Part shown: positions 1 to 64,000 of the stretch, piece after piece | How the letters are laid out: every line of letters starts with the position of its first letter | Position numbering within the stretch: position 1 is the first letter of the stretch | Translations under genes and position numbers: made by a program | NCBI GenBank assembly: GCA_964016885.1 | Contig: OZ024743.1 | Coordinates: forward strand, 190,650,001 to 190,714,000 | Direction: 5' to 3' | Length of the DNA: 64,000 nt | Source: Eledone cirrhosa | Lineage: Eukaryota | The notes under the pieces: generated by a model | The model's database searches: none | What the model was told of the DNA's origin: nothing | The model's input: the letters and a program-made list of their open reading frames with translations, nothing else

Positions 1-132
1 AAACATTTTGAAGACCTAATCGCTATAGAATAGAATACGGGTCTTCAAAATGTTTATTATAAACATACAGAATATTTTCGAATATTCTATGTTTGTCTTC
101 ACATATATATCGCTATTTCAGAGCATTAAATC

Positions 133-135
<3 letters not shown>
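1..135 (-). repeat. End of a (TA)n-flanked repeat with two hairpins and a degenerate HHR-like motif
   Basis: Inverted repeat aaacattttgaagacc/ggtcttcaaaatgttt within ~1-55. Minus strand reads GTGAAGA..GAAAatatTC..AATAAA. Similar to the unit junction at ~7405-7515. Confidence 0.4.
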
Positions 136-170
<35 letters not shown>

Positions 171-172
<2 letters not shown>

Positions 173-1052
173 AAATGGTGGGTAAATATTCTATGGATGT
201 TGATCGCGAATAGATAGCTGTTCTTTATTTATCTATTATTTCTTCATAGGTGTCTTTTAATCTTATAGCCTGGTTTAATTGTTTTTTTTTGTGTGGTTGA
301 TTATGCTGATTGGGAGAGGAAATGGTGTATATATTTTATCAAATGAGTCTATGGACATACTTTATTGTATATTGCTCTGATTGTTGATTATTTAATTAAT
401 TAATTCGTCATTGAGTCACATCGTGAATGCTTGCCAAAAACATATATATATATGACTTTCTCTAGTTTGTGTATATGTAAATCTTTATATTTGATAATCG
501 CCTATATGGTTGAGATGCAATTTAGGCAATATTAGGCTGCGCTTTCTAGCAACCAGCCCACTCACCGTAAGGCACCAATCACATTCTTTCTGATTTGACC
601 ACTGCCACGTCACAGTTCTTAGCCATTTTGAATTCGTTTCTGTCGGGGATCATTTAAGAAAAGTCTTCGTCCAAGTGAGTTTGTTTCCTGGTGATTTCGA
701 AGCTCGTGAATTTATCCTTGATCGGATATTTCCAAAAGCGAATGAAATTCCTGGGGTAGAAACGTAATTTTGGTATGTTTATATACATTTTTTTTCTAAC
801 TTTGATTTTATACCTAATTGTGTATGGTTGACGATATATTTAATCGATGCCCACGTGCTATTGGAAATGCTGAGTAAATATTCTATGGCTGTTGATCGCG
901 AATAGATAGTTGTCGTTTATTTATCTATTATTTCTTCATAGGTGTCTTTTAATCTTATAGCCTGATTTAATTGTTATTTTGTGTGGTTGATTATGCTGAT
1001 TGGGAGAGGAAATAGTGTATATATGTTATCAAATGATTCTATGGACATACTT

Positions 1053-1056
<4 letters not shown>
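171..1056. mobile_element. Non-coding element with ~195-bp terminal direct repeats (171-366 and 863-1056), PLE pseudo-LTR-like
   Basis: Two near-identical copies beginning ggaaatg and ending ggacatactttatt, 692 bp apart; (TA)n on both flanks. Confidence 0.6.
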
Positions 1057-1500
<444 letters not shown>

Positions 1501-1574
1501 TGAAAGACCAAAGGTCATTATTGAAAGTCACTGGATTTCGCAAAATACATATATTTAGACCTAGCCCGCCAGTG

Positions 1575-4272
1575 TCATCATCATCATCATCATCAGGTTT
1601 AGCGTCCGTGTTCCACGCTTGCATGGGTTTGGACGGGGGTTTTCCCACTTGAAGCAAGAGTGGTTGTCTTGCTCGCATAAGACTGTCTGGCGGGTTTTCT
1701 ACAGTTGGATGCCCTTCCTAACACCAACCACATTTACAGTGTGGGGCTGGGAGGTTTTTACCGTGTTGCCTACACGGCCACATTACAGCGTGGACTGTCT
1801 GGCGGGTTTTCTACAGCTGGATGCCCTTCCTAACACCAACCACATTTACAGTGTAGGGCTGGGAGGTTTTTACCGTGTTGCCTACACGGCCACATTTACA
1901 TCGTGGACTGTGTGTTTTTTTGTCGTGACACCTACACGATCTCATTTGTTTCGGCCTGGATGTTGTGGGACCAACATAACTTTACATTGAAAGGGGCCGT
2001 GTGGATGGGGTGGAGGTGGTGGGACGGGGGTGTGTTTTGATAGAGATGCCTACTGACTGTAGTAGGTTTTTACTTTGTATTTAGGTAAGGCGGGTCTTCT
2101 CTATTACTGAGTACCGCCAAAGGTCTCGGTCCAGTGACATTGTCTTGGAGAGGTGTAAGCGTGTGAGGTCGGAATTTATCAGCTCGTCCCATGTTTTTCT
2201 GGGTCTGCCTACTCCGTGGCTACCGTCTATCTTTATTGCCCTGCACTTTGTTATACAGCTGTCGTCTTTCATGCGCATCACGTGACCGTACCAACGTAGC
2301 CTTCTCTCGAGTAAACAACATCTGATCCCTCTTATTTCTAATTTTTCAGTTAGTTCGTTTATGCTTTGCCGTTCACGTATATTACTATTGCACATCCAGC
2401 GGAGCATGCAAGCTTCGTTCCTCTCTAGTCTGCGTATATCCTCTGCACACAATGCCCAGGTCTCACTGCCATGCAGCATTGCTGTTCGTATGCAGGCATC
2501 GTATAACCTGCCTTTCATTTTTAGGGAGAACCCTCTAGCGGCTGATAGTGGTATAAGCTCTCTGAACTTTTTCCATCCAGTTCTGACTCTAGCTACTGTA
2601 CTTTCAGAGCACCCTCCCCCACTGCTGATTTTGTCACCCAGGTAACGGAAGCTGTCCACTATTTCTATAGAACCCTCTGCGCAGTTGAAGGAGCTAGTAT
2701 TTTGTGGGCACTTGCTGCTACTTATTGCACCAGAGCACCGGCCACATGTAAAATCTATGTTCTTAGTTAGCTTACCTGTGATCCCACTACATCTTTTATG
2801 CACCCATACTTCGCATTTGGGACATAAAATGGAGTTTCTACCTACGCCTTTCCTACACACTGAGCATGCCCATTTCCCAGATGGGACCGCCGCCTTATTT
2901 TCTTTCCTACAAACTAGAACTTTAGTCTTAGCCAGGTTAATTTTGATTCTAGGCCGTGCTTCCATGTTTGGAATTTCTTCTCTAGTTCGGTCATTGATTC
3001 AGCTATGAGCGTTAGATCATCTGCGTATAGGAGTTCCCATGGGCAGCCGGTCTTGAACTGCTCTGTTATAGCCTGAAGGGCAATAATAAATAGTAGGGGG
3101 CTAAGAACAGAGCCCTGATGGACACCAACTTTTACGCTAAACTCTTCACTATATTCGTTGTTAATTCTAACCTTACTGACTGTTTCTTTATACATGGCTT
3201 GTATAGCTCTCACAAGCCATTCGTCAACACCTAGTTTTCTAAGAAACCACCAGATAATGGAACGGAGGACTCTGTCGAAGGCTTTCTCCAAGTCGACAAA
3301 AGTTAAGTATAGGGGTTTACTTTTAGCTAGGTACTTCTCCTGTAGTTGTCGTACAATGAAAAGAGCGTCTGTGGTACTTTTGCCTGACACAAACCCGAAC
3401 TGCATTTCATCTAGATCAATTCTCTCTCTGATTAGTTGCGCTATTACTTTTTCCGTGACCTTCATGACCTGGTCGATTAATTTAATGCCTCTATAGTTAC
3501 TCCTATCTAGGGCATCTCCTTTTCCCTTATAGCAGTTAACGATGATGCTGCTACGCCAGTCCTTCGGAACAACCCCATTCTGTACGACTTGGTTAACTAT
3601 CCGGGTGACCATGGTGTGTCCCACCGAACCAGATGCCTTCAGCATCTCAGCAACTATTTCCGAAGGACCAGCCGCCTTACCCGTCTTCATATCTTTGATT
3701 GCCTTGCTTATTGTACTACCCTGGACTAACACTGCTGGTCCCTTTATTGGGTCGATGTGGGGGAGACTGTCTTTCTCCCATTTGTTCTCCTCATTTAGAA
3801 GCCTTTCGTAGTGACACTTCCAAGCTACCTTCTTATCAGCGTCGGTGATGGCAAGTATGCCATCATCGTTAAGTACACACTTCTCCCCGACAATATCACG
3901 GTTTTCCTTGACACATTGCCTGGCAATCCTGAACACCTCACGTTTTTGGTCCTCACGTTGTAGAACATGCTTGAACTTTCTTTCCTCTGCTTCCCTTCTT
4001 GCGAAGTACACTTGTCTCCTAGCTTCCCTCCTGGCCACTTGATAGTCTTCTCTACTTCCCCCATCCCGCCGTACTTTCCAAGCCTGCTTTTTGGCCTTAA
4101 TTGACTCCTCCACCTTACTGTTCCACCACCATGTTACTCTCCTCCTACCTACAGACCTGCTCCAGCCACAGACTTCGTCTGCCGCCGTCAGCAGGTTTGC
4201 TCTCAGGTATTCCCACTGTTCCTCTATATTATACGACTCTAATTGCTCTTCCTTACTGTCGAAAGTGTCAAG

Positions 4273-4275
<3 letters not shown>
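1575..4275 (-). mobile_element. 5'-truncated RTE-clade LINE with (GAT)n tail
   Basis: ORFs 2914-4275 and 2081-2965 (one frameshift) carry RT motifs NYRGIKL, QFGF, FVDLEKAFD, GVHQGSVLSP, LLYADD, FRYLG and the C-terminal RLRWYGHV/GRPRKTW. (GAT)n tail at ~1575-1594; 5' end abuts (TA)n. Confidence 0.93.
1681..1910 (-). repeat. ~112-bp tandem duplication in the RTE 3' region
   Basis: gactgtctggcgggttttctacag.tggatgcccttcctaacaccaaccac occurs at 1681 and 1793. Confidence 0.85.
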
Positions 4276-4327
<52 letters not shown>

Positions 4328-4656
4328 AATATTAGACAGGAAAAAAAACAGAGAGGCAGTACAAATAGTAGTTTATATATATATATATATATAATGCCAA
4401 TCATTGTTAGTTTGAATCTAACTGACATACAGAAACATATATATAGGAATAAGGTAAGCCGAAATCATAGTAGATTCACTAATCACAGAGATGAAGAGAG
4501 ATTGAGAGAGAGAGGGGGGGAGCGAGGGGGGAGAGAGGGAGAGAAATGAGGTGGAACAGAAATAAAACATGGATTACAGGTTAAAATGTATTCTAGATAG
4601 ATGAGAAACAAAACGAGGATGTAATTAATAGAACACCCAAATGATTTAGAAGGAGC

Positions 4657-5020
4657 AATAACATTACGAAAGACATGAACGATACCACATCAATTTGTGT
4701 TGAACATTTTGAAAGTAGGTCTATAAATATCTCTGTGGCCTAGCGGTAGGTATTAGAGACGGTTGAGATCCTGACCGTGGGTTCAATCCTGGACAATAGC
4801 ATCATGTATACTTTTTTTCAGTTTTTATTTTACAACCATTATACAAAACTGAAAAGGTTTACCGGGAACCCTACTCCCGACTAGGATCGAACTTCAGAGC
4901 GGGATCCTAGTAGGCTACCGAGACAACTACAACAGTTTAATGAAAATTGATAATTATAAACCTACTTTCAAAACAAACTTTAAAAGATGTGGTGTCGTTG
5001 ATGGCTTTCCTAGTGCTATT
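4657..5020. mobile_element. Foldback/MITE-like element with imperfect terminal inverted repeats and internal tRNA-like boxes
   Basis: aataacattacgaaagacatgaacgataccacatc..ttttgaaagtagg matches the reverse complement of ~4949-5020. A-box tggcctagcgg and B-box ggttcaatcc at 4736-4790. Confidence 0.6.
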
Positions 5021-5029
5021 AATAATATT

Positions 5030-5264
5030 TAGGGTCGACTTCTGCTCATTATTGAAAGTCTCTGAAATTCGCTAAATACATAGTATTTTTTATTGGAGAA
5101 GGTACGTTACTTTTCCGCAAAAGTTTGATTGAACTGTTTTGTTTCCACTTATGTATTTTTCGAAAATGTTATTTATTCATTATAAAAATTCAATGATAGC
5201 ATTCTATACGTAGGTGGGCGTCCTTCATCTCCTGGCAACCAATACTTTTAGACCCAATCCGCCA

Positions 5265-5268
<4 letters not shown>
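5030..5268 (-). mobile_element. Possible terminus of a hAT-like DNA transposon
   Basis: Minus strand begins CAGTGGCGGATTGGG next to (TA)n, a common hAT-type TIR start; no partner end seen. Confidence 0.3.
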
Positions 5269-5329
<61 letters not shown>

Positions 5330-5355
5330 TTGTGTGTGTGTGTGTGTGTGTGTGA

Positions 5356-5417
<62 letters not shown>

Positions 5418-5492
5418 ATGTGTGTGTGTGTGTGTGTGTGCGTATGTATGTGTGCGTGCGTGTGTGTATCGAAAGTGAGAATGACTATTCTG

Positions 5493-5606
5493 CAGGTGTG
5501 AGCCTCCCGAGATGGAATGGCTCTTCCAGCGCAGCTCCCTTCCCATCCTTCGGGTAAACGCCCTCCCTCTCCATTCTGTCCGCCTGGGTTGTGGGGCGGC
5601 TAGCAC
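5493..5606. repeat. GC-rich dispersed repeat, copy 1 (paralogue at 28158-28270)
   Basis: caggtgtgagc..gaatggctcttccagcgc..ctccattctgtcc is shared with 28158-28270; roughly 80% identity by eye. Confidence 0.8.
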
Positions 5607-6760
5607 GTGAGACCCATTTTCTTACTATGCAGAGAGATGGGGTGGGCGAGAGAGATGGAGCAATGACGGTGGGAGTGCAGCTCTTCCATGTTCGGACACA
5701 TTGCACCGGTCAAGAGCGTATATTGATGTACACCACCTCTATCTCACTATTAACATTAACAAATACCATATTATGGATTATTAAAGTTGATAAAAATGAC
5801 CAGTTAATTGGGAGCGACCACATATCCTAGCATGACATTCCACAGACAGTTCAAAACTGAATTCTGATAAAAGCGTGGTAATTGATTGGTGGGATTCCTG
5901 TAAGTGAGGGGATGGAAAAGGAAGTTGAGAGAGATTTATAGAGAAGGACAAGGAATAAGAAGAAAAGCAAAGAAGAAAGGAAGAGAGGTAGAAGTTATAA
6001 AGGAGAAGAGAGAAAGTAAAAATGAAAACGTGAAAAGTAGAAAAAAAGACAGAAAAAGAACGTAAAAGGGGGAAGGGAGGATGAGGGACAGCAAAAATAA
6101 TTATTAGCATGAAGAAAGAACAAAAACATATTACAAACAAGCACACACACACAGCTGGCTGGAACTAGCTCTATAGGTTAAATCAATGGTGTCAAGTTAC
6201 AATCTTTGGAAGGCCACTGGGACTACAAACTGACAGTTAAAATGAAAATATAAATCTATGAATTTGATATATAATAAAGTAAGTTATGCTTTAAAAAATG
6301 AAAAACGAAACGATGAAGCAATCGGGAATTTAAGATCAGTATATAAGATAGAGCCCTAGAGACTAATTATACAGACAGCTGCAAATATTCACATACATAG
6401 GAATACATACACACACATGTATATATAGATATAGATATATATATATACAAAGCATACACCTATCCACACAGATACAACGACACACATCATATGTACATTC
6501 AAATATATATATATGATGATGTTACAGATGTGCAACGAAAGAACTTTGATAGACTATATATATATTTATTTTTATCTGTATTTTTAACCGTTGATTGCCA
6601 AATAAATTAACTATACACATATAAAACGTTGATTGCCAAATAAATTAACTATACAGATATAAAAGATACAGAAGCGAAAACCAACCAAACAGTGAGTGTG
6701 TTCTGTTATTATTTCTGGCAATATTATTACAGCCATATGACCCTCTCCAAGTATAACAAT

Positions 6761-6968
6761 ATATTAGGTATTAAATTAACAATGAAAGTAAAAACAACAA
6801 AATTAAGTTATTTTACTTATTCATATCATTGTTTTACGATCGTTTCGAAGGATTGATCTTATTGACGTATTGTCTGATCTATAGCATTTGTATAACTGTA
6901 TACTATGAATAGGTAAAATAATTTGGCTTTGTTGTTTTTATTTTCATTGTTAATTTAATACCTAATAT
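6761..6968. repeat. Inverted repeat with ~65-bp arms
   Basis: atattaggtattaaattaacaatgaaa..ttattcata versus its reverse complement ending cctaatat at 6968. Confidence 0.85.
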
Positions 6969-7119
6969 CTGATTCTGTATCTAAGCAACTAACTCAGCGG
7001 AACACGGAACTTTTCTATGGATATCATTGGATTACTCGCCATCTCTGCTACCGCTATAACAAAAGGGTGACGTTAGTCATCTTGAACACATGGCGTAATG
7101 AGACTGCATGGATATAAAT

Positions 7120-7693
7120 ATATATATATATATGAATGTATATATAGTGTATTTTGCAATACATTGTATGCTTAATTAAAAGCATTTCGAAGACCTTATG
7201 CTATTGTTTTAGAGTAGTGACAGACTCACTTACTTTAATTTTCAGCAAACAGAGGGAGATAAACTGACAAGGCCTTGTTTCGCATTTATTGATGCTTAAA
7301 AAAGCAAACTACTCCTCTTGTTTGCCGAAATCATGGATGTTTGGTTGTTATAGAATTCTAATAAATAATCAGGAACTGATTATACAGAGCGTTTGCCGGT
7401 GAAGCAGGAATTGAAAATTAGAATTGGTGCTCTGAAATAGCTATATATATATGAATGTATATATAGTGTATTTTGCAATACACTGTATGCTTAATTAAAA
7501 GCATTTCGAACACCTTATGCTATTGTTTTAGAGTAGTGACAGACTCGCTTACTTTAATTTTCAATAAACAGGGGGAGATAAAGCTAACAAGGCCTTGTTT
7601 CGCATTCATTGATGCTTATCAAAGTCAACTACTCCTCCTGCTTGCTGATATCATGGATGGTTGGTTCTTATAGAATTCTAGTAAATAATCAGA
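7120..7693. repeat. Tandem repeat, ~320-bp unit, second copy truncated by the R4-type LINE
   Basis: tatgaatgta at 7131 and 7450; ggccttgtttcgc at 7271 and 7591. Confidence 0.9.
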
Positions 7694-10600
7694 AACCCCA
7701 ACATTTTGGCAAATCAACGCCTGTTTATATGCCTTAGCAACGACAGTGAAGCATTATCTTGGTGATAGCAGAAATATTAACAAGAACAGAACACCACCAA
7801 AAATACCATCATATATAACTAAAATAGAAAAAAAGATTGCTGACCTACGAAAAAACATAGGATATGTGACAATACTCCTTACATGCAAACAAACACAAAA
7901 AACCTCACTCCTCACCAACAAAGAGTGAACAATAAAATAGAGACGATGTTTGGTAATAGTAGAACCATAACTCTCCAATATAAGCTGATCACCCTCAAAC
8001 AAGGATTGAGAGCTGTTAGCGAAAAACGCCGATACCTGAAGAAGGTAGATGAGAGAAAAGTGCTTAATAAAAGATTCAGACGAAACCAAACATCAGTCTA
8101 TAGAGATATGAAGAGCAAAATAATAAGTGTCACTGAGGCCCATCCCAGAAAGCCATAGATTCCTTTTGGAGCAAAATATGGGGTGAAAAGAAGAATTTCA
8201 ACCAAGATGCAGTGTGGCTAAGAGAAATCCGAAAGAACTATTGCTCCTACACTACAAAAAAAACATACGAAATAAGTGAGGGTACACTTGAGACTGTGAT
8301 AGGAAAACTCCAAGATAAGAAAACACCAGGAAGAGAGATGATTGTCGGCTACTGGTACAAAAAACTGATATTCTATCGGAGGTATCTTACTGACCTCTAC
8401 CAACATGTTCTTAAGGGAGATACACTTATACCAGAATGGTTGACATTAGCACAAAGATTACTGGTCCCCAAGAACAAAGACACCCACTTGGCAAAAAACT
8501 ACCGACCCATTGCATGCCAGAACCTGATGTATAAGATGTATACAGCCTGCCTGAACCTATTCCTCCAAGATCACTGTGAAAATAATAACATCATCACAGA
8601 TGAAGAAGCAGCTGGTAAGAAAGGGTTTTAGGTAGGTGCTGAACAACTCCTAATCAACAAAACTGCGATGTCAGAGGTGCGACAACTTAGGAGGAATATG
8701 GCTACAGTCTGGCTGGACTACAGGAAAGATTTCGGTTCTGTTCCCCACTGATGTATGATAGAGGCCTTCCAACTTGCTAAAGTCTCAGACATTATTGTCA
8801 GAGCCATAGAGAAGCTGTCTTCTTCTTGGGCTACTATCCTAAGGTTAAAGACAGAGAGGGAGGATTCTATTTTCACTGATAAAATAAAATATTGCAGGGG
8901 TATATTTCAGGGGGACAGTCTCTCTGTGATATTATTCATATTGTCATTAAACCCCTTGTCCTTTCTGCTCAAGAAATGTGAGGGATACACCATTGGCTCA
9001 CAGAAGGACAGAAATGCGAACTTAACCCATTATTTCTTTGTTGACGATCTGAAACTCTATGCCTAGAACATGGATGGGATGAAGAAAAATCTTGACCTGG
9101 TTACAAAGTTCTCAAAGGATATAGGAATGCAGTTTGGCCAATATAAATGCTCATATATGATTGTAAAGCGGGAAAAAACAACAACCCAATCTAGCAACAT
9201 TGTCATCAATGTCCTAACTGTTTCACCGATATCTGATGAGGACTGCTACCTGGGGATAGATGTGAACATATCCTATAATGATATCTGTAATAAAGAACGC
9301 ATAACCAGGGAATACTACACCCGATTCTGAAAGATCTGGTCATCGGAACTCTCTGCGCAAAACAAAACAGTGGCTCACAATGTGTTTGCTGTGCCTGTCC
9401 TAACACAAACGTTTGGAATACTCAATTGGACGATAGACGAAATCCGAGCAGTTGATGTTGGAACTCGAAAAATACTAAACAACACCGGAAACTTCCACAT
9501 CAACAGTAACATAGACCGCCTTTACTTGAAACGTAAGCAGGGAGGCAGAGGCCTAACATCAGTCCAGACAACATTTGAATGTCGCATCCTATCTCTCCGA
9601 CATCTACGAACCTCGAAGCGTAGGAGCCCGTTTATTGAGAAAGTCTATCTGCATGAAACAGATAAGATCATGAGAGTTGGGAAGGAACTCCTCGAGAGAT
9701 ATTCCCTGTGTGATAATCAAAAACTCACACCCAGGGAAGTCGCTCAGCAGTATCGCAGTGAATCCGTGGATGAAAAACTGCATACTTATCAGCAAAAAAT
9801 CATGCATGGATATGTTGCCAGGAAGCTCCAGAGTGAGAGTAATATAGATAAGGAAAGTAGCCTGTCTTGGACCAACAACCGCTATATTGGCTCCCACTTT
9901 GAAGGATACGCTTTTGCAATCCAAAAACAGGAGATTAACACGAAATACCTGATTCACAAAAGAGATAGGGATGTAGGCAAAACACCTAGATGTGATAACA
10001 AGTGCAGACTCTGCAGAACTAACATCCAGGATACCACCCATGTCATCAGCAGCTGTCCAAAGATGTCATCGCGGTACTATCTACCTATGAGGCATGATGT
10101 AGTGGCCAAAACACTGTACGATGCAGTTCGTAAAAAGGATAGCGCCAATAATAAACACATTAAACGCTCCAGATATGTGGAAGACATCCATGTACATAAT
10201 ATGAAAGAGTACTAGTGGAATGTTCCAGTAAAGCCCCAATAAAATGCAGGCATAACAGACCAGATATTATGATATGGCACAGGGAGTAGAAAGCATTCAC
10301 AGTAGTGGAAATTAGCTACCAAGCAGATGCCAATATAATATCAAAGATTAGTGAAAAGGAGAATATTAATGCAAAACTGATGAGAAATCTGCAGATACTC
10401 CACCCTGATTACACTTTCACATTTATGCCTGTGATTATTGGGGCACTGGGCTATGTTAGTAATTGCCTCAATACAAATCTTGAGAAGCTATGCTTCACAG
10501 GAACAGAAAGAACACAACTAGTTAGGAAATTACAAGTACAATCCATTAATGGAACAGTAAAAATATGTAAAACATTCCAAACATTTTGCATCTGATAACT

Positions 10601-10822
10601 GCATATACACGTGTACAGATGCAAAGCATATACACATGCACACACAACTCAAAACATCGACATCCACACATACAATAACATCCATATCTTCACATGCAGA
10701 CATGCAGACATCATCTACCTAGTTGATGTTGTGTAAATTCCAATGAGAGAGCCTTGTGTCTATGTTAGAAACCGACACTCTCTCTATTAGTAAAACTTTG
10801 TGAAATAATAAAACCAGAAGAA
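7694..10822 (+). mobile_element. R4/Dong-clade non-LTR retrotransposon (RT plus restriction-like endonuclease), disrupted by stops and frameshifts
   Basis: Fragmented ORFs give YRPIACQNLMYKMYT, GIFQGDSLS, FVDDLKLYA, RLYLKRKQGGRGL, CCHC knuckle CRLC-x8-H-x4-C, RHD, RPD (10257-10265) and PVIIGALG. About 230-nt 3' UTR. Confidence 0.9.
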
Positions 10823-11674
10823 CATACATACATACAAATAGATACACAAATACACAGGCAGAAACATACATAGATGCTTTTGTGCGCACACAAGTAAATT
10901 TAACAGAAAATGATCAATGCAGGAATATTGAAAGATATGATGAGCTGAGACCGAAAAATATAAATGAAGAATAAAAAAAGAAAGTTAAAGAAATGCGGAA
11001 ATTTAAAATGAAAATCTTATATGGATTCCTAAATATACATGCAACTGCTCCAGAAAGCAAGTGGTGAAACATAGAGATAGTGATGGAAATAACCATTCAC
11101 TAGCAAGATTAATAGTTTCATTGGTGGATATAAAGTCCACGACCTCAAATCACATATCTCAAAAGACCATACTTTAGAGTGTGGTGAGAAACCACTGGAG
11201 AGATAATATTGTTTAAAGATATCAAACTTTATATATCAAATTCTTATATTATTATTTTCATTTTATCTGTCAGTTTTTACTTGCAGTGGTTTGCAAAAGA
11301 ATTCAATTTCACAGTACTGGCTTAAGCTATATTGCCGAATTCCAGTGCTGATATGAAATTTGTTATCTCTTTATTTTTGTTTTTCTCCCATACTGGTCAC
11401 TCACTCTCGCCTTCCATCTTTCTTATTTCCCCTATTTTCGTCTTTCATGCACATTTTTCATTTTAATTCTCTCCTTTAACTTTTAGTTTATGTGCTCTTC
11501 TTTTCCTAGCCTTTTTGCTTGTCAGTCCACCATTTTCTCTGTGCCCCACCCCTCTTAAGTAGCAATCCAACCCAATAACTACATCAATTTCATCCATGTG
11601 AGGAATCGATAAATCAGTGACACAGCAGGGAAACTCCAGATAAACAAATCACTGAGGCAGGCAAACTTAATATA

Positions 11675-11771
<97 letters not shown>

Positions 11772-11869
11772 CGTTGACAAATATATCAATATGCCCAGAC
11801 ATGTAGATATATTGCCCTTGGTATGACAGTGTGGTTTTAGCTCATGTAGGATATCTAGTATACTACAGA

Positions 11870-14665
11870 GCCGTTATAGTTATAGGAATAAACAAAGAGT
11901 GCTTAGAAATACATTGTTTTATTAGCTAACAATGTTTCATCCATACACCATGGCAGGTATCTTCAGAGCCTATAAACATGAGTATATCAGTAGTTGCATG
12001 CTCCATCGAGCTGCGTCACCAGAACGAGGTTAAGTGCACAGCAGGGGGTCTCGAGGCTATATGGAAAAAGACAGAATACATGATGCACATGATGTCATAA
12101 AGTGTCTTAAACATTTTTTAATTAAAAATTCCACCAAAAATGTATCACTTAGATGGTGCAATAGATGATAAAGAGGTTGGGAGAGGGTAGCAAGGGATGA
12201 GTGAGGGTATTACTCAGCATGATCAGAAACAATAAGTAAATAAAAAAAATAATAAAAAAAGTACAAAAATACAGGGATAAGAAAAGAGATAAATACAAAT
12301 ATACAAAACAATAAAGGAACAAAAAGCCCGGAACCCCGCCCCCCAAAAAAACATATATAAGACAAAGCAAAGCATAGATACATCAAAGCACAAGCAGTGC
12401 AAAAAGAGGGTGTACAGGCAGATCAAGAGAGTTTGCAAGCATGAGTCTGTGAAAAGAATTGTTGGTTAGCAGTAATGCAGCCTTACATGTATGATATTCC
12501 ATATGAAGGATGGTGTACTCCAATTATATCGCATTGTAACAGGTCGATTCTCTTCATCATATCCGCACCCTACGAACCACATCGATATGTTCCAGTTCCG
12601 AACGCTAAGGGAGATAACACTATTTTTCCAAAACCTATACCCAGGGGATTTATCACCATAGGCGGTCTGGGATATACACATAAAATCTACAATAAAAAAT
12701 AAAAGAGGGTACGACGAGTTAAAGAAATGTATGGCACATATACAGCCAGCACAGATGTGAGGAAATGGAAAACATTCGGTCACACAATCCAACGTGCCAG
12801 GTGAAATTCACTGTATGTCCAATTGGCGTTCAACCAATGTACATTTTTAAGCGGTGTGTACAGCTTATCGTTTCAGCTCTGCTGTTGATGAGCTCGTGGG
12901 GTGCCGTTATGATGTGGTAGAGCTCCATGAGGCAAAGCTCGCACTTCCTCTTGAAGTTGTACGGTGCAGTCCTGCCGATAATTTCCCAGTGCTGATGTTT
13001 GAGTCTTTTAATGTTGTGATGTAGTTCGCGAGCGAAGTGGAGTCTTAATTTCTTATTTGCGAAAGTGTGGAGATGTGTTCGAAATCTAATTTTGAACGGG
13101 CCAGAGGTAGCCCCTATATAATGTTTAACGCTATTATGGCTAGTGCACCTATATATAACCCTATCAGTCAAGCAGTTTCCCCTAAGGGGGCAGCGTCCAC
13201 GGTAAGGCTATTATTATTGCTATCTACGTTGTTACCTACGCTCCCGCATCTGTCGTTAGCACCATTATAACCTACTGTGCGCGGGGTGGTACCATTATTA
13301 TTTCACACGCAGCAGCGTCTTCCGTTGCCGCTAGGTGACCCCTGCGGTTCACCTGCATATTCTCCAATCATGTCGCCGTTATGTTGGTTGCGTCTGTAGA
13401 GGCTGTTGCCAGCACTATTGGATGCTGCTAGGGAGTCGTTAAGGCCGATATAGTTGTTGTCAGGTGTAGGTGCGTCTTTGCTAAGGTGCTGTGTCTTGGT
13501 GATGATCTTACTGTGATTAGTTGTTCCTATGATGTCTGCTAGGTTAGGAGTAGTAGAGAAGAATATTTTTATATTGTTCCTATTAAGGATGTTCCTATAT
13601 TTATGGTTGGGTGGGAAGTTCTTCTCTAATGCTTCGAAGAATATCCGGCGTATGTCGGAGGCCACACTCCGAGAGTAGGGGGGATGGAACCATAGGACGT
13701 TACGGTGGCGATTACGTGTCTTTGTACGTTTGCTACGGGTTGTGCTATCAGGGTGACTGCTCTTATGTTAATGCGATGTAGCCCGTTACGTGTCCCTTTC
13801 GCTTTATGCTCGGGTGCACTCTTCTTCCTTCTGCTATGTTTATATATAGGAAGTTGTTGGTTGGAAGGAGTTGGTAGTAGGCCGTCGCCTTTGTTGATTT
13901 TATAGTAGGGGAATAATTCAAGTAGGCTACAGTGGTCACCACCACCGGGGTCGCGATCTTTATTGTGTGGTAAACTATCTATACTATCGCCAGTGTAATT
14001 AACATTGTGGCCGTGTTCTTTAGTGCGATTTTCTATACTATTACATCCGACACCTACGAAGTAACCGCGTGATCGGTTATAGGTATGGCTTACTATAACG
14101 TTAGTCTTATGGGGAGGGGGTCTGGAGCTAGCATTAGGGATGTAGGAGATTCCTCGGTTCAAACAGGCGCTTCTCAAGGCCCTATTGCAGTAATCTGCCG
14201 CTTGGTTGAAGATATCCTCATTGGCGGAGAGCCTCGAGATCATATGTGAGATACTATAGACTATGGAGTTGAGAGTCTGCTTAGGGTGGTTGGAGGCATA
14301 ATTAATATAAGAAAGGCTCTCTCCAGGTTTATGGTATGGCTTGTATAGGCCCGTAGTCAATTCCAGGGTCACGTCCAGGAAGCCGACAACCTGGTGGCTG
14401 AGGTCTATAGTTACGGATAGGCCGTATGACTTGAAGAACCTGTGTATGTGCTTGTTAAGGTTCTCTATTCTACGAAGGCTATGGTTCCTAACGGTAAACA
14501 GGGCATCATCCCTATAAACACCTCCTTGTAGGGCCGGTATCTCGTCCCTAAGCTTATGGAGGAGATATATTCCGACCAGGTCGGTTGCTTGCGCTGAGTC
14601 GCTGGACCCCATCGTGATATCGAAGTTATCAGGACGGTTGATTCTGGTCCAGTGGGAGGGAGCCT
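11870..14665 (-). mobile_element. 5'-truncated Penelope-like element (Hydra-type RT with C-terminal GIY-YIG), frameshifted
   Basis: FDITMGSSDSAQATDLVG, GVYRDD, FLDVTL, YINYASNHP, FPPNHKYRNILNRNNIK; CPLRGNCL; VIY..YIGATSGPFKIRFRTHLHTF..WEII..CELC; terminal HHR then AATAAA. Confidence 0.9.
11924..11970 (-). ncRNA. Type I hammerhead ribozyme (minimal) at the PLE 3' end
   Basis: ggct-CTGAAGA-tacc..ggat-GAAA-c att g-TT-agct-AATAAA; stem I ggct/agct; stem II imperfect. Confidence 0.7.
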
Positions 14666-14899
14666 TCGTATATATGTATGTATAGAGGTTAGGTGTATGT
14701 ATGGGTGCTGCTACGTGTGTGAAGATGCAATACATTTTGTGGGTGTGCATTATTTCTTATGTATGTGTATGTATGTGTGCTTTTTTTATCCTTAATGGAA
14801 GAGTGCATGAGAGTATACCTACTTGTGATTCTGTGAAGTTTTTCTATGCGTGTCTATGCCCATGCCTGTCTATAAAATGTTAAGGATTATTGTGTACAT

Positions 14900-15090
14900 G
14901 TGGCGGTGGATTGGCAGTACCGGTAGACGGTTGAACGACATGCTTTCCAACATAGAATTACGTCCCTTTACGGTCGGAGTTCAAATCCCACCGAGGTTAA
15001 CTTTACCTTTCATCCTTACGGGGTCGATAAAATAAAGTACCAGTAATGCACTGGAATAATTGCTGGCCTTGTGCCAAAAGTAGAAATATT
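14900..15090 (+). mobile_element. tRNA-derived SINE, family A
   Basis: Head tggcagtaccggtaga and gttcaaatcc; body ctttcatccttacggggtcgataaaataaagtaccag; tail gctggccttgtgcc..tagaaa. Confidence 0.88.
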
Positions 15091-18000
15091 TATTTTGTAC
15101 ATGTGTGTATGCGTGTGTGTGGGTGTATTTATTTGTGTGCAATTTGTATGTGCCTTTATGTGTGCGTGTGTTTATGCTTGTGTGGTATGTGCGGTTATTA
15201 GTCTACATAAGTGAGAGTGTGTATACATATGAATGCATAATCTTTTATGAGTGTCTCTATCCGTGAGTTGGTACAATCCAGGGCTGAAATTGAAGTAACG
15301 AGAAATAATGGTCTGTATTGGATAAAGCTGTGCTATTTCAGGAATTGGTCAGAGGAGAGGCGGCGTGGTTGTGTCTGGCGACCTGAGAAAGGATGTCGTA
15401 TATCTGAAGGTTTGGTAACGCAAAATGAGGAGGTATATATATATATATATATATATATATGAAGAAAACGTTTAAAATGCAGTTAGAGTTTTTAAGATGG
15501 TTTACTTACTATAACTTATAACTTTACCGGTTTCACAAGTAAAGAGAGATGGAGAGATGTGGCTGTACCATGTTTATAACTATCCTAATCATGAATATTT
15601 GATATTAATCAATTTGATCTGAATGGAAAATATTATTTTTGTTAAGATTCGTACACGTATAGATAGAAGTAGCGCTGAAAGACGGGACAAAGAATATAAT
15701 AGAACACAGTGTGATTTTACATAGGTTATAAAGAAAAAACAATTGCAAGAAGCAACAACAAAATATCCATAACGAAAGGTCTCTATTAGGGTTGACAGCC
15801 ACGTAGATTTAATCAAGTAGATCCAGAGATACAGTATTACCCTAAATCTGAAGGAAAATTACTTTTCAAGCAACGTACAGGTGCCAACTGAGACTAGGCC
15901 TATTTTCTGTAGCCATAAATGTCAATCTCTTTCACCATTCGACAAATTGGCTCAACTGTAGCTCATCTCTTTTAACTTTTAAATTACTAGCCAAACAAAA
16001 CTTTAAAATGTTAATGAGGACTTTGCCGAAAATATTATTTTCTGTTCTTAATCCTTTCACTTACATCCAGCGCACATGACCTTTTTTCTTCATAGACCCC
16101 CAAGCAAACAAATCTACCTGACATTCCTGACTAAAAGAAGGCAACAGGATGATCGTTGTAATGGATTATGTGGGCCACCAGATCTGTCTGACAAGCAAGA
16201 ACAGCTATTCAAAAAAACTCCACAAATCAGCAATGCTGGGACATTGAACGATTGCCTTCAGAATGATTCTATCATTCTTCGTGCATTTCAATCAGACTGA
16301 GCTGATGGCATTTTTATGCTTGTAGAGTGTGTTTAGAACTGTTTACAGCCAGCATTTCCAGGTTATGAACTTCTGGAATATATCCATAGTTCTACAACTG
16401 AACTCCCCTCGCCTTGAATAGAGTACACGATTTATTATTGTATTTGCTCAGAGTTTATTTGAGAATTTAGTCACTCTCACCCACTACTAGTTTTCTGTTA
16501 AAATGTAACACTGAAGGTCTACTGGCCGCATTTTCTGGCTGACATAGAGCTGTGATGGAGTGAACTGAGGGAAAACATGACTGATAACAGATGACACTAC
16601 TTTTTTACCATCCTGAAGACTACACAGAAACTGCAACAACAGTGTATCATTAGCAAGAATATAGCATTCAGGCTGAAGCCCAGTTTGTTGGCAACAAATG
16701 GACAGCCTGAGCAATGCACCTTGTCTCTTTCCCTAGTTGTAAAACAGGGCACGACCCTCTGCTCAGACAGAAAAAGGGACAATGTATGACAGCCTGGTGT
16801 TAATTAATATTAATATTTCTAAAATAGTGTACATACCATCTGTCAGTGCATTTGGGATGAGAATTGTGACCCTATTCATATCTACTTGGAGACCTGCATT
16901 ATGCACTCCAGTACTGAAACCGGCTGGTCGCATGAACTTATCTCTTCAAGTGCTGAATTGCAAGCAAACTGATTTTTCCAGTTTAATCATTGTTCTTTTA
17001 GCCACACAGAATTCTTACAAAACGTGGCCATCACCTTGTACTATCATATTATTATAATGATGTTATCTACATATACGGACACAGCTCTCTATATACCTAA
17101 AAATCCAGGAGACCATTTTTTGTCCATATGAGTTTTCTTTTCCCAGTAGTAAATATATTTATCAGTGTACAAGTGTATAAAAGTAGTTACGACATATTGC
17201 ACCTTTACTCTGTTTCGGTTTGGTCATTAGTGACTTTTAATCGATAACACTGTCAACCCTTTCAACTTGGTGGAAGCTTCTTTGGTTAGTCAATATTCAT
17301 TTGTTGAGAATCACGTGCTTAAAATCTATATTCTGATAGGTCCATTAAAATCATCTTCATGAAGAAGGCAAATTGTCATATTTTTCTAAGATGAAAGAAA
17401 AAGAAATGCCATTGGTCATTAATGAATCAATATTTAATTCAGGTTATTTTAGAATAAGATAAAAGAATCACGAGATTCTCAACCAGAATGGTAATGTCGA
17501 TATAATGTATTTTTTACTTTATTTGGATACATATGCGTGTGTGTATGTAGTTTCAACCCACAAAATATTCTTTGAAATATACATATTTATGTGTGTGTGA
17601 CTCAATCGCAAATAACTAGCATTTTTTTACATATTGTCTAGGATGCGTTAGTGATGAATCACTCTAGGTGTTTTGCTCTCTATTATTAAGGACTTCCTTT
17701 ATTTGTTGACATTTTATTTATTGTAATTGTTGACTCCAATTTGTGATGAGAGTTCATCCATACATACATATATGCATAAAGTGAAACTCGATTGCAATTA
17801 AATTATTACATAGTGATGATAAAATCATAAAATATACTCAAAGATTATATTTATATAGGGAGAGAAAGAGAGGAAGATTAGCCAAAATATAGGTTTTGAC
17901 GTTTACTCCAGTGAATCAAATTGATGTGATTGTTTCCTTGGCAACAACTTTCAGGCTGTATTAACAACATCTTTCTCCACCAATGAACTAATTAAATCGA

Positions 18001-20084
18001 AGGACGATGTCCAAATTCATTAATTTCTGTCATCATATCAAGCTGATTGGGAGAAAGTATGATAGAATGTGTGTTCGATAGATAGATAGATAGATAGATA
18101 GATCGATAGACAGGAAATGAACAAACATACATAATAACAGACAGACGGATAGACAGATAGATACCTTTATTTGCCACAAGGGGGTACAAGAAATGGGACA
18201 TTACAAATTGTGTAAACTTTAACATTAATAAATTAAAATAAACTTTATAGATACATAAATGGAACGGTTTATCATACATAAGCCATCGGTAACATGTCTT
18301 TTCAAACAAGGAAAATATAGATATCACTAGTTTTGAAGTTGATAACTATGCTGATTGGACAATATGATTCTGGAGTCCTAAAAAAACGATTTAACGAACA
18401 TTATGATAATAAACTGTAAATTAGTATTCACTTTCACGCAATCTTGATTACCTCCTGAGTTTATATAAACTGACATAATTTTATCCTAAAATTTCTGCTA
18501 CTTATGCACACGTTATGAGTGTAAGCCATGTCAAAATATCTTCCTACAGTTTTAGGTTTATGTGATGTGGAATTCTAAATTTCAATCTCCTTTTCTTTTC
18601 CTGAAGAGGGGAAAGTAATGTAACTGATGGATTATTTCTCGCTTGTATATCGAGAATAACTTAAATTTTAGTCAATTTATTATGAAACAGAAATAGTAGC
18701 ACAGAAAAAAGTTTCTGTTTTCTGAAAGACAATGCTACCAAGTTGTCTTCTTTATTTAATGTTCCTCTATTGCAAAATGTCCTAATTGTTCATCCACTCA
18801 AATTTCTATTGTTATATTCAAAAGACAAGGCTTATGTTTGTGTCTGAATATGTATCAATCCCAATGCATTTTCTTTGTCTGTGTCACAAGACTTGGATTA
18901 TGTTATGCTATAAGATATAACAATGTTCTCTCTTGCTTGTTTTTAATCCTTTGAACGGTCCTTTGTAGCCTCAGTACCCCCATCCTCATCCCCTATTCTA
19001 TGATAGAATTGGCCGACTCCGCTTTTTATAGCAGATGTGATAGATCCCAGATACTTGATTTCTTATCCGATGGCTGCCCCATTTCCGTGCTTTCTACATT
19101 TCTTAGTGGTATCTCTGCTTTAATTTCTCGTATATCAGTATTTTTTTTTTTGGGGGGGGGGGATTCTGAATTAATTTTCCGTATCAAATTTTTTCATATA
19201 CCTCGTACGAGCATTTATGTAGTTTGCACTAGAATTTTTGTATCGTAGCGGCAGCCTTAGAGATAGTATTAGTATTCATTTTCGGGATTCTGAATTATTA
19301 TTTCGTATTAGTTTATTTTTTGCATTGGGTGGTGGCTGGCCTTGGGCCTAAGGTAGAAACATTTATTTCGTATTAGTTTCGGGACTCTGAATTATTATTT
19401 CGTGGTAGTTTATTTAGTATTTTGGCCCCCCACTTGTTGACCTGTCACCGTAAGATTTACTGGGTTGATTACTGCTAACTCTTAAAATGGTCTCATTACA
19501 ATTCCGTCCCACCTAGTAAACTTTTCTATAGTTTAGCAGTACCAGTGAGAGACTTGATGACTGTCGTTAGGGAATAGTAACCAGAAATTGTTTTTTTTTA
19601 TATTTTTAACATTCTTGGTATTATTCTATATATTTACTCCATATTGATTTACTTATTGTTTCGACTTCCTCCCCCTCCCTCTCCCTAGTATACGTGCTTG
19701 ATCTTCTGCCCTGCTGTAGTTGGCACTATCAACGCACGACTGGGTTTCCTCCACCCCCTCTCCCTCTTTCTTCTACTGGCAGGTTCAGCTGCCCCTTCCT
19801 TCCACAAATTGCCATGATAGAATTATGTGTCTCAACAACAAACCTTTGACCAATCCTTGTGACAATCACTTTTACCATATATGGAATTACCCCCTGAGAA
19901 GCTCGGCTATTCATATACCAGGATAAACATGTTCATTTAGTCCAGAATTAGCCGTCGAAACGGCTTGAGCTCAGCCGTCAGGGTCCTACTCGTTCCTATT
20001 ACCCACTCTACTCCCCTAAGTATTGAGTACTTTGGTGCGTTATGGTCCACCTGGTTCCTTACCACATTTTCTTCGTTATATATA

Positions 20085-20134
<50 letters not shown>

Positions 20135-20153
20135 TGTGTGTGTATGCGTGTGC

Positions 20154-20208
<55 letters not shown>

Positions 20209-20639
20209 AGTGTACATATATGTACATTCAGAGAAACACACATATTGTTTTATTTATTTCTTCATATCGCTATTGTGTTCTATGTTTATTGCATCTGGAG
20301 GATTAGCAACTTGTCAGAAGAAATAAATCACCCGACATTGTCAAGGCTTTTGTTCAATAACATAGGTGTGTGAGTACAAATCGCATCATACGCTGTATAT
20401 TTATTTCGAATATATTTCATGTGATTGATTCGTTCAGTCATTAATCCATTTGTATTTGTTTGTCTTTTAGTTTCATTAGATAAAATATGTTTGAAACTTA
20501 AATAAAAGACACTACACATTAGTATATACACCTATAAGTATATTTGTAAATTGCTGATTTTTTGTGGTGGTGGTGGTGGTGGGGAGCATTATTTGTTTCG
20601 CATATCCTATTCTGCCAAGAAAGGCAGATAATATAAATA

Positions 20640-20857
20640 TTTTCTTATATAGACACAAGGCCAGCAATTTTGGGGGAGGTAAAAGTCGATTAACTCGATC
20701 CCAGTGCGTTACTGGTGCTTTATTTTATCGACCCCGTAAGGATGAAAGACAACGTAACCTCGGCGGGATTTGAACTCAGAACATATAGGGTCGTTCGTAA
20801 ATCTATGCTGTGAAGCATACTGTTCGACGCTCTATCGATACTGCCAAACCACCGCCC
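20640..20857 (-). mobile_element. tRNA-derived SINE, family A
   Basis: Reverse complement of the family A motifs (cacaaggccagc, ttatcgaccccgtaaggatgaaag, ggatttgaactc). Confidence 0.88.
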
Positions 20858-20874
20858 TATAATAATTGTAATAA

Positions 20875-20990
20875 TGGCTTTTGAGTTAAGCACAAGACCA
20901 ACAATTTTGGGGAAAAGGGAAAGTCGATTATATCGACTCCAGTGTGTTAGTGGTACTTCATTTTATCGACCCATAAGGATTAAATCAAAG
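20875..20990 (-). mobile_element. Partial SINE family A (3' half)
   Basis: gcacaagacc..ttttatcgacccataaggat. Confidence 0.7.
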
Positions 20991-21569
20991 CTATCTTTAA
21001 AGGAATTCATATTAGCAAACCCATTTCCTCTTCTTTTACGTAATTTTCAAATTTTAATTTTTTTTATTCATCCTTTCAAATATTAGTTGATATTTTAATC
21101 AATATTATAGGGGGAATTTTATTGGTATGTTTTGTTAAATACAATTTTCTATTCTGATCTATTAGACAATTTATATTATATTTATCTTATACAATTTAAC
21201 ACATTGGAACAAGTGAATTAATCAAAATAAAAATGTTTTCTATTTCTTGACTGCCTTGTTCCAGTGTGCTTAAATGTGCTCCAATAATTGTGGTTGTATT
21301 TGAAGTGTAACTAAGACAATTACGTTACGATTTGGATTTTATTATGTCTGTGACGTTTTTATAATAATTGGATGCCTAACCCAGTTAAAAGGATGCTATT
21401 TTAAAAGTGATTGCAGGTGTCATTCACCGTGTAATCTAAACCTATGCCTTGCTTTCGTAGTATTCAGTCACCAAATTTTCGCTATATACATTAATGCTGT
21501 ATTCTATTCCATGAAGTCGCCTGTTATAATTTCATTCAACAACACCACCAGCTCTCTCTCTCATCCTTT

Positions 21570-21646
<77 letters not shown>

Positions 21647-21924
21647 ACTCTACTCTCTCACAACCACTGTCTCTTTCTCTCTATCTTTCTCTCTCTCTAT
21701 TTATGAAGGTACCCGGAAAAACCCCGTAACTTGGGAACCCATGCTCGATTTATGCGAAACTTGTTTATTTCTTTTGTATTCCCATTTCAGGTGCAACACC
21801 CTGTCAAACTATTTCCCATTTTGTCCCGTTTTGGATGTATTAAATTAGAGACGAGCATACAATCACAGAGTTTTAGCAGTATATAGATAGTTAATGTGAT
21901 TATATATATATGTTTATTAAAATA

Positions 21925-22000
21925 ACAGATTAAACTTTAAGCAAAGAATCGCTGCTTTCACCCTTAACGGGATCTTCTGAAACTAACAAAGTCAATCTGT
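21925..22000 (-). ncRNA. Type I hammerhead ribozyme, CAGAAGA core variant
   Basis: Reverse-complement copy of 24772-24847 with one stem I mismatch. Confidence 0.7.
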
Positions 22001-22793
22001 AAACGCAGAAGTGGATATTTCAAAAAACGTTGCAACCAGAGGAAGACAGGAAGAACTTTGGTTCGTGGAAACGTTCGCTATGCAAATAAGTAAAGGTATA
22101 AACAAAACATATACTTAGCTCCCACATCAAGACGTAAAATATCCACGTATAGATCGTACTATCCGTTAGGGTATAGCGTGGGGCTGTAATACAAGAAAGT
22201 GTTGTGCAATTTATGTTTACAAGCCGAAATTGCCTCAGATTTTTTGTTTAAGATGTGGTCTGTGGCGTAGAGTATTTCCAGGGCCTCAGAGTCGCAGAGG
22301 TCACATGGTCTTTTATTTCCGTTATACGATCTAGCCCTAGCTAGGATCTCCCAGTGTAACTTATATTGGGTGTGGTTGTCTTTTAGACTCCAGATAGAAG
22401 CTGAAAGTGACGTCATATTCCTTCTTAGAGGGTAACGAAAAGAATGGGTATGCATGTAAAGACGCTGCTTGAATCTATTGGCCGTTAACCCTATGTAGGC
22501 CCTACGGGACGTGGGTGTTACAACCTTACATTTGTAGACAATGTTACTAGAGAGGCATTTCCCGGATAGGGGGCAATCAACCCGATTCCTACAATTACAG
22601 TTAGTACTAACTACAGGGTTGCACGTGTTCCTACGGCTAGTTAGTTTAGCTAAATTTGAAGCTGTGATGTTATGTGCAAGGTTAGGAGTCGTAGAGTAAG
22701 AAATTTTAATAGTATTTCTATTAAAAATTTTATTATTTTTGTGTAGGGGGAAAATGCTTCGTAATAAGGGAAAGAAAGATCTTAGCTAATGGT

Positions 22794-24618
22794 GTGGCTA
22801 AGGATTCTAATGCCGTGCACGTCCATTCCGACAAAACTGGCAACCTATATCAAGTGAAGCGCAGTACTTACCATCAACTACTACATAATGCTGTAACTAA
22901 GGATTACCGTAAAACTAATCAGTGCGTCATGAATGAATTCAACGATGCTGGGTTTAAAATCACATCTGATCTCAACATCCTGGACCGGACCGAACCTCTG
23001 GACCCTATTTCTCCCCACTTTACCCTGAAGGATCACAAATCCAATTTTCCGAACAACCCCTCTATTCGGCTTATTAACCCTACGGAGTCCGATTTAGGTA
23101 GATTTAGTAAAACGATACTTGATAGAATTATACCTGTAATTAGAAGTTTGGCCTCTCTTGTACTGTGGAACAATTCCTTCGCGGTGATTGATTGGTTCAA
23201 CGGCATATGTTACAAGGAACATTGCCGTTTTATCCAATTCGACATCAACAATTACTACTCCTCCATCACTTTACCACTTCTCCTTAGAGCTATCAATTTC
23301 GCTAAAACACTCACAGTGGTTAAAAATTTCGAAGTTGATGTCATCCTCATTGCCCGAAAGTCGGTGATTAATTTCGACGACTCTATTTGGATTAAAAAAT
23401 CCAATAGTACCCCATTCGACGTGAGTTTGGGCGCCAGTGATTCTGCGGAGGTTACTGATCTTATCGGCCTTTTCCTTTTTTTCTCTATCAAGGACGAATT
23501 CCCCAACGCGGGCGGTGGTTTTTACCGTGGCGATGGTCTTTTGACCATGACTAAGTGCGGACCTCGTGCTTGCGACAGGTTCAGAAAAGAACTCACAGCC
23601 TTCTTTAAAGGCTTCAACCTCTCTATACAGGTTGAGGCCAATCTCTAGGTCGTTAATTACCTCGACGTTACCCTCAACTTATTGAATGGGTTGTATTACC
23701 CGTATAGAAAGCCGAATGATACGCTTAATTACATAAGTAAGCATTCCAACCATCCTGCCAGCATAACCAAGAACCTGATAAGAAACGTTTCGTTGAGGCT
23801 TTCCCGTGTCTCCAGCAACGAGCGTATTTTCAACGACCATTCCACTTATTACAATGAAGCTCTTGCTCGAAGTGGATTTGTCGATAAGGAAGCATATACA
23901 GAGTACAAAAATAGACCTAGAAGAAATAGATCCCGTCGCATTTGTTGGTATAACCCACCATATAATATGGAGGTGGCCACACCATTAGCTAAGATCTTTC
24001 TTTCCCTTATTACGAAGCATTTTCCCCCTACACATAAATATATTAAAATTTATAATAGAAATAATATTAAAATGTCTTACTCTACGACTCCTAAATTTGC
24101 ACATAACATCACAGCTTCAAATTTAGCTAAACTACCTAGCCGTAGGAACAAGTGCAACCCTGTTGTTAGGTACTAACTGTAATTGTAGGAATCGGGTTGA
24201 TTGCCCCCTATCCGGGAAATGCCTCTCTAGTAACATTGTCTACAAATGTAAGGTTGTAACACCCACGTCCCGTAGGGCCTACATAGGGTTAACCGCCAAT
24301 AGATTCAAGCAGCGTCTTTACATGCATACCCATTCTTTTCGTTACCCTCTAAAAAGGAATATGACGTCACTTTCAGCTTCTATCTGGAGTCTAAAAGACA
24401 ACCACACCCAATATAAGTTACACTGGGAGATCCTAGCTAGGGCTAGATCGTATAACGGAAATAAAAGACCATGTGACCTCTGCGACTCTGAGGCCCTGGA
24501 AATACTCTACGCCACAGACCACATCTTAAACAAAAAATCTGAGGCAATTTCGGCTTGTAAACATAAATTGCACAACACTTTCTTGTATTACAGCCCCACG
24601 CTATACCCTAACGGATAG
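22794..24618 (+). pseudogene. PLE RT-GIY-YIG ORF, 5'-truncated and inactivated
   Basis: IRLINP, FIQFDINNYYSSI, FDVSLGASDSAE, YRGD (expected YRDD), WYNPPY, linker CNCRNRVDCPLSGKC (CxCx5Cx5C), IVY..YIGLT..FKQR..H..SF, W..CDLC. In-frame TAG at 23646-23648. The +1 frameshift near 24170 is absent from the inverted copy. Confidence 0.92.
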
Positions 24619-24771
24619 TACGATCTATACGTGGATATTTTACGTCTTGATGTGGGAGCTAAGTATATGTTTTGTTTATACCTTTACTTATTTGCATAGC
24701 GAACGTTTCCACGAACAAAATATCGTCTTCCTCCGGTTGCAACGTTTTTTTAAATATCCACTTCTGCGTTT

Positions 24772-24847
24772 ACAGATTGACTTTGTTAGTTTCAGAAGAT
24801 CCCGTTAAGGGTGAAAGCAGCGATTCTTTGCTTAAACTTTAATCTGT
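24772..24847 (+). ncRNA. Type I hammerhead ribozyme, CAGAAGA core variant
   Basis: acagattga..agttt-CAGAAGA-t ccc gttaa ggg t-GAAA-gcag cgattct ttgc-TT-aaact ttaatctgt; extended stem I with internal loop; AATAAA follows. Confidence 0.75.
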
Positions 24848-24945
24848 TATTTTAATAAATATTTGCTCTACGGTTCTTATATATTTGATATATATTTATC
24901 CTTATCGAGCCCTCTTTGGATTTTAGTCTTCTAATTTATTATTAT

Positions 24946-24976
<31 letters not shown>

Positions 24977-25075
24977 GGAAATAACAACACAACCAGGAGC
25001 TGGACATATCGATGTATTGACGTAGTAAAACACACTTCAACAACATGTGTACCTGTCTTTCCCACACCAATTCGG

Positions 25076-25130
25076 ACTGCCTGAAGAGGTCACAGCCAAT
25101 GATGGCTGTCACCGAAATATATATAGCAGT
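25076..25130 (+). ncRNA. Canonical minimal type I hammerhead ribozyme in a ~210-bp (TA)n-flanked unit
   Basis: actgc-CTGAAGA-ggt c acagcc aatgat ggctgt c acc-GAAA-tatata-TA-gcagt..AATAAA; all three stems pair. Confidence 0.88.
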
Positions 25131-25182
25131 ATATCTATAATTTATAATAAACGAAGCCAAATTTTACATATTTGACCTAATT

Positions 25183-25226
<44 letters not shown>

Positions 25227-25789
25227 AGGCGAGGGTGAAAGCCTGCGAGATGATGGAAAATTTATTTTGAAGCGGCAAAAGTGTTTAATATGTGATGTGA
25301 TACCATGTTTTTGTAAAAGTGTACAATATGATCGTTTATATAGTTTAGTGTGTAGAGACGCTGCCAAGTAAACACCGGGCTAAGTATTATCCTTGTGCTA
25401 AGTATTATACTTGAAGAAGCGCGTATGATTTGTACATCGATTAAATATTTCCGCACAAGTATTTAAACACTCACCAGTGTTTAACTTACCTAATATGTGT
25501 TTTCTCTCTTTTATAATATTGGCAGTACTTTGTTCTGTTGATATATATAGACTTTATCCTCCAGGAGTATTAAAACTTGCTGTAATATGCTTTCAGTGAT
25601 TTCAGTTCTGGCTGACTAATGTAATGGTAGTTCGCTTCTCAACATATTAGTTGCACGAGTTATCTTTTAAAACCCTTGCTTTCCTTTACACATCTCAACT
25701 GGTTGAGTGGTTGGTGTGGTATGCTTGAGATAACATCGACTTCTTATATGACTGATTCAGTGTTGTATGCGTGTATTTCCTGAACCCCA

Positions 25790-26080
25790 AAACGTCCTTC
25801 AAACATCCTGACAAAAATCATACCACTCACCTCGAAAACGACGTGTGGAAACTCAAACCAAACGACACAGCGTTCTCCCTTAAATAGAGTATAGAGGAAA
25901 GATTAATCTCCCAATCGCTGGAAAGATTAATCACTTGAAAGATTAATCACTGGAGTGAAATTTTGCTAGTTGTCTTTAAAAAATCGCTGCTTAAATACGT
26001 GCCTGGATTGTTTCGGTTTTTTAAGGGTACCAAAATTTCGGTATGCTATCATCAGATAAAATACAAAAAGTTTTATAAAT
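25790..26080 (+). pseudogene. Decayed PLE GIY-YIG fragment
   Basis: SFKHPDKNHTTHLENDVWKLKPNDTAFSLK*SI aligns to SFRYPLKRNMTSLSASIWSLKDNHTQYKLHWEI. Confidence 0.6.
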
Positions 26081-26554
26081 ATTTGACATGACCAAGGATA
26101 ATATACCTTAACTGTTGAACTGTGTGTGTGTACATATATATATATATATAAATATATATAATATGTATGTATTTAAACATATACATATAAATTGATGATG
26201 ATGATATTGACGTATATATGTATATCTGCGTGGGGGGGGGCTGTTAGTGTGTGTGTATGTGTGTGCGTCTGCATACATAGATATACATATTTATAGACAC
26301 ACACATACACAAATATACAAATGTATATGTGAACATTAGCAGCTGAGAATTTGGATATAATACAGTTTTGATATATATATTTTACCAAAATTAACACTGA
26401 TTTAAGATCATAATTAAATTTTAAATGTTCTAATTAGATATGAACCATGTAATAGTTTTTCTGGGAGACTAGGAATGCAAAGCGACAGCGATATAATTGG
26501 TAATACAGTTGTTTGGCAAAGCAACACTCACGTGGTTTTAGTCTGACCTCAGGG

Positions 26555-27166
26555 ATATATATGTGTATATATATATATATATATGTGTGTGTGAGTGTGT
26601 GTGTGTGCAGATGTATATATATACATATATATATATATGCACACACAGACATATGTATATATAGGCATATATACACACACACACACATATATATATATAT
26701 ATGAGTGTGTGTATATGCATATATATATATGTATATATATATGTACGTGTGTGTAAATATATATATGTATATATATATATATATATACCTCGACATATAC
26801 ATAAATGTCTGTGTATGTAACACTCTCTCTCTCTCTAACTCTGTATATATCTATATATCTATATATATAAATATATATATACATATATACATATACATAT
26901 ATATATACATATACATACATATATAAATATATATATATATATACAAATATGTACATATATATATATATATATATATACATTTATATAAAATAAATATATA
27001 TATACATATATATATAAATTTATATATATATAAACATATACATATATAAATTTATATATATATAAATATATACATATATAAAAATATATATATACATATA
27101 TATATAAATATATTTATACACATTTATATATATATATATATACATACAAACATACATACATATATG
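26555..27166. repeat. Long degenerate (TA)/(CA)/(TG) microsatellite block
   Basis: Direct reading. Confidence 0.95.
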
Positions 27167-28157
27167 TGAAATATTGATAAGATGCCTAACCAGATGATGG
27201 CTAATTTTGGCTAGCTAATTTCAGTTGTGTCTAAATTCAGCAAGTGTATCATTAATTAATCATACTTTTGGCTGTTATATATGATGGTGCTTAATTTTTT
27301 AAGCATTCATCTATCTAGAAACTCAATTAACATCCCACTAATGTTCAGTTATATTCAGATATATGCTTATGTCGAATTAGTTTGAACTAATTACACCAGT
27401 ATTTGGAGAAAGTTATGATACTTTAGTGTGAAAAATAATGAAAAAGAAACAAAATATAAACTTTTGTTGTTGTTTAGACCCAAGTCTTCCCTGGCTGAGC
27501 TGTCATTTGATACAATGAAATATTTTGCAAGCCTTGATCATTCTTTAATTTTTGAGTTTGAGGCTGCATTTCTGACAGTCTTCTTCTCCAGCAGTTGATT
27601 TTGAGGGAATTTTGCTTCTTTCTACATGGCCAAAAAACTATAGAAATCCCTATATTACATTATTGGTGCTATTTATTTTATATTGGTTTTTGTTTTAGTC
27701 CCATTTTAACACTTATTATGCACACATATTTTTAAAGTCATTACCACCATGGTCTGCTCTTCTTTTCATAGATATGTAGAGCTATATTCTCCAATTTCTT
27801 TCCCTACTCAAGACTGTATGACATAATTCAAGGAAATTCAGCTGTTATTTTTTCGCCATTTTAGTGACCATGTACACCTCTTTGTTGTTATTAGTGATTA
27901 CATTGTTTTTAGTGGATGTGATAATATCAGTGTTGTTATTGTTTTTTTTTATCTATATCATGTTTAGATACGCCATATGAATAGAATTTCATTTTTCATG
28001 CTTTTTTATTAATCTGGCATTTAGCTTTCTGTCCCAGTTTTTAATCTCTGCGAATACTGATGCAACTGATATGACTTTGACATATACTCTTTGTTACACA
28101 TGGCTATATGATTATTACCTCCCTACTCACCACCATAGGCGCTGATCTGACCAGCCA

Positions 28158-28270
28158 CAGGTGTGAGCTTCACGAGTTTGAATGGCTCTTCCAGCGCGTC
28201 TCCCTTGCCGTCCTCCGGGCAAACGCCTTCTCCATTCTGTCCACTGGGGCTGGGCTGTGGGGAGGCTATC
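28158..28270. repeat. GC-rich dispersed repeat, copy 2
   Basis: Same orientation and similar sequence as 5493-5606. Confidence 0.8.
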
Positions 28271-28917
28271 AACATGATTGACTGACCTGTTATTTTATCA
28301 GTCAACACAGAAATTCCTACCATCATCGTGTATGATTTTAAGTTACACATGGTTAATAAGTTTGTTTTACAAAAATGTGGCCCTAGGTTCAATCCTACTA
28401 CAAAATGTTTTGAGGGATTGTCTTTTGCCATAGCCTTCTGTCAGCTAAACACTTGTGAGTCAATTTTGAGAGGCAGATACTGTGCAGAAGCTTGCTATAT
28501 AATGCCAACCAATCCATTGGTTCATGTTTATGACTGGAATCATTCATAAATTCTGCCAGGAGATTGTCATGGAAAATGTGAATATGCATCACATTGCTGC
28601 AAATTTTATCCTACAATATTTTCAGGTGGTTGATAAATGTGGGATGTAATATACCAAAACTCTGATGCAGCTGCAATTGGCTACTGTATCATAACAATGT
28701 TCTTTCTTACACCTTTCTCCAGACTATAGAGTCTTGACAAAGAACGAAATGACAGTTGTTTCATACACCTTATATGAACTTGATATATCCCCCATATCTA
28801 CTAGGATTTCCAAATGTTTCTTAAAACTCTTTGAGAGGGTAAATGAAATTCTAATAGAATAACAGCCAGCATTCTATATTTGTTGCATAAAAGACCTGCT
28901 GGAATATCTGTGTATAT

Positions 28918-29192
28918 TCTAAAGTCCAAAGTCTGCCTCGAGCCTAGAAGCTCATCAGGCAGGTCCTTATCCCAGTTGCCATAGTGTCATGTAACTGAGA
29001 GTACAAGACTCTGCTCTGGATAGGATACCAGTCCATCACAGGATTAGACTCTCAGTTATTGCTGCTACTCATGTTTTTTATGTGAAATGAAGTGTTTTTC
29101 TCAAGAACACAACACACAACCCAGTTCAGGAATCAAACCCATGACATTATGATCGTAAGTTCAACATTCTTACCACCAGGTCATCTGCCTCT
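28918..29192 (-). mobile_element. tRNA-derived SINE, family B
   Basis: Reverse-complement relative of 63388-63672 (ctcaagaacacaacac, cttatcccag, ctaaagtc tail). Confidence 0.75.
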
Positions 29193-29437
29193 ACTCTGTG
29201 TATATTGTAAGAATAATAAGAATATTTCAAATGGGATGGGGCCTGAATGTAAATGATATATCGAATATATTAATTTCGGGCTTAAACTAACAACCTTCTG
29301 ATACTACCTAATAAATGATAATCGACAGAATACCCATCTGTCATTTGTACCTTTCTTAGATGGTCTGATATTTACTCTTGACATCGAAGTTAAGTGAGCT
29401 TTGTTTCTTCTGTTGTAGTAGTGAATTTATTTAGCAT

Positions 29438-29720
29438 ATGAGGTGTTTGGCTCAAAGTCATAAGATCATTAGTTCAATTCCCAGCAGTACATTGTGTTCT
29501 TAAGCAGGACAATTTGTTTCATTTGCTCCAGTTCACACAGATGACAAAAAATTGATTTTTGCCTGTAATGCAAAGAACCAGCCTCATCATCATGTGTCAC
29601 ATTGAATCTCTTTCATAACTATATTAAGGGCACACATATCCAAGGTGTGATCAGTCATTTGAACATTAATTTCATGAGCAGGCAGATATGTTGTTTAAAC
29701 AAGTAGATTATCCTTTGAAT
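29438..29720 (+). mobile_element. tRNA-derived SINE, family C (decayed)
   Basis: gttcaattccc..ttcttaagcaggac..gctccagttcac; related to 63078-63380. Confidence 0.6.
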
Positions 29721-30965
29721 ATTACAAATTCAAAATAGAAAACTCAGTTTTCAGCATCATGACAGCACCTTATTTACCTATACTTAATAACTGCTGCTAT
29801 CAAGACACTGTAGTTATATTATAGTTTATTGTAGAAACTTATAATGTAGCATAAAATAGTTTAGTTCATAGTAATGCTTAAGAATGATTCCAAAATATCC
29901 ATGCTTTGATAGAAAGTTACTTTATGCCCTGAGGAAGGAAGTTATCTGAATATTATATTTATATAAATTATTTGTTCTATTCATTTGATAGGTATTTATT
30001 CTCTGACTATCTGGTACTGCAGAGTAATAGGAACATTGCCAGACTATTGTTTTTGGCCAAATATAATAGCAAAACTGAATTCAGTAATAAGCAAATAATA
30101 AGCAAAACAGAAAATGAATGATAAATAAATAAAAATGATGTTAGTATGCATGCAGGCATAGTAATCATCTGGAGAGCCATGATGGTGATCGCTGTGTAAA
30201 TTATTATACACTTACTATAAGCCATAATGGAACTTAAATTCTGCATGAGTGAACTAACACGCCTCATTCACTAGCAATGGATTTCTTCACATTCTGTAGA
30301 ATATGATACAAACTAAGGGGGCTGTGCTTTATATTATCATGTTAAAAGTATTTTAAAATCATACTTGATGTCTAGCTTCAGGTCAGCCATGGAGAGTAAA
30401 CAAACCTATAAGGAAAAAATCATTCGTGTTTCAGGCATAATGATATTTGCGACAACATTATTTTAAAAGATTCTTCTTCATTCAAGATGATAGTGTAGAA
30501 TTTAAGAGAAATTTCACTGTTACATTTTGCATGTCAAACCACAAGGTAGAAGCTTCCACATAGCATATATAGGAGTGTGGCAAAGTTTAGTAAAATAAAA
30601 ACATTTTGATTGAAGAAATGAAAAGGAAATCAAAGTAACAATACTTCAAAAGATTGTTGGTGGTAATCTGAAAACGATCAAAACAACTTTCAAGAATGCA
30701 ATGTAAGATGGGATAAATACTGATAAAAAAGCGAATAGCAAAACTGTAAGCCATTTCTGAGATGTAGCCACTTATCGCATTCAATAATAGAAAGCTCTAA
30801 AAATAAAGAAACTAGCAAAGTTGCTATTTTAGCAAGAATTATCATCATTATTAAATGAATTACAAAAATAAAATATTCTTATTGATCTTTAATAATTATA
30901 TTTGTTTGCATAAATCTTTACATTGAATTCACTGACAATACATAGGGATATTTTTTTAGAAATAA

Positions 30966-31003
<38 letters not shown>

Positions 31004-31458
31004 TGTATGTGTGTGTGCGTGCAATATTAATTAGAGTATGTGTTACCTTTTCGCCGAAAATTTAGTATGCACGAAGTGCACAGATGGGACTATTTATTCC
31101 AGAGAATATTTATAAACATGAAGTACAAGTCAACGGGTTATAATTCACTTTGTTTATTCATAATCACTGTTATACATATTTCGGTGATAACCATTATGCA
31201 ACAGTTATGACATAATCAGACAGTTAGAAGTTGAACAGAAAAAAAACTGAAAAACATAAAGAAGAAATACACCTTACTTCTGTTGTTTCGATTCATTAAT
31301 ATGCTCTGGGCTGATATTTGGGTTTCTCTCTCAAAGCACTAGTAACATATGACTGGTAACAACAGACAAGAGGGGTTGTCTGTTGATACCTTATTTTATT
31401 AGGAGTGGCAATTGGCCCCAGTGACGATGGTAGTAGTAGTGGCAGTAGGGATAATATA

Positions 31459-31628
31459 ATTGTTTCTACTTTTGGCAGAAAGCCAGCAATTATTCCAGAA
31501 CATTACTGGTGCTTCATTTTATCAATCCCGTAAAAATGAAAGGCAAAGTTAACCTTGGCAGGATTTGAACTCAAACCATAAAGGGCCATAAATCTATGCT
31601 GCAAAGCACGGCATCCGACCCTCTACCC
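31459..31628 (-). mobile_element. tRNA-derived SINE, family A
   Basis: atgaaaggcaaagttaaccttggcaggatttgaactc. Confidence 0.82.
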
Positions 31629-31784
31629 ATACATTATATCACATGCATAAAATAAATGGTACAGAAGTAGAAACAAAGGGCAGGGGAAAAAGAACTTGAC
31701 TAACAAAAAAAAAACCTTAAAAACATGCCACATTTTTGTTCTTCAGGTTGTTTATGTTCTTCAAGTTTTCTTTTCTCTGCCTAA

Positions 31785-32034
31785 TAAGTGGTATAGTTGT
31801 TCAACCATTAACTGCTACAAGGGTGATGGGGATGAACTAGAAAAGAAAAACTGCAAGGTTATCAAACTGATTGATCACATGGATGTAACAGAAAGTGTTT
31901 TTACATGATTGATTAGGAAGAGAACTAGTTTAGATAAGATGCAGTTCTGACGTGTTCCAAGATGGCATAACACCAATGCCTGCTTCTTAGTGAGACAACT
32001 GCATGATAAGTTCCTAACTAAGAGTAAGCCATTA
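31785..32034 (+). pseudogene. RTE RT fragment interrupted by a SINE
   Basis: INCYKGDGDELEKKNCKVIKLIDH..MQF..FLVRQLHDKFLTKSKPL matches the RTE copies. Confidence 0.8.
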
Positions 32035-32216
32035 TGGTGAATTGGCAGTATTGGTAGAGGGTCGGACACCATGCGTTGATGCATAGAGTTACGGCCCTTG
32101 TCATTCTGAGTTCAAATCCCGCCGAAGTTAACTTTGCCTTTCATCCTTAAGGGGTCGATAAGTACCAGTAATGCACTGGGTAATTGCTGGCCTTGTGCCA
32201 AAAATAGAAACAATTA
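32035..32216 (+). mobile_element. tRNA-derived SINE, family A
   Basis: attggcagtattggtagagg..gagttcaaatcccgccgaagttaactttgcctttcatcc. Confidence 0.9.
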
Positions 32217-33179
32217 TATATATCATTCATTGTATTGGTTAAAGTCCTTGACAGTGTATCACACACTTTAGTCCGATGAAATTTAAGAAAACTTGGCAGA
32301 GATGAATCACAAAAGAGCAATGACAATGATGTATGCAGATGCAGTGTATCAGCTGGTGAAGAGTAAGAAATATTTATACTCATATTTTTGTACTTATTTG
32401 TTGTGATAGGATAAGTAAATTGTGTTTCAATATGCAAGTAAAGTGAGTCCAGCAAGGGATTCTGCATCTTGTAATAGAGAAGAGATAATGAAAGTGCTGC
32501 TTCAGCTAGTGATGAAACTAATAGATTTGTTATCCAGTGCCATTTCATTGCAACTTATCTATCATAGTGAGTGAGAATAAAAAATGGCTCAAAATGCCAG
32601 ATGCTATCATGATAGCTTAGGGGCAATGCATTGGGTCAGAAAGATAATTCTCTTAAATATAGAATTAATTGCTGCTTCAGTAATCAGTAAATTGTAGCAG
32701 AAATAATTGATTAACCCTTAAATGCTGTTTCAAGTAGTTATCTGAATAGACTTTTGTCTTGAAATCAAGACATGGAAAAGAATGGATATAAGAAGAAATC
32801 ATACTTTATCATGTTAATCTTCCTCATATATAATTGTTAGTGATCAACAAGATTCGAGGCAAACAAAATCACCATTAAATGATTGACATTCATGTTAACC
32901 AGTTTCCTGTTTCAACTTTTCAATGAAGAACAGGTTTGGGTGAAATGAATATTGACAAAATTAATTGTCATACATAAAGGAAAGTGGAAAGTTTAGTAGA
33001 AGCCCAAAGTAAAAGAATAAGTATTGATCTTCTTCTAATTATCGTTAACCTCCACATCACTATCAATAATATCATCAAGAATAATGTTCGAGTAGAGTAG
33101 GCTGTTGGCATCTCTATCAATGTTTTCTGAGTTTAAATTCCCTTAGAAATATTGTTCATTTTCTCTTTTATATAGAAGA

Positions 33180-34124
33180 CAATAAAATCCTCCATTCATA
33201 CACTTGTCTATAATGGTGGTTGAGTTCCAGTGAGGAAAAATGTATTTGAAAACTGGCAAGAGCAAAAGTGATTTGAGCACCTCTCCATGGCTGGTCGACC
33301 GAATAGAAATATCAATTAAATATGCTTCAAATCAAATCAAGCTTTACTGTTTTATCCAAGGAAGGACATGTTGGATAACATAAACTTAAATATCTCTAAA
33401 AGGTTAGCAGATTATGACTACTTAGATAAAATAAGGATTTCAGCTAGAATACAGGAACGTTGGTTTGTGTTTCTCTTGTTGCTGCTGTTCTCATTTAGCT
33501 ACAAACTACAAACAGTTATGTTACTGATCTATCTTTCATTAGATTTAATCACTTAAATAAATTAGGCACCAATGAAATTTAAATAATTGAAGATAGATAA
33601 TTTAAGAAGATAATACAAAAACTAATTTTATAGCATAGGATTAAGAATATGAATAGCATGGATCTATTTTGTTTTTTACCGAGACTACATTGTCTAATAT
33701 ATCCATTTTTAAAATATTGTAGGATGTAATTTGACTATTATTTCCAGCAGATCAAGCAATCACATAGAGAAACACTTATTCACTATTTATTCATCACATT
33801 TATTCGAAAATGGGAAGAGATGAGTGCTCCTGCCTATTTTATTCCATTTTCTGTCCTTCATATCCCTGAGAAATATATAACAAAATATTTCCTAAAATTA
33901 TAGATTCTGAGCCTCATTAAATGAAACCAATATTTTTACATTACCATTTCTGTGTAGGTATGTATTAAATGCATCAACACAATAAAATCTTCCATTCATA
34001 CACTTGTCTATAATGGTGGTTGAGTTCCAGTGAGGAAAAATGTATCTGAAAACTAGCAAGAGCAAAAGTGATTTGAGCACCTCTCCATGGCTGGTCGACC
34101 GAATAGAAATATCAATTAAATATG
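33180..34124. repeat. 145-bp direct repeat pair (33180-33324 and 33980-34124)
   Basis: Near-identical copies exactly 800 bp apart. Confidence 0.9.
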
Positions 34125-34774
34125 ATTAAATTTAGATACACACTTGAAATGTGATTTATTTTCATATGGCCCATGCCTTACTCAATTATACCCTCCCACA
34201 ACTGAAAAGATTCATACAATATAAAAGATTCATACAATATAAAATTGAATCAAAATGAGGATGCAGCCACATATATAAGACAATTAGATGAAATATGCAT
34301 ATGCTAGATATAGAATTGTGTTTCTGAATAAAATATATAACAAAGTATGTCATTTATTAAAACAGATAACAAATAAACTATTAGTAGATATATATATCTT
34401 CATGAAAAGGTTAAGCAATTCATTGTGCTTGTCCAACTAGTGTTCTAGACAAATATCTATAACTCCTGCAAAAAGCAATGATAAACATTTACTGAATAGT
34501 TCTGATAATAAGTATTTGAGAAAGAAACTATTTATCCCATTAATGTGCAGAATAATTGCAGATCAATTGTTTATATTTCACCAACTATGGTAAATAAGTT
34601 TGCTAGGTGGTTTGAGGCACAATCATTTGTGAAGCACTTTGATTGTTTTTTTTACCATAGGCTTCATGCATCTGAACCTTTCTAAATGTGGAGCCCTGTG
34701 GAGGAATATATATATATATAATCATCAACATCTAATATCAAAAATATATATTTTGTTTTATATATATATATAGG

Positions 34775-35420
34775 TAAATATCTTTAAGTCGTTTGGAAGC
34801 CTCGACAATGCAAATGGGTAAATCTCCGGGTAACAAGATCCGGTGGTGGAGAGAGAGATGTAAGTGGGTGTACGTTGAGATGCGTGGTGTGTAAAGATGT
34901 GTAAATGTGTAGAAGAAAGAAGGGAAGAGTATAAAGGATAAAATAAAAATAACAACACAAGAGAGAGTTACCTTGGGAGAGATTTAATAGTGCCTATATA
35001 TTTCGGATTCACATCCATCAACTGGGGTTTTTTTCCGGGGTAAAGATTGTCTGTCGGACAGGTGCGAAACGCGTCCTCCGCTGTTTGTTGTTTTGAATTC
35101 AAAACAACAAACAGCGGAGGACGCGTTTCGCACCTGTCCAACAGACAACCTTTACCCCAGAAAAAAACCCCAGTTGATGGATGTGAATCCGAAATATATA
35201 GGCACTATTAAATCTCTCCCAAGGTAACTCTCTCTTGTGTTGTTATTTTTATTTTATCCTTTATACTCTTCCCTTCTTTCTTCTACACATTTACACATCT
35301 TTACACACCACGCATCTCAACGTACACCCACTTACATCTCTCTCTCCACCACCGGATCTTGTTACCCGGAGATTTACCCATTTGCATTGTCGAGGCTTCC
35401 AAACGACTTAAAGATATTTA
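34775..35420. repeat. 646-bp spacer-less palindrome centred on GAATTC (35095-35100)
   Basis: Arms are reverse complements with three transitions seen near the centre; ORFs 34758- and 35237+ share the same N-terminal translation. Confidence 0.95.
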
Positions 35421-36399
35421 TTTATTATTCCACAATGCTTCAAGCAAACTTCAATACTCTCTTATATATATATGTGTTTACCGAAAGGGGATTTCAGAAA
35501 TTGTGTGTCAAAGAGAAATACCGCCACCTATTTTGTTTCATCCAAGTTATGCATTTTGATATCCAAGTTGACGCTATCTAAGGAAGTAGATAAAATGAGT
35601 TTCAAACTCTGTACTGAGACTGATAGAAGGGATTAAACCTCTTGACTGTGGTGCTTCGTCATTGGTGCATTCTAATGATTAAAACCTATGAAAGAAAATG
35701 AAAGTAAGATATTTTGCCATTATTGGTGATTTGATTTGAACTTACCAACCTCAGTTATATAGTTTTGGAGAGTTTAACCATTAAAAAAATTATCTGTTTT
35801 GATAGAGCATTTATCCAACTCAACTATCTCTTCATGACTCCTCCATTTAAACAACAATAGCTTAGCATTGCCTCTAAATAACTTCGCCATCTGTAAAATT
35901 AATACCCTGTATTTATATATGTATATATAGAAGATAGTTATCAAATTATAGCTTGCATACAATTATATTATGAATACTTGAGTTGCTGCAGTAGCAACTC
36001 TCAGCAGGTTAGCACTTTAAAGATTCTTTCAAACAGAATCTAATAATTTTCACACTACTGTCAAGATACATTGTACACACCGAGCTACACACACATATGT
36101 ATATATACACACAAACATGCAGACATATATACACAAACACTAATGTGCATTCTTATATTTCATGAGTGTGAGACTTTGTATGAATGTATGTATGTATAAA
36201 TACTTAATTGTATCTAGCTTGAGAGAGGGAGCAGGTAGGGAGAAAGAGAAATGACCTGCCTATTCTCAACTTCCAAGTAATTTCATCATGTTCTTATAAA
36301 TTAACAAAATATATCAGTCTCGGCTGTCAGGCTTTAAATTATGGCCTTAGTTGAATTGTACAAATCTAGTGTTAGAGATTTATTCAGACACACATACAT

Positions 36400-36430
<31 letters not shown>

Positions 36431-36533
36431 AATTGTGACTGTGATATGCCACTCAGTATTTGAATGTGCATATGTATGTCTGTGTGTGTGTGTGTATCGG
36501 TAAATTTATCTATCTAACTATATATATATATGT

Positions 36534-36626
<93 letters not shown>

Positions 36627-36629
<3 letters not shown>

Positions 36630-37873
36630 TCATCATCACCGTTTTACGTCCGTTCTTCCACGCTAGCATGGGTTAGACGGGTTGTCCTGTTGTGGGCAGT
36701 GTCTGGTCGGCTGACCATGCCAGGAACTGATCTGGCTTGATTTCTACAGCTGGATGCCCTTCCTAACACCAACCTCATTTACAGTGAGTGCTGGGTGCTT
36801 TTTCGTGGCGTCTACACGTCCACTTTACAGTGTGGGCTGGGTGCTTTTTTGCCGTGGCACCTCCACGACCACCTTGCGGTGGGGGGGGGGGGGCATATTG
36901 TTTATATGCTTCAGCATGTACCCATGGGAGGTCGGGTACCCTGTATTACTGCGTGACGCCAGAAGTCACGGTCGTGTGTCATTGACTTTGAGAGGTGTAG
37001 TTGGGTAAGGTCGGCTTTTATCACCTCATCCCAAGTCATCTTGGGTCTCCCCACTCCGCGGTTTCCATCAACTTCTAGTGCTCTGCACCTTTTTATGCAG
37101 CTGTCATCCTTCATACGCATCACATGTCCATACCAGCGTAACCGCCTCTCCTGCACGCAGCATTTGATTCCTCTTATGCTCAGTCTCTCTCTCAATTCAT
37201 TTATGCTTTGTCGTTCACGTATATTACTGTTACACATCCATCGGAGCATGCAGGCTTCGTTTCTCTCTAATCTACGTAAGTCTTCCACCTTCAGCGCCCA
37301 GGTCTCACTACCATGCAACATCGCTGTTCGGATACACGCATCATACAGTCTGCCTTTCATTCTGAGGGAGAAGCCTTTTGCAGCTAGCAGTGGTAGTAGT
37401 TCCCTAAACTTCTTCCATCCCGTTCTTACCCTAGTTATTGTACTTTCTGAGCACCCACCTCCGTTGCTAATTCGGTCACCTAGGTAGCAGAAGCTGTCTA
37501 CTGTTTCTACAGGGCCCTCCCAGAGATTGGTGGTACTTGTTTCCTGTGGCTGTTTGCTTGCTGTTTCAGCACAGCTGCTGCATGTGAATCCTACATTCTT
37601 AATTAAGCTTCCTGAGATCCCGCTACATCTCTTGTGTACCCATTGTTTGCATTTGGGGCAAAGAATGGAGTTCCTACCTACACCTTTCCTACATACTGAG
37701 CAAGGCCATTTCCCTGAGGGGATCTGGGTTCTGTTTTCTCGTCTACTTATAAGGACCTTAGTCTTTGTCATGTTGACTTTGAGGCCCTTTCTCTCTAGTC
37801 CCTGCTTCCAGGTTTGGAATTTATTCTCTAGTTCTACCATAGATTCAGCTATGAGTGCGAGGTCATCAGCATA

Positions 37874-37874
<1 letters not shown>
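36627..37874 (-). mobile_element. 5'-truncated RTE LINE (from YADD to the 3' tail)
   Basis: YADDLALIAES, PHD-like Cys/His insert, FCYLG, RLRWYGHV; (GAT)n tail; (TA)n on both flanks. Confidence 0.93.
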
Positions 37875-37935
<61 letters not shown>

Positions 37936-38169
37936 TACCGACACAAATCTATTGCGCCAATTGAAATAAAGTGATGAACAAATCTGGTAATGGAAGTTTT
38001 ATATCTTTAAGAAGTAGTATGAGCTGCTGTAAATACAAGAAATTTGTTTCTCAGTTATCTATAGTTTTCTCTTTTCAAGTTATACATAAAAAGCATCTAT
38101 TAATGCATCTAACAGTGTTAACATAGGGATAGGTTCAAAATACCCGAATATCAGCTCTGCTATTTAGTA

Positions 38170-38361
38170 ATAATAATTGTTTCTACTTTAGGCACAAGGC
38201 CAGCAATTACCCAGTGCATTACTGGTACTTTATTTTATCGACCCCGTAAGGATGAAAGGCAAAGTCAACCTCGGCGGGATTTGAACTCAGATCGTAAAGG
38301 GACGTAACTATGCTGGAAAGCATGGCGTCCGACCCTCTACCGATACTGCCAATCCACCACA
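38170..38361 (-). mobile_element. tRNA-derived SINE, family A
   Basis: Full-length reverse complement of the family A consensus motifs. Confidence 0.9.
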
Positions 38362-39520
38362 ATGATGAAATTATTGCGTAAAGTGCTCAGGTGCACTACA
38401 ACTCATCAAATCTGCATGTGTAGCACATAGAATAATGTATAAATGTCAGGAAAGTGAACAGTGTACGAGTCATGATATACACACAGATAAATGCAAGAGT
38501 GTGTATGGAGGGGAAATATAAGGTGTAGTGTTGGCGAATTTCAGGAAGCATGGAGGTTTTAAAGGATATAGTGTCCCAGAAGCTAGCAACTGATGTAGGT
38601 AGTTTGTTCCATGCTTCAGCAACTCTGAACATGAAAAAATATTTCCGAAAGTCCTGAGAATTGTGCTGTTTTCTGACTTTGTAGGCATGACCATGGGTGT
38701 TAGACACATGGAATTCAAAAAGGTGCTCAAGGTTGTTGTTGGCAAGATGGTTAATAATTCTATGGGTCTTTACCACGTCAGTTGCCAGACATCTGAGCTT
38801 CAATGTATCCATGCCCAGGGAAGCAAGGCGTTTAGAGTATGGCAGATGCCTGATGGAGGGTATTCGCTTGGTTGCACATCTCTGAACAGTTTTCAGGAGG
38901 TCAAAATTCTAAGCAAGATAAGGGTTCCAGACTGGTGATACAAATTCTAAGTGTGGCCACACCATAGCTATATACAGCTTTAAATAGATAGCTGGAGAGC
39001 AGCTGACAAAGGTCTTGCTGAGTGATGCCAAGACACCCTCGGCCTTCTTGACAATTTTAGAGATTTGCTTTGTCCAACGCATATCGCTGCGGACAGTAAT
39101 GCCCAGGTCACATTCAAAGAAGACTTCTTCAGATTAGTGTTGTGGAGGGAGTATATGGATGCTGGGCTTTTTCATTCCAAATTGCATGGTGATACACTTG
39201 TCCACAGACAGCTTGAGTTGTCACTCCATGATCCATTGCTGCATTGTATCCAGGTCAGATTGCAGGAAATCTATAGCGTTCAAGATCTGTCCTTTTTATC
39301 TCAAGGCACAGCTTGATGTCATCTGCATATTTCAGCACTGTAGCATTCTTTAAGTTGGCATCTATGTCATTAATGTATGCAACAAACAAAAGGGGCCCAA
39401 ACAGATCCCTGCAGTACACCAGATGACATCTCATAGGGTGAAGAATGCTGTCCTAGAACCATGACTACCTCTTTTCGACTCAGAATGAAGGACTTCAAAC
39501 AGCTGTAAAGATCATCTCTC
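38362..39520 (-). mobile_element. CR1/L2-type LINE 3' fragment
   Basis: GVLQGS..GPLLFVAYINDI, YADDIKL; C-terminal THGHAYKVRK..RKYFF..RVAEAWNKLP..FK. Confidence 0.85.
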
Positions 39521-40059
39521 TTTGTTCTTGTCTACCTCTATCTCCCTTTCTACAAACACAGGTGAGTTTTGAGGGCATTATCAGAGGCAGATGAGAAAGG
39601 GAGTCAATACATTCGACTCATACTAAAAGATGAATGGTGTATCTAAAACATTGAGGAGGGAGAAGAGATTTTGCTAAACCAGCTTGTAACCTAAAATGCC
39701 AGATATTTTTAACATCTTGGCAACTATACAAGAGTATCCAGCAAACTTCCATAACTCCATTTCCTTAATCATCAACACCATCATTTTCATCATACACAAA
39801 AACACATACATATATGTTAAACTAATTGAATTTCATGCTGTTCTGGCACATCAAGATGGACAGAGTCACAACAGCAGGCCAAAATATGGTGGAGTTATGC
39901 AGTAGTTTTGTTGCTTAGATCAGTAGGTGGCTTTGAGTATGTGTTCTAGTGGAAGGGAACACAACTACAGAGTTATTTCACAACCTGTTGTGACACAGAC
40001 TCCTGCATTTGGAAACAGAGTATAAAAGCATCCTCAGCACACACATCTCTTTACTGAGA

Positions 40060-41430
40060 TGAGAACTTCTCTATGCATATGATTTGGTCCTTATAGCCGA
40101 ATCAATAAAAGAACTGGAAAATTGGAAAAATTCTGAAGTTAGGAATATCAATTCTGACGCATATTTCTATATTTTCTCTCAGTGGAATTTTCTTTATATT
40201 TATATATTGGATATGCTGTCTGTTAATAATCATCTCTTTTTGTAGTCTATTGGCAATTATTCCGATGTAATTTGTTCTACATCTGCAGCATGTTAAAACA
40301 AACGAGATTACTAGATGAACATGTGAAACACTTTTGAAGCTTAAAAGTTTGTCCATTTACAAACTTAAAAGTTTGAATTTGAATTGAGAACATTCCGGAA
40401 TATATACACATTCCACAATTACGTCTTCCTTGTTTTGTTACTTGTTGATTAGGAATCTTTGCACTTGTGAGCATGTTTTTTTGTTGTTATTTACTCCTTA
40501 TTTCTTGAATATCCAAGATTTTTTTCAATTTTAATCTTTATACAAAATGGGTAGATCCTATGAATATAATTATAGATTTCAATATTTATACAACTGAATG
40601 TTGATTTAAATGGAAATGTGTTTTCTTTTGGTTTATTTTTCATCATCCTTAAATCTTGAATATTTATGTTTTTCAATCTATTGTTCACTAAACTGACAGG
40701 AAATGTTCAAAGGATTAAGATATTTTGTAATTCTATAATCTTTGGTCTCCTATTGTCAGACTGGAAAAATTGTGTATATTTGTATCACTAGGGTAAAAGA
40801 AATATGTGTTCATGTTTATTTAATTTACTGTAGATGTGGATAATAAATATTATTGTGAGTCTGTGGGATTATAATTGATATCGCTTTCAATCTGTCCATC
40901 TACTATCTTTATCAAATCATCTAAACAACAGATTTCTTCCTTGCATAATTCAACTGTGCAAATATTGGTATTTAGTCTGTCAATAATGATTTTAATCACC
41001 TTTAGTTTATTTACTGTTTCATTCCATAAAATTAAAGTCATCAAGAAAATTTACCAATTTTTTTTAAGTATTACTAAAAATTGATGAAAATAATTTAGCC
41101 ACTCTTCATAAATTTTCTTTTCATGGTAATCCAAAGCTAGATTTGTTGCTACTTTGCAAACATGGCTGTTCTTGAAAATTTAATATGTAAGTTCATTGAA
41201 CGTAGAATATATTTTTTGTAGAATAAACCTGAGACGTTTGGTAACAGAACTTTTTATATTCATTCTGATAATTCAAATCAGTAAATATTGAGCCAATATT
41301 GAACAGTGTTTATTCCATAATTATGTACAAATTAACCACATCTAATAAAATATAATTGTTGCGGTTTAATTTGTTTTCTAGTAAAAGATTCTGCATATCT
41401 AGGTTATCGCAAATAAAGCTATGTTCATAT
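40060..41430 (-). mobile_element. Decayed Penelope-like element (Neptune-like Cys linker plus GIY-YIG)
   Basis: ICCLDDLIKIVDGQIESDINYNPTDSQ; RRNCGMC..FTCSSSNL..LTCCRCRTNYIG..RQHI. Confidence 0.75.
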
Positions 41431-41908
41431 TTTAGGAAATATTTCAAAAATTTTGAAAAGAAGGAAGTGTGAACACACACTTTAGTAATCCCTCTGTATA
41501 CACAAGAATTAAGAGATTAACACTGTTTTGCATAAATATTTATAATTTAATTATGTTTTCAAACAAAAAATGTATATCATGCAAATTAGACTGCCTATTT
41601 CAGTTATATTATACACAATTCAGGACATGTATATATACATAGAGCAATGTTATAATACATATTTCTGTATGCTGAAACCTGAACTATTCAGTTAGTTGTC
41701 TGTTAATAAGAAGACATTAGTGTCTGAAACTCATAAAGATAAACTGTTATGTTTTTCTGTACAAGGAGGGAATAATGGGAAGTCCTTCTTTACACAATAG
41801 GATTTTTCTTAAATTTAATGTACATTATTATTGCATAGATATTTGGGATTTGATATATATATAAATATATATATAGATATATATGTATATATATATATAT
41901 ATATATGC

Positions 41909-42672
41909 ACAAAATGATAAGAAATGAAAGGAGCTGTGTGGTTACTAAAAACAAGTTTTAGGATGGTGGTTTGGACAGAACAAGAGGAGAAAAGAAGAAA
42001 GAATGCTTCGTCAGCTGTAATGCACGATCCAGATGTTTCGGCGCTTATTTACAGGACATCTGTAGCGATCCGCGGTATGCCTGAGGCCTTTTCTTAATCA
42101 AAAGGCCAGGAGGAAAAGAAGAGAAAAGGGAAGGAAATAGAAGGAAAAGAGGAACAAGAACAAAGGGGGGAAGGTGGTGAGGAGAGACGAAGAAAGAGAA
42201 AAAAGAGAAAAAGGAGCAAAAAGCAGGTGAACAGATCCCATTGTGGGGCGACACAGGACAAAGGAACATGCAAGTGAGTAACCAGGAAAAAATAGGATCA
42301 ATAAGTTATAGCAAACCTGGTAGGATGCGCTAACAAGAGGATGGTGTTAGTGTGTCGACTCCATTGTAGAAGAGAGAGGGACAATGGAAAGGGAGATAAT
42401 CCAAAACGTGTCATAAAAGATCGCAAACAGAGGAGTTTTGCGACATGTGTAAACATGTCAACAATCAAAACCGAATGGATGGATAGAGCGAGGGAGAGAG
42501 AGGAGGAGAAGTGAAGAGAGAAGGGGAGAGTCAATGCGAAAGGTAGAGGAGGGTCAAAGCGGTAAATACAAAATGATAAGAAACGAAAGAAGCTGTATGG
42601 TTACTAAAAACAAGGTTTAGGATGGTGATATGGACGGAACAAGAGGAGAAAAGAAGAAAGAATCCTTCGTCA
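41909..42672 (-). mobile_element. Non-coding element with 105-bp terminal direct repeats (41909-42013 and 42568-42672)
   Basis: acaaaatgataagaaa..cttcgtca repeated 659 bp apart; (TA)n-type flanks; strand inferred from an HHR-like half motif. Confidence 0.7.
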
Positions 42673-45475
42673 TCTATCTATATATATATACTGGTATCTA
42701 CCTGTTTATGGTAGTGCCAACACCATTGTTAGAACTCCATGCAATCTTGAAGAGATAATTCTAAGGAAGACATTGAGATAGATCTGGAATATCACAACTA
42801 GTAATAAGCAATGGCATAAACAATATCAATTTGTTAATATATTTATTTATCATGATCGATCAACCCTCTGAAGTGATCATAAAGAAAGGAACTAATTAAG
42901 AACCTATCCTTGCTTTTTGTTGTTATTTTATTGTTTAAAACATGTATTCAGATATGTTTAAAACATGTATATATATATATACATGTTTATATATATATAT
43001 ATTCATGAGTGATTAATAATAATATTATATATATATATTCATGAGTGATTAATAATAATATTATAAGAATATAATATTGATATTCGGTTTGTTTATAATA
43101 TTATTATGTTATTATTATCATTCACTCCTGAATACATTTCGGTATCCACCATGTTTAGGAGCGAAAACAAATTCTGTTTATATTTATATATATATGTGTG
43201 TGTTTATAATATGATATATAAGATGACTATCTCTTCAACGAATTCCCTGCTATTATGAACCACCACCAACTGCAGGCTGATGGCCAGTTGAATGACTAAA
43301 CAGGCTTTGTTTAGGTTGCCTTTTCTAAACTCTTTGTATGTAGTATGGTTGAGCAGTGCATCCCAAAAAGGGGCTGCTCAGAAGCTCAAGAGTCCACCAA
43401 AGCATGTTGCTGTTCAGGGGAGTTAGGAAAAGAGTCAAGCCACCCACGTGAAGATTTGGGTCTATGTGCTTCTAACCAATGTAGCCTGCAAATGTCATTC
43501 CTCTACCACTATGGTACTTTTGAAGAAATACCTGCACATAAAGATGGCAATGCTACGTGCTTCTGCTACACATATAGCACCCACTCCATCTGCACAGCTA
43601 TGTGTCCATTGGCAAGACAAGGCAAGATAACAAGAGAGTTACAAGGATTGCATATGTTATTGTCATGGAGTTAACCACACTAGAAGTTGTAGTCATACTC
43701 ACCACGCTTGTTCAATTGCAGGCTGGTAAGACCATTTATCCTATAGTTGGAGTGCATGGCTGTTGACATTGTGGAGTTCATCTTCCCTTTGATAGCTCTT
43801 GTTTTGTGCTGCTGGGTTTCCATTTACCCTCCTCATCAGACCAGTGCCTGGTGGGGGATCTGGCTTAGATGCCGACCACCCGACTAAGAAACATGTTGTA
43901 CTGGGTTACATGATCCAAGTAGCAGACAGAATATATTTATATATATATATATATATATGCATATACATATATATATACATGATAAATGACTAGTGTCCAA
44001 CAGGTCAAGAGACTTTTCCTACTATATGATGTGTTAAACTAATATATATATTAATTTTATTGTATTATTTTCTTTGTCGTTTTGCATTTTCTTTTTGCAT
44101 ATATTTATATATATATATGTGTGTGTGTGTGATATTTTGTGAGGAATTTAAATGAATTCCTCTGTCTCAAAATGTTAGATAATATTACATAATTACCAGA
44201 TATCTTCCTCATGCAGTATTAGGTTTGACTGTTTTTGATGAAACTGTAATGAGATGATTCAATGGATGCATTAACTATAATGGCAAGATAAAAGTTGGAT
44301 TTTGTTGGGAAAGAGATATCAATGTTTGTAATGTTAGTGCACTTTACAGAAATTCGGATAAGTATGGAAAAGAACCAATGTAAAGTTTACAATGGCAAAT
44401 AATTTAGCATCAGTACAAGGAACAACCAAATCCAATAAGTGTGGGAGGTATGTGCAAGTTAAGATATATTGTGTGCAGTGGTAACACTGAGATTGATGAA
44501 TTCAGAAAAAGGGCTATTATATAGTTATCTTCAATAGAAGATAAGAAAATAACCTTTGGAGATTGTAAGGCTTCAGAGAGCAGGAGAGACTTAAAGGAAT
44601 GAAAAATGGTGATTTAATGTTGAACCAAAAGTAAATGGAAATACTAATAGCTGAAATCTATATGAAAAAGGTGGGAAGGATGGATTCTACATATATGTAT
44701 AAACCATCATTGAAATCAAAGGCGGAAATTTTCTGGGAGCTGTGCAGTTGGTTGTTTTCTTTAATTATTTAGTAGCGGGGAGGAATGGAGATACCCATTA
44801 CCCTTTAGCAGGCCCATGGAAATATGAGCGCGTAAGTTATTTTGGCCAGAGATCTGGTTGAAATGCTTGCAACAGAGTGGAATTTATATATTGTTAAACT
44901 GGTGTATGTATATTTTTCAAATATAAATGAATAATATTAGTATAATTTGAAATCAGCACATTAAGGTATTAAACTAAATGGTATAAAGTATTTAATCCAG
45001 AACTGTACTAGTTCTGCCAATCTCCTGCCTTTCTGCTTCTAGGAAAGAATTGAATAAATCCCCAAAACACACCTAGTTCTTGCTTCTTCATGATAAATAA
45101 TGAAGATTAATGCTTGAAATGCAAAAGACTTATTCAATGCACTTGCAGTATTCTTAAAGTATGTCAGAATTTGAAAACAGGATATTTCTTCAGACACCCA
45201 GTGCAACAGATTTGGATAAATATTAGAGAAAATAATTAGAATATCTAAGAGGAAAGCAATATTTCAAACAGTTGCAGTTTAACACTACTACTACAATAAC
45301 AATCCACCACTAATACTTCAACAAAAGAATCAATACCACCATCACTACCATGAACATTTTCTAGTTTCCTGGCACCAATCCTATTACATTGATAACTGCA
45401 AACATTAGAAGAATTCCAGTTATCAGATTTGTTTGTAACTTTTTCCCTCCCAGCAAACCATGACAATAATTTAAA

Positions 45476-45553
<78 letters not shown>

Positions 45554-45714
45554 CATTATTTATGCTAGAACACAGCATATATTAGAAAATTAAAGGTAAA
45601 TTTAATATAGATATAACTTTAGTTTTTCAATAAGAAGTTATTGTATTTACAAAAATGAAGTGCAAACACTTTTGAGAATTTCTCAACCTGTACACAGAAA
45701 ACATAAAAAATTAC

Positions 45715-46112
45715 AGTTAAGCATTTCAGAGAATTTTTCTAGGAATCAAAGAAGACAATAACTGATCTGAAGGAAGAGTGGTGAAGATCATGGAATGAAT
45801 CCAAATTTACCAGCCAAGACCTCGTCCAGGAACCCACATCAATACCAACCGGCTTTGACCTTCCTATAAATCAATGTATGTCCCTTAATCGAATCTGCAC
45901 CACACATGCCAGGATAGCCCATTATCTTCATCGATGGAAAGTGAAAGAGCCCAGCATGTGACTGTGGGGACCCTGGCCAGATACTGCTGCATGTTGTTTG
46001 GGATTGCTCCACAGACGATTTCCAGGCAGCTTGGAGGCAATCTATAATACTACAAATTATGCTTTAGTCTGTCTCTCTAACTATTGTGCATATGTCATAC
46101 AACAAGAAGAAG
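45715..46112 (+). mobile_element. Vingi/Ingi-type LINE 3' fragment
   Basis: GFDLP..LNRICTTHARIAHYLHRWK..CDCG..Q..HVV..RRFPG; tail catacaacaagaagaaga. Confidence 0.65.
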
Positions 46113-46611
46113 ACTACACCAATTATTATGTATACAGAGAAATATTACTATTGCAAAACTATATATGTCAATCAGTATGTAGAATATACCTTAAACATTG
46201 TCACATGTAGTTTTCCATATACAAAGAAATAAATGAATGATTTTAAACTACATTTTTTTTCCCAGAGATAGCTTTGAATGAAGAAGTATAGTTATATTTA
46301 CATAAAATGTGACCTAGATCTTCTAATATACGCCATGTTCTAGCAAAAATATTTATTATATAATTAATCCTATTACCAAAACTAATGCAAAATTAGAAGG
46401 ATCGGCGATCATCTTGGATGATTTATATAACAGTTTCATTTTAATCTTCCTTCAAATAGAGAATCACTCGGTTTCAAAATAACGTAGACACAAAATAAAT
46501 ATTATACTTACATTTTCACTAAGTTTTTACAAGGCAAAACTCATCAACAATTACCGTTGAGTAACATCGGCAAATGTTGTTATAGTGCTACTGCCAATTA
46601 AATACCCACAT

Positions 46612-46642
<31 letters not shown>

Positions 46643-46694
46643 ACCAAATAGCCATTGAAACGGCTTGAACTTTGCCGTCGGGGTCATACTTTTT

Positions 46695-46743
<49 letters not shown>

Positions 46744-47139
46744 TGTATATATATATATATATAAAATTGGCAGTAGCACAAGACAGCATTTAAGCATAAT
46801 AGACGTGTATAATTTTACATGTTGATCACTTGCTGGGGATGCTCATTATGGGCATTTACATAGTGTGCAAGCTTGGTTGGTTATATTTAATTTATGGTAG
46901 CACTAAGACAGCGTTTAAGCATATCAGCATATGATTCTGTTAATGTGTCACTTGTAATAATAATAATCAATTTCTATGCTCTTGAATAAATGTTGCTGCC
47001 AATATCATAAAGATATTTTCAAAGACACATGGATATGTACACACATACACACATGCTCACACATACGTAGACACTACTGCCTCTATTAACAATAAAAGTT
47101 TTCTCTCTACAAATGAAATACCAGCTGTATAATGCTTAC

Positions 47140-47580
47140 ATATGAAATGCAATGTTCAATGGAAGTGAAACATGAGCAGAAAATTCAGAGAATGTATGGA
47201 GGATGAAGAGAATTGAAGTAAGTATGCTTTGATGGATGCGTAATGTTAATATGCATGACAGCAAAGCATAAATAAGCTGAGAAAAAAGCTGGGTAAAACT
47301 TGAATCAAATGTAGACTAAAAGAGAAGACTGTCCTTGTATGGACATATGAAGGGTATGGGTCATGATTGATGGGTGAAGAAGTGTCATTGAGTACTTATT
47401 TGTAGATAGTTGCAGTAGAGAAAGACCTATAAAGACCTAGGTAAAAGTGTTGAGAATGGATCTCAAAATGTTGAACCCAAAGAGAGGAGATAATAAAGCA
47501 ACATTGTAGCTAGAGGGATGCATGCAAGCATAGAAAAGTGGATGAAAATGGATGATGAATTTGATGATGATGATGGCATT
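47140..47580 (+). mobile_element. Decayed RTE 3' fragment
   Basis: ggaagtgaaacatg (GSETW-like), gatggatgcgtaat, tatggacat, gcatgcaagcatagaaaagtgga and (GAT)n. Confidence 0.75.
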
Positions 47581-48734
47581 GACAGAAAAACAGACGGATG
47601 GTCATAAGTTGTGATCGGCCACACACTTGGCATACAAAATTATTCTTTGCATTTGTGATAGATACTAACTGCAACATTAATGCCACCTGTATCATTCAAC
47701 ATCTTATTGATATCAATCTTGAATTCTCCAAGCAGATATTTTCTATAAACATACCTGGACATGACAACACCAACAATATTGGAGAACTGAAGAAAATTAA
47801 AGTTGAAAAGGTTAAAAAGTAACAATGAATTCATGAATGTTTGATAGAAGAAAATACAGGATAGGAAAACACCAGAAAGATGTTGACTACTAATACAAAA
47901 AAAAAATTTACTTTTCGTGGGGATATCTTATTGCTAGTAAGCTCTCAGTAACAATAGAAATATATCAAACTAGCTGGCAGTGGGAGAAACAAGTCTGATT
48001 CCATAAAAGCAAATGATTGGTTCTCTTATTTTGAAAAGGTACAACCAAAATTTCATATATAAATGCACGCAATTTCTCTGAACCTATTCCACTGGAATCA
48101 TAGTGAAAGTAGCGATTACATCACAGCAAAGTAAGCTGCTCAGAAGAATAGTCTGATGTGAGAGGAGCAGTGGTATAGGAGGAGCTTTGCACCAATCTAG
48201 CTGATTTACAATAATGTATTCAATTCTGTTGACCATTTGTGGTAGCTAGAGGCACTTCAAATTGCTAAAATTCCAGAAACCATAATAAGACCCATATACA
48301 GCTTCGTTTCATTCTGGACAACCATTCTAAAGTTAAAATAAAGAATTTATGTTGCTGTGGCTAGGATAGTTTCCCCTAGATATGTTTCCGAAGGATAATG
48401 TCTATGAGGCTGTTTTCACTTTTAGTGAGCCCCTTGTTATTTTTGTTCAATAAAATTTAGTGTCCATAAGTAGTTCACAGGGAGATAGAAGCTCCAACTT
48501 AACAAAATCTTGTTCAAAGATGGAAAGTATATACTAAAAATATGAACAGTATGAAGAAGGTCTTTGGCTTCCTTATGACAATCTCAGGGGAAGTACTGAA
48601 GATCAGATATTCCTAGTTAATTCTAATATAAAGAAGAACTAATGTCCTAGCAACATCTCTATCAATTATCTAATGCTCTTTAACAAAATGTAGAAGCATC
48701 AAAATCAAGTAATGAAGACAAACATTTCTCGCCT

Positions 48735-49200
48735 ATGATGATGATGATGATGATCATCATCATCATCATCATCATCATCATCGTTGCCACTGTTTATCAT
48801 ATCTTTTCAATGCTTGCATGGGATAGAGGGGCTGTCATATTATGAGGCTGCACAAATCAGACGATATCATGTTCATACATTCTGTTTTTAGATTGGTTAA
48901 CTATGGCTGGATGGTCTTTTTAAAACCAACCACTTAACAGTGTGTACTAGGATGTTCTTTTTTATGGTTCCAGTAGCATGCCCTTACAAGACAGACTGGG
49001 TGATTTTTGGTGTTGCACCAGTACAACTACCTTACAGTGTGGACTGAGTATTTTTTTGTAATATCACGAGTACTACCATCTTAAAAGATGAGTTGGGGGA
49101 TTTTTGTCTTGACATCAACACTACCACTTTACAGGGTGGACTGTGTGCTTTTGTTGTGGCAGCAGTATAGACTGGATGCTTTTCATTGTCGAACCAGTAC
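48735..49200 (-). mobile_element. RTE-related 3' segment without ORF (decayed)
   Basis: (CAT)n, tgcttgcatggg, gctggatg..accaaccac and acagtgtggac repeats as in 1575-1990. Confidence 0.65.
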
Positions 49201-50075
49201 TACCAATAACCTTGAATTTAAACTTTCTTTCAACATTGAGGAATCTTCAGGTAAACAGTGTATCCCACCAAAAATGTTAACCTATGCATGAGAGATGCTC
49301 CTCTTACATTTCTGATAGGGCAGTAACATTGCATAAATACTGACTCAGACCATAACAATTCATCTAATCTGTGCCAGCAGGGAAAGTGAACACAAAATGA
49401 TGTTGATGATGATGATGTTGACTTGAATATGAAACATGTATTGACTATGATTATACCTACTTAATCATACTTTTATAGACGCTCTTAAATACCGTCGCCG
49501 ATTCTTTTTCCTTTATGAACTACTATTATGATGTATCTCCATCTAATCTACACAGCCAACAACATATTTGGTCATTTATATATTTATTTTTTAGATGACA
49601 GTATGTTTTTGCTTGAGTATCTGCTCTGATAATTCAGAAATTATTGAAGCATTAATTCTGGAAACTAGAATTTCTATTAATGATTGCTAAACAATATAAT
49701 TTTTTTTTTCTCATTTTCCGATACTTTCTATTTAACAAGTTATTTTGATATGTACTTTGCAAGCTATGATTATACAAAAAATAAAATGAGATACATGAAA
49801 AACCAAATATTATAGAAATATAATTTATATGAAAATTGTAATTGTACAAAGCAAAAAGCAAAATACTATAGAAATATGTTCAAAATATGTTGCATCACAA
49901 CACAATTTCTTTCAGATTTCAATGAATAGAATAATTACAAGTACAAAATAAATCTAAATATTTACCACATATATGAAGAAAAATTCTATTCTTTTTTTTG
50001 TTTGTTGATCTTTGGTTAATATTGAAAGAAATTGTGGTTGTTAGATGGTTGAATCTGTAGGGTGCCAGAAATTTA

Positions 50076-50925
<850 letters not shown>

Positions 50926-50934
50926 TATATATCC

Positions 50935-53580
50935 GGAATGACAGAGGACGGAGACATCGTTATGCTAGAAGGGGACTTCAATGGTCATGTTTGACAGCTA
51001 CAGGATGGTTACACTGGGGTACATGGTGGGCCCGGTTATGGCTCAAGAAATGAAGGAGTGAGACTTTTTGAATTTTGTGATGCAAGTACACTGATTATTT
51101 GCAACACTAACTTCCAGAAACCTGCCAACCACCTAATAACCTACAAATCTAGCGAGCGCATCAGCCAGATCGACTTCTTACTAGTTAGGCATCGGGACAG
51201 GCAGATAGTGTCTAATACCAAGGTATACACTGGGGAAGAATGTACCCCACAGCATAGGTTAGTCGTTAGTGATATCTCAGTAAACAAGAGATGGAATGAG
51301 ACATACAGGAAGGTGTGGAGAAGAAAGGTCTGGAAGCTAAAAGACCTTTCACTAAAATACAAATTTAGGAAAGCCCTTCAAGATGTGTATGACGAAAAAG
51401 AAGACGATTTAGAGACGTATGACATAGATAATAACTGGAATTTCTTACGTGACAACTTACTGCAGGCTACTGATGAAACTTGTGGCTGGAGCAGAGCTCC
51501 AACCAGACAGAGAGTGACCTGGTGGTGGAACAGCACAGTAGATAAGGCCATTAGAGACAAAATACTAGCATGGAAGGCTTGGAAAAAGGGTGGGAGTAGA
51601 GAATGATATACAGCCACTAAGAGAGAAGCTAGACGTCAGGTGTACTTAGCACGTAGAGAGGCTGAGAGTAGAAGGTTTGCCAATGTTCTGCGACGGGAAG
51701 ATCAGAGGCGTGCGGTGTTCCACATTGCAAGGCAGTGTGTCAATGCAAATCAAGATGTTGTTGGAGATAAATGTGTCCGGAATGATGCCGGTGTACTTAG
51801 TGTCACGAATGATCAGAAAATGGAGGCCTGGAAATGTCATTATGAGAGACTGATGAATGTGGAGAACGAATGTGAGAGAGAGAAATTACCCTCAGTAGAT
51901 CCAACAGAGGGACCAGCTATTGAGATTTACGAATATAGGGTCCAAGAGGCGATTAAGGAAATGAAAAATGGTAAGGCTGCTGGACCATCGGGGATAGTTG
52001 CTGAGATGCTGAATGCATCAGGGGACGTAGGCACTAAACTGGTTGCACGCATCATCAATCAGGCTATATATGGTGGTGTCATACCCAAAGACTGGTGAAG
52101 CAGTATTCTCATAAATTGCTACAAAGGTAAAGGGGATGCTCTGGAGAGGAACAATTATAGGGGTATCAAACTGATGGATCAGGTTATGAAAGTGGCAGAA
52201 AGGATTTTAGCACAACTAATTAGAGAAAGGGTCAGACTAGATGAGATGCAGTTTGGTTTTGTGCCTGGGAAGAGTACAACAGATGCCCTCTTCTTGGTGA
52301 GACAATTACAAGAGAGGTTCTTAGAGAAAAATAAGCCACTATACTTAGCCTTTGTTGACCTAGAGAAGGCCTTTGATAGGGTACCCCAATCTGTCATCTG
52401 GTGGTCCCTAAGGAAACTAGGTGTTGAGGAATGGCTTGTGAGGACAGCGCAAACTTTGTACAGAGGTACTGTTAGTAAAGTCAGGGTAGGAATGGAGTTT
52501 AGTGAGGAATTCCAGATTCAAGTAGGAGTACATCAAGGTTCGGTCCTCAGGCTGCTCTTGTTCATTATAGTCCTCCAAGCGATAACATGGGAACTTCTCT
52601 ATGCTGACGATCTAGTTCTTATAGCAGAATCAGTAGAGGAGCTAGAGAATAAATTCTGGCTATGGAAACAGCAGCTGGAAACTAGAGGACTGAGAGTGAA
52701 CCTAGCTAACACAAAAGTGTTGATGAGTAGAAAAGAGGACAAAACCCTGATTCTGTCAGGGAAATGGCCATGTTCGATATGCAGAAAAGGAACTGGCATA
52801 AATTCTATAAAATGCACACAATGCAGATCCTGGGTACACAAGAGATGTAGCGGGATAGCAGGCAAACTAACAGGTAGGGAGAAATACGTATGCAGTAGAT
52901 GTACAGGGAAATTAGACAGTAGAAGTCGCATTGATAGACACATTTTTCAAATGCAGGCGGGTGCTATAAAAGTGGTGGATAGCTTTCGGTACCTAGGAGA
53001 TCAGATTAGCATGGGAGGGGGTGTTCCGAGGCCATAGTATTTAGAATAAGGACGGGCTGGACGAAGTGTAGGGAGCTGCTTCCTCTGCTGACGAAGAAAA
53101 GAAGGGTCTCTCCCTGCGTACGAAAGGCCGGTAGTATGATGCCTGTGAGAGGAGCGCGATGCTGCATGGAGTGAGACATGGGCAGCAACTGCAGAGAAAT
53201 GAAGCAAGTATGCTCCGTTGGATCTGCAATGTCAATGTGCGTGAACGACCCAGCATGAATGTGTTAAAAGAGAAACTGTGTCTGAGAGGGAGATAATGTA
53301 GTGTGCGAGAGAGGAGACTGAGGTGGTATGGGCATGTGATGCGCATGGAGGATGACCGATGGGTGAAGAAGTGCCAGAAAATGCCAGTTGAAGGAAGACG
53401 TGGTAGATGTAAACCACGAAAAACTTGGGCGGAGATGGTGAGAATAGTCCTCAGATCGCTGAAGCTCACGGTGGAGATGACGAAGGACCGTGACAAGTGG
53501 AGAGATGCTCTGCTGAATAAGACCCTTGCAAGCAGGGAAAAGTGGACGTAAAAGGATGATGATGATGATGATGATGATGA
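50935..53580 (+). mobile_element. 5'-truncated RTE LINE (partial APE endonuclease plus RT), multiple stops
   Basis: GDFNGHV, SQIDFLL, QHRLVV (APE); NYRGIKL, FVDLEKAFD, LLYADD, PHD insert, RLRWYGHV; (GAT)n tail. Confidence 0.93.
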
Positions 53581-53591
53581 TATATATATAT

Positions 53592-53810
53592 ATAGTAATA
53601 ATAATGAATTTGAAGACTAAAATCCAAAGAAGGCTCGATAAGGATAAATATATATCAAATATATAAGAACCGTAGAGCAAATATTATATAATAAAGAATC
53701 GCTACTTTTACCCTTTCATAGAGTTACGCCCCTTTACAGTCTGAGTTTCAGAACATCCCGTTAAGGGTGACAGCAGCGATTCTTTGCTTAAACTTTAATC
53801 TGTTATTTTA

Positions 53811-53816
<6 letters not shown>
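53592..53816. mobile_element. Minimal inverted pair of Hydra-type PLE ends joined by a SINE-derived filler
   Basis: 53592-53715 is the PLE end on -, ~53716-53747 is a SINE piece, 53744-53816 is the PLE end on + with a mutated HHR (CAGAACA, GACA). Confidence 0.8.
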
Positions 53817-53850
<34 letters not shown>

Positions 53851-53925
53851 TTAATATAGATGAGATTCTACAGGACTTGAGTACCTTACTTACTGTGGTT
53901 ACCTCCGATTCAACCCGGAATAACG

Positions 53926-53958
<33 letters not shown>

Positions 53959-54004
53959 CGTAAAATAAGAAAATTATAAAATTAACTTACTTACTAAAAT
54001 ATCA

Positions 54005-54084
54005 CTTCCAACTAATTAGTTTCTGGTATGGAGTAAATATATTTTCCGAAGAAGACACAGAGAAACATTCCGTCGTCAGGGAAG
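54005..54084 (-). ncRNA. Type I hammerhead ribozyme
   Basis: cttcc-CTGACGA-cggaatg..catacca-GAAA-ctaattag-TT-ggaag; one stem II mismatch. Confidence 0.82.
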
Positions 54085-54512
54085 ACTATTCTCATCTAAG
54101 TATCCAGGCAAAGCGTGGACTCTGGAAACTTATTAAAAAATAATTCAGTGGATAGGAAATAGCAAAGCGTGGACTGAATTCCTAGCCATTGAGAAAATCA
54201 CTGCCTCTGCGTCACTGGCAAATTCAAAAAGAATCAATCACGTGACATCGAGGTCAATCAGTGTAAAGTGGTTTGCTAATAAGACAGCGGCCTGTCTGCT
54301 ACCATAGCAGCAGTCATGGCCAATATTGCTCGACAAATAATTTGGAGATAATTATAAAGAATTAATATCTAGTAACATATATATACATACAGATGCATAT
54401 CAATGCTAGCAAATATATAGGTTTTGTCTTAGTAACTTTGTGGTTGCAGAACAATAATATGAGAGACGTAAAATAAGAAAATTATAAAATTAACTTACTT
54501 ACTAAAATATCA

Positions 54513-54592
54513 CTTCCAACTAATTAGTTTCTGGAATGGAGTAAATATATTTTCCGAAGACGACACAAAGAAACATTCCGTCGTCAGGGAAG
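54513..54592 (-). ncRNA. Type I hammerhead ribozyme
   Basis: cttcc-CTGACGA-c ggaatg..cattcc a-GAAA-ctaattag-TT-ggaag; palindromic stem III. Confidence 0.87.
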
Positions 54593-54785
54593 ACTATTCT
54601 CATCTAAGTATCCAGGCAAAGCGTGGACTCTGGAAACTTATTAAAAAATAATTCAGTGGATAGGATATATATATATATATACATAGTAATAATAATAAAT
54701 TTGAAGACTAAAATCCAAAGACGGCTCGATAAGGATAAATATATATCAAATATATAAGAACCGTAGAGCAAATATTATTAAAATA

Positions 54786-54861
54786 ACAGATTAAAGTTTA
54801 AGCAAAGAATCGCTGCTTTCACCCTTAACGGGATCTTCTGAAACTAACAAAGTCAATCTGT
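54786..54861 (-). ncRNA. Type I hammerhead ribozyme, CAGAAGA variant
   Basis: Reverse complement of 24772-24847. Confidence 0.75.
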
Positions 54862-55759
54862 GAACGCAGAAGCGAATATTTCAAAAAACGTTGCAACCGG
54901 AGGAAGACAGGAAGACGATACTTTGGTTCGTGGAAACGTTCCCTGGCAAAGAACGGGAAAAAACGAATATAATACGTCATTATTTGGAGCGGTAAAAAAC
55001 AATTACACGCAAGGACAAAACTACGTTTATAGTATAAAAGAAGTCGTAGACTAATATTCTCTTAGGTGGTTCAAAGAGACGTTCTCTGGCAACGAATGTA
55101 AAAAACGAAGATAATACGTCATATCTGGAGCGTATAGAACAATTGCACGCAAAGACAAAACCACGTAAATGGTATAACTGAAGTCGTAGACTAAAATTCT
55201 AACTAGGAAACCGAATGATTCTCGGCTTCAGAGTTAAGAATAAAGTAAATAAAATACAGAGGTAATTGAAATTAAATAAACACATACACGCATCCATATT
55301 GTCTACAAATGTAAGGTTGAAACACCCACGTCCCGTAGGGCCTACATAGGGTTAACCGCCAATAGATTCAAGCAGCGTCTTTACATGCATACCCATTCTT
55401 TTCGTTACCCTCTAAGAAGGAATATGACGTCACTTTCAGCTTATATCTGGAGTCTAAAAGACAGCCACACCCAATATAAGTTACACTGGGAGATCCTAAC
55501 TAGGGCTAGATCGTATAACGGAAATAAAAGACCATGTGACCTCTGCGCCGCTGAAGCCCTGGAAATACTCTACGCCACAGACCACATCTTAAACAAAAAA
55601 TCTGAGGCAATTTCGGCTTGTAAACATAAATTGCACAAAACTTTCCTGTATTACAGCCCCACGTTATACCCTACGGATAGTACGATCTATATGCGGATAT
55701 TTTACGTCGATGTGGTGGTTAAGTATATGTTATGTTTATACCATTACTTATTTGCATAG

Positions 55760-56061
55760 GTAAGTATATATTACCTGTATGTTTAATGAAGGTACGTATA
55801 CTTTCTCATACGTATATCTGATTGTATATGTTATGGCGTATATTTTACATATTCTGGTACATATGCTTTTGGTTATGTGTATACGTGAGTTTTGCGTCTG
55901 TGTGAGTATGCGGGTTCGTACGCATGTAGGGTGTGTGTTTATGTGTACTTCGTGTTTTGGTTGAGGTACGTCTCCGAACATTTGTGTATTTACACGTAGG
56001 TATGTGTGTGCGCTTGTTATATACGTATTCATTTATTTATATACGTTTATTTAATTATTTG

Positions 56062-56126
<65 letters not shown>

Positions 56127-56405
56127 ACACACACACATATTCATATGTGCGTGTATTTGTATACCTATGTATGCTTGTGTATGTACGTATATGGATGCGT
56201 GTATGTATTTATTTAATTTCCATTACCTCTGTATTTTATTTACTTTATTTTTAACTCTGAAGCCGAGAATCATTCGATTTCCTAGTTAGAATATTAGTCT
56301 ACGACTTCTTTTATACCATAAACGTGGTTTTGTCCTTGCGTGTAATTGTTTTTCACCGCTCCAAATAATGACGTATTATATTCGTTTTTTCCCGTTCTTT
56401 GCCAG
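55760..56405 (+). other. Spliceosomal GT-AG intron in the PLE pseudo-LTR/UTR
   Basis: catag|GTAAGT..tttttcccgttctttgcCAG|ggaacg; precisely absent at 24699/24700 and at ~22077. Confidence 0.88.
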
Positions 56406-56486
56406 GGAACGTGTCCACGAACCAAAGTATCGTCTTCCTGTCTTCCTCCGGTTGCAACGTTTTTTGAAATATTCACTTCTGCGTTC

Positions 56487-56562
56487 ACAGATTGACTTTG
56501 TTAGTTTCAGAAGATCTCGTTAAGGGTGAAAGCAGCGATTCTTTGCTTAAACTTTAATCTGT
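56487..56562 (+). ncRNA. Type I hammerhead ribozyme, CAGAAGA variant
   Basis: agttt-CAGAAGA-t ctc gttaa ggg t-GAAA-gcag..ttgc-TT-aaact. Confidence 0.72.
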
Positions 56563-56587
56563 TATTTTAATAAATATATATATGCAC

Positions 56588-56724
<137 letters not shown>

Positions 56725-56784
56725 GAAATAACAGAAAACAAAAAAACAAACGAACGGAGCAGTAAAAGATATATGGTATTATTA

Positions 56785-56975
56785 TGCCAGGGGATTGGCA
56801 GTATTGGTAGAAAGTCGACGCCATGCTTTTTATCATAGAGTTACGCCCCTTTACAGTCTGAGTTCAAATCCGGCCAAGGTTTACTTTGTCTTTCATCCTC
56901 AAGGGGTTGATAAAATAAAGTAACAGTAATGTACTGGGTAATTGCTGGCCTTGTGTCGAAAATAAAAACGATGAT
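56785..56975 (+). mobile_element. tRNA-derived SINE family A, within inverted-duplication segment B' (56720-57030)
   Basis: Family motifs; both flanks also match 61955-62256 in reverse complement. Confidence 0.88.
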
Positions 56976-57039
56976 TACCTTCACGCTTGGTAAAAGTGTG
57001 TGTGTGTGGGGGGGGGTTATATGTATATATATATATATA

Positions 57040-58740
57040 TAAGAATTAAAACACTTGAGTGTGTTGGAGTTAAACACCCTCTTCATATTATAGAAATGAC
57101 AGTAAAGGTATAGCTCAATGTAATTAAACAGTCTTTTGGCTACCATACTATATCTTTCTTCTTAAATATTATATTTTCACTATTAACACCTTATGAGTTT
57201 ATATCTGATTATATATTTTATTTTATTTTATTTTATATTATTTTATTTTATTTTATTTTATTTGGATTCTCATTTAGATAATTAACCCCCTCCCCCCCCC
57301 CCCCACACACTTGTCATTCGCCCCTTCAATTATACTATAATTATATTCAATTCCCTTTTATGCCCCTTTCTATTGTATAATACACTATATTGATTATAAT
57401 TTTATGCTCCTTCGCATCCTCCATACATTTCTTTTTTCTGTCCCCATTGGCCTACCATAGTTCTATTTAAAGTCTGTTTATTGGATAACGTTATTCAACT
57501 GATAGTAAAGTATTTCATTCTATTCTGGATGTTCTTATTGAGATATCTTAGACTTTGGAGATTTTGATTACTTAAACCATAGCTAATTTTGTATTGACTT
57601 ATTATGTATTTTGGATACTTTCAATATTAATTTATTTAATAGGGTTTTTTAGTCATTTATCCGGGTTTGATTCCTAATTTTTTTACTTGTGACACCTAAG
57701 TAAATATACTTGTTTTTGTTTCTCGATTTCTGGTTGATTCTATTTTACTTATATTTAAATTTTTTTACTACTGTGCGTAGTTTCTGTCTGGTTCTTATTC
57801 ACTTATTCACATATGTCTGTCTACCAACCATGTAATTATGTATATTATACTATGTTCATTATTTGATATTGATGTACCCTTATGTTAAATTTTGTAAATT
57901 CTGTAATATGTTTATATTTTTATAATTTTTGTAATGTTTAGATAATACTTATTTATACCAATTGTATAAAAACTTGACCTCCGTCTGTTTTCTTACAACG
58001 GTATAGATATTTTTTCCAGCACAATCTTTTCAACACAATTTAGTTCTGTATGATATTTTTTCTCACCCCCTGTGTGTAACTTTATATGATTTGTTAAGTT
58101 ATATGCCAATATATTATAATATTGTTATTATAGTGTTATTGTAATATTTATACTGTTTGTGAAAATTGACCGGATTTTATTAATTATATATTTATATAGT
58201 ATATTATATTTTATATGTTTACTTTTACTCATTTCTTTATCATTTTATACTGTAAATAATATATGTATTATTTTTATTTTTATTTAAACTCTTAATAGGT
58301 GTTAGTTTGGGTTTGTATAGATGGATATGTGTATTGATATATATATATGTATATGTATATGTGTACATATGTATATGTATATGTATGTTTATTGGGCCTT
58401 TTAATATTATTATCATTATCAATTATATTATATTATATTATATTTAGCACCGTAATTCTCCCTTTATATCACCACTTGTGTTTAGCTTTAGTTTTTGCAT
58501 TGTACTATATTTGTAATATGGTTCAAAATGTTATTCACTTCCTTAGCAATTTTTACTTGATAATTTTCCTATGCTTTAATGTATGTATACTCCATATTCT
58601 TCTGAGTTTTGGGCTTGTATTGGCCGATAGTGCTTCTTATAGCTTTACTTGCCCTGATGAGTACTTAATAGGACGAAACATTGTTGGCTAATAAAGACTT
58701 TTGATGTATTGAAGGCTTCTTTGGTTTATTTCTTAATATA
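57040..58740 (+). mobile_element. Long T-rich PLE-type 3' region ending in an HHR
   Basis: Terminal ~90 nt resemble the 3' end of the PLE at ~11880-11970; (TA)n flanks; absent from the right arm of the inverted duplication. Confidence 0.6.
58651..58688 (+). ncRNA. Minimal type I hammerhead ribozyme
   Basis: gcc-CTGATGA-gtac ttaata ggac-GAAA-c att g-TT-ggc t AATAAA; stem I extends via cttta/taaag. Confidence 0.8.
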
Positions 58741-59304
58741 TATATATATACTATATTATATTTTGAGAATAAACTCTCAGTCGTTTATAATAATCAAGCT
58801 CCAAGAAAAGGGGCATTTCAAAATATAATATAGTATATTGCTCCTTAACTGTAGAGCTGATCTTTAATCCCGCATAAACGGCTGTTATTTCTAGCACCGG
58901 GAATGCGAGACGGCTAGTTTGGCCTGGCTACACACGTGTAGTCAGACCTGCAAAATTTGTGATGTGAGATGTACTAATTTTACTGGATTCCTGTTGATAA
59001 GCACAGAAGATTTGGATATTTCACTTTTTATTTCAATTCCATTTCGATTCTCTTTATTTTTCAATTCACATACCACCGTTGCGAAACGGATTTAGGTTTC
59101 GAGGTTCAAATTCGTCTACAGAACAGGTTTGGATTTTGAAATTTAAATCTGTCCAGGAATCATGGCCGTTGCCAATATAAGCTTGTCTTTATTGACTTAT
59201 ATCGAGACAGACAAATTGTATTCACTTTAATTAGTTTATTTCATTAATAGCTAACTTTGTCTGTTGCAATGCAAACACATTTTGTGTTTATCATATATTT
59301 TAAT

Positions 59305-59615
59305 GTATATATATATATATATACATCTATGCCATGTCTTTCCTTTATCTCAGTCACAGTTATTAGAATAGATTTTTATATTGTAATTCTTGTCTATGCA
59401 TGCTAATGTACTTCCTTCCCTATCTCCTTTTTATGAATCTACACTACCTTTGTCTTCCTAAATACTATGCATACTTAGAACATTTTGAAATCTGCTACTA
59501 AGGCATTGGAGCAAAACATTAGATTCACATTAAACACACCTATCATTATTTCCCACCTCACACTTTTGTAAGAACATGTAGAGCATCAATAATATAAAAT
59601 ATAAAAATTTGGTTA
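59305..59615. repeat. Inverted-duplication segment A' (partner 61664-61965)
   Basis: Near-identical reverse complement with one small indel. Confidence 0.92.
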
Positions 59616-61663
59616 TGTTTCTTTAGATCCAGCTATTGCTCTTGCTTTATGGGACTGGGGTCATCCTGTATAGAGCTGACCATGTCCACCAGAGCCCTCC
59701 ATTATTGGCATTCGTTTTCACCTCTGTATATCCCCAAAAATCAAAACACTATTAGCTATTAACCAATAATGTTTTTACTTCAAGCCACTATTTGTAATTA
59801 GCTCTCTCAATATATTAACCCTAATGAAACTATATATTTTTATGCAAATAGCATATTGAAATTATTATTCACTAAACAATTTTATTTTACTATTCCTAAC
59901 AATGTATAACTTTGAACATTTTTTCATTCTCATTTCAGCGAGTATAGTGAAGTCTCTTTTTTGCAGATAAGGTTGTAATAAGCCCCAAACATGTCCATAA
60001 TTGTCTCTTTTACTTTCTCCCAAAATGAAAATAATATTGATTAATAACTAATATTGTTTTTCTGTGAGCATGTAATTGATTCTAGTTAGCTTTCTTAATG
60101 CTCTATACATTGCATATGTGAACACTAAGTTCGCTATCTTTATGTGGATGGTGTATTTAAATAAACATTATTTTTAAAATATAAATGTTAGAATTTAATA
60201 TATTAATATCCAGTCCTTTTCTCTTGGGTTCATTTGCACCACCCACCAGTTTCATGACATGAAAATCCTGGGGTATCTTGATTATTGTAGCAAAACAGTA
60301 TTTATACTGAGTGAGAAGAGTTATGTAATAAGAGGCAAACGTCTGTTTTCAATCACTTTAATGTCATTTAACTTAAATTTAATCTCTAACTTTCAGAAAT
60401 AGCCAAACAAACAACATACTCCTTTCCTATTCTTCACTCCTAAAATATAGGGCATGTGTACATATTCATAAATAAACTGGTTTGTAATATTTAATAAGAA
60501 TTTGACTTTGTAAAATTGGGTAGTTAAAGTATTTGTGTTTTTAAGAAATAGCACATTGATGAAGCTAGAATCTAGACCATAATTTAAAACCCAACTAAAA
60601 TAAAAGAAACATATTACAAAGCTTTCTTCAATAAAGTTAAACCAAACATTACAAAAAGAGAACTGATTGCAGTCATACATTACTATGAGCATAACTCTCC
60701 CAGCAATAAATTGAAGTTTGAGATATTTCTGAACCACTCATTTCATTTAAGTAGGTAAATAACAATGGAAAAAACAAATGATATCAATTTAAATCTATTT
60801 TTTTTTATTTCACATTCTACAAATTCCTATTTCTAGCCAGCATTAGCTATGTAACATATTCATAGGTCAGAAAACATTCAGATTTTGAGACATGTTTACA
60901 TAGTTATACCAAACTTGAGCATCAAGAAGATCTTTTCCTTCTTTTAAGAGATTCTTCTATAAGCAAATTAGACAGAATGAGAAAGAGAAAGAGAATACCA
61001 ATAGACACTGAATGACATGAAAATAATAGAAAATCAACTAAAATGTCATATTTGAGTGGCATTTTAATGGAAACATCTTTTCTTCAACCTGACACAAGCT
61101 ACTCCTGTTTTGTGGTGATAGCAAAGAAAGACATTTAGGAGGAGATTTAATCTGAGTTTCTTTGCATTGTTGTTTTACTGTGTCAAAATAGTTTCATAAC
61201 TCTTCACTGTGGGAGAGAGAAAATGCATGACAAGAAATAGAAAACAAAAAACCGGGATCAAAGAGAAAAAATTGGAACAGTAAAAAAGATAGGGCTAGAA
61301 AGACAGAAGAGAGAGAAGTGGGGAGGATGGTGGTTAGGAATGCACTAGAAATACCACAAGGAAAAGAGAAGTTGAAAGCTGTCCAGAAAAATACAAGCAA
61401 CAAAGAAATAGAAAATAAAAGCAGATACAGGGAGATGCATTAAGAACAAAGAGAGAGAATTATAAATGATGGGAAAATAGGTTATAATACTAAACAGATA
61501 TAAAATAAAACAATTGAATTTTGACTCCTTTGTGAAAACTATATTTTCTAATGGCGATCACAAAAAAAGCAAATGTTTGCTCTTCATCAATATGAATAAG
61601 ATTTCTTAAAATTTAGATGATATCCTTGAACAAGCAGTGAATACCTGATGTCAATTCCTACAA

Positions 61664-62255
61664 TGACCACATTATTATATTTTATATTATTGATGCTCTA
61701 TATGTCCTTACAAAAGTGTGAGGTGGGAAATAATGATAGGTGTGTTTAATGTGAATCTAATGTTTTGCTCCAATGCCTTAGTAGCAGATTTCAAAATGTT
61801 CTAAGTATGCATAGTATTTAGGAAGACAAAGGTAGTGTCATAAAAAGGAGATAGGGAAGGAAGTACATTAGCATGCATAGACAAGAATTACAATATAAAA
61901 ATCTATTCTAATAACTGTGACTGAGATAAAGGAAAGACATGGCATAGATGTATATGTATATATATACCCCCTCCCCCACTCTCACCAAGCGTGAAGCTAA
62001 TAATTGTTTCTATTTTCGGCACAAGGCCAGCAATTACCCAGTACATTACTGGTACTTTATTTTATCGACCCCATGAGGATGAAAGGCAAAGTTAACCTTG
62101 GCGGGATTTGAACTCAGACTGTAAAGGAGCGTAACTATATGATACAAAGCATGGCATCCAACCTTCTACCTATACTGCCAATCTTCTGCCATAATAATAC
62201 CATATAACATTTACTCCTCCGTTTGTTTGTTTTTTTGTTTTCTGTTATTTCGAAC

Positions 62256-62302
<47 letters not shown>

Positions 62303-62655
62303 CATCCATCAGTTCCAATGACATGTGTCTAGTTTGATCAAAGGACTCTGAGGATAGTTGACATCCTGTTTGTTCTGGAGGAAATCCACCTGCTGACTCA
62401 TCCATTTACCTCCTCCAACTTTTACTTATTAATAGCTATTATCATCACAGTACCTCAAATCCCCCCCCTCTCACCCTATACATTGCTCTGTCAATTGCCA
62501 CACCCCACAACTATTTTCATACACACATTATCCTTCTCTCTTCCAGCCAAGGAAATATGCATATTTGACATGTTTACTTATCTATATGCTAAAAATGTGT
62601 AAATTCATATAGTCTCAGTTAATTCTATTATATGTACTCAGATATAAATTTATCA

Positions 62656-62701
<46 letters not shown>

Positions 62702-63118
62702 AATAAACAGGGCCTGTGTAGCTGCTGAATAAGGTGTACTTATAAAAAGAGGAAAGCAAGAACGGGAGAACATTTTGCTTCATTAGTTGTCTGCTGGGGG
62801 TCTTGGACATTTCAACGCATTAAAGATAATATGTCTCACCTCAGTGAATCAATAACCCAAGGAAGTTATTGGGAAAAAAGAGGGAAAAATATAGTACCAG
62901 AAGGGAAAAAGGAAAAAAACAGCGAAAAAAAATGGGAAACAAGAAACCAAAAAGGGAAACCCGAAGCACATATGTGTGAGCAACTCAGAGAGAGAAAGAA
63001 AAATGAAAGTCAACATCAATTACTGAACATAAGTTCGAGATTTGTGTGGGCGTGTGTGTGTGTGTGTGTGTTGGTATGTGAGTCAGCGTTTAGAGTTCTT
63101 GTCATGAGTTAATTTCCC
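61664..63118. repeat. Uninterrupted right arm (A-B-C) of the large inverted duplication
   Basis: Collinear inverted matches to 59305-59615, 56720-57030 and 50076-50925. Confidence 0.9.
62000..62192 (-). mobile_element. tRNA-derived SINE, family A
   Basis: Reverse complement of the family motifs. Confidence 0.9.
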
Positions 63119-63380
63119 AGACAGAGCATTGCTTCCTTGAGCAAGATGCTTTATTTCACTATGCTCCTATCCACACAGCTGGCAAAAATGAATTATGCCT
63201 ATAATTTAAGGGGTGAGCCTTGTCACAAATGCGTCATACTCAATCTTTCAAAGAACTACATTATGGGTGTTTGTATTTATAGTCTGCTCAGCCACCTACA
63301 TATTTATTCTATGATTAAGCAGTTCCAATGATTGAATCAACTGGAGCACTCATTAGCAGAAATGGTGGTGGTCGACAACA
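63078..63380 (+). mobile_element. tRNA-derived SINE, family C
   Basis: ccttgagcaagatgctttatttcac..cagctggcaaaaatga; decayed tRNA-like head. Confidence 0.7.
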
Positions 63381-63387
63381 TTTTACG

Positions 63388-63672
63388 TGGAGACACGTGG
63401 CCTAGTAGTAAGGGTGTTGGACTTACGATTATAATGTTGTGGGTTCAATTGCTGGTTGTGTGTTGTGATCTTGAGCAAAACACTTCATTTTACGTTGCTC
63501 CAGTATACTTAGCTGAATATGAGTACTTGCAATAGCTGGGGGGTTAACCCTGCAATGGACTGGCATCCTTTCCAAGGAGCAGTCTTGTATTCTCAGTTGC
63601 TTGATGCCATGAAACCGGGATAAGCACTATCCGAATGAGCCTTCTGGCTTAAGACTGACTTTAGACTTTAGA
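63388..63672 (+). mobile_element. tRNA-derived SINE, family B
   Basis: A-box tggcctagtagt, B-box gggttcaatt, cttgagcaaaacactt, gaaaccgggataagc, (ctttaga)n tail. Confidence 0.8.
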
Positions 63673-63844
63673 CAACAACATATTACATGCTATATATATA
63701 TGTATATATATATATATATATATATCATAATGTTATGCTTTGAGAGAATCATACTGTTAATAAAAACAGACTCATCAGTTGAGTTTCATTTTTGTTTTAT
63801 TATTGGTCATGTAAAGCCTGTGTGATTAAATCAGTAACCATTAT

Positions 63845-64000
63845 GTGGATTGGCAGTATCGGTAGAGGGTCGGGCGCCATGCTTTGATGCATTGAGTTAC
63901 AGCCCTTGCCATTCTGAGTTCAAATCCTGCCAAAGTTAACTTTGCCTTTCATCCTTACGGGGGTTGATAAAATAAAGTACCAGTAATGCACTGGGTAATG
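63845..64000 (+). mobile_element. tRNA-derived SINE family A (runs off the window)
   Basis: ggattggcagtatcggtagagg..gagttcaaatcc..ctttcatccttacggg. Confidence 0.9.

What the first reader, a model, noticed from the sequence alone, without database searches (positions are those of the whole stretch)
34775..35420. 646-bp zero-spacer palindrome assembled from hammerhead-like halves
Seen: perfect fold-back centred on GAATTC with three transitions noticed between arms (~35027, 35036, 35045), which argues against a simple read or assembly fold-back. Each arm holds two oppositely oriented HHR 3'-half signatures: GAAAcgcGTC with a cgggg/ctccg stem I but an aberrant 5' core (TAAAGR), and cagttga-t-ggat gtga atcc-GAAAtataTA-gg..attaaa. 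Inference: a PLE-type fold-back (self-primed) product able to form a cruciform or a 323-bp dsRNA (ADAR or siRNA substrate), or carrying highly divergent ribozyme cores.
Basis: partly seen in the sequence, partly recalled or inferred. Interest (0 to 1): 0.7.

Follow-up and report, generated by a model that had tools for sequence, protein, structure and literature searches.

The report
Head-to-head Penelope retrotransposon end palindrome
This 646-base DNA palindrome is really in the sequence, between two TA repeats and with a 42-base extension on one side only; it is likely the non-coding end of a Penelope-like retrotransposon inserted twice head-to-head, a known arrangement, and its ribozyme-like motifs have altered cores and are predicted to be inactive.

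Summary
The unit runs 34775-35462, between (TA)n runs on both sides, with a 42-bp extension on the right only. Inverted end + direct end + one-sided tail in (TA)n is the published signature of Penelope-like element (PLE) insertions, and two Hydra-clade PLE insertions in this window show the same layout. The outward-facing hammerhead motif copies the Drosophila virilis Penelope layout but has two core changes (U4A, A6U). The inward-facing motif has a good 3' half and a broken core. No Rfam hammerhead match was found, the two same-strand motifs have incompatible loops, and a full transcript would bury both in a hairpin, so cleavage is unlikely. No ORF and no second copy were found. Best reading: an ORF-less PLE end inserted as two copies joined at their 5' ends (PLE origin about 0.8; twin priming preferred to fold-back). 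It is a known kind. What remains odd is a U4A core shared with the neighbouring PLE family and the second, opposite-strand motif.

The parts
34759..34772 (.). Left (TA)n run, likely the insertion target
   Evidence: Sequence; 0.55% of window positions have such a run ending within 3 bp to the left
34773..34774 (+). Two G bases not mirrored on the right; possibly untemplated at the start of reverse transcription (inference)
   Evidence: Mismatches at arm positions 324-325
34775..35097 (-). Left arm: inverted copy of the element end (short version, no tail)
34993..35026 (-). Motif A, mirror copy (outward-facing minimal-hammerhead-like motif, core CAGTTGA)
35036..35080 (+). Motif B, better copy (inward-facing; 5-bp stem I, 6-nt broken core TAAAGA, 7-bp stem II with three G-U pairs, GAAA, CGCG loop, UC site)
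   Evidence: the only window hit with stem I >=4 bp under that descriptor
35095..35100 (.). Centre of symmetry GAATTC; inferred annealing or turn-round point
35098..35420 (+). Right arm: direct copy of the element end (inferred sense strand)
   Evidence: orientation inferred from the tail and motif A
35115..35159 (-). Motif B, mirror copy; holds all three inter-arm differences (35140, 35149, 35159); those at stem I and A9 move it away from the hammerhead pattern, the third is in loop II
35169..35202 (+). Motif A: 2-bp stem I, core CAGTTGA (U4A, A6U), bulged U, G10.1-C11.1, 4-bp stem II, GAAA, TATA loop, UA site; ATG at 35177-35179 spans A9 to G10.1
   Evidence: layout compared with D. virilis Penelope and PAc
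35207..35212 (+). ATTAAA, poly(A)-signal-like hexamer after motif A
   Evidence: function untested
35224..35394 (+). Candidate intron (strong-looking donor after 35223, G-poor interior, weak acceptor); speculative
   Evidence: no transcript data
35421..35462 (+). 42-bp extension on one side only; likely the PLE tail
   Evidence: Lies between the arm end and the TA run; G/(G+C) 0.15, like the arm (0.24, P=0.73) and unlike the right flank (0.57, P=0.007)
35463..35473 (.). Right (TA)n run, likely the insertion target; a 12-bp T(TA)n word is shared with the left run, so a target duplication cannot be told apart from the microsatellite

Best explanation
The 688-bp unit 34775-35462 is likely a Penelope-like retrotransposon insertion made only of the element's non-coding end, likely copied twice from RNA after priming at both strands of a cut TA microsatellite, with the two copies likely joined at their 5' ends through the self-complementary central hexamer. 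Shown: the symmetry, the TA runs on both sides, the one-sided 42-bp extension, the hammerhead-like layouts and the absence of a PLE ORF. Inferred: an RT and endonuclease supplied in trans; two start points 42 nt apart on the RNA, giving one copy with a tail and one without; both cDNAs ending at the same place and annealing at GAATTC; repair. The hammerhead cores were probably already degenerate in the template, since both arms share them, and are predicted not to cleave. The insertion is probably inert; if transcribed it would form a ~320-bp hairpin and would likely be an ADAR or small-RNA substrate as a by-product. PLE origin about 0.8; this exact route about 0.55.
For: Layout: (TA)n, inverted copy, direct copy, tail, (TA)n; chance of both TA adjacencies about 3e-4 (16 of 61,500 positions, this locus included). 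Published PLE signature: a 5' inverted copy, a 30-40-bp tail at one end, (TA)n preference (PMC8557442); head-to-head palindromic junctions (PMC3846280). PAc in vitro cuts both strands, is predicted to be a dimer, starts RT at two adjacent sites that delimit the tail, has its ORF start at HHR stem II, and does not need HHR cleavage to insert (PMC11167929). In-window control: two Hydra-clade insertions each have one short and one long end at shared positions, with 4 of 4 ends at TA-rich runs. Motif A has the same 2-bp CC/GG stem I and UAUA loop as the D. virilis Penelope HHR and an ATG at A9-G10.1. Tail base skew matches the arm, not the flank. Two of three differences remove a CpG.
Against: No second copy of the arm or tail in the window, so the tail is not proven to belong to the element. 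No coding link to a PLE protein: tblastn of 95 PLE-type proteins gave 5 hits at E 0.02-0.05, taken as chance; a 41-aa frame found no homologue. No Rfam hammerhead match at any threshold tried. The 42-bp tail is slightly longer than the 30-40 bp in print, though the neighbouring family's is about 90 bp. Motif B, on the opposite strand, is not explained by the model. The three differences cluster in 20 nt (P about 0.01). A fold-back of one cDNA gives the same product.
Confidence: 0.55

Rival explanations
1. Same PLE origin, but one cDNA (or an antisense RNA) folded back at the centre and primed a copy of itself, which stopped 42 nt short and joined the left TA end.
For: Zero spacer and 99.1% arm identity; self-priming is the published explanation for palindromic head-to-head PLE junctions (PMC3846280).
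Against: It needs the copy to stop by chance at a tail boundary, whereas the neighbouring family's short and long ends recur at fixed positions in two insertions, as two RT start sites predict. Clustered differences fit two templates slightly better.
Confidence: 0.25
2. A DNA-level inverted duplication (hairpin-capped break or fork template switch) of an older single PLE end, or a small foldback/MITE-type DNA transposon.
For: Any perfect palindrome can arise this way; the window also holds a ~2.6-kb element with long inverted ends set in TA runs at 59.3-62.0 kb.
Against: The left arm ends 2 bp from a TA run and the right end is asymmetric by 42 bp; hammerhead layouts are PLE features, not DNA-transposon features; there is no spacer.
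Confidence: 0.1
3. Assembly or library artefact: a read fold-back, a head-to-head join of two haplotypes or repeat copies, or religation at an EcoRI site.
For: The centre is an EcoRI site; 0.9% arm difference is of the size of allelic difference; no reads could be checked.
Against: Symmetry stops at 323 bp and both flanks are unique; both ends fall at TA runs in PLE fashion; 2 of 3 differences are CpG-type; the window has no N and no other such palindrome. Any zero-spacer palindrome has some palindromic hexamer at its centre.
Confidence: 0.06
4. A functional RNA element: active non-canonical hammerheads on both strands, or a selected hairpin-RNA locus.
For: Two motif layouts in one arm beyond shuffle expectation; U4A is also fixed in 4 of 4 ends of the neighbouring family; natural core variants can be active (PMC3088659).
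Against: Both cores differ from CUGANGA at two positions; a change at A6 gave low activity; each strand holds one A and one B with different palindromic loops, so the dimer that minimal HHRs need cannot form in cis; the full hairpin outcompetes and isolated motif A does not fold as a hammerhead; no sign of transcription.
Confidence: 0.04

Closest known systems
Inverted/direct pseudo-LTR pairs with a one-sided tail in endonuclease-containing Penelope-like elements (Adineta vaga Pen2/Pen2a/Pen3a; PMC3846280, PMC8557442)
   Same: Head-to-head inverted end, palindromic junction, extension at one end only, AT-rich or (TA)n target
   Different: No ORF between the ends, so the whole unit is one 323-bp-arm palindrome; the palindromes quoted for A. 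vaga are 18 and 38 bp
Minimal type I hammerhead of Drosophila virilis Penelope (PMC4209133, Fig. S3 text)
   Same: 2-bp CC/GG stem I, unpaired base after A9, G10.1-C11.1, GAAA, UAUA palindromic loop, UH site
   Different: Core CAGUUGA instead of CUGAAGA; stem II 4 bp instead of 6-7
Poseidon element PAc of Anolis carolinensis (PMC11167929)
   Same: ATG at the start of HHR stem II; a tail between two end points; AT-rich target
   Different: PAc has an intact core and ORF; here no ORF follows and the start points are inferred from one copy
Hydra-clade PLEs (PMC8557442), including family A in this window
   Same: (TA)n target, inverted 5' copy, one-sided tail; family A shares the U4A core change
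   Different: Hydra HHRs have a real stem III; no sequence similarity between family A and the palindrome
Non-LTR retrozymes (bioRxiv 10.64898/2026.07.22.740005)
   Same: Non-coding, HHR-bearing, PLE-derived
   Different: Retrozymes are head-to-tail tandems with intact HHRs; this is a head-to-head pair with altered cores
Palindromic Harbinger repeats of Xenopus as ADAR substrates (PMC5625713)
   Same: A self-folding repeat would be edited without a neighbouring inverted copy
   Different: Those are DNA transposon derivatives with editing data; there are no expression data here

Membership tests
Autonomous Penelope-like element | ORF with RT and GIY-YIG endonuclease | tested here: not met
   Six frames of the arm hold stops or no homologue; filed only as a PLE-derived non-coding insertion
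PLE-derived insertion (pLTR pair) | Inverted copy adjoining a direct copy at their 5' ends | tested here: met
   orientation inferred from the tail and motif A
PLE-derived insertion (pLTR pair) | Short tail at one end only | tested here: inconclusive
   42 bp between arm end and TA run with arm-like skew; no second copy to confirm
PLE-derived insertion (pLTR pair) | AT-rich or (TA)n target | tested here: met
   TA runs at 34759-34772 and 35463-35473
PLE-derived insertion (pLTR pair) | Target-site duplication | tested here: inconclusive
   Only a 12-bp T(TA)n word is shared by the flanks
PLE-derived insertion (pLTR pair) | Same end sequence found on an ORF-bearing PLE elsewhere in the genome | not testable with these tools
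   No eukaryotic DNA collection available; none in the window
Minimal type I hammerhead ribozyme | 5' core CUGANGA (or U3-A8 variant) | tested here: not met
   Motif A has CAGTTGA; motif B has TAAAGA (left) and TAAAGG (right)
Minimal type I hammerhead ribozyme | Unpaired base after A9, G10.1-C11.1 pair, GAAA, palindromic loop III, UH site, stem I | tested here: met
   All met by motif A; motif B meets GAAA, loop, UH and stem I but not the 10.1-11.1 pair
Minimal type I hammerhead ribozyme | Second compatible copy on the same strand for the dimeric fold | tested here: not met
   Each strand has one TATA-loop and one CGCG-loop motif
Minimal type I hammerhead ribozyme | Match to an Rfam hammerhead model | tested here: not met
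   weak test, since the consensus-core HHR motifs in the window also scored no gathering-level hit
Minimal type I hammerhead ribozyme | Self-cleavage | not testable with these tools
   Needs an assay
Non-LTR retrozyme | Head-to-tail tandem units, each with an intact HHR | tested here: not met
   No tandem array at the locus; arrangement is inverted
MITE / foldback DNA transposon | Symmetric terminal inverted repeats directly abutting a target duplication | tested here: not met
   Ends are asymmetric: 2 bp to TA on the left, 42 bp on the right

The most novel reading that the evidence does not exclude
The unit is one copy of a non-autonomous, PLE-mobilised palindromic family whose arm natively carries hammerheads on both strands, and the U4A core seen here and in all four ends of the neighbouring Hydra-clade family is a working, protein-assisted hammerhead variant that CUGANGA-based descriptors miss.
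Probability: 0.08. Interest if true: 0.7.

Novelty: new member of a known kind. Interest (0 to 1): 0.3.

Why it matters
As read here it is an unusually clean, minimal example of a known PLE insertion pattern: both RNA ends, the tail and the 5'-5' junction lie within 700 bp, so copies of this family could separate twin priming from fold-back, an open point in PLE replication. Both arms share a non-consensus hammerhead core, and the neighbouring family carries U4A in two insertions; this fits the in-vitro result that cleavage is not needed for insertion. If U4A cores did cleave, current descriptors would be under-counting PLE ribozymes. No host function is indicated.

Tried and rejected
Rfam: 0 gathering-level hits in the window; E-value scans gave generic miRNA-hairpin matches caused by the palindrome and other sub-threshold matches (29 rows, none a hammerhead) and 1 chance snoRNA match on the single arm. 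Prokaryotic, plasmid or phage origin: 0 matches. Coding potential: no Pfam hit for the arm ORFs, no homologue for a 41-aa frame; short YIG-like tblastn hits (5 hits from 95 proteins, E 0.02-0.05) rejected as chance. Host gene: 148 of 318 filtered ORFs of 45 aa or more (those at 25-48 kb) were scanned against Pfam; 2 weak hits, one RVT_1 and one FA_hydroxylase at 30047-30211 that I rejected (no exon-like borders, no homologue). Whether the locus is intronic stays open. A covariance model from the window's other hammerheads was dropped because the alignment was unusable. HHR cleavage sites as element boundaries: rejected; the sites (after 35200 and after 35075) match neither centre nor ends. ADAR-edited template: all three mismatches are G-T on the minus strand, which would fit, but that has a 1-in-4 chance and CpG decay fits two of them (P 0.018 if CpG is ancestral, 0.10 in either direction); unresolved. 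Match to published PLE consensus sequences: three arm motifs gave 0 hits in the PMC8557442 supplement (line breaks can hide hits). The sigma-70 scan does not apply to an animal genome; no tRNA genes. Source names for the PLE homologues and a search of the 1.84-billion-protein set were not obtained. Viral and metagenome contig collections stayed unchecked.

Full report
1. Observation. The arms 34775-35097 and 35098-35420 match at 320 of 323 positions with no spacer; the centre is GAATTC. No other long palindrome of this kind lies in the window, and no other copy of the arm (best other blastn hit E 0.017, low complexity). The window has no N.

2. Setting. The window is AT-rich DNA full of microsatellites and decayed retroelement ORFs, which points to an animal genome. 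That it is a cephalopod is my recollection of its SINE- and LINE-like repeats, not a tool result. It holds PLE coding remnants at 12.8-14.8, 22.2-24.6 and 55.3-55.6 kb. The 22.7-kb ORF has 95 homologues; DKT occurs in 86 of 95 and RWK or RWR in 59 of 95, the marks of the Hydra clade, which inserts in (TA)n and is reported from Octopus bimaculoides (PMC8557442). No host exon was found among 148 of 318 filtered ORFs scanned, so transcription of the locus is unknown.

3. True boundaries. A (TA)n run at 34759-34772 is followed by two unmirrored G bases and the left arm. The right arm is followed by 42 bp (35421-35462) and a second run at 35463-35473. In this window 0.55% of positions have such a run ending within 3 bp on the left and 5.7% have one starting within 50 bp on the right; the product is 3e-4 (the 50-bp limit was chosen after the fact). 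The 42 bp are G-poor like the arm and unlike the right flank (P 0.73 and 0.007). An inverted 5' copy, a 30-40-bp tail at one end and (TA)n preference are described for PLEs (PMC8557442; PMC8969392), and palindromic head-to-head junctions for A. vaga Penelope (PMC3846280). The window supplies a control: two insertions of one Hydra-clade family (21.9-25.0 and 54.7-56.6 kb) each have one end stopping at an AATAA(A) signal and one running about 90 bp further, with all 4 ends at TA-rich runs. Their arms differ by 19 substitutions in 889 columns and 6 in 286, so the palindrome (3 in 323) is younger or has been homogenised.

4. The hammerhead-like motifs. Motif A (35169-35202, facing outward) has a 2-bp CC/GG stem I, an unpaired U after A9, G10.1-C11.1, a 4-bp stem II, GAAA, a TATA loop and a UA site. 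That is the layout listed for D. virilis Penelope (PMC4209133 supplement), and an ATG spans A9-G10.1, as in PAc, whose ORF begins at stem II (PMC11167929). Its core is CAGTTGA: U4A and A6U. Motif B (35036-35080, facing inward) has a clean 3' half with a CGCG loop and a 5-bp stem I, but a 6-nt core two edits from consensus. Shuffle controls: 34 and 0 of 3000; 24 and 4 of 20000. These descriptors were post hoc; the relaxed one hit 4 unrelated sites and each missed some convincing hammerheads in the window. Rfam gave no hammerhead hit, but also none at gathering level for the consensus-core motifs at 25081(+), 58654(+) and 11966(-). Activity is unlikely: a change at A6 gave low activity in PMC3088659, minimal HHRs need a compatible partner, the two motifs on one strand have different loops, and a full transcript folds as one hairpin. 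Neither cleavage site marks a boundary.

5. Mechanism. PAc cuts both strands of AT-rich DNA, is predicted to be a dimer, starts reverse transcription at two nearby internal sites that define the tail, and inserts without HHR cleavage. Applied here (inference): each nicked TA strand primes one cDNA, one from the tail end and one from 42 nt further in; both stop at the same 5' point; their 3' ends are self-complementary at GAATTC and anneal. This gives head-to-head arms, one tail and TA on both sides. The published alternative is self-priming, which gives the same product; I rank it lower because it does not explain fixed short and long ends. Against an artefact: unique flanks on both sides, PLE-like ends, and 2 of 3 differences removing a CpG (P 0.018 if CpG is ancestral, 0.10 either way). 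For it: an EcoRI centre, allele-sized divergence and no reads to check.

6. What is not explained. Motif B: either a nested inverted end of another PLE in the source locus or a native antisense motif; opposite-strand min-HHR pairs 100-700 bp apart are reported in Schistosoma, but that text does not say whether the two differ. The three differences cluster in 20 nt (P about 0.01), all in the 5' half of B. Two templates could explain that; so could survival of palindromes interrupted near the centre (recalled, untested). The intron candidate at 35224-35394 is speculative.

7. Novelty. The structure is a new instance of a described pattern. The U4A core is the one possibly new detail: it is in both arms and in 4 of 4 ends of the Hydra-clade family, but not in the three other hammerhead motifs of the window. 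All 56 motifs in Fig. S3 of PMC4209133 and all rows of File S2 of PMC8557442 have U at position 4, but both sets came largely from descriptors that require it. Searches listed no paper on a U4A PLE hammerhead; Figure 5 of PMC3088659 and most subscription papers could not be seen, so absence from print is not shown.

8. Papers seen. PMC4209133: main text parts 1-2 of 4, supplement parts 1-2 of 3. PMC8557442: passages, section 11, supplement searches and part 2 of 59. PMC3846280: passages, sections 6 and 11. PMC11167929: parts 1-2 of 4. PMC3088659: passages and section 8. PMC5625713 and PMC8969392: passages. bioRxiv 10.64898/2026.07.22.740005: part 1 of 5; its supplements were not seen. Other papers: search listings only.

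9. Verdict. A real, probably inert PLE-end palindrome; new member of a known kind; interest 0.3. Novel case probability 0.08, interest 0.7 if true.

Noticed in passing
window 55760-56405 versus 24699/24700 and the inverted copy near 22090: One copy of the Hydra-clade family keeps a 646-bp GT-AG intron-like segment downstream of the ORF; two other copies lack it precisely at the donor and acceptor, so spliced and unspliced forms of one PLE family seem to have inserted side by side.
   Followed up: partly
window 21973-21979(-), 24793-24799(+), 54834-54840(-), 56508-56514(+): All four ends of this family carry a Hydra-type hammerhead layout with core CAGAAGA (U4A), a 4-bp stem III and a 5-bp stem I (intact in 3 of 4), so the variant core was mobile in at least two insertions.
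   Followed up: partly
window 21914-24952 and 54680-56573: Two PLE insertions with an inverted 5' copy and a tail of about 90 bp on one end only, longer than the 30-40 bp in print.
   Followed up: partly
window 25076-25130(+), 58654(+), 11966(-): Three hammerhead motifs with consensus cores, each near a TA run; the last lies downstream of the Hydra-like ORF at 12830-14756(-) and shares its 3' half with the 58654 motif.
   Followed up: partly
window 59324-61950: About 2.6-kb segment with ~310-bp inverted ends (97-98% identical in two blocks), set directly in TA runs, with symmetric ends and no tail; class unknown.
   Followed up: no
window 54936-55200: A ~140-bp tandem duplication inside the inverted copy of the intron-like segment.
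   Followed up: no
window 2081-4464, 36911-37948, 50995-53037; 8137-10595; 38396-39452: Decayed LINE-type reverse-transcriptase ORFs of several families; family names not tested.
   Followed up: no
window 30047-30211(-): Weak Pfam FA_hydroxylase match (E 0.003) judged spurious.
   Followed up: yes

Follow-up and report, generated by a model that had tools for sequence, protein, structure and literature searches.

A putative, non-coding hammerhead retrozyme family with PLE-type insertions in the genome of Eledone cirrhosa

The stretch of Eledone cirrhosa DNA that we analysed, a window of 64,000 nucleotides, carries at 53951–54665 one copy of a dispersed family that is, by the sequence-level definition, a putative non-LTR retrozyme and that behaves in its insertions as a non-autonomous parasite of Penelope-like elements (PLEs). 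Judged from the sequences, we lean towards a cycle in which the reverse transcriptase (RT) and endonuclease of a PLE copy the family in trans from an RNA circle that has cut itself out and been re-ligated. The retrozyme class and its link to PLEs have already been published (PMC7229834; 10.64898/2026.07.22.740005), and the movement of animal retrozymes by PLEs, like the circular origin of PLE tandems, has been proposed since 2014–2020, resting on co-occurrence and homology. The present family is young, free of protein-coding sequence and 522 nt in size; its PLE insertion signature is unusually clear, it is small enough for synthesis, and it could be put directly into the in vitro PLE assay that already exists.

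The window copy and its ribozymes

The features discussed below are as follows.

11700–14756, minus strand: PLE-B, a second PLE family, whose RT and GIY-YIG frames are broken and whose 3' region is long
21904–24951, plus strand: PLE-A copy with a broken RT and GIY-YIG ORF, inverted, one of its ends being short and the other long (context only)
53926–53952, no strand: (TA)n target at the 3' end of the element
53951–54665, minus strand: retrozyme insertion with a single arm 1.4 units long, made up of a 5'-truncated piece (148 nt), one full unit and a 3' end of 59 nt
53996–54092, minus strand: type I hammerhead, the downstream one of the two, predicted to cut at 54010/54009 and with a private mismatch, A.A, at 54027 in helix II
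54010–54517, minus strand: unit between the two predicted cut sites, 508 nt, without ORF
54235–54246, plus strand: CAATCACGTGAC, an E-box-like motif with a putative promoter role
54353–54459, minus strand: "tail" between the family's two fixed 3'-end sites, 104 nt in the window copy, with a conserved hairpin inside
54504–54600, minus strand: type I hammerhead, the upstream one of the two, predicted to cut at 54518/54517 and with all 6 bp of helix II intact
54666–54682, no strand: (TA)n target at the 5' end of the element
54685–56573, no strand: inverted insertion of PLE-A, an autonomous PLE family; a separate neighbour, long end left and short end right

An earlier note on this DNA had described a 508-nt non-coding monomer, bracketed by two hammerheads within direct repeats, in a (TA)n setting. 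The layout bears this description out. Direct repeats at 53949–54161 and 54457–54669 are 98% identical, with 3 substitutions in 207 nt and a start-to-start spacing of 508; a (TA)n tract occupies 53926–53952 and resumes from 54666; the longest ATG ORF on either strand encodes 27 aa; and the E-box-like motif is present at 54235–54246, its CACGTG being conserved in 10 of 11 aligned units. The length of 508 nt is correct for the window copy but not as a family size, the norm being 522 nt and the difference a 14-nt deletion at about 54445. Each 207-bp repeat consists of 148 nt upstream and 59 nt downstream of a cut site. The repeats arise where a partial tandem of 1.4 units overlaps itself and are not terminal repeats; a true LTR organisation is absent. 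The 3' end of the insertion is the family's "short" end. The 508-nt unit is predicted to fold more stably than its shuffles (z −4.06, and −5.8 when folded as a circle).

Two type I hammerheads were found on the minus strand exactly where they had been proposed, 508 nt apart and with predicted cuts at 54518/54517 and 54010/54009. Both copies read CUUCC-CUGACGA ... GAAA-CUAAUUAG-U-U^GGAAG. After the 5' strand of helix I (CUUCC) comes the core CUGACGA; helix II (GGAAUG...CAUUCC) has one extra base on either side, C before it and A after it, and then follow GAAA, helix III (ACUAAUUAGU), U17 and GGAAG. Helix III is palindromic, as the note had remarked, and is predicted to form a duplex of −9.0 kcal/mol and no stable hairpin alone. 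Helix II is long, its 6 bp being extended by a 35-nt insert; in a constrained fold this insert bears a cUUCGg hairpin in loop 2, and helix I continues for 6 bp beyond an internal loop. The unpaired bases after A9 and before G12 are C and A in 198 of 202 hammerheads, and the CAUACC haplotype that gives the downstream window hammerhead its A.A mismatch at 54027 occurs in one of the 202. In isolated fragments the active fold is predicted to lie about 5 kcal/mol above the minimum free energy (MFE).

A strict hammerhead pattern gave 720 exact matches in the genome and none for its reversed control, so the window hammerheads are not chance occurrences. Neither of them was found by an Rfam scan at E ≤ 1, probably owing to the long loop 2. 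No plus-strand CUGANGA..GAAA core and no Rfam ribozyme was detected in 53951–54665, and a viroid-like RNA replicon was rejected as an identity for this segment, its ribozymes being of one polarity only.

Stem covariation, a check that the note had recommended, is evident as compensatory helix changes. In an alignment-free count over the 202 hammerheads, helix II appears as several fully paired haplotypes (pair 2: G-C 145, U-A 30, A-U 22, C-G 1; pair 5: U-A 163, G-C 35), and helix I also covaries, with both sides changing. At ten well-aligned pairs we counted 15 double-sided changes against 4.1 in shuffles, and none of 500 shuffles reached 15; the count comes from 23 hand-picked hammerheads in which 97.8% of cells pair, and their relatedness inflates the figure. 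Outside the ribozyme, hairpins of the unit likewise show compensatory changes, at 12 of 102 predicted pairs. The ribozyme fold thus appears to be under selection, and the covariation supports the fold through which the putative self-cleavage would act.

Only 15–16 of 60 loci (sampled as described below) hold two complete tandem ribozymes, which places the window copy in the minority from which a monomer could be released. Nevertheless, its second ribozyme is mutated and the region with the E-box, found upstream of the first ribozyme in 10 of the 60 loci, is missing there, so the copy is doubtful as a source; it is more likely an end product. Read-through transcription from the co-oriented PLE-A arm upstream would be possible. 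The retrozyme reading of the note is supported by the evidence from the family as a whole.

The family and the marks of its insertions

Genome-wide counts of copies and multimers, another check that had been called for, revealed thousands of dispersed copies and arrays of up to 10 cut sites. In a genome of 3.0 Gb, the exact 20-mer from +1 to +20 past the cut has 1,914 matches and the cut-site motif 3,206, with none for either reversed control. A DNA search returned 1,825 candidates, 40 of them scored, and a second subfamily (B) gave 2,741. The copies lie on many chromosomes, have a GC content below 50% and are organised in tandem, every unit having its own type I hammerhead; the usual length of a full unit is 522 nt (37 of 84). 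Greedy clustering of 40 units separated at least six subfamilies at 78–89% identity, which keep the unit size and the core and whose representatives measure 478–529 nt. Four monomers, each compared with 25 shuffles, are predicted to be 59–61% paired, with circular z scores of −4.8 to −7.0.

Insertion anatomy was read from 60 loci on one contig (C1), obtained from 71 clusters among the first 100 matches listed, leaving out two clusters and the last nine; all 60 were chosen for one intact hammerhead. Inverted two-arm insertions make up 37 of them and single-arm insertions 23, with a mean arm of about 490 nt. Whereas 5' ends are spread across the unit as by random truncation, with a mild excess near the loop-2 hairpin and none at the cut, 3' ends fall at two fixed sites, approximately +59–61 or +177–181 past the cut site. 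In 32 of the 37 inverted loci one arm ends at the short and the other at the long site (p = 5e-10 for 32/32); no locus pairs short with short or long with long, and in the other five one end is non-standard. Of the 60 loci, 48 have (TA)n on either side, and the longer TA runs within the unit (+113, +147) never serve as ends. Subfamily B ends mostly near +55–60 and +180.

These family-wide marks ((TA)n targets, truncated 5' ends, inversion of arms and 3' ends at two fixed sites) support the mobilisation by PLEs that the note had suggested. According to Craig 2021, PLE insertions show 5' truncation, partial tandems, inversion and a 30–40 bp tail, often at one end only (PMC8557442). Frangieh 2024 explains the PLE tail as the distance between two internal RT starts, and reports cutting and extension on both strands of the target, by a protein predicted to be a dimer (PMC11167929). 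Following that interpretation, we infer that the tail of the window copy at 54353–54459, which in the 522-nt unit runs from +59 to about +177 and measures 118 nt, is bounded by a pair of RT start sites.

The likeness to endonuclease-bearing PLEs extends, in what is described of them, to 5' truncation, partial tandems, an inverted 5' copy, a tail at one end, a (TA)n bias and a hammerhead just upstream of the 3' end (PMC8557442, PMC11167929, PMC4209133). The hammerhead itself matches the PLE type in its long helix II, the extra base after A9 and the palindromic helix III (PMC4209133). In contrast to those elements, the present family has no ORF and a tail of 118 nt rather than 30–40 bp (PMC8557442), and the strict pairing of one short with one long end (32/37, none alike) is a count made here.

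Like the metazoan non-LTR retrozymes (Cervera & de la Pena 2020, PMC7229834), the family consists of AT-rich, non-coding units in tandem, each bearing a single type I hammerhead; both occur as dimers up to multimers and in thousands of copies, have a structured monomer and are proposed to be mobilised by PLEs. It differs from them in size (170–400 nt among those tested there, 478–540 nt here), in a hammerhead of PLE build where theirs is of the canonical loop-loop type, and in the predominance of partially tandem loci whose inverted arms sit in (TA)n; there circles were demonstrated, and here they are proposed. Li, Clavereau and Pollet (2026) reached the same conclusion on class for vertebrate retrozymes as non-autonomous PLE derivatives, with consensus lengths of 51–972 bp that include the present size, in a sample of 31 vertebrates, 3 insects and 1 coral (10.64898/2026.07.22.740005). 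Their case is built on co-occurrence and pseudo-LTR homology; ours rests on insertion geometry, a homologous PLE not having been found. In the literature searched on octopus and cephalopod hammerhead or Penelope sequences no such family is described; supplements, Repbase and Dfam, outside the scope of that search, may hold it. One squid paper (among PMC13282606, PMC6962438) gives, in the text available, only 235 "hammerhead 1" matches.

Partner element and RNA template

PLE-A, with 64,799 candidates and open frames above 700 aa, is the neighbouring family that the note invoked as mobiliser. Its insertion beside the window copy retains a GIY-YIG fragment (55280–55759), and the family has the same target and a comparable two-end pattern, at about +25 and +115. 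Geometry and target agree, but no sequence is common to PLE-A and the unit, so this part of the claim is not established. Comparison of the unit with PLE-A and PLE-B loci revealed no similarity beyond TA low complexity, and other PLE families were met as fragments only. Protein searches returned no name for a PLE clade.

The copies could be merely the 5'-truncated pseudo-LTR ends of an autonomous PLE yet to be found, a reading to which we give little credence. The PLE build of the hammerhead (PMC4209133) and the end marks, all of them PLE marks, would fit it, and the flanks were covered for 1.5–2 kb with proteins of two PLE families as queries. Yet no RT and GIY-YIG ORF was found inside the repeat unit, and in 140 loci screened with those proteins no copy was seen to run into an RT ORF of its own. 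The sole adjacent endonuclease ORF, at L096, was rejected as an autonomous form: 40 scored sister copies identify it as a nested insertion. Arms run instead into further units, with up to 10 cut sites in a row and never an ORF; the 5' flanks of the 23 single-arm loci have no common sequence abutting the element; and a relaxed hammerhead pattern, used in looking for the partner, yielded 56 matches that are nearly all relatives of the same non-coding unit (sister subfamilies). Another repeat common to L034 and L081 was discarded as a clue to the partner, lying at different distances in the two. Even less probable, and largely refuted, is a satellite whose hammerhead is incidental and whose spread is due to recombination at the DNA level or to a DNA transposon. 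Head-to-tail arrays do occur and unit number does change, but such a satellite would not account for fixed 3' ends with random 5' ends, inverted pairs of short and long arms, dispersal over many chromosomes or covarying ribozyme helices.

One insertion normally derives from one template. At 17 sites that split the subfamilies, tandem units disagreed in 27 of 998 comparisons and opposite arms in 31 of 755, as against 86,206 of 219,928 (39%) between different loci; the inverted locus L002, whose arms are unlike at several diagnostic sites, is an exception. Reverse transcription runs through the cut site, with 87, 21, 5 and 1 of 92 arms crossing one, two, three and four cut sites, respectively. 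Both U's before the cut are absent in only five of the 1,914 matches to +1..+20, so the cut linear monomer is not the usual template. Two of the five are true ends at the cut; the other three go back to a single duplicated insertion that has lost the ribozyme, making three independent events where 1.6 are expected without a stop. An excess of 5' ends near the cut site, apparent at first, was not upheld at the precise position across the genome. The junction data are compatible both with a ligated circle and with a multimer left uncut.

We favour the circle, already proposed as a PLE template in 2014 (Cervera 2014, PMC4209133), as it would better explain how tandems regenerate under constant truncation, why haplotypes are reset and why the ribozyme is conserved. 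A tandem locus would be transcribed, adjacent hammerheads would pair through the palindromic helix III and excise a unit, and a host ligase (RtcB-type in other animals) would close it. The PLE protein would nick both (TA)n strands and start cDNA at +59 on one and at +177 on the other; each cDNA would extend back over the junction until falling off, and the two would join head to head, or a single one would be kept as in the window. Several points count against this cycle. A dead hammerhead made no difference to RNA insertion by a purified PLE, and in that report reads did not end at the cut site (PMC11167929); PLE-type hammerheads cleaved poorly in vitro (PMC4209133), and eight of nine Xenopus retrozyme dimers were described as giving no cleavage (10.64898/2026.07.22.740005). 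The MFE gap, the unlike arms of L002 and the missing partner PLE weigh in the same direction, as do changes of unit number at the DNA level: L144, L145 and L146, duplicates of one insertion, differ in unit count, and a long array has two units with shared variants.

The same parasite might instead use an uncut multimeric linear transcript, the hammerhead being slow, protein-dependent or active at another step and long arrays growing mainly by unequal exchange of DNA; we consider this possible, if doubtful. RT always passes the cut site, PAc used unprocessed RNA in vitro (PMC11167929), the duplicates L144–L146 have unlike unit counts, and 10 of the 60 loci are long enough to be multimeric sources. 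On the other hand, with random 5' truncation and so few two-ribozyme loci, a purely linear lineage would shrink unless units were regenerated. Moreover, units within one insertion are reset to one haplotype, no pile-up of 5' ends marks a start site, and the helices covary over six subfamilies, so the fold matters.

Variation in loop 2 and other observations

Unit positions 472–474, in loop 2 (in the window, for example, 54561–54568), vary within the locus in 9/62, 17/61 and 15/62 loci, compared with 2.2% overall. The rate is independent of age (15 of 31 younger and 19 of 32 older loci; rho 0.13, p 0.33), and the positions differ between opposite arms reading the same ribozyme in 8 of 69 cases versus 30 of 2,093. 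Together, the age-independent rate and the inter-arm differences suggest errors made at the time of insertion. The 11 copies in L141 lack this variation, and subfamily B, in the few loci available, is variable at other loop positions. CpG decay is not favoured as the cause: other CpGs lie mostly outside the top discordant sites, and transversions occur.

We tentatively extend the circle reading to these data, while doubting that the extension is right. A two-headed PLE reaction would use the retrozyme circle directly as its template, a single protein dimer priming both nicked target strands at two fixed positions of one circular RNA, separated by 118 nt, and the loop-2 hot spot would be the trace of misreading by RT where the RNA is structured or modified. 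If true, PLE tails, inversions and partial tandems would be explained together.

Arm junctions cluster at about 477–480, at the cUUCGg hairpin. L141 (G000:C5:11372000-11381500) is an array of 10 plus-strand cut sites with an inverted arm, its units 0–4 differences apart and two of them with shared variants. Neighbouring units of 523 and 518 nt in L015 (1126–2166) are 2.1% apart, possibly reflecting a switch between templates. In L144, L145 and L146, near 1392–1563, an 80-nt deletion that stops precisely at the cut site removes the whole ribozyme; DNA-like contigs show the same skip of 80 nt.

Most of 28 PLE-A loci (L149–L176) contain a putative hammerhead-like fold with CAGAAGA replacing CUGANGA and a 3-bp helix III, located in the window at 24805–24834 (+), 54799–54838 (−) and 56510–56549 (+). 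A tiny inverted PLE-A insertion at 53595–53815, long end left and short end right, has at its junction 32 nt identical to 56833–56864, part of a different repeat, possibly by template capture. Another PLE-like 3' end at 57040–58780 (+) carries a canonical hammerhead at 58638–58708, with a weak Rfam match to HH9 (E 0.17); the remaining Rfam matches are microsatellite artefacts. Further hammerhead-like cores lie at 8036 (+), 11966 (−), 25081 (+) and 26055 (−). Broken LINE copies in which Pfam places a PHD finger after the RT occupy 50995–53581 (+), 2081–4464 (−) and 36911–37948 (−), the first of them terminating in (GAT)n.

Follow-up and report, generated by a model that had tools for sequence, protein, structure and literature searches.

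Intron-less copies of a Hydra-clade Penelope-like family in Eledone cirrhosa likely record repeated copying of host-spliced RNA

The window, by which we mean the whole stretch of 64,000 nt that was analysed (Eledone cirrhosa, assembly GCA_964016885.1, contig OZ024743.1, positions 190,650,001 to 190,714,000), holds two head-to-head insertions of one Penelope-like family, one with an intron in its pLTR and one without (Table 1). The original prediction had delimited the 646-nt intron correctly, with catag followed by GTAAGT, a pyrimidine tract and CCAG before ggaacg, and a (CA)n inside. The copy around it, given there as 55298-56575, extends further on both sides and includes an inverted arm carrying the 3' part of the intron. 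Both arms of the second insertion read catag/cgaacg, and the exact removal claimed for them is borne out. With 646 nt the window intron is atypical, as 77 sampled introns centre on ~750 nt. In the usual intron a stretch of ~140 nt is duplicated internally, and a near-copy of the acceptor falls within this duplication; the window intron has lost one unit of it and has an expanded (CA)n. A placement of the intron directly behind the stop codon was considered and rejected, because only the window copy, through a 1-nt deletion, has its frame ended by the TAG next to the donor. A further head-to-head insertion of the same family, 230 nt long and made of just the two 3' ends (1026 and 937), lies in a TA run at 53592-53818.

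Table 1. Parts of the intron-bearing and intron-less insertions in the window
Feature	Position in window	Strand	Remarks
Intron-less head-to-head insertion, same family	21910..24951		(TA)n on both flanks
Its inverted arm	21910..22798	-	Exact donor-1 junction 22078/22077; stops at reference 937
Broken RT-endonuclease ORF of the intron-less insertion	22799..24618	+	5'-truncated; family stop 24616-24618
3' UTR, putative hammerhead-like motif, tail to reference 1026	24619..24951	+	Exact donor-1 junction 24699/24700
Head-to-head two-arm insertion, intron retained	54683..56577		(TA)n on both flanks
Inverted arm of the intron-retaining insertion	54683..55293	-	3' part of intron, exon and tail
Intron part within the inverted arm	55293-54943	-	Includes unused upstream acceptor copy
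Tail of the inverted arm, 89 nt, to second fixed end (reference 1026)	within 54683..55293	-	
GIY-YIG endonuclease coding end and 3' UTR to donor 1	55298..55759	+	
Family stop codon position, in window copy	55678-55680		Frame lost via 1-nt deletion
Third donor site D3, -45	55715..55720	+	Family GTAGCT; window copy mutated after GT
pLTR intron, spliceosomal type, GTAAGT..CCAG, 646 nt	55760..56405	+	Shortened variant of ~750-nt intron
Second donor D2, GTACGT, +32	55792..55797	+	Joins same acceptor in 110 arms elsewhere
Post-intron exon to first fixed 3' end (reference 937)	56406..56577	+	
Hammerhead-like motif, Hydra-type layout, core CAGAAGA	56503..56553	+	Putative, by sequence
AATAAA	56569-56574		Within post-intron exon

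Exact patterns detect thousands of copies of the family in the whole 3.0 Gb genome. The full layout, pLTR-ORF-pLTR, is present at locus L090, where the monomer measures 3,265 nt with the intron; without it, the monomer is 2,516 nt. The RT core YRDD and the IVY..YIG motifs are found in the frames of the window and of locus L110, and the L110 protein has RWR and DKT, the latter replacing DKG, while its relatives carry RWK or RWR. The linker is of the CxCX5C type (CNCRNRADC), a single Cys lies between IVY and YIG, CDLC and CKH are present, and a CCHH motif is absent. Searched against Pfam and PDB, the family protein gave no match; among its 864 protein relatives, many of them near 700 aa, one has a weak Pfam GIY-YIG match. 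Partial tandem pLTRs, an inverted 5'-truncated copy and a tail at one end correspond to the EN+ Penelope-like architecture, and the 68 head-to-head insertions are flanked mostly by TA runs. The marks of the Hydra clade, as far as we could consult its description, include RWK, DKT for DKG, a CxCX5C linker, the lack of CCHH, CxxC and CxH beside conserved E and N, and (TA)n targets (PMC8557442). Judged by protein motifs, (TA)n targets and architecture, the family is an EN+ Penelope-like element of the Hydra clade. Assignment to Neptune or Nematis was rejected, as both the CX2-5CxxC linker and CCHH are missing. Hydra elements are generally <3 kb, a tendency that is not strict, and in the accessible part of the supplement the published consensus sequences span 1.1-3.0 kb with no intron noted; the word occurs there twice, both times for Physarum (PMC8557442).

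Donor 1 follows the family stop at a distance of 81 nt (an exact 15-mer common to 206 of 279 arms), and the ORF starts 291 nt past the acceptor, indicating that the intron belongs to the 5' UTR in one pLTR and to the 3' UTR in the other. Of 181 arms with exon and tail in full, 140 have a leader free of ATG; the reference intron holds 22 ATGs. Use of donor 2 leaves a 32-nt piece (window 55760-55791) whose ATG opens a short extra frame upstream in the leader.

The hammerhead-like motif begins 97 nt past the acceptor and its core 102 nt past it, rather than the ~80 nt first estimated. Its layout of core, stem II, TGAA and 4-bp stem III is that of the Hydra table, with a non-canonical core, CAGAAGA, in 99% of arms. 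Rfam returned no hammerhead at the gathering threshold or at E<=10, only microsatellite-driven miRNA matches, and a hammerhead-like fold was not favoured over shuffled sequences. The suggestion that splicing could affect ribozyme folding finds no backing, as the intron ends 97 nt before stem I and no predicted helix reaches it. This differs from the Penelope of D. virilis, where, according to the part of the source available, the intron end lies within helix I (PMC4209133).

Junctions were counted genome-wide as exact-pattern matches to arms, not insertions, and the counts are lower bounds. Donor 1 is intact in 2,856 arms (D2-joined arms included) and joined to the acceptor in 290, of which 90 have G at the junction. 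The same AG is joined to D2 in 110 arms and to D3 in about 15 (15 of 70 rows, counted by eye); all D3-joined arms carry the G exon allele and none C, and this allele goes with the subfamilies having GT at -45. The acceptor is retained in 7,239 arms, 3,979 with CCAG/CGAAC and 3,260 with CCAG/GGAAC. As intron-bearing acceptors carry C 3,979 times, the C at the junction of the window's intron-less arms is an inherited subfamily allele and not the later substitution it had been taken for. The intron-less share is about 5%, or 5.4% at equal reach past the acceptor. Controls with reversed patterns gave 0 matches, indicating that the junctions are not due to chance. The GT donor, pyrimidine tract, CAG acceptor and exact removal point to a U2-type spliceosomal intron. 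We consider it likely, at a probability of roughly 80%, that the RT repeatedly copied host-spliced sense RNA, giving rise to the intron-less arms, and that most insertions derive from unspliced RNA.

Among the 58 D2 arms with exon 1 present, 48 have the -28A allele. Rescue by a cryptic donor after loss of donor 1 was rejected, as donor 1 is intact in 51 of 58 D2 arms. On the sense strand, spliced arms show A>T at 257 of 43,074 sites and T>A at 152 of 45,984, an excess absent in unspliced arms. Contigs of the public runs X1 and X3 contain D1-joined forms; both runs come from one sample, its kind not on record, and may be the assembly's own. No such forms were found in contigs of runs X4 and X5, which says nothing on expression. 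Contig depth in run X4, whose kind is unrecorded and whose contigs cannot show expression, increases some hundred times across the hammerhead and 3' end (window 56504-56580).

The 5' ends of the copies fall within 25 nt of donor 1 in 20 of 161 D1 arms versus 0 of 82 intron-bearing arms, and stops 13-18 nt before the exon start occur in 20 of 290 spliced versus 68 of 7,239 unspliced arms (p 8e-11; the patterns detect about half). Among D2 arms, 7 of 73 have their 5' end 9-17 nt upstream of the junction they carry, in a broader spread than the D1 stops, and 1 of 63 ends at the fixed position. The pile-up of 5' ends follows the donor used. A transcription start at -17 as its cause is disfavoured by the single D2 arm of 63 at that position (p 0.002-0.02). 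Stops at the branch point or lariat are too few to call. According to the portion of the source available, exon junction complexes sit about 23-27 nt upstream of junctions (PMC10630996), which is roughly where an RT arriving from the 3' side would run into one.

Diagnostic sites divide the arms into six subfamilies, S1-S6, arranged in a chain, and intron-less arms occur in all of them; frequencies were compared without loci L002-L030, which are biased to S4. The original prediction had raised a single intron-less sub-lineage marked by G>C as one option. This option fails on two grounds: the C pre-exists in intron-bearing copies, and a single intron-less clade is rejected by an AU test (p 6.7e-9) on 51 rows, with at most five per subfamily and state and ambiguous rows left out. 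The tightest clade, with 5-9 rare alleles in common, unites two D2 loci with three intron-bearing loci, and within subfamilies no clustering by splice state was detected (p 0.61 and 0.87). The presence of intron-less arms in six subfamilies, the rejection of monophyly and the mixed tight clades indicate that products of splicing were copied repeatedly. Together with three GT donors joined to one AG, they uphold the other option, in which spliced and unspliced RNA both served as templates.

A few splicing events might nevertheless have produced intron-less sources that amplified themselves, in which case most intron-less arms never met the spliceosome. We regard this as unlikely, albeit the best of the alternatives. 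Self-amplifying sources would account for the uneven share of spliced arms, which ranges by subfamily from 2.7% to 24%. At the donor it amounts to 37 of 1,395 arms with -17T, 193 of 1,313 with -17A (D2 not added) and 60 of 248 in S2; such donor-based shares overstate the per-event share because unspliced cDNA must run 750 nt further. A complete intron-less element does exist, as neither intron copy is present in the tandem L146, and in each subfamily divergence is slightly higher among spliced than among unspliced arms. With the uneven share, these two observations leave room for some spread from intron-less sources. The 178-row tree, with at least 31 state changes against a shuffled mean of 59, is likewise expected from such sources, as is the uneven share itself, and concordant arms would follow trivially.

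However, at least one origin per subfamily and donor would be required, and the youngest and largest subfamilies keep the intron. The 5' stops near the junction are specific to spliced arms and shift with the donor. The 32 spliced and 36 unspliced arms of S2 cannot be told apart by any allele (best p 0.025 in 22 tests), and the intron-less arms there have no private alleles. A micro-lineage with two private alleles, in which 7 of 9 loci are intron-less and 2 intron-bearing, could speak for intron-less sources. Within it, no rare allele is common to all intron-less members alone beyond single pairs, and two alleles cross states. The two intron-bearing members, L397 and L401 (1540-1600), have lost donor 2 (1-nt deletion) and the GT at -37 (substitution), which hints that competing donors may suppress splicing.

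The anatomy of the insertions bears on whether introns were lost before or after integration. The 3' ends of arms occupy two fixed positions, reference 937 and 1026, with 89 nt between them, and both lie 3' of the putative ribozyme cut site. Both ends lie at fixed sites in 51 of the 68 head-to-head insertions, and 49 of these 51 use one of each (p 6e-13). Splice state could be classified in 32 of the 68, all picked through one arm's junction, and is equal in both arms of all 32: 20 are D1/D1, 9 retained/retained, 3 D2/D2 and 0 mixed. Rare alleles are common to the two arms at 3.65 and 2.3 per kb, versus 0.18 and 0.14 for random pairs (one pair counted twice), about 20 times above the null; contiguous tandem units behave likewise. 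These data fit one source, perhaps one RNA, per insertion, and the shared alleles could also come from gene conversion. A-to-I editing was considered as a means of proving a common RNA template for the two arms and was discarded, as the 81 shared alleles show no A>G excess. Within loci, 14 neighbour pairs are of mixed state (8 opposite-strand, 6 same-strand); since a rare allele is shared in just 1 of the 14, we take them for separate insertions. At L123, L125, L127, L266 and L356, the arms fold back and join 15-30 nt upstream of the spliced junction, forming short palindromes.

Recombination with spliced cDNA is a known route of intron loss, and could in principle have removed introns from resident copies after insertion. 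Exact and polyphyletic loss would be expected from it as well. It is hard to reconcile, however, with the use of the same donor on both intron-less arms in all 23 classifiable head-to-head insertions found via a spliced arm, and the short copies ending 13-18 nt past the junction were born without the intron, which makes loss after insertion very improbable. We give equally little credit to microhomology deletions or template slips at AG/G, for which the 2-3 nt common to donor and acceptor at D1 and D2 could speak. Only GT positions recur, D3 is used only with the exon allele linked to its GT, and the upstream near-copy of the acceptor, which has the same AG, is unused (joined to full D1 or D2 in 0 of 100 among the matches listed of 174). 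Least credible is the reading in which the block inserted as a mobile element of its own into an ancestral short form: published Hydra consensus sequences lack a noted intron and the intron may predate the family's spread as a gain, but three different donors cannot derive from one empty site, and none of the 10 candidates examined for the block as an independent insert, all intron starts lacking the exon-1 dinucleotide, is an intron occurring alone (5 have a mutated exon 1, 5 are truncations, and 9 of the 10 continue into the acceptor or hammerhead).

How repeated copying of spliced RNA might proceed can be outlined in steps of unequal strength. The lineage is quite probably carried by intron-bearing sources, with intron-less copies mostly as side products. 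Somewhat less securely, the protein, probably as a dimer, would nick both (TA)n strands and prime the two arms separately, each at one of two internal RNA sites with 89 nt between them; the RNA would stem from a single source copy and perhaps be a single molecule. On balance, we slightly favour the view that 5' ends 9-18 nt upstream of the junction mark where RT stalled at the exon junction complex left on spliced RNA.

Nonsense-mediated decay follows a rule of 50-55 nt for a junction behind the stop, and an exon junction complex behind the stop codon is not cleared by ribosomes. The junction in this family, 81 or 113 nt behind the stop, exceeds the rule; this, with an uncleared complex at the junction, would account for the stalls as well as for spliced templates being rare. 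Conceivably, then, RNA spliced at the 3' intron copy, which follows the stop by 81 nt, would be targeted for decay and retention would dominate, whereas the 5' copy has to be removed if the leader is to be rid of its 22 ATGs. Such a decay model expects a tandem spliced at its 5' intron and retained at its 3' intron, which is found in 0 of 6 resolved tandems (5 retain both introns and 1 has both spliced, with 2 more unresolved), and the model leaves this absence unexplained. It is similarly conceivable that cis changes around the donors tune the spliced share. An antisense template is one proposal for intron keeping, in the accessible part of PMC3846280. By itself, such a template cannot make intron-less copies. 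Taken as a whole, we offer only tentatively, and with more doubt than for any single step, the picture of the copies as an in vivo fossil record of the Penelope ribonucleoprotein, in which one sense RNA would be copied twice from two fixed starts onto both nicked strands, RT would stall at exon junction complexes, and decay of 3'-spliced RNA would enforce retention, tuned about tenfold by point changes at competing donors.

In LINE-1, processed copies arise by exact intron loss through reverse transcription, and twin priming yields inverted 5' arms. The present family differs in that its spliced copies are outnumbered by unspliced ones and a single 3' region is duplicated by both arms. Penelope-like elements were already known to retain introns, to have introns in their pLTRs, and to form tails and inverted copies. 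The following comparisons draw on those parts of the sources that were available. With the Hydra clade, including Hydra-1_Obim (Craig et al. 2021, PMC8557442), the family shares the C-terminal GIY-YIG, RWR/RWK, DKT, the CxCX5C linker, the lack of CCHH, CxxC and CxH, and also (TA)n targets, hammerhead layout, tandem and inverted copies and the previously described tail at one end only. It departs from the clade in its ~750-nt pLTR intron, the A at position 4 of the hammerhead core and the abundant intron-less copies; Hydra-1_Obim is a different family, by its printed protein start compared by eye. Penelope of D. virilis (Schostak et al. 2008, PMC2377424; Cervera and De la Pena 2014, PMC4209133) and Chlamys-3_cRei (PMC8557442) likewise have a pLTR/5' UTR intron ahead of the ORF that is mostly retained, and Chlamys-3_cRei is also alternatively spliced. 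In both, splicing was shown in RNA and copies were described as intron-retaining, whereas here hundreds of spliced copies with three donors are read from DNA copies alone.

Poseidon of Anolis carolinensis, studied in vitro (Frangieh et al. 2024, PMC11167929, in the part accessible), resembles the family in two internal RT starts that define a tail, 3' of the ribozyme cut. The cutting and extension of both DNA strands, the AT-rich target and the predicted dimer can also be likened to it. In contrast, the RT starts of Poseidon lie inside the ORF rather than before it, and no strand difference in start site is seen, whereas the arms here use opposite sites in 49 of 51 cases. A literature search found no report of intron-less copies of Penelope-like elements or of an intron in a Hydra element; its coverage was partial, and Arkhipova 2003, 2006 and 2017 and Evgen'ev and Arkhipova 2005 may mention such copies.

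The reason why Penelope-like elements keep introns is stated as unknown in the portion of PMC8557442 available. The hundreds of exactly spliced copies, whose ends and architecture match those of unspliced ones, indicate that templates in vivo include sense RNA to which the spliceosome had access, and that keeping the intron is a matter of proportion and not a fixed rule. Intron-less copies would offer a way to test why introns are normally kept. Natural variants from 3% to 24%, paired starts and the stall signature translate into constructs and predictions for the existing in vitro system, and processed copies made by Penelope-like elements may be commoner than assumed.

Other elements also populate the window. 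Three related broken LINE copies with RT frames lie at 2081-4464, 36911-37948 and 50995-53037, and by their motifs we take them to be RTE-like. A broken element at 8137-10215, presumably non-LTR, combines RT with a C-terminal zinc-knuckle-like motif. At 13303-14756, a decayed older Penelope-like relative, 75% alike to the family over 77 nt, retains RT-like frames on the - strand.
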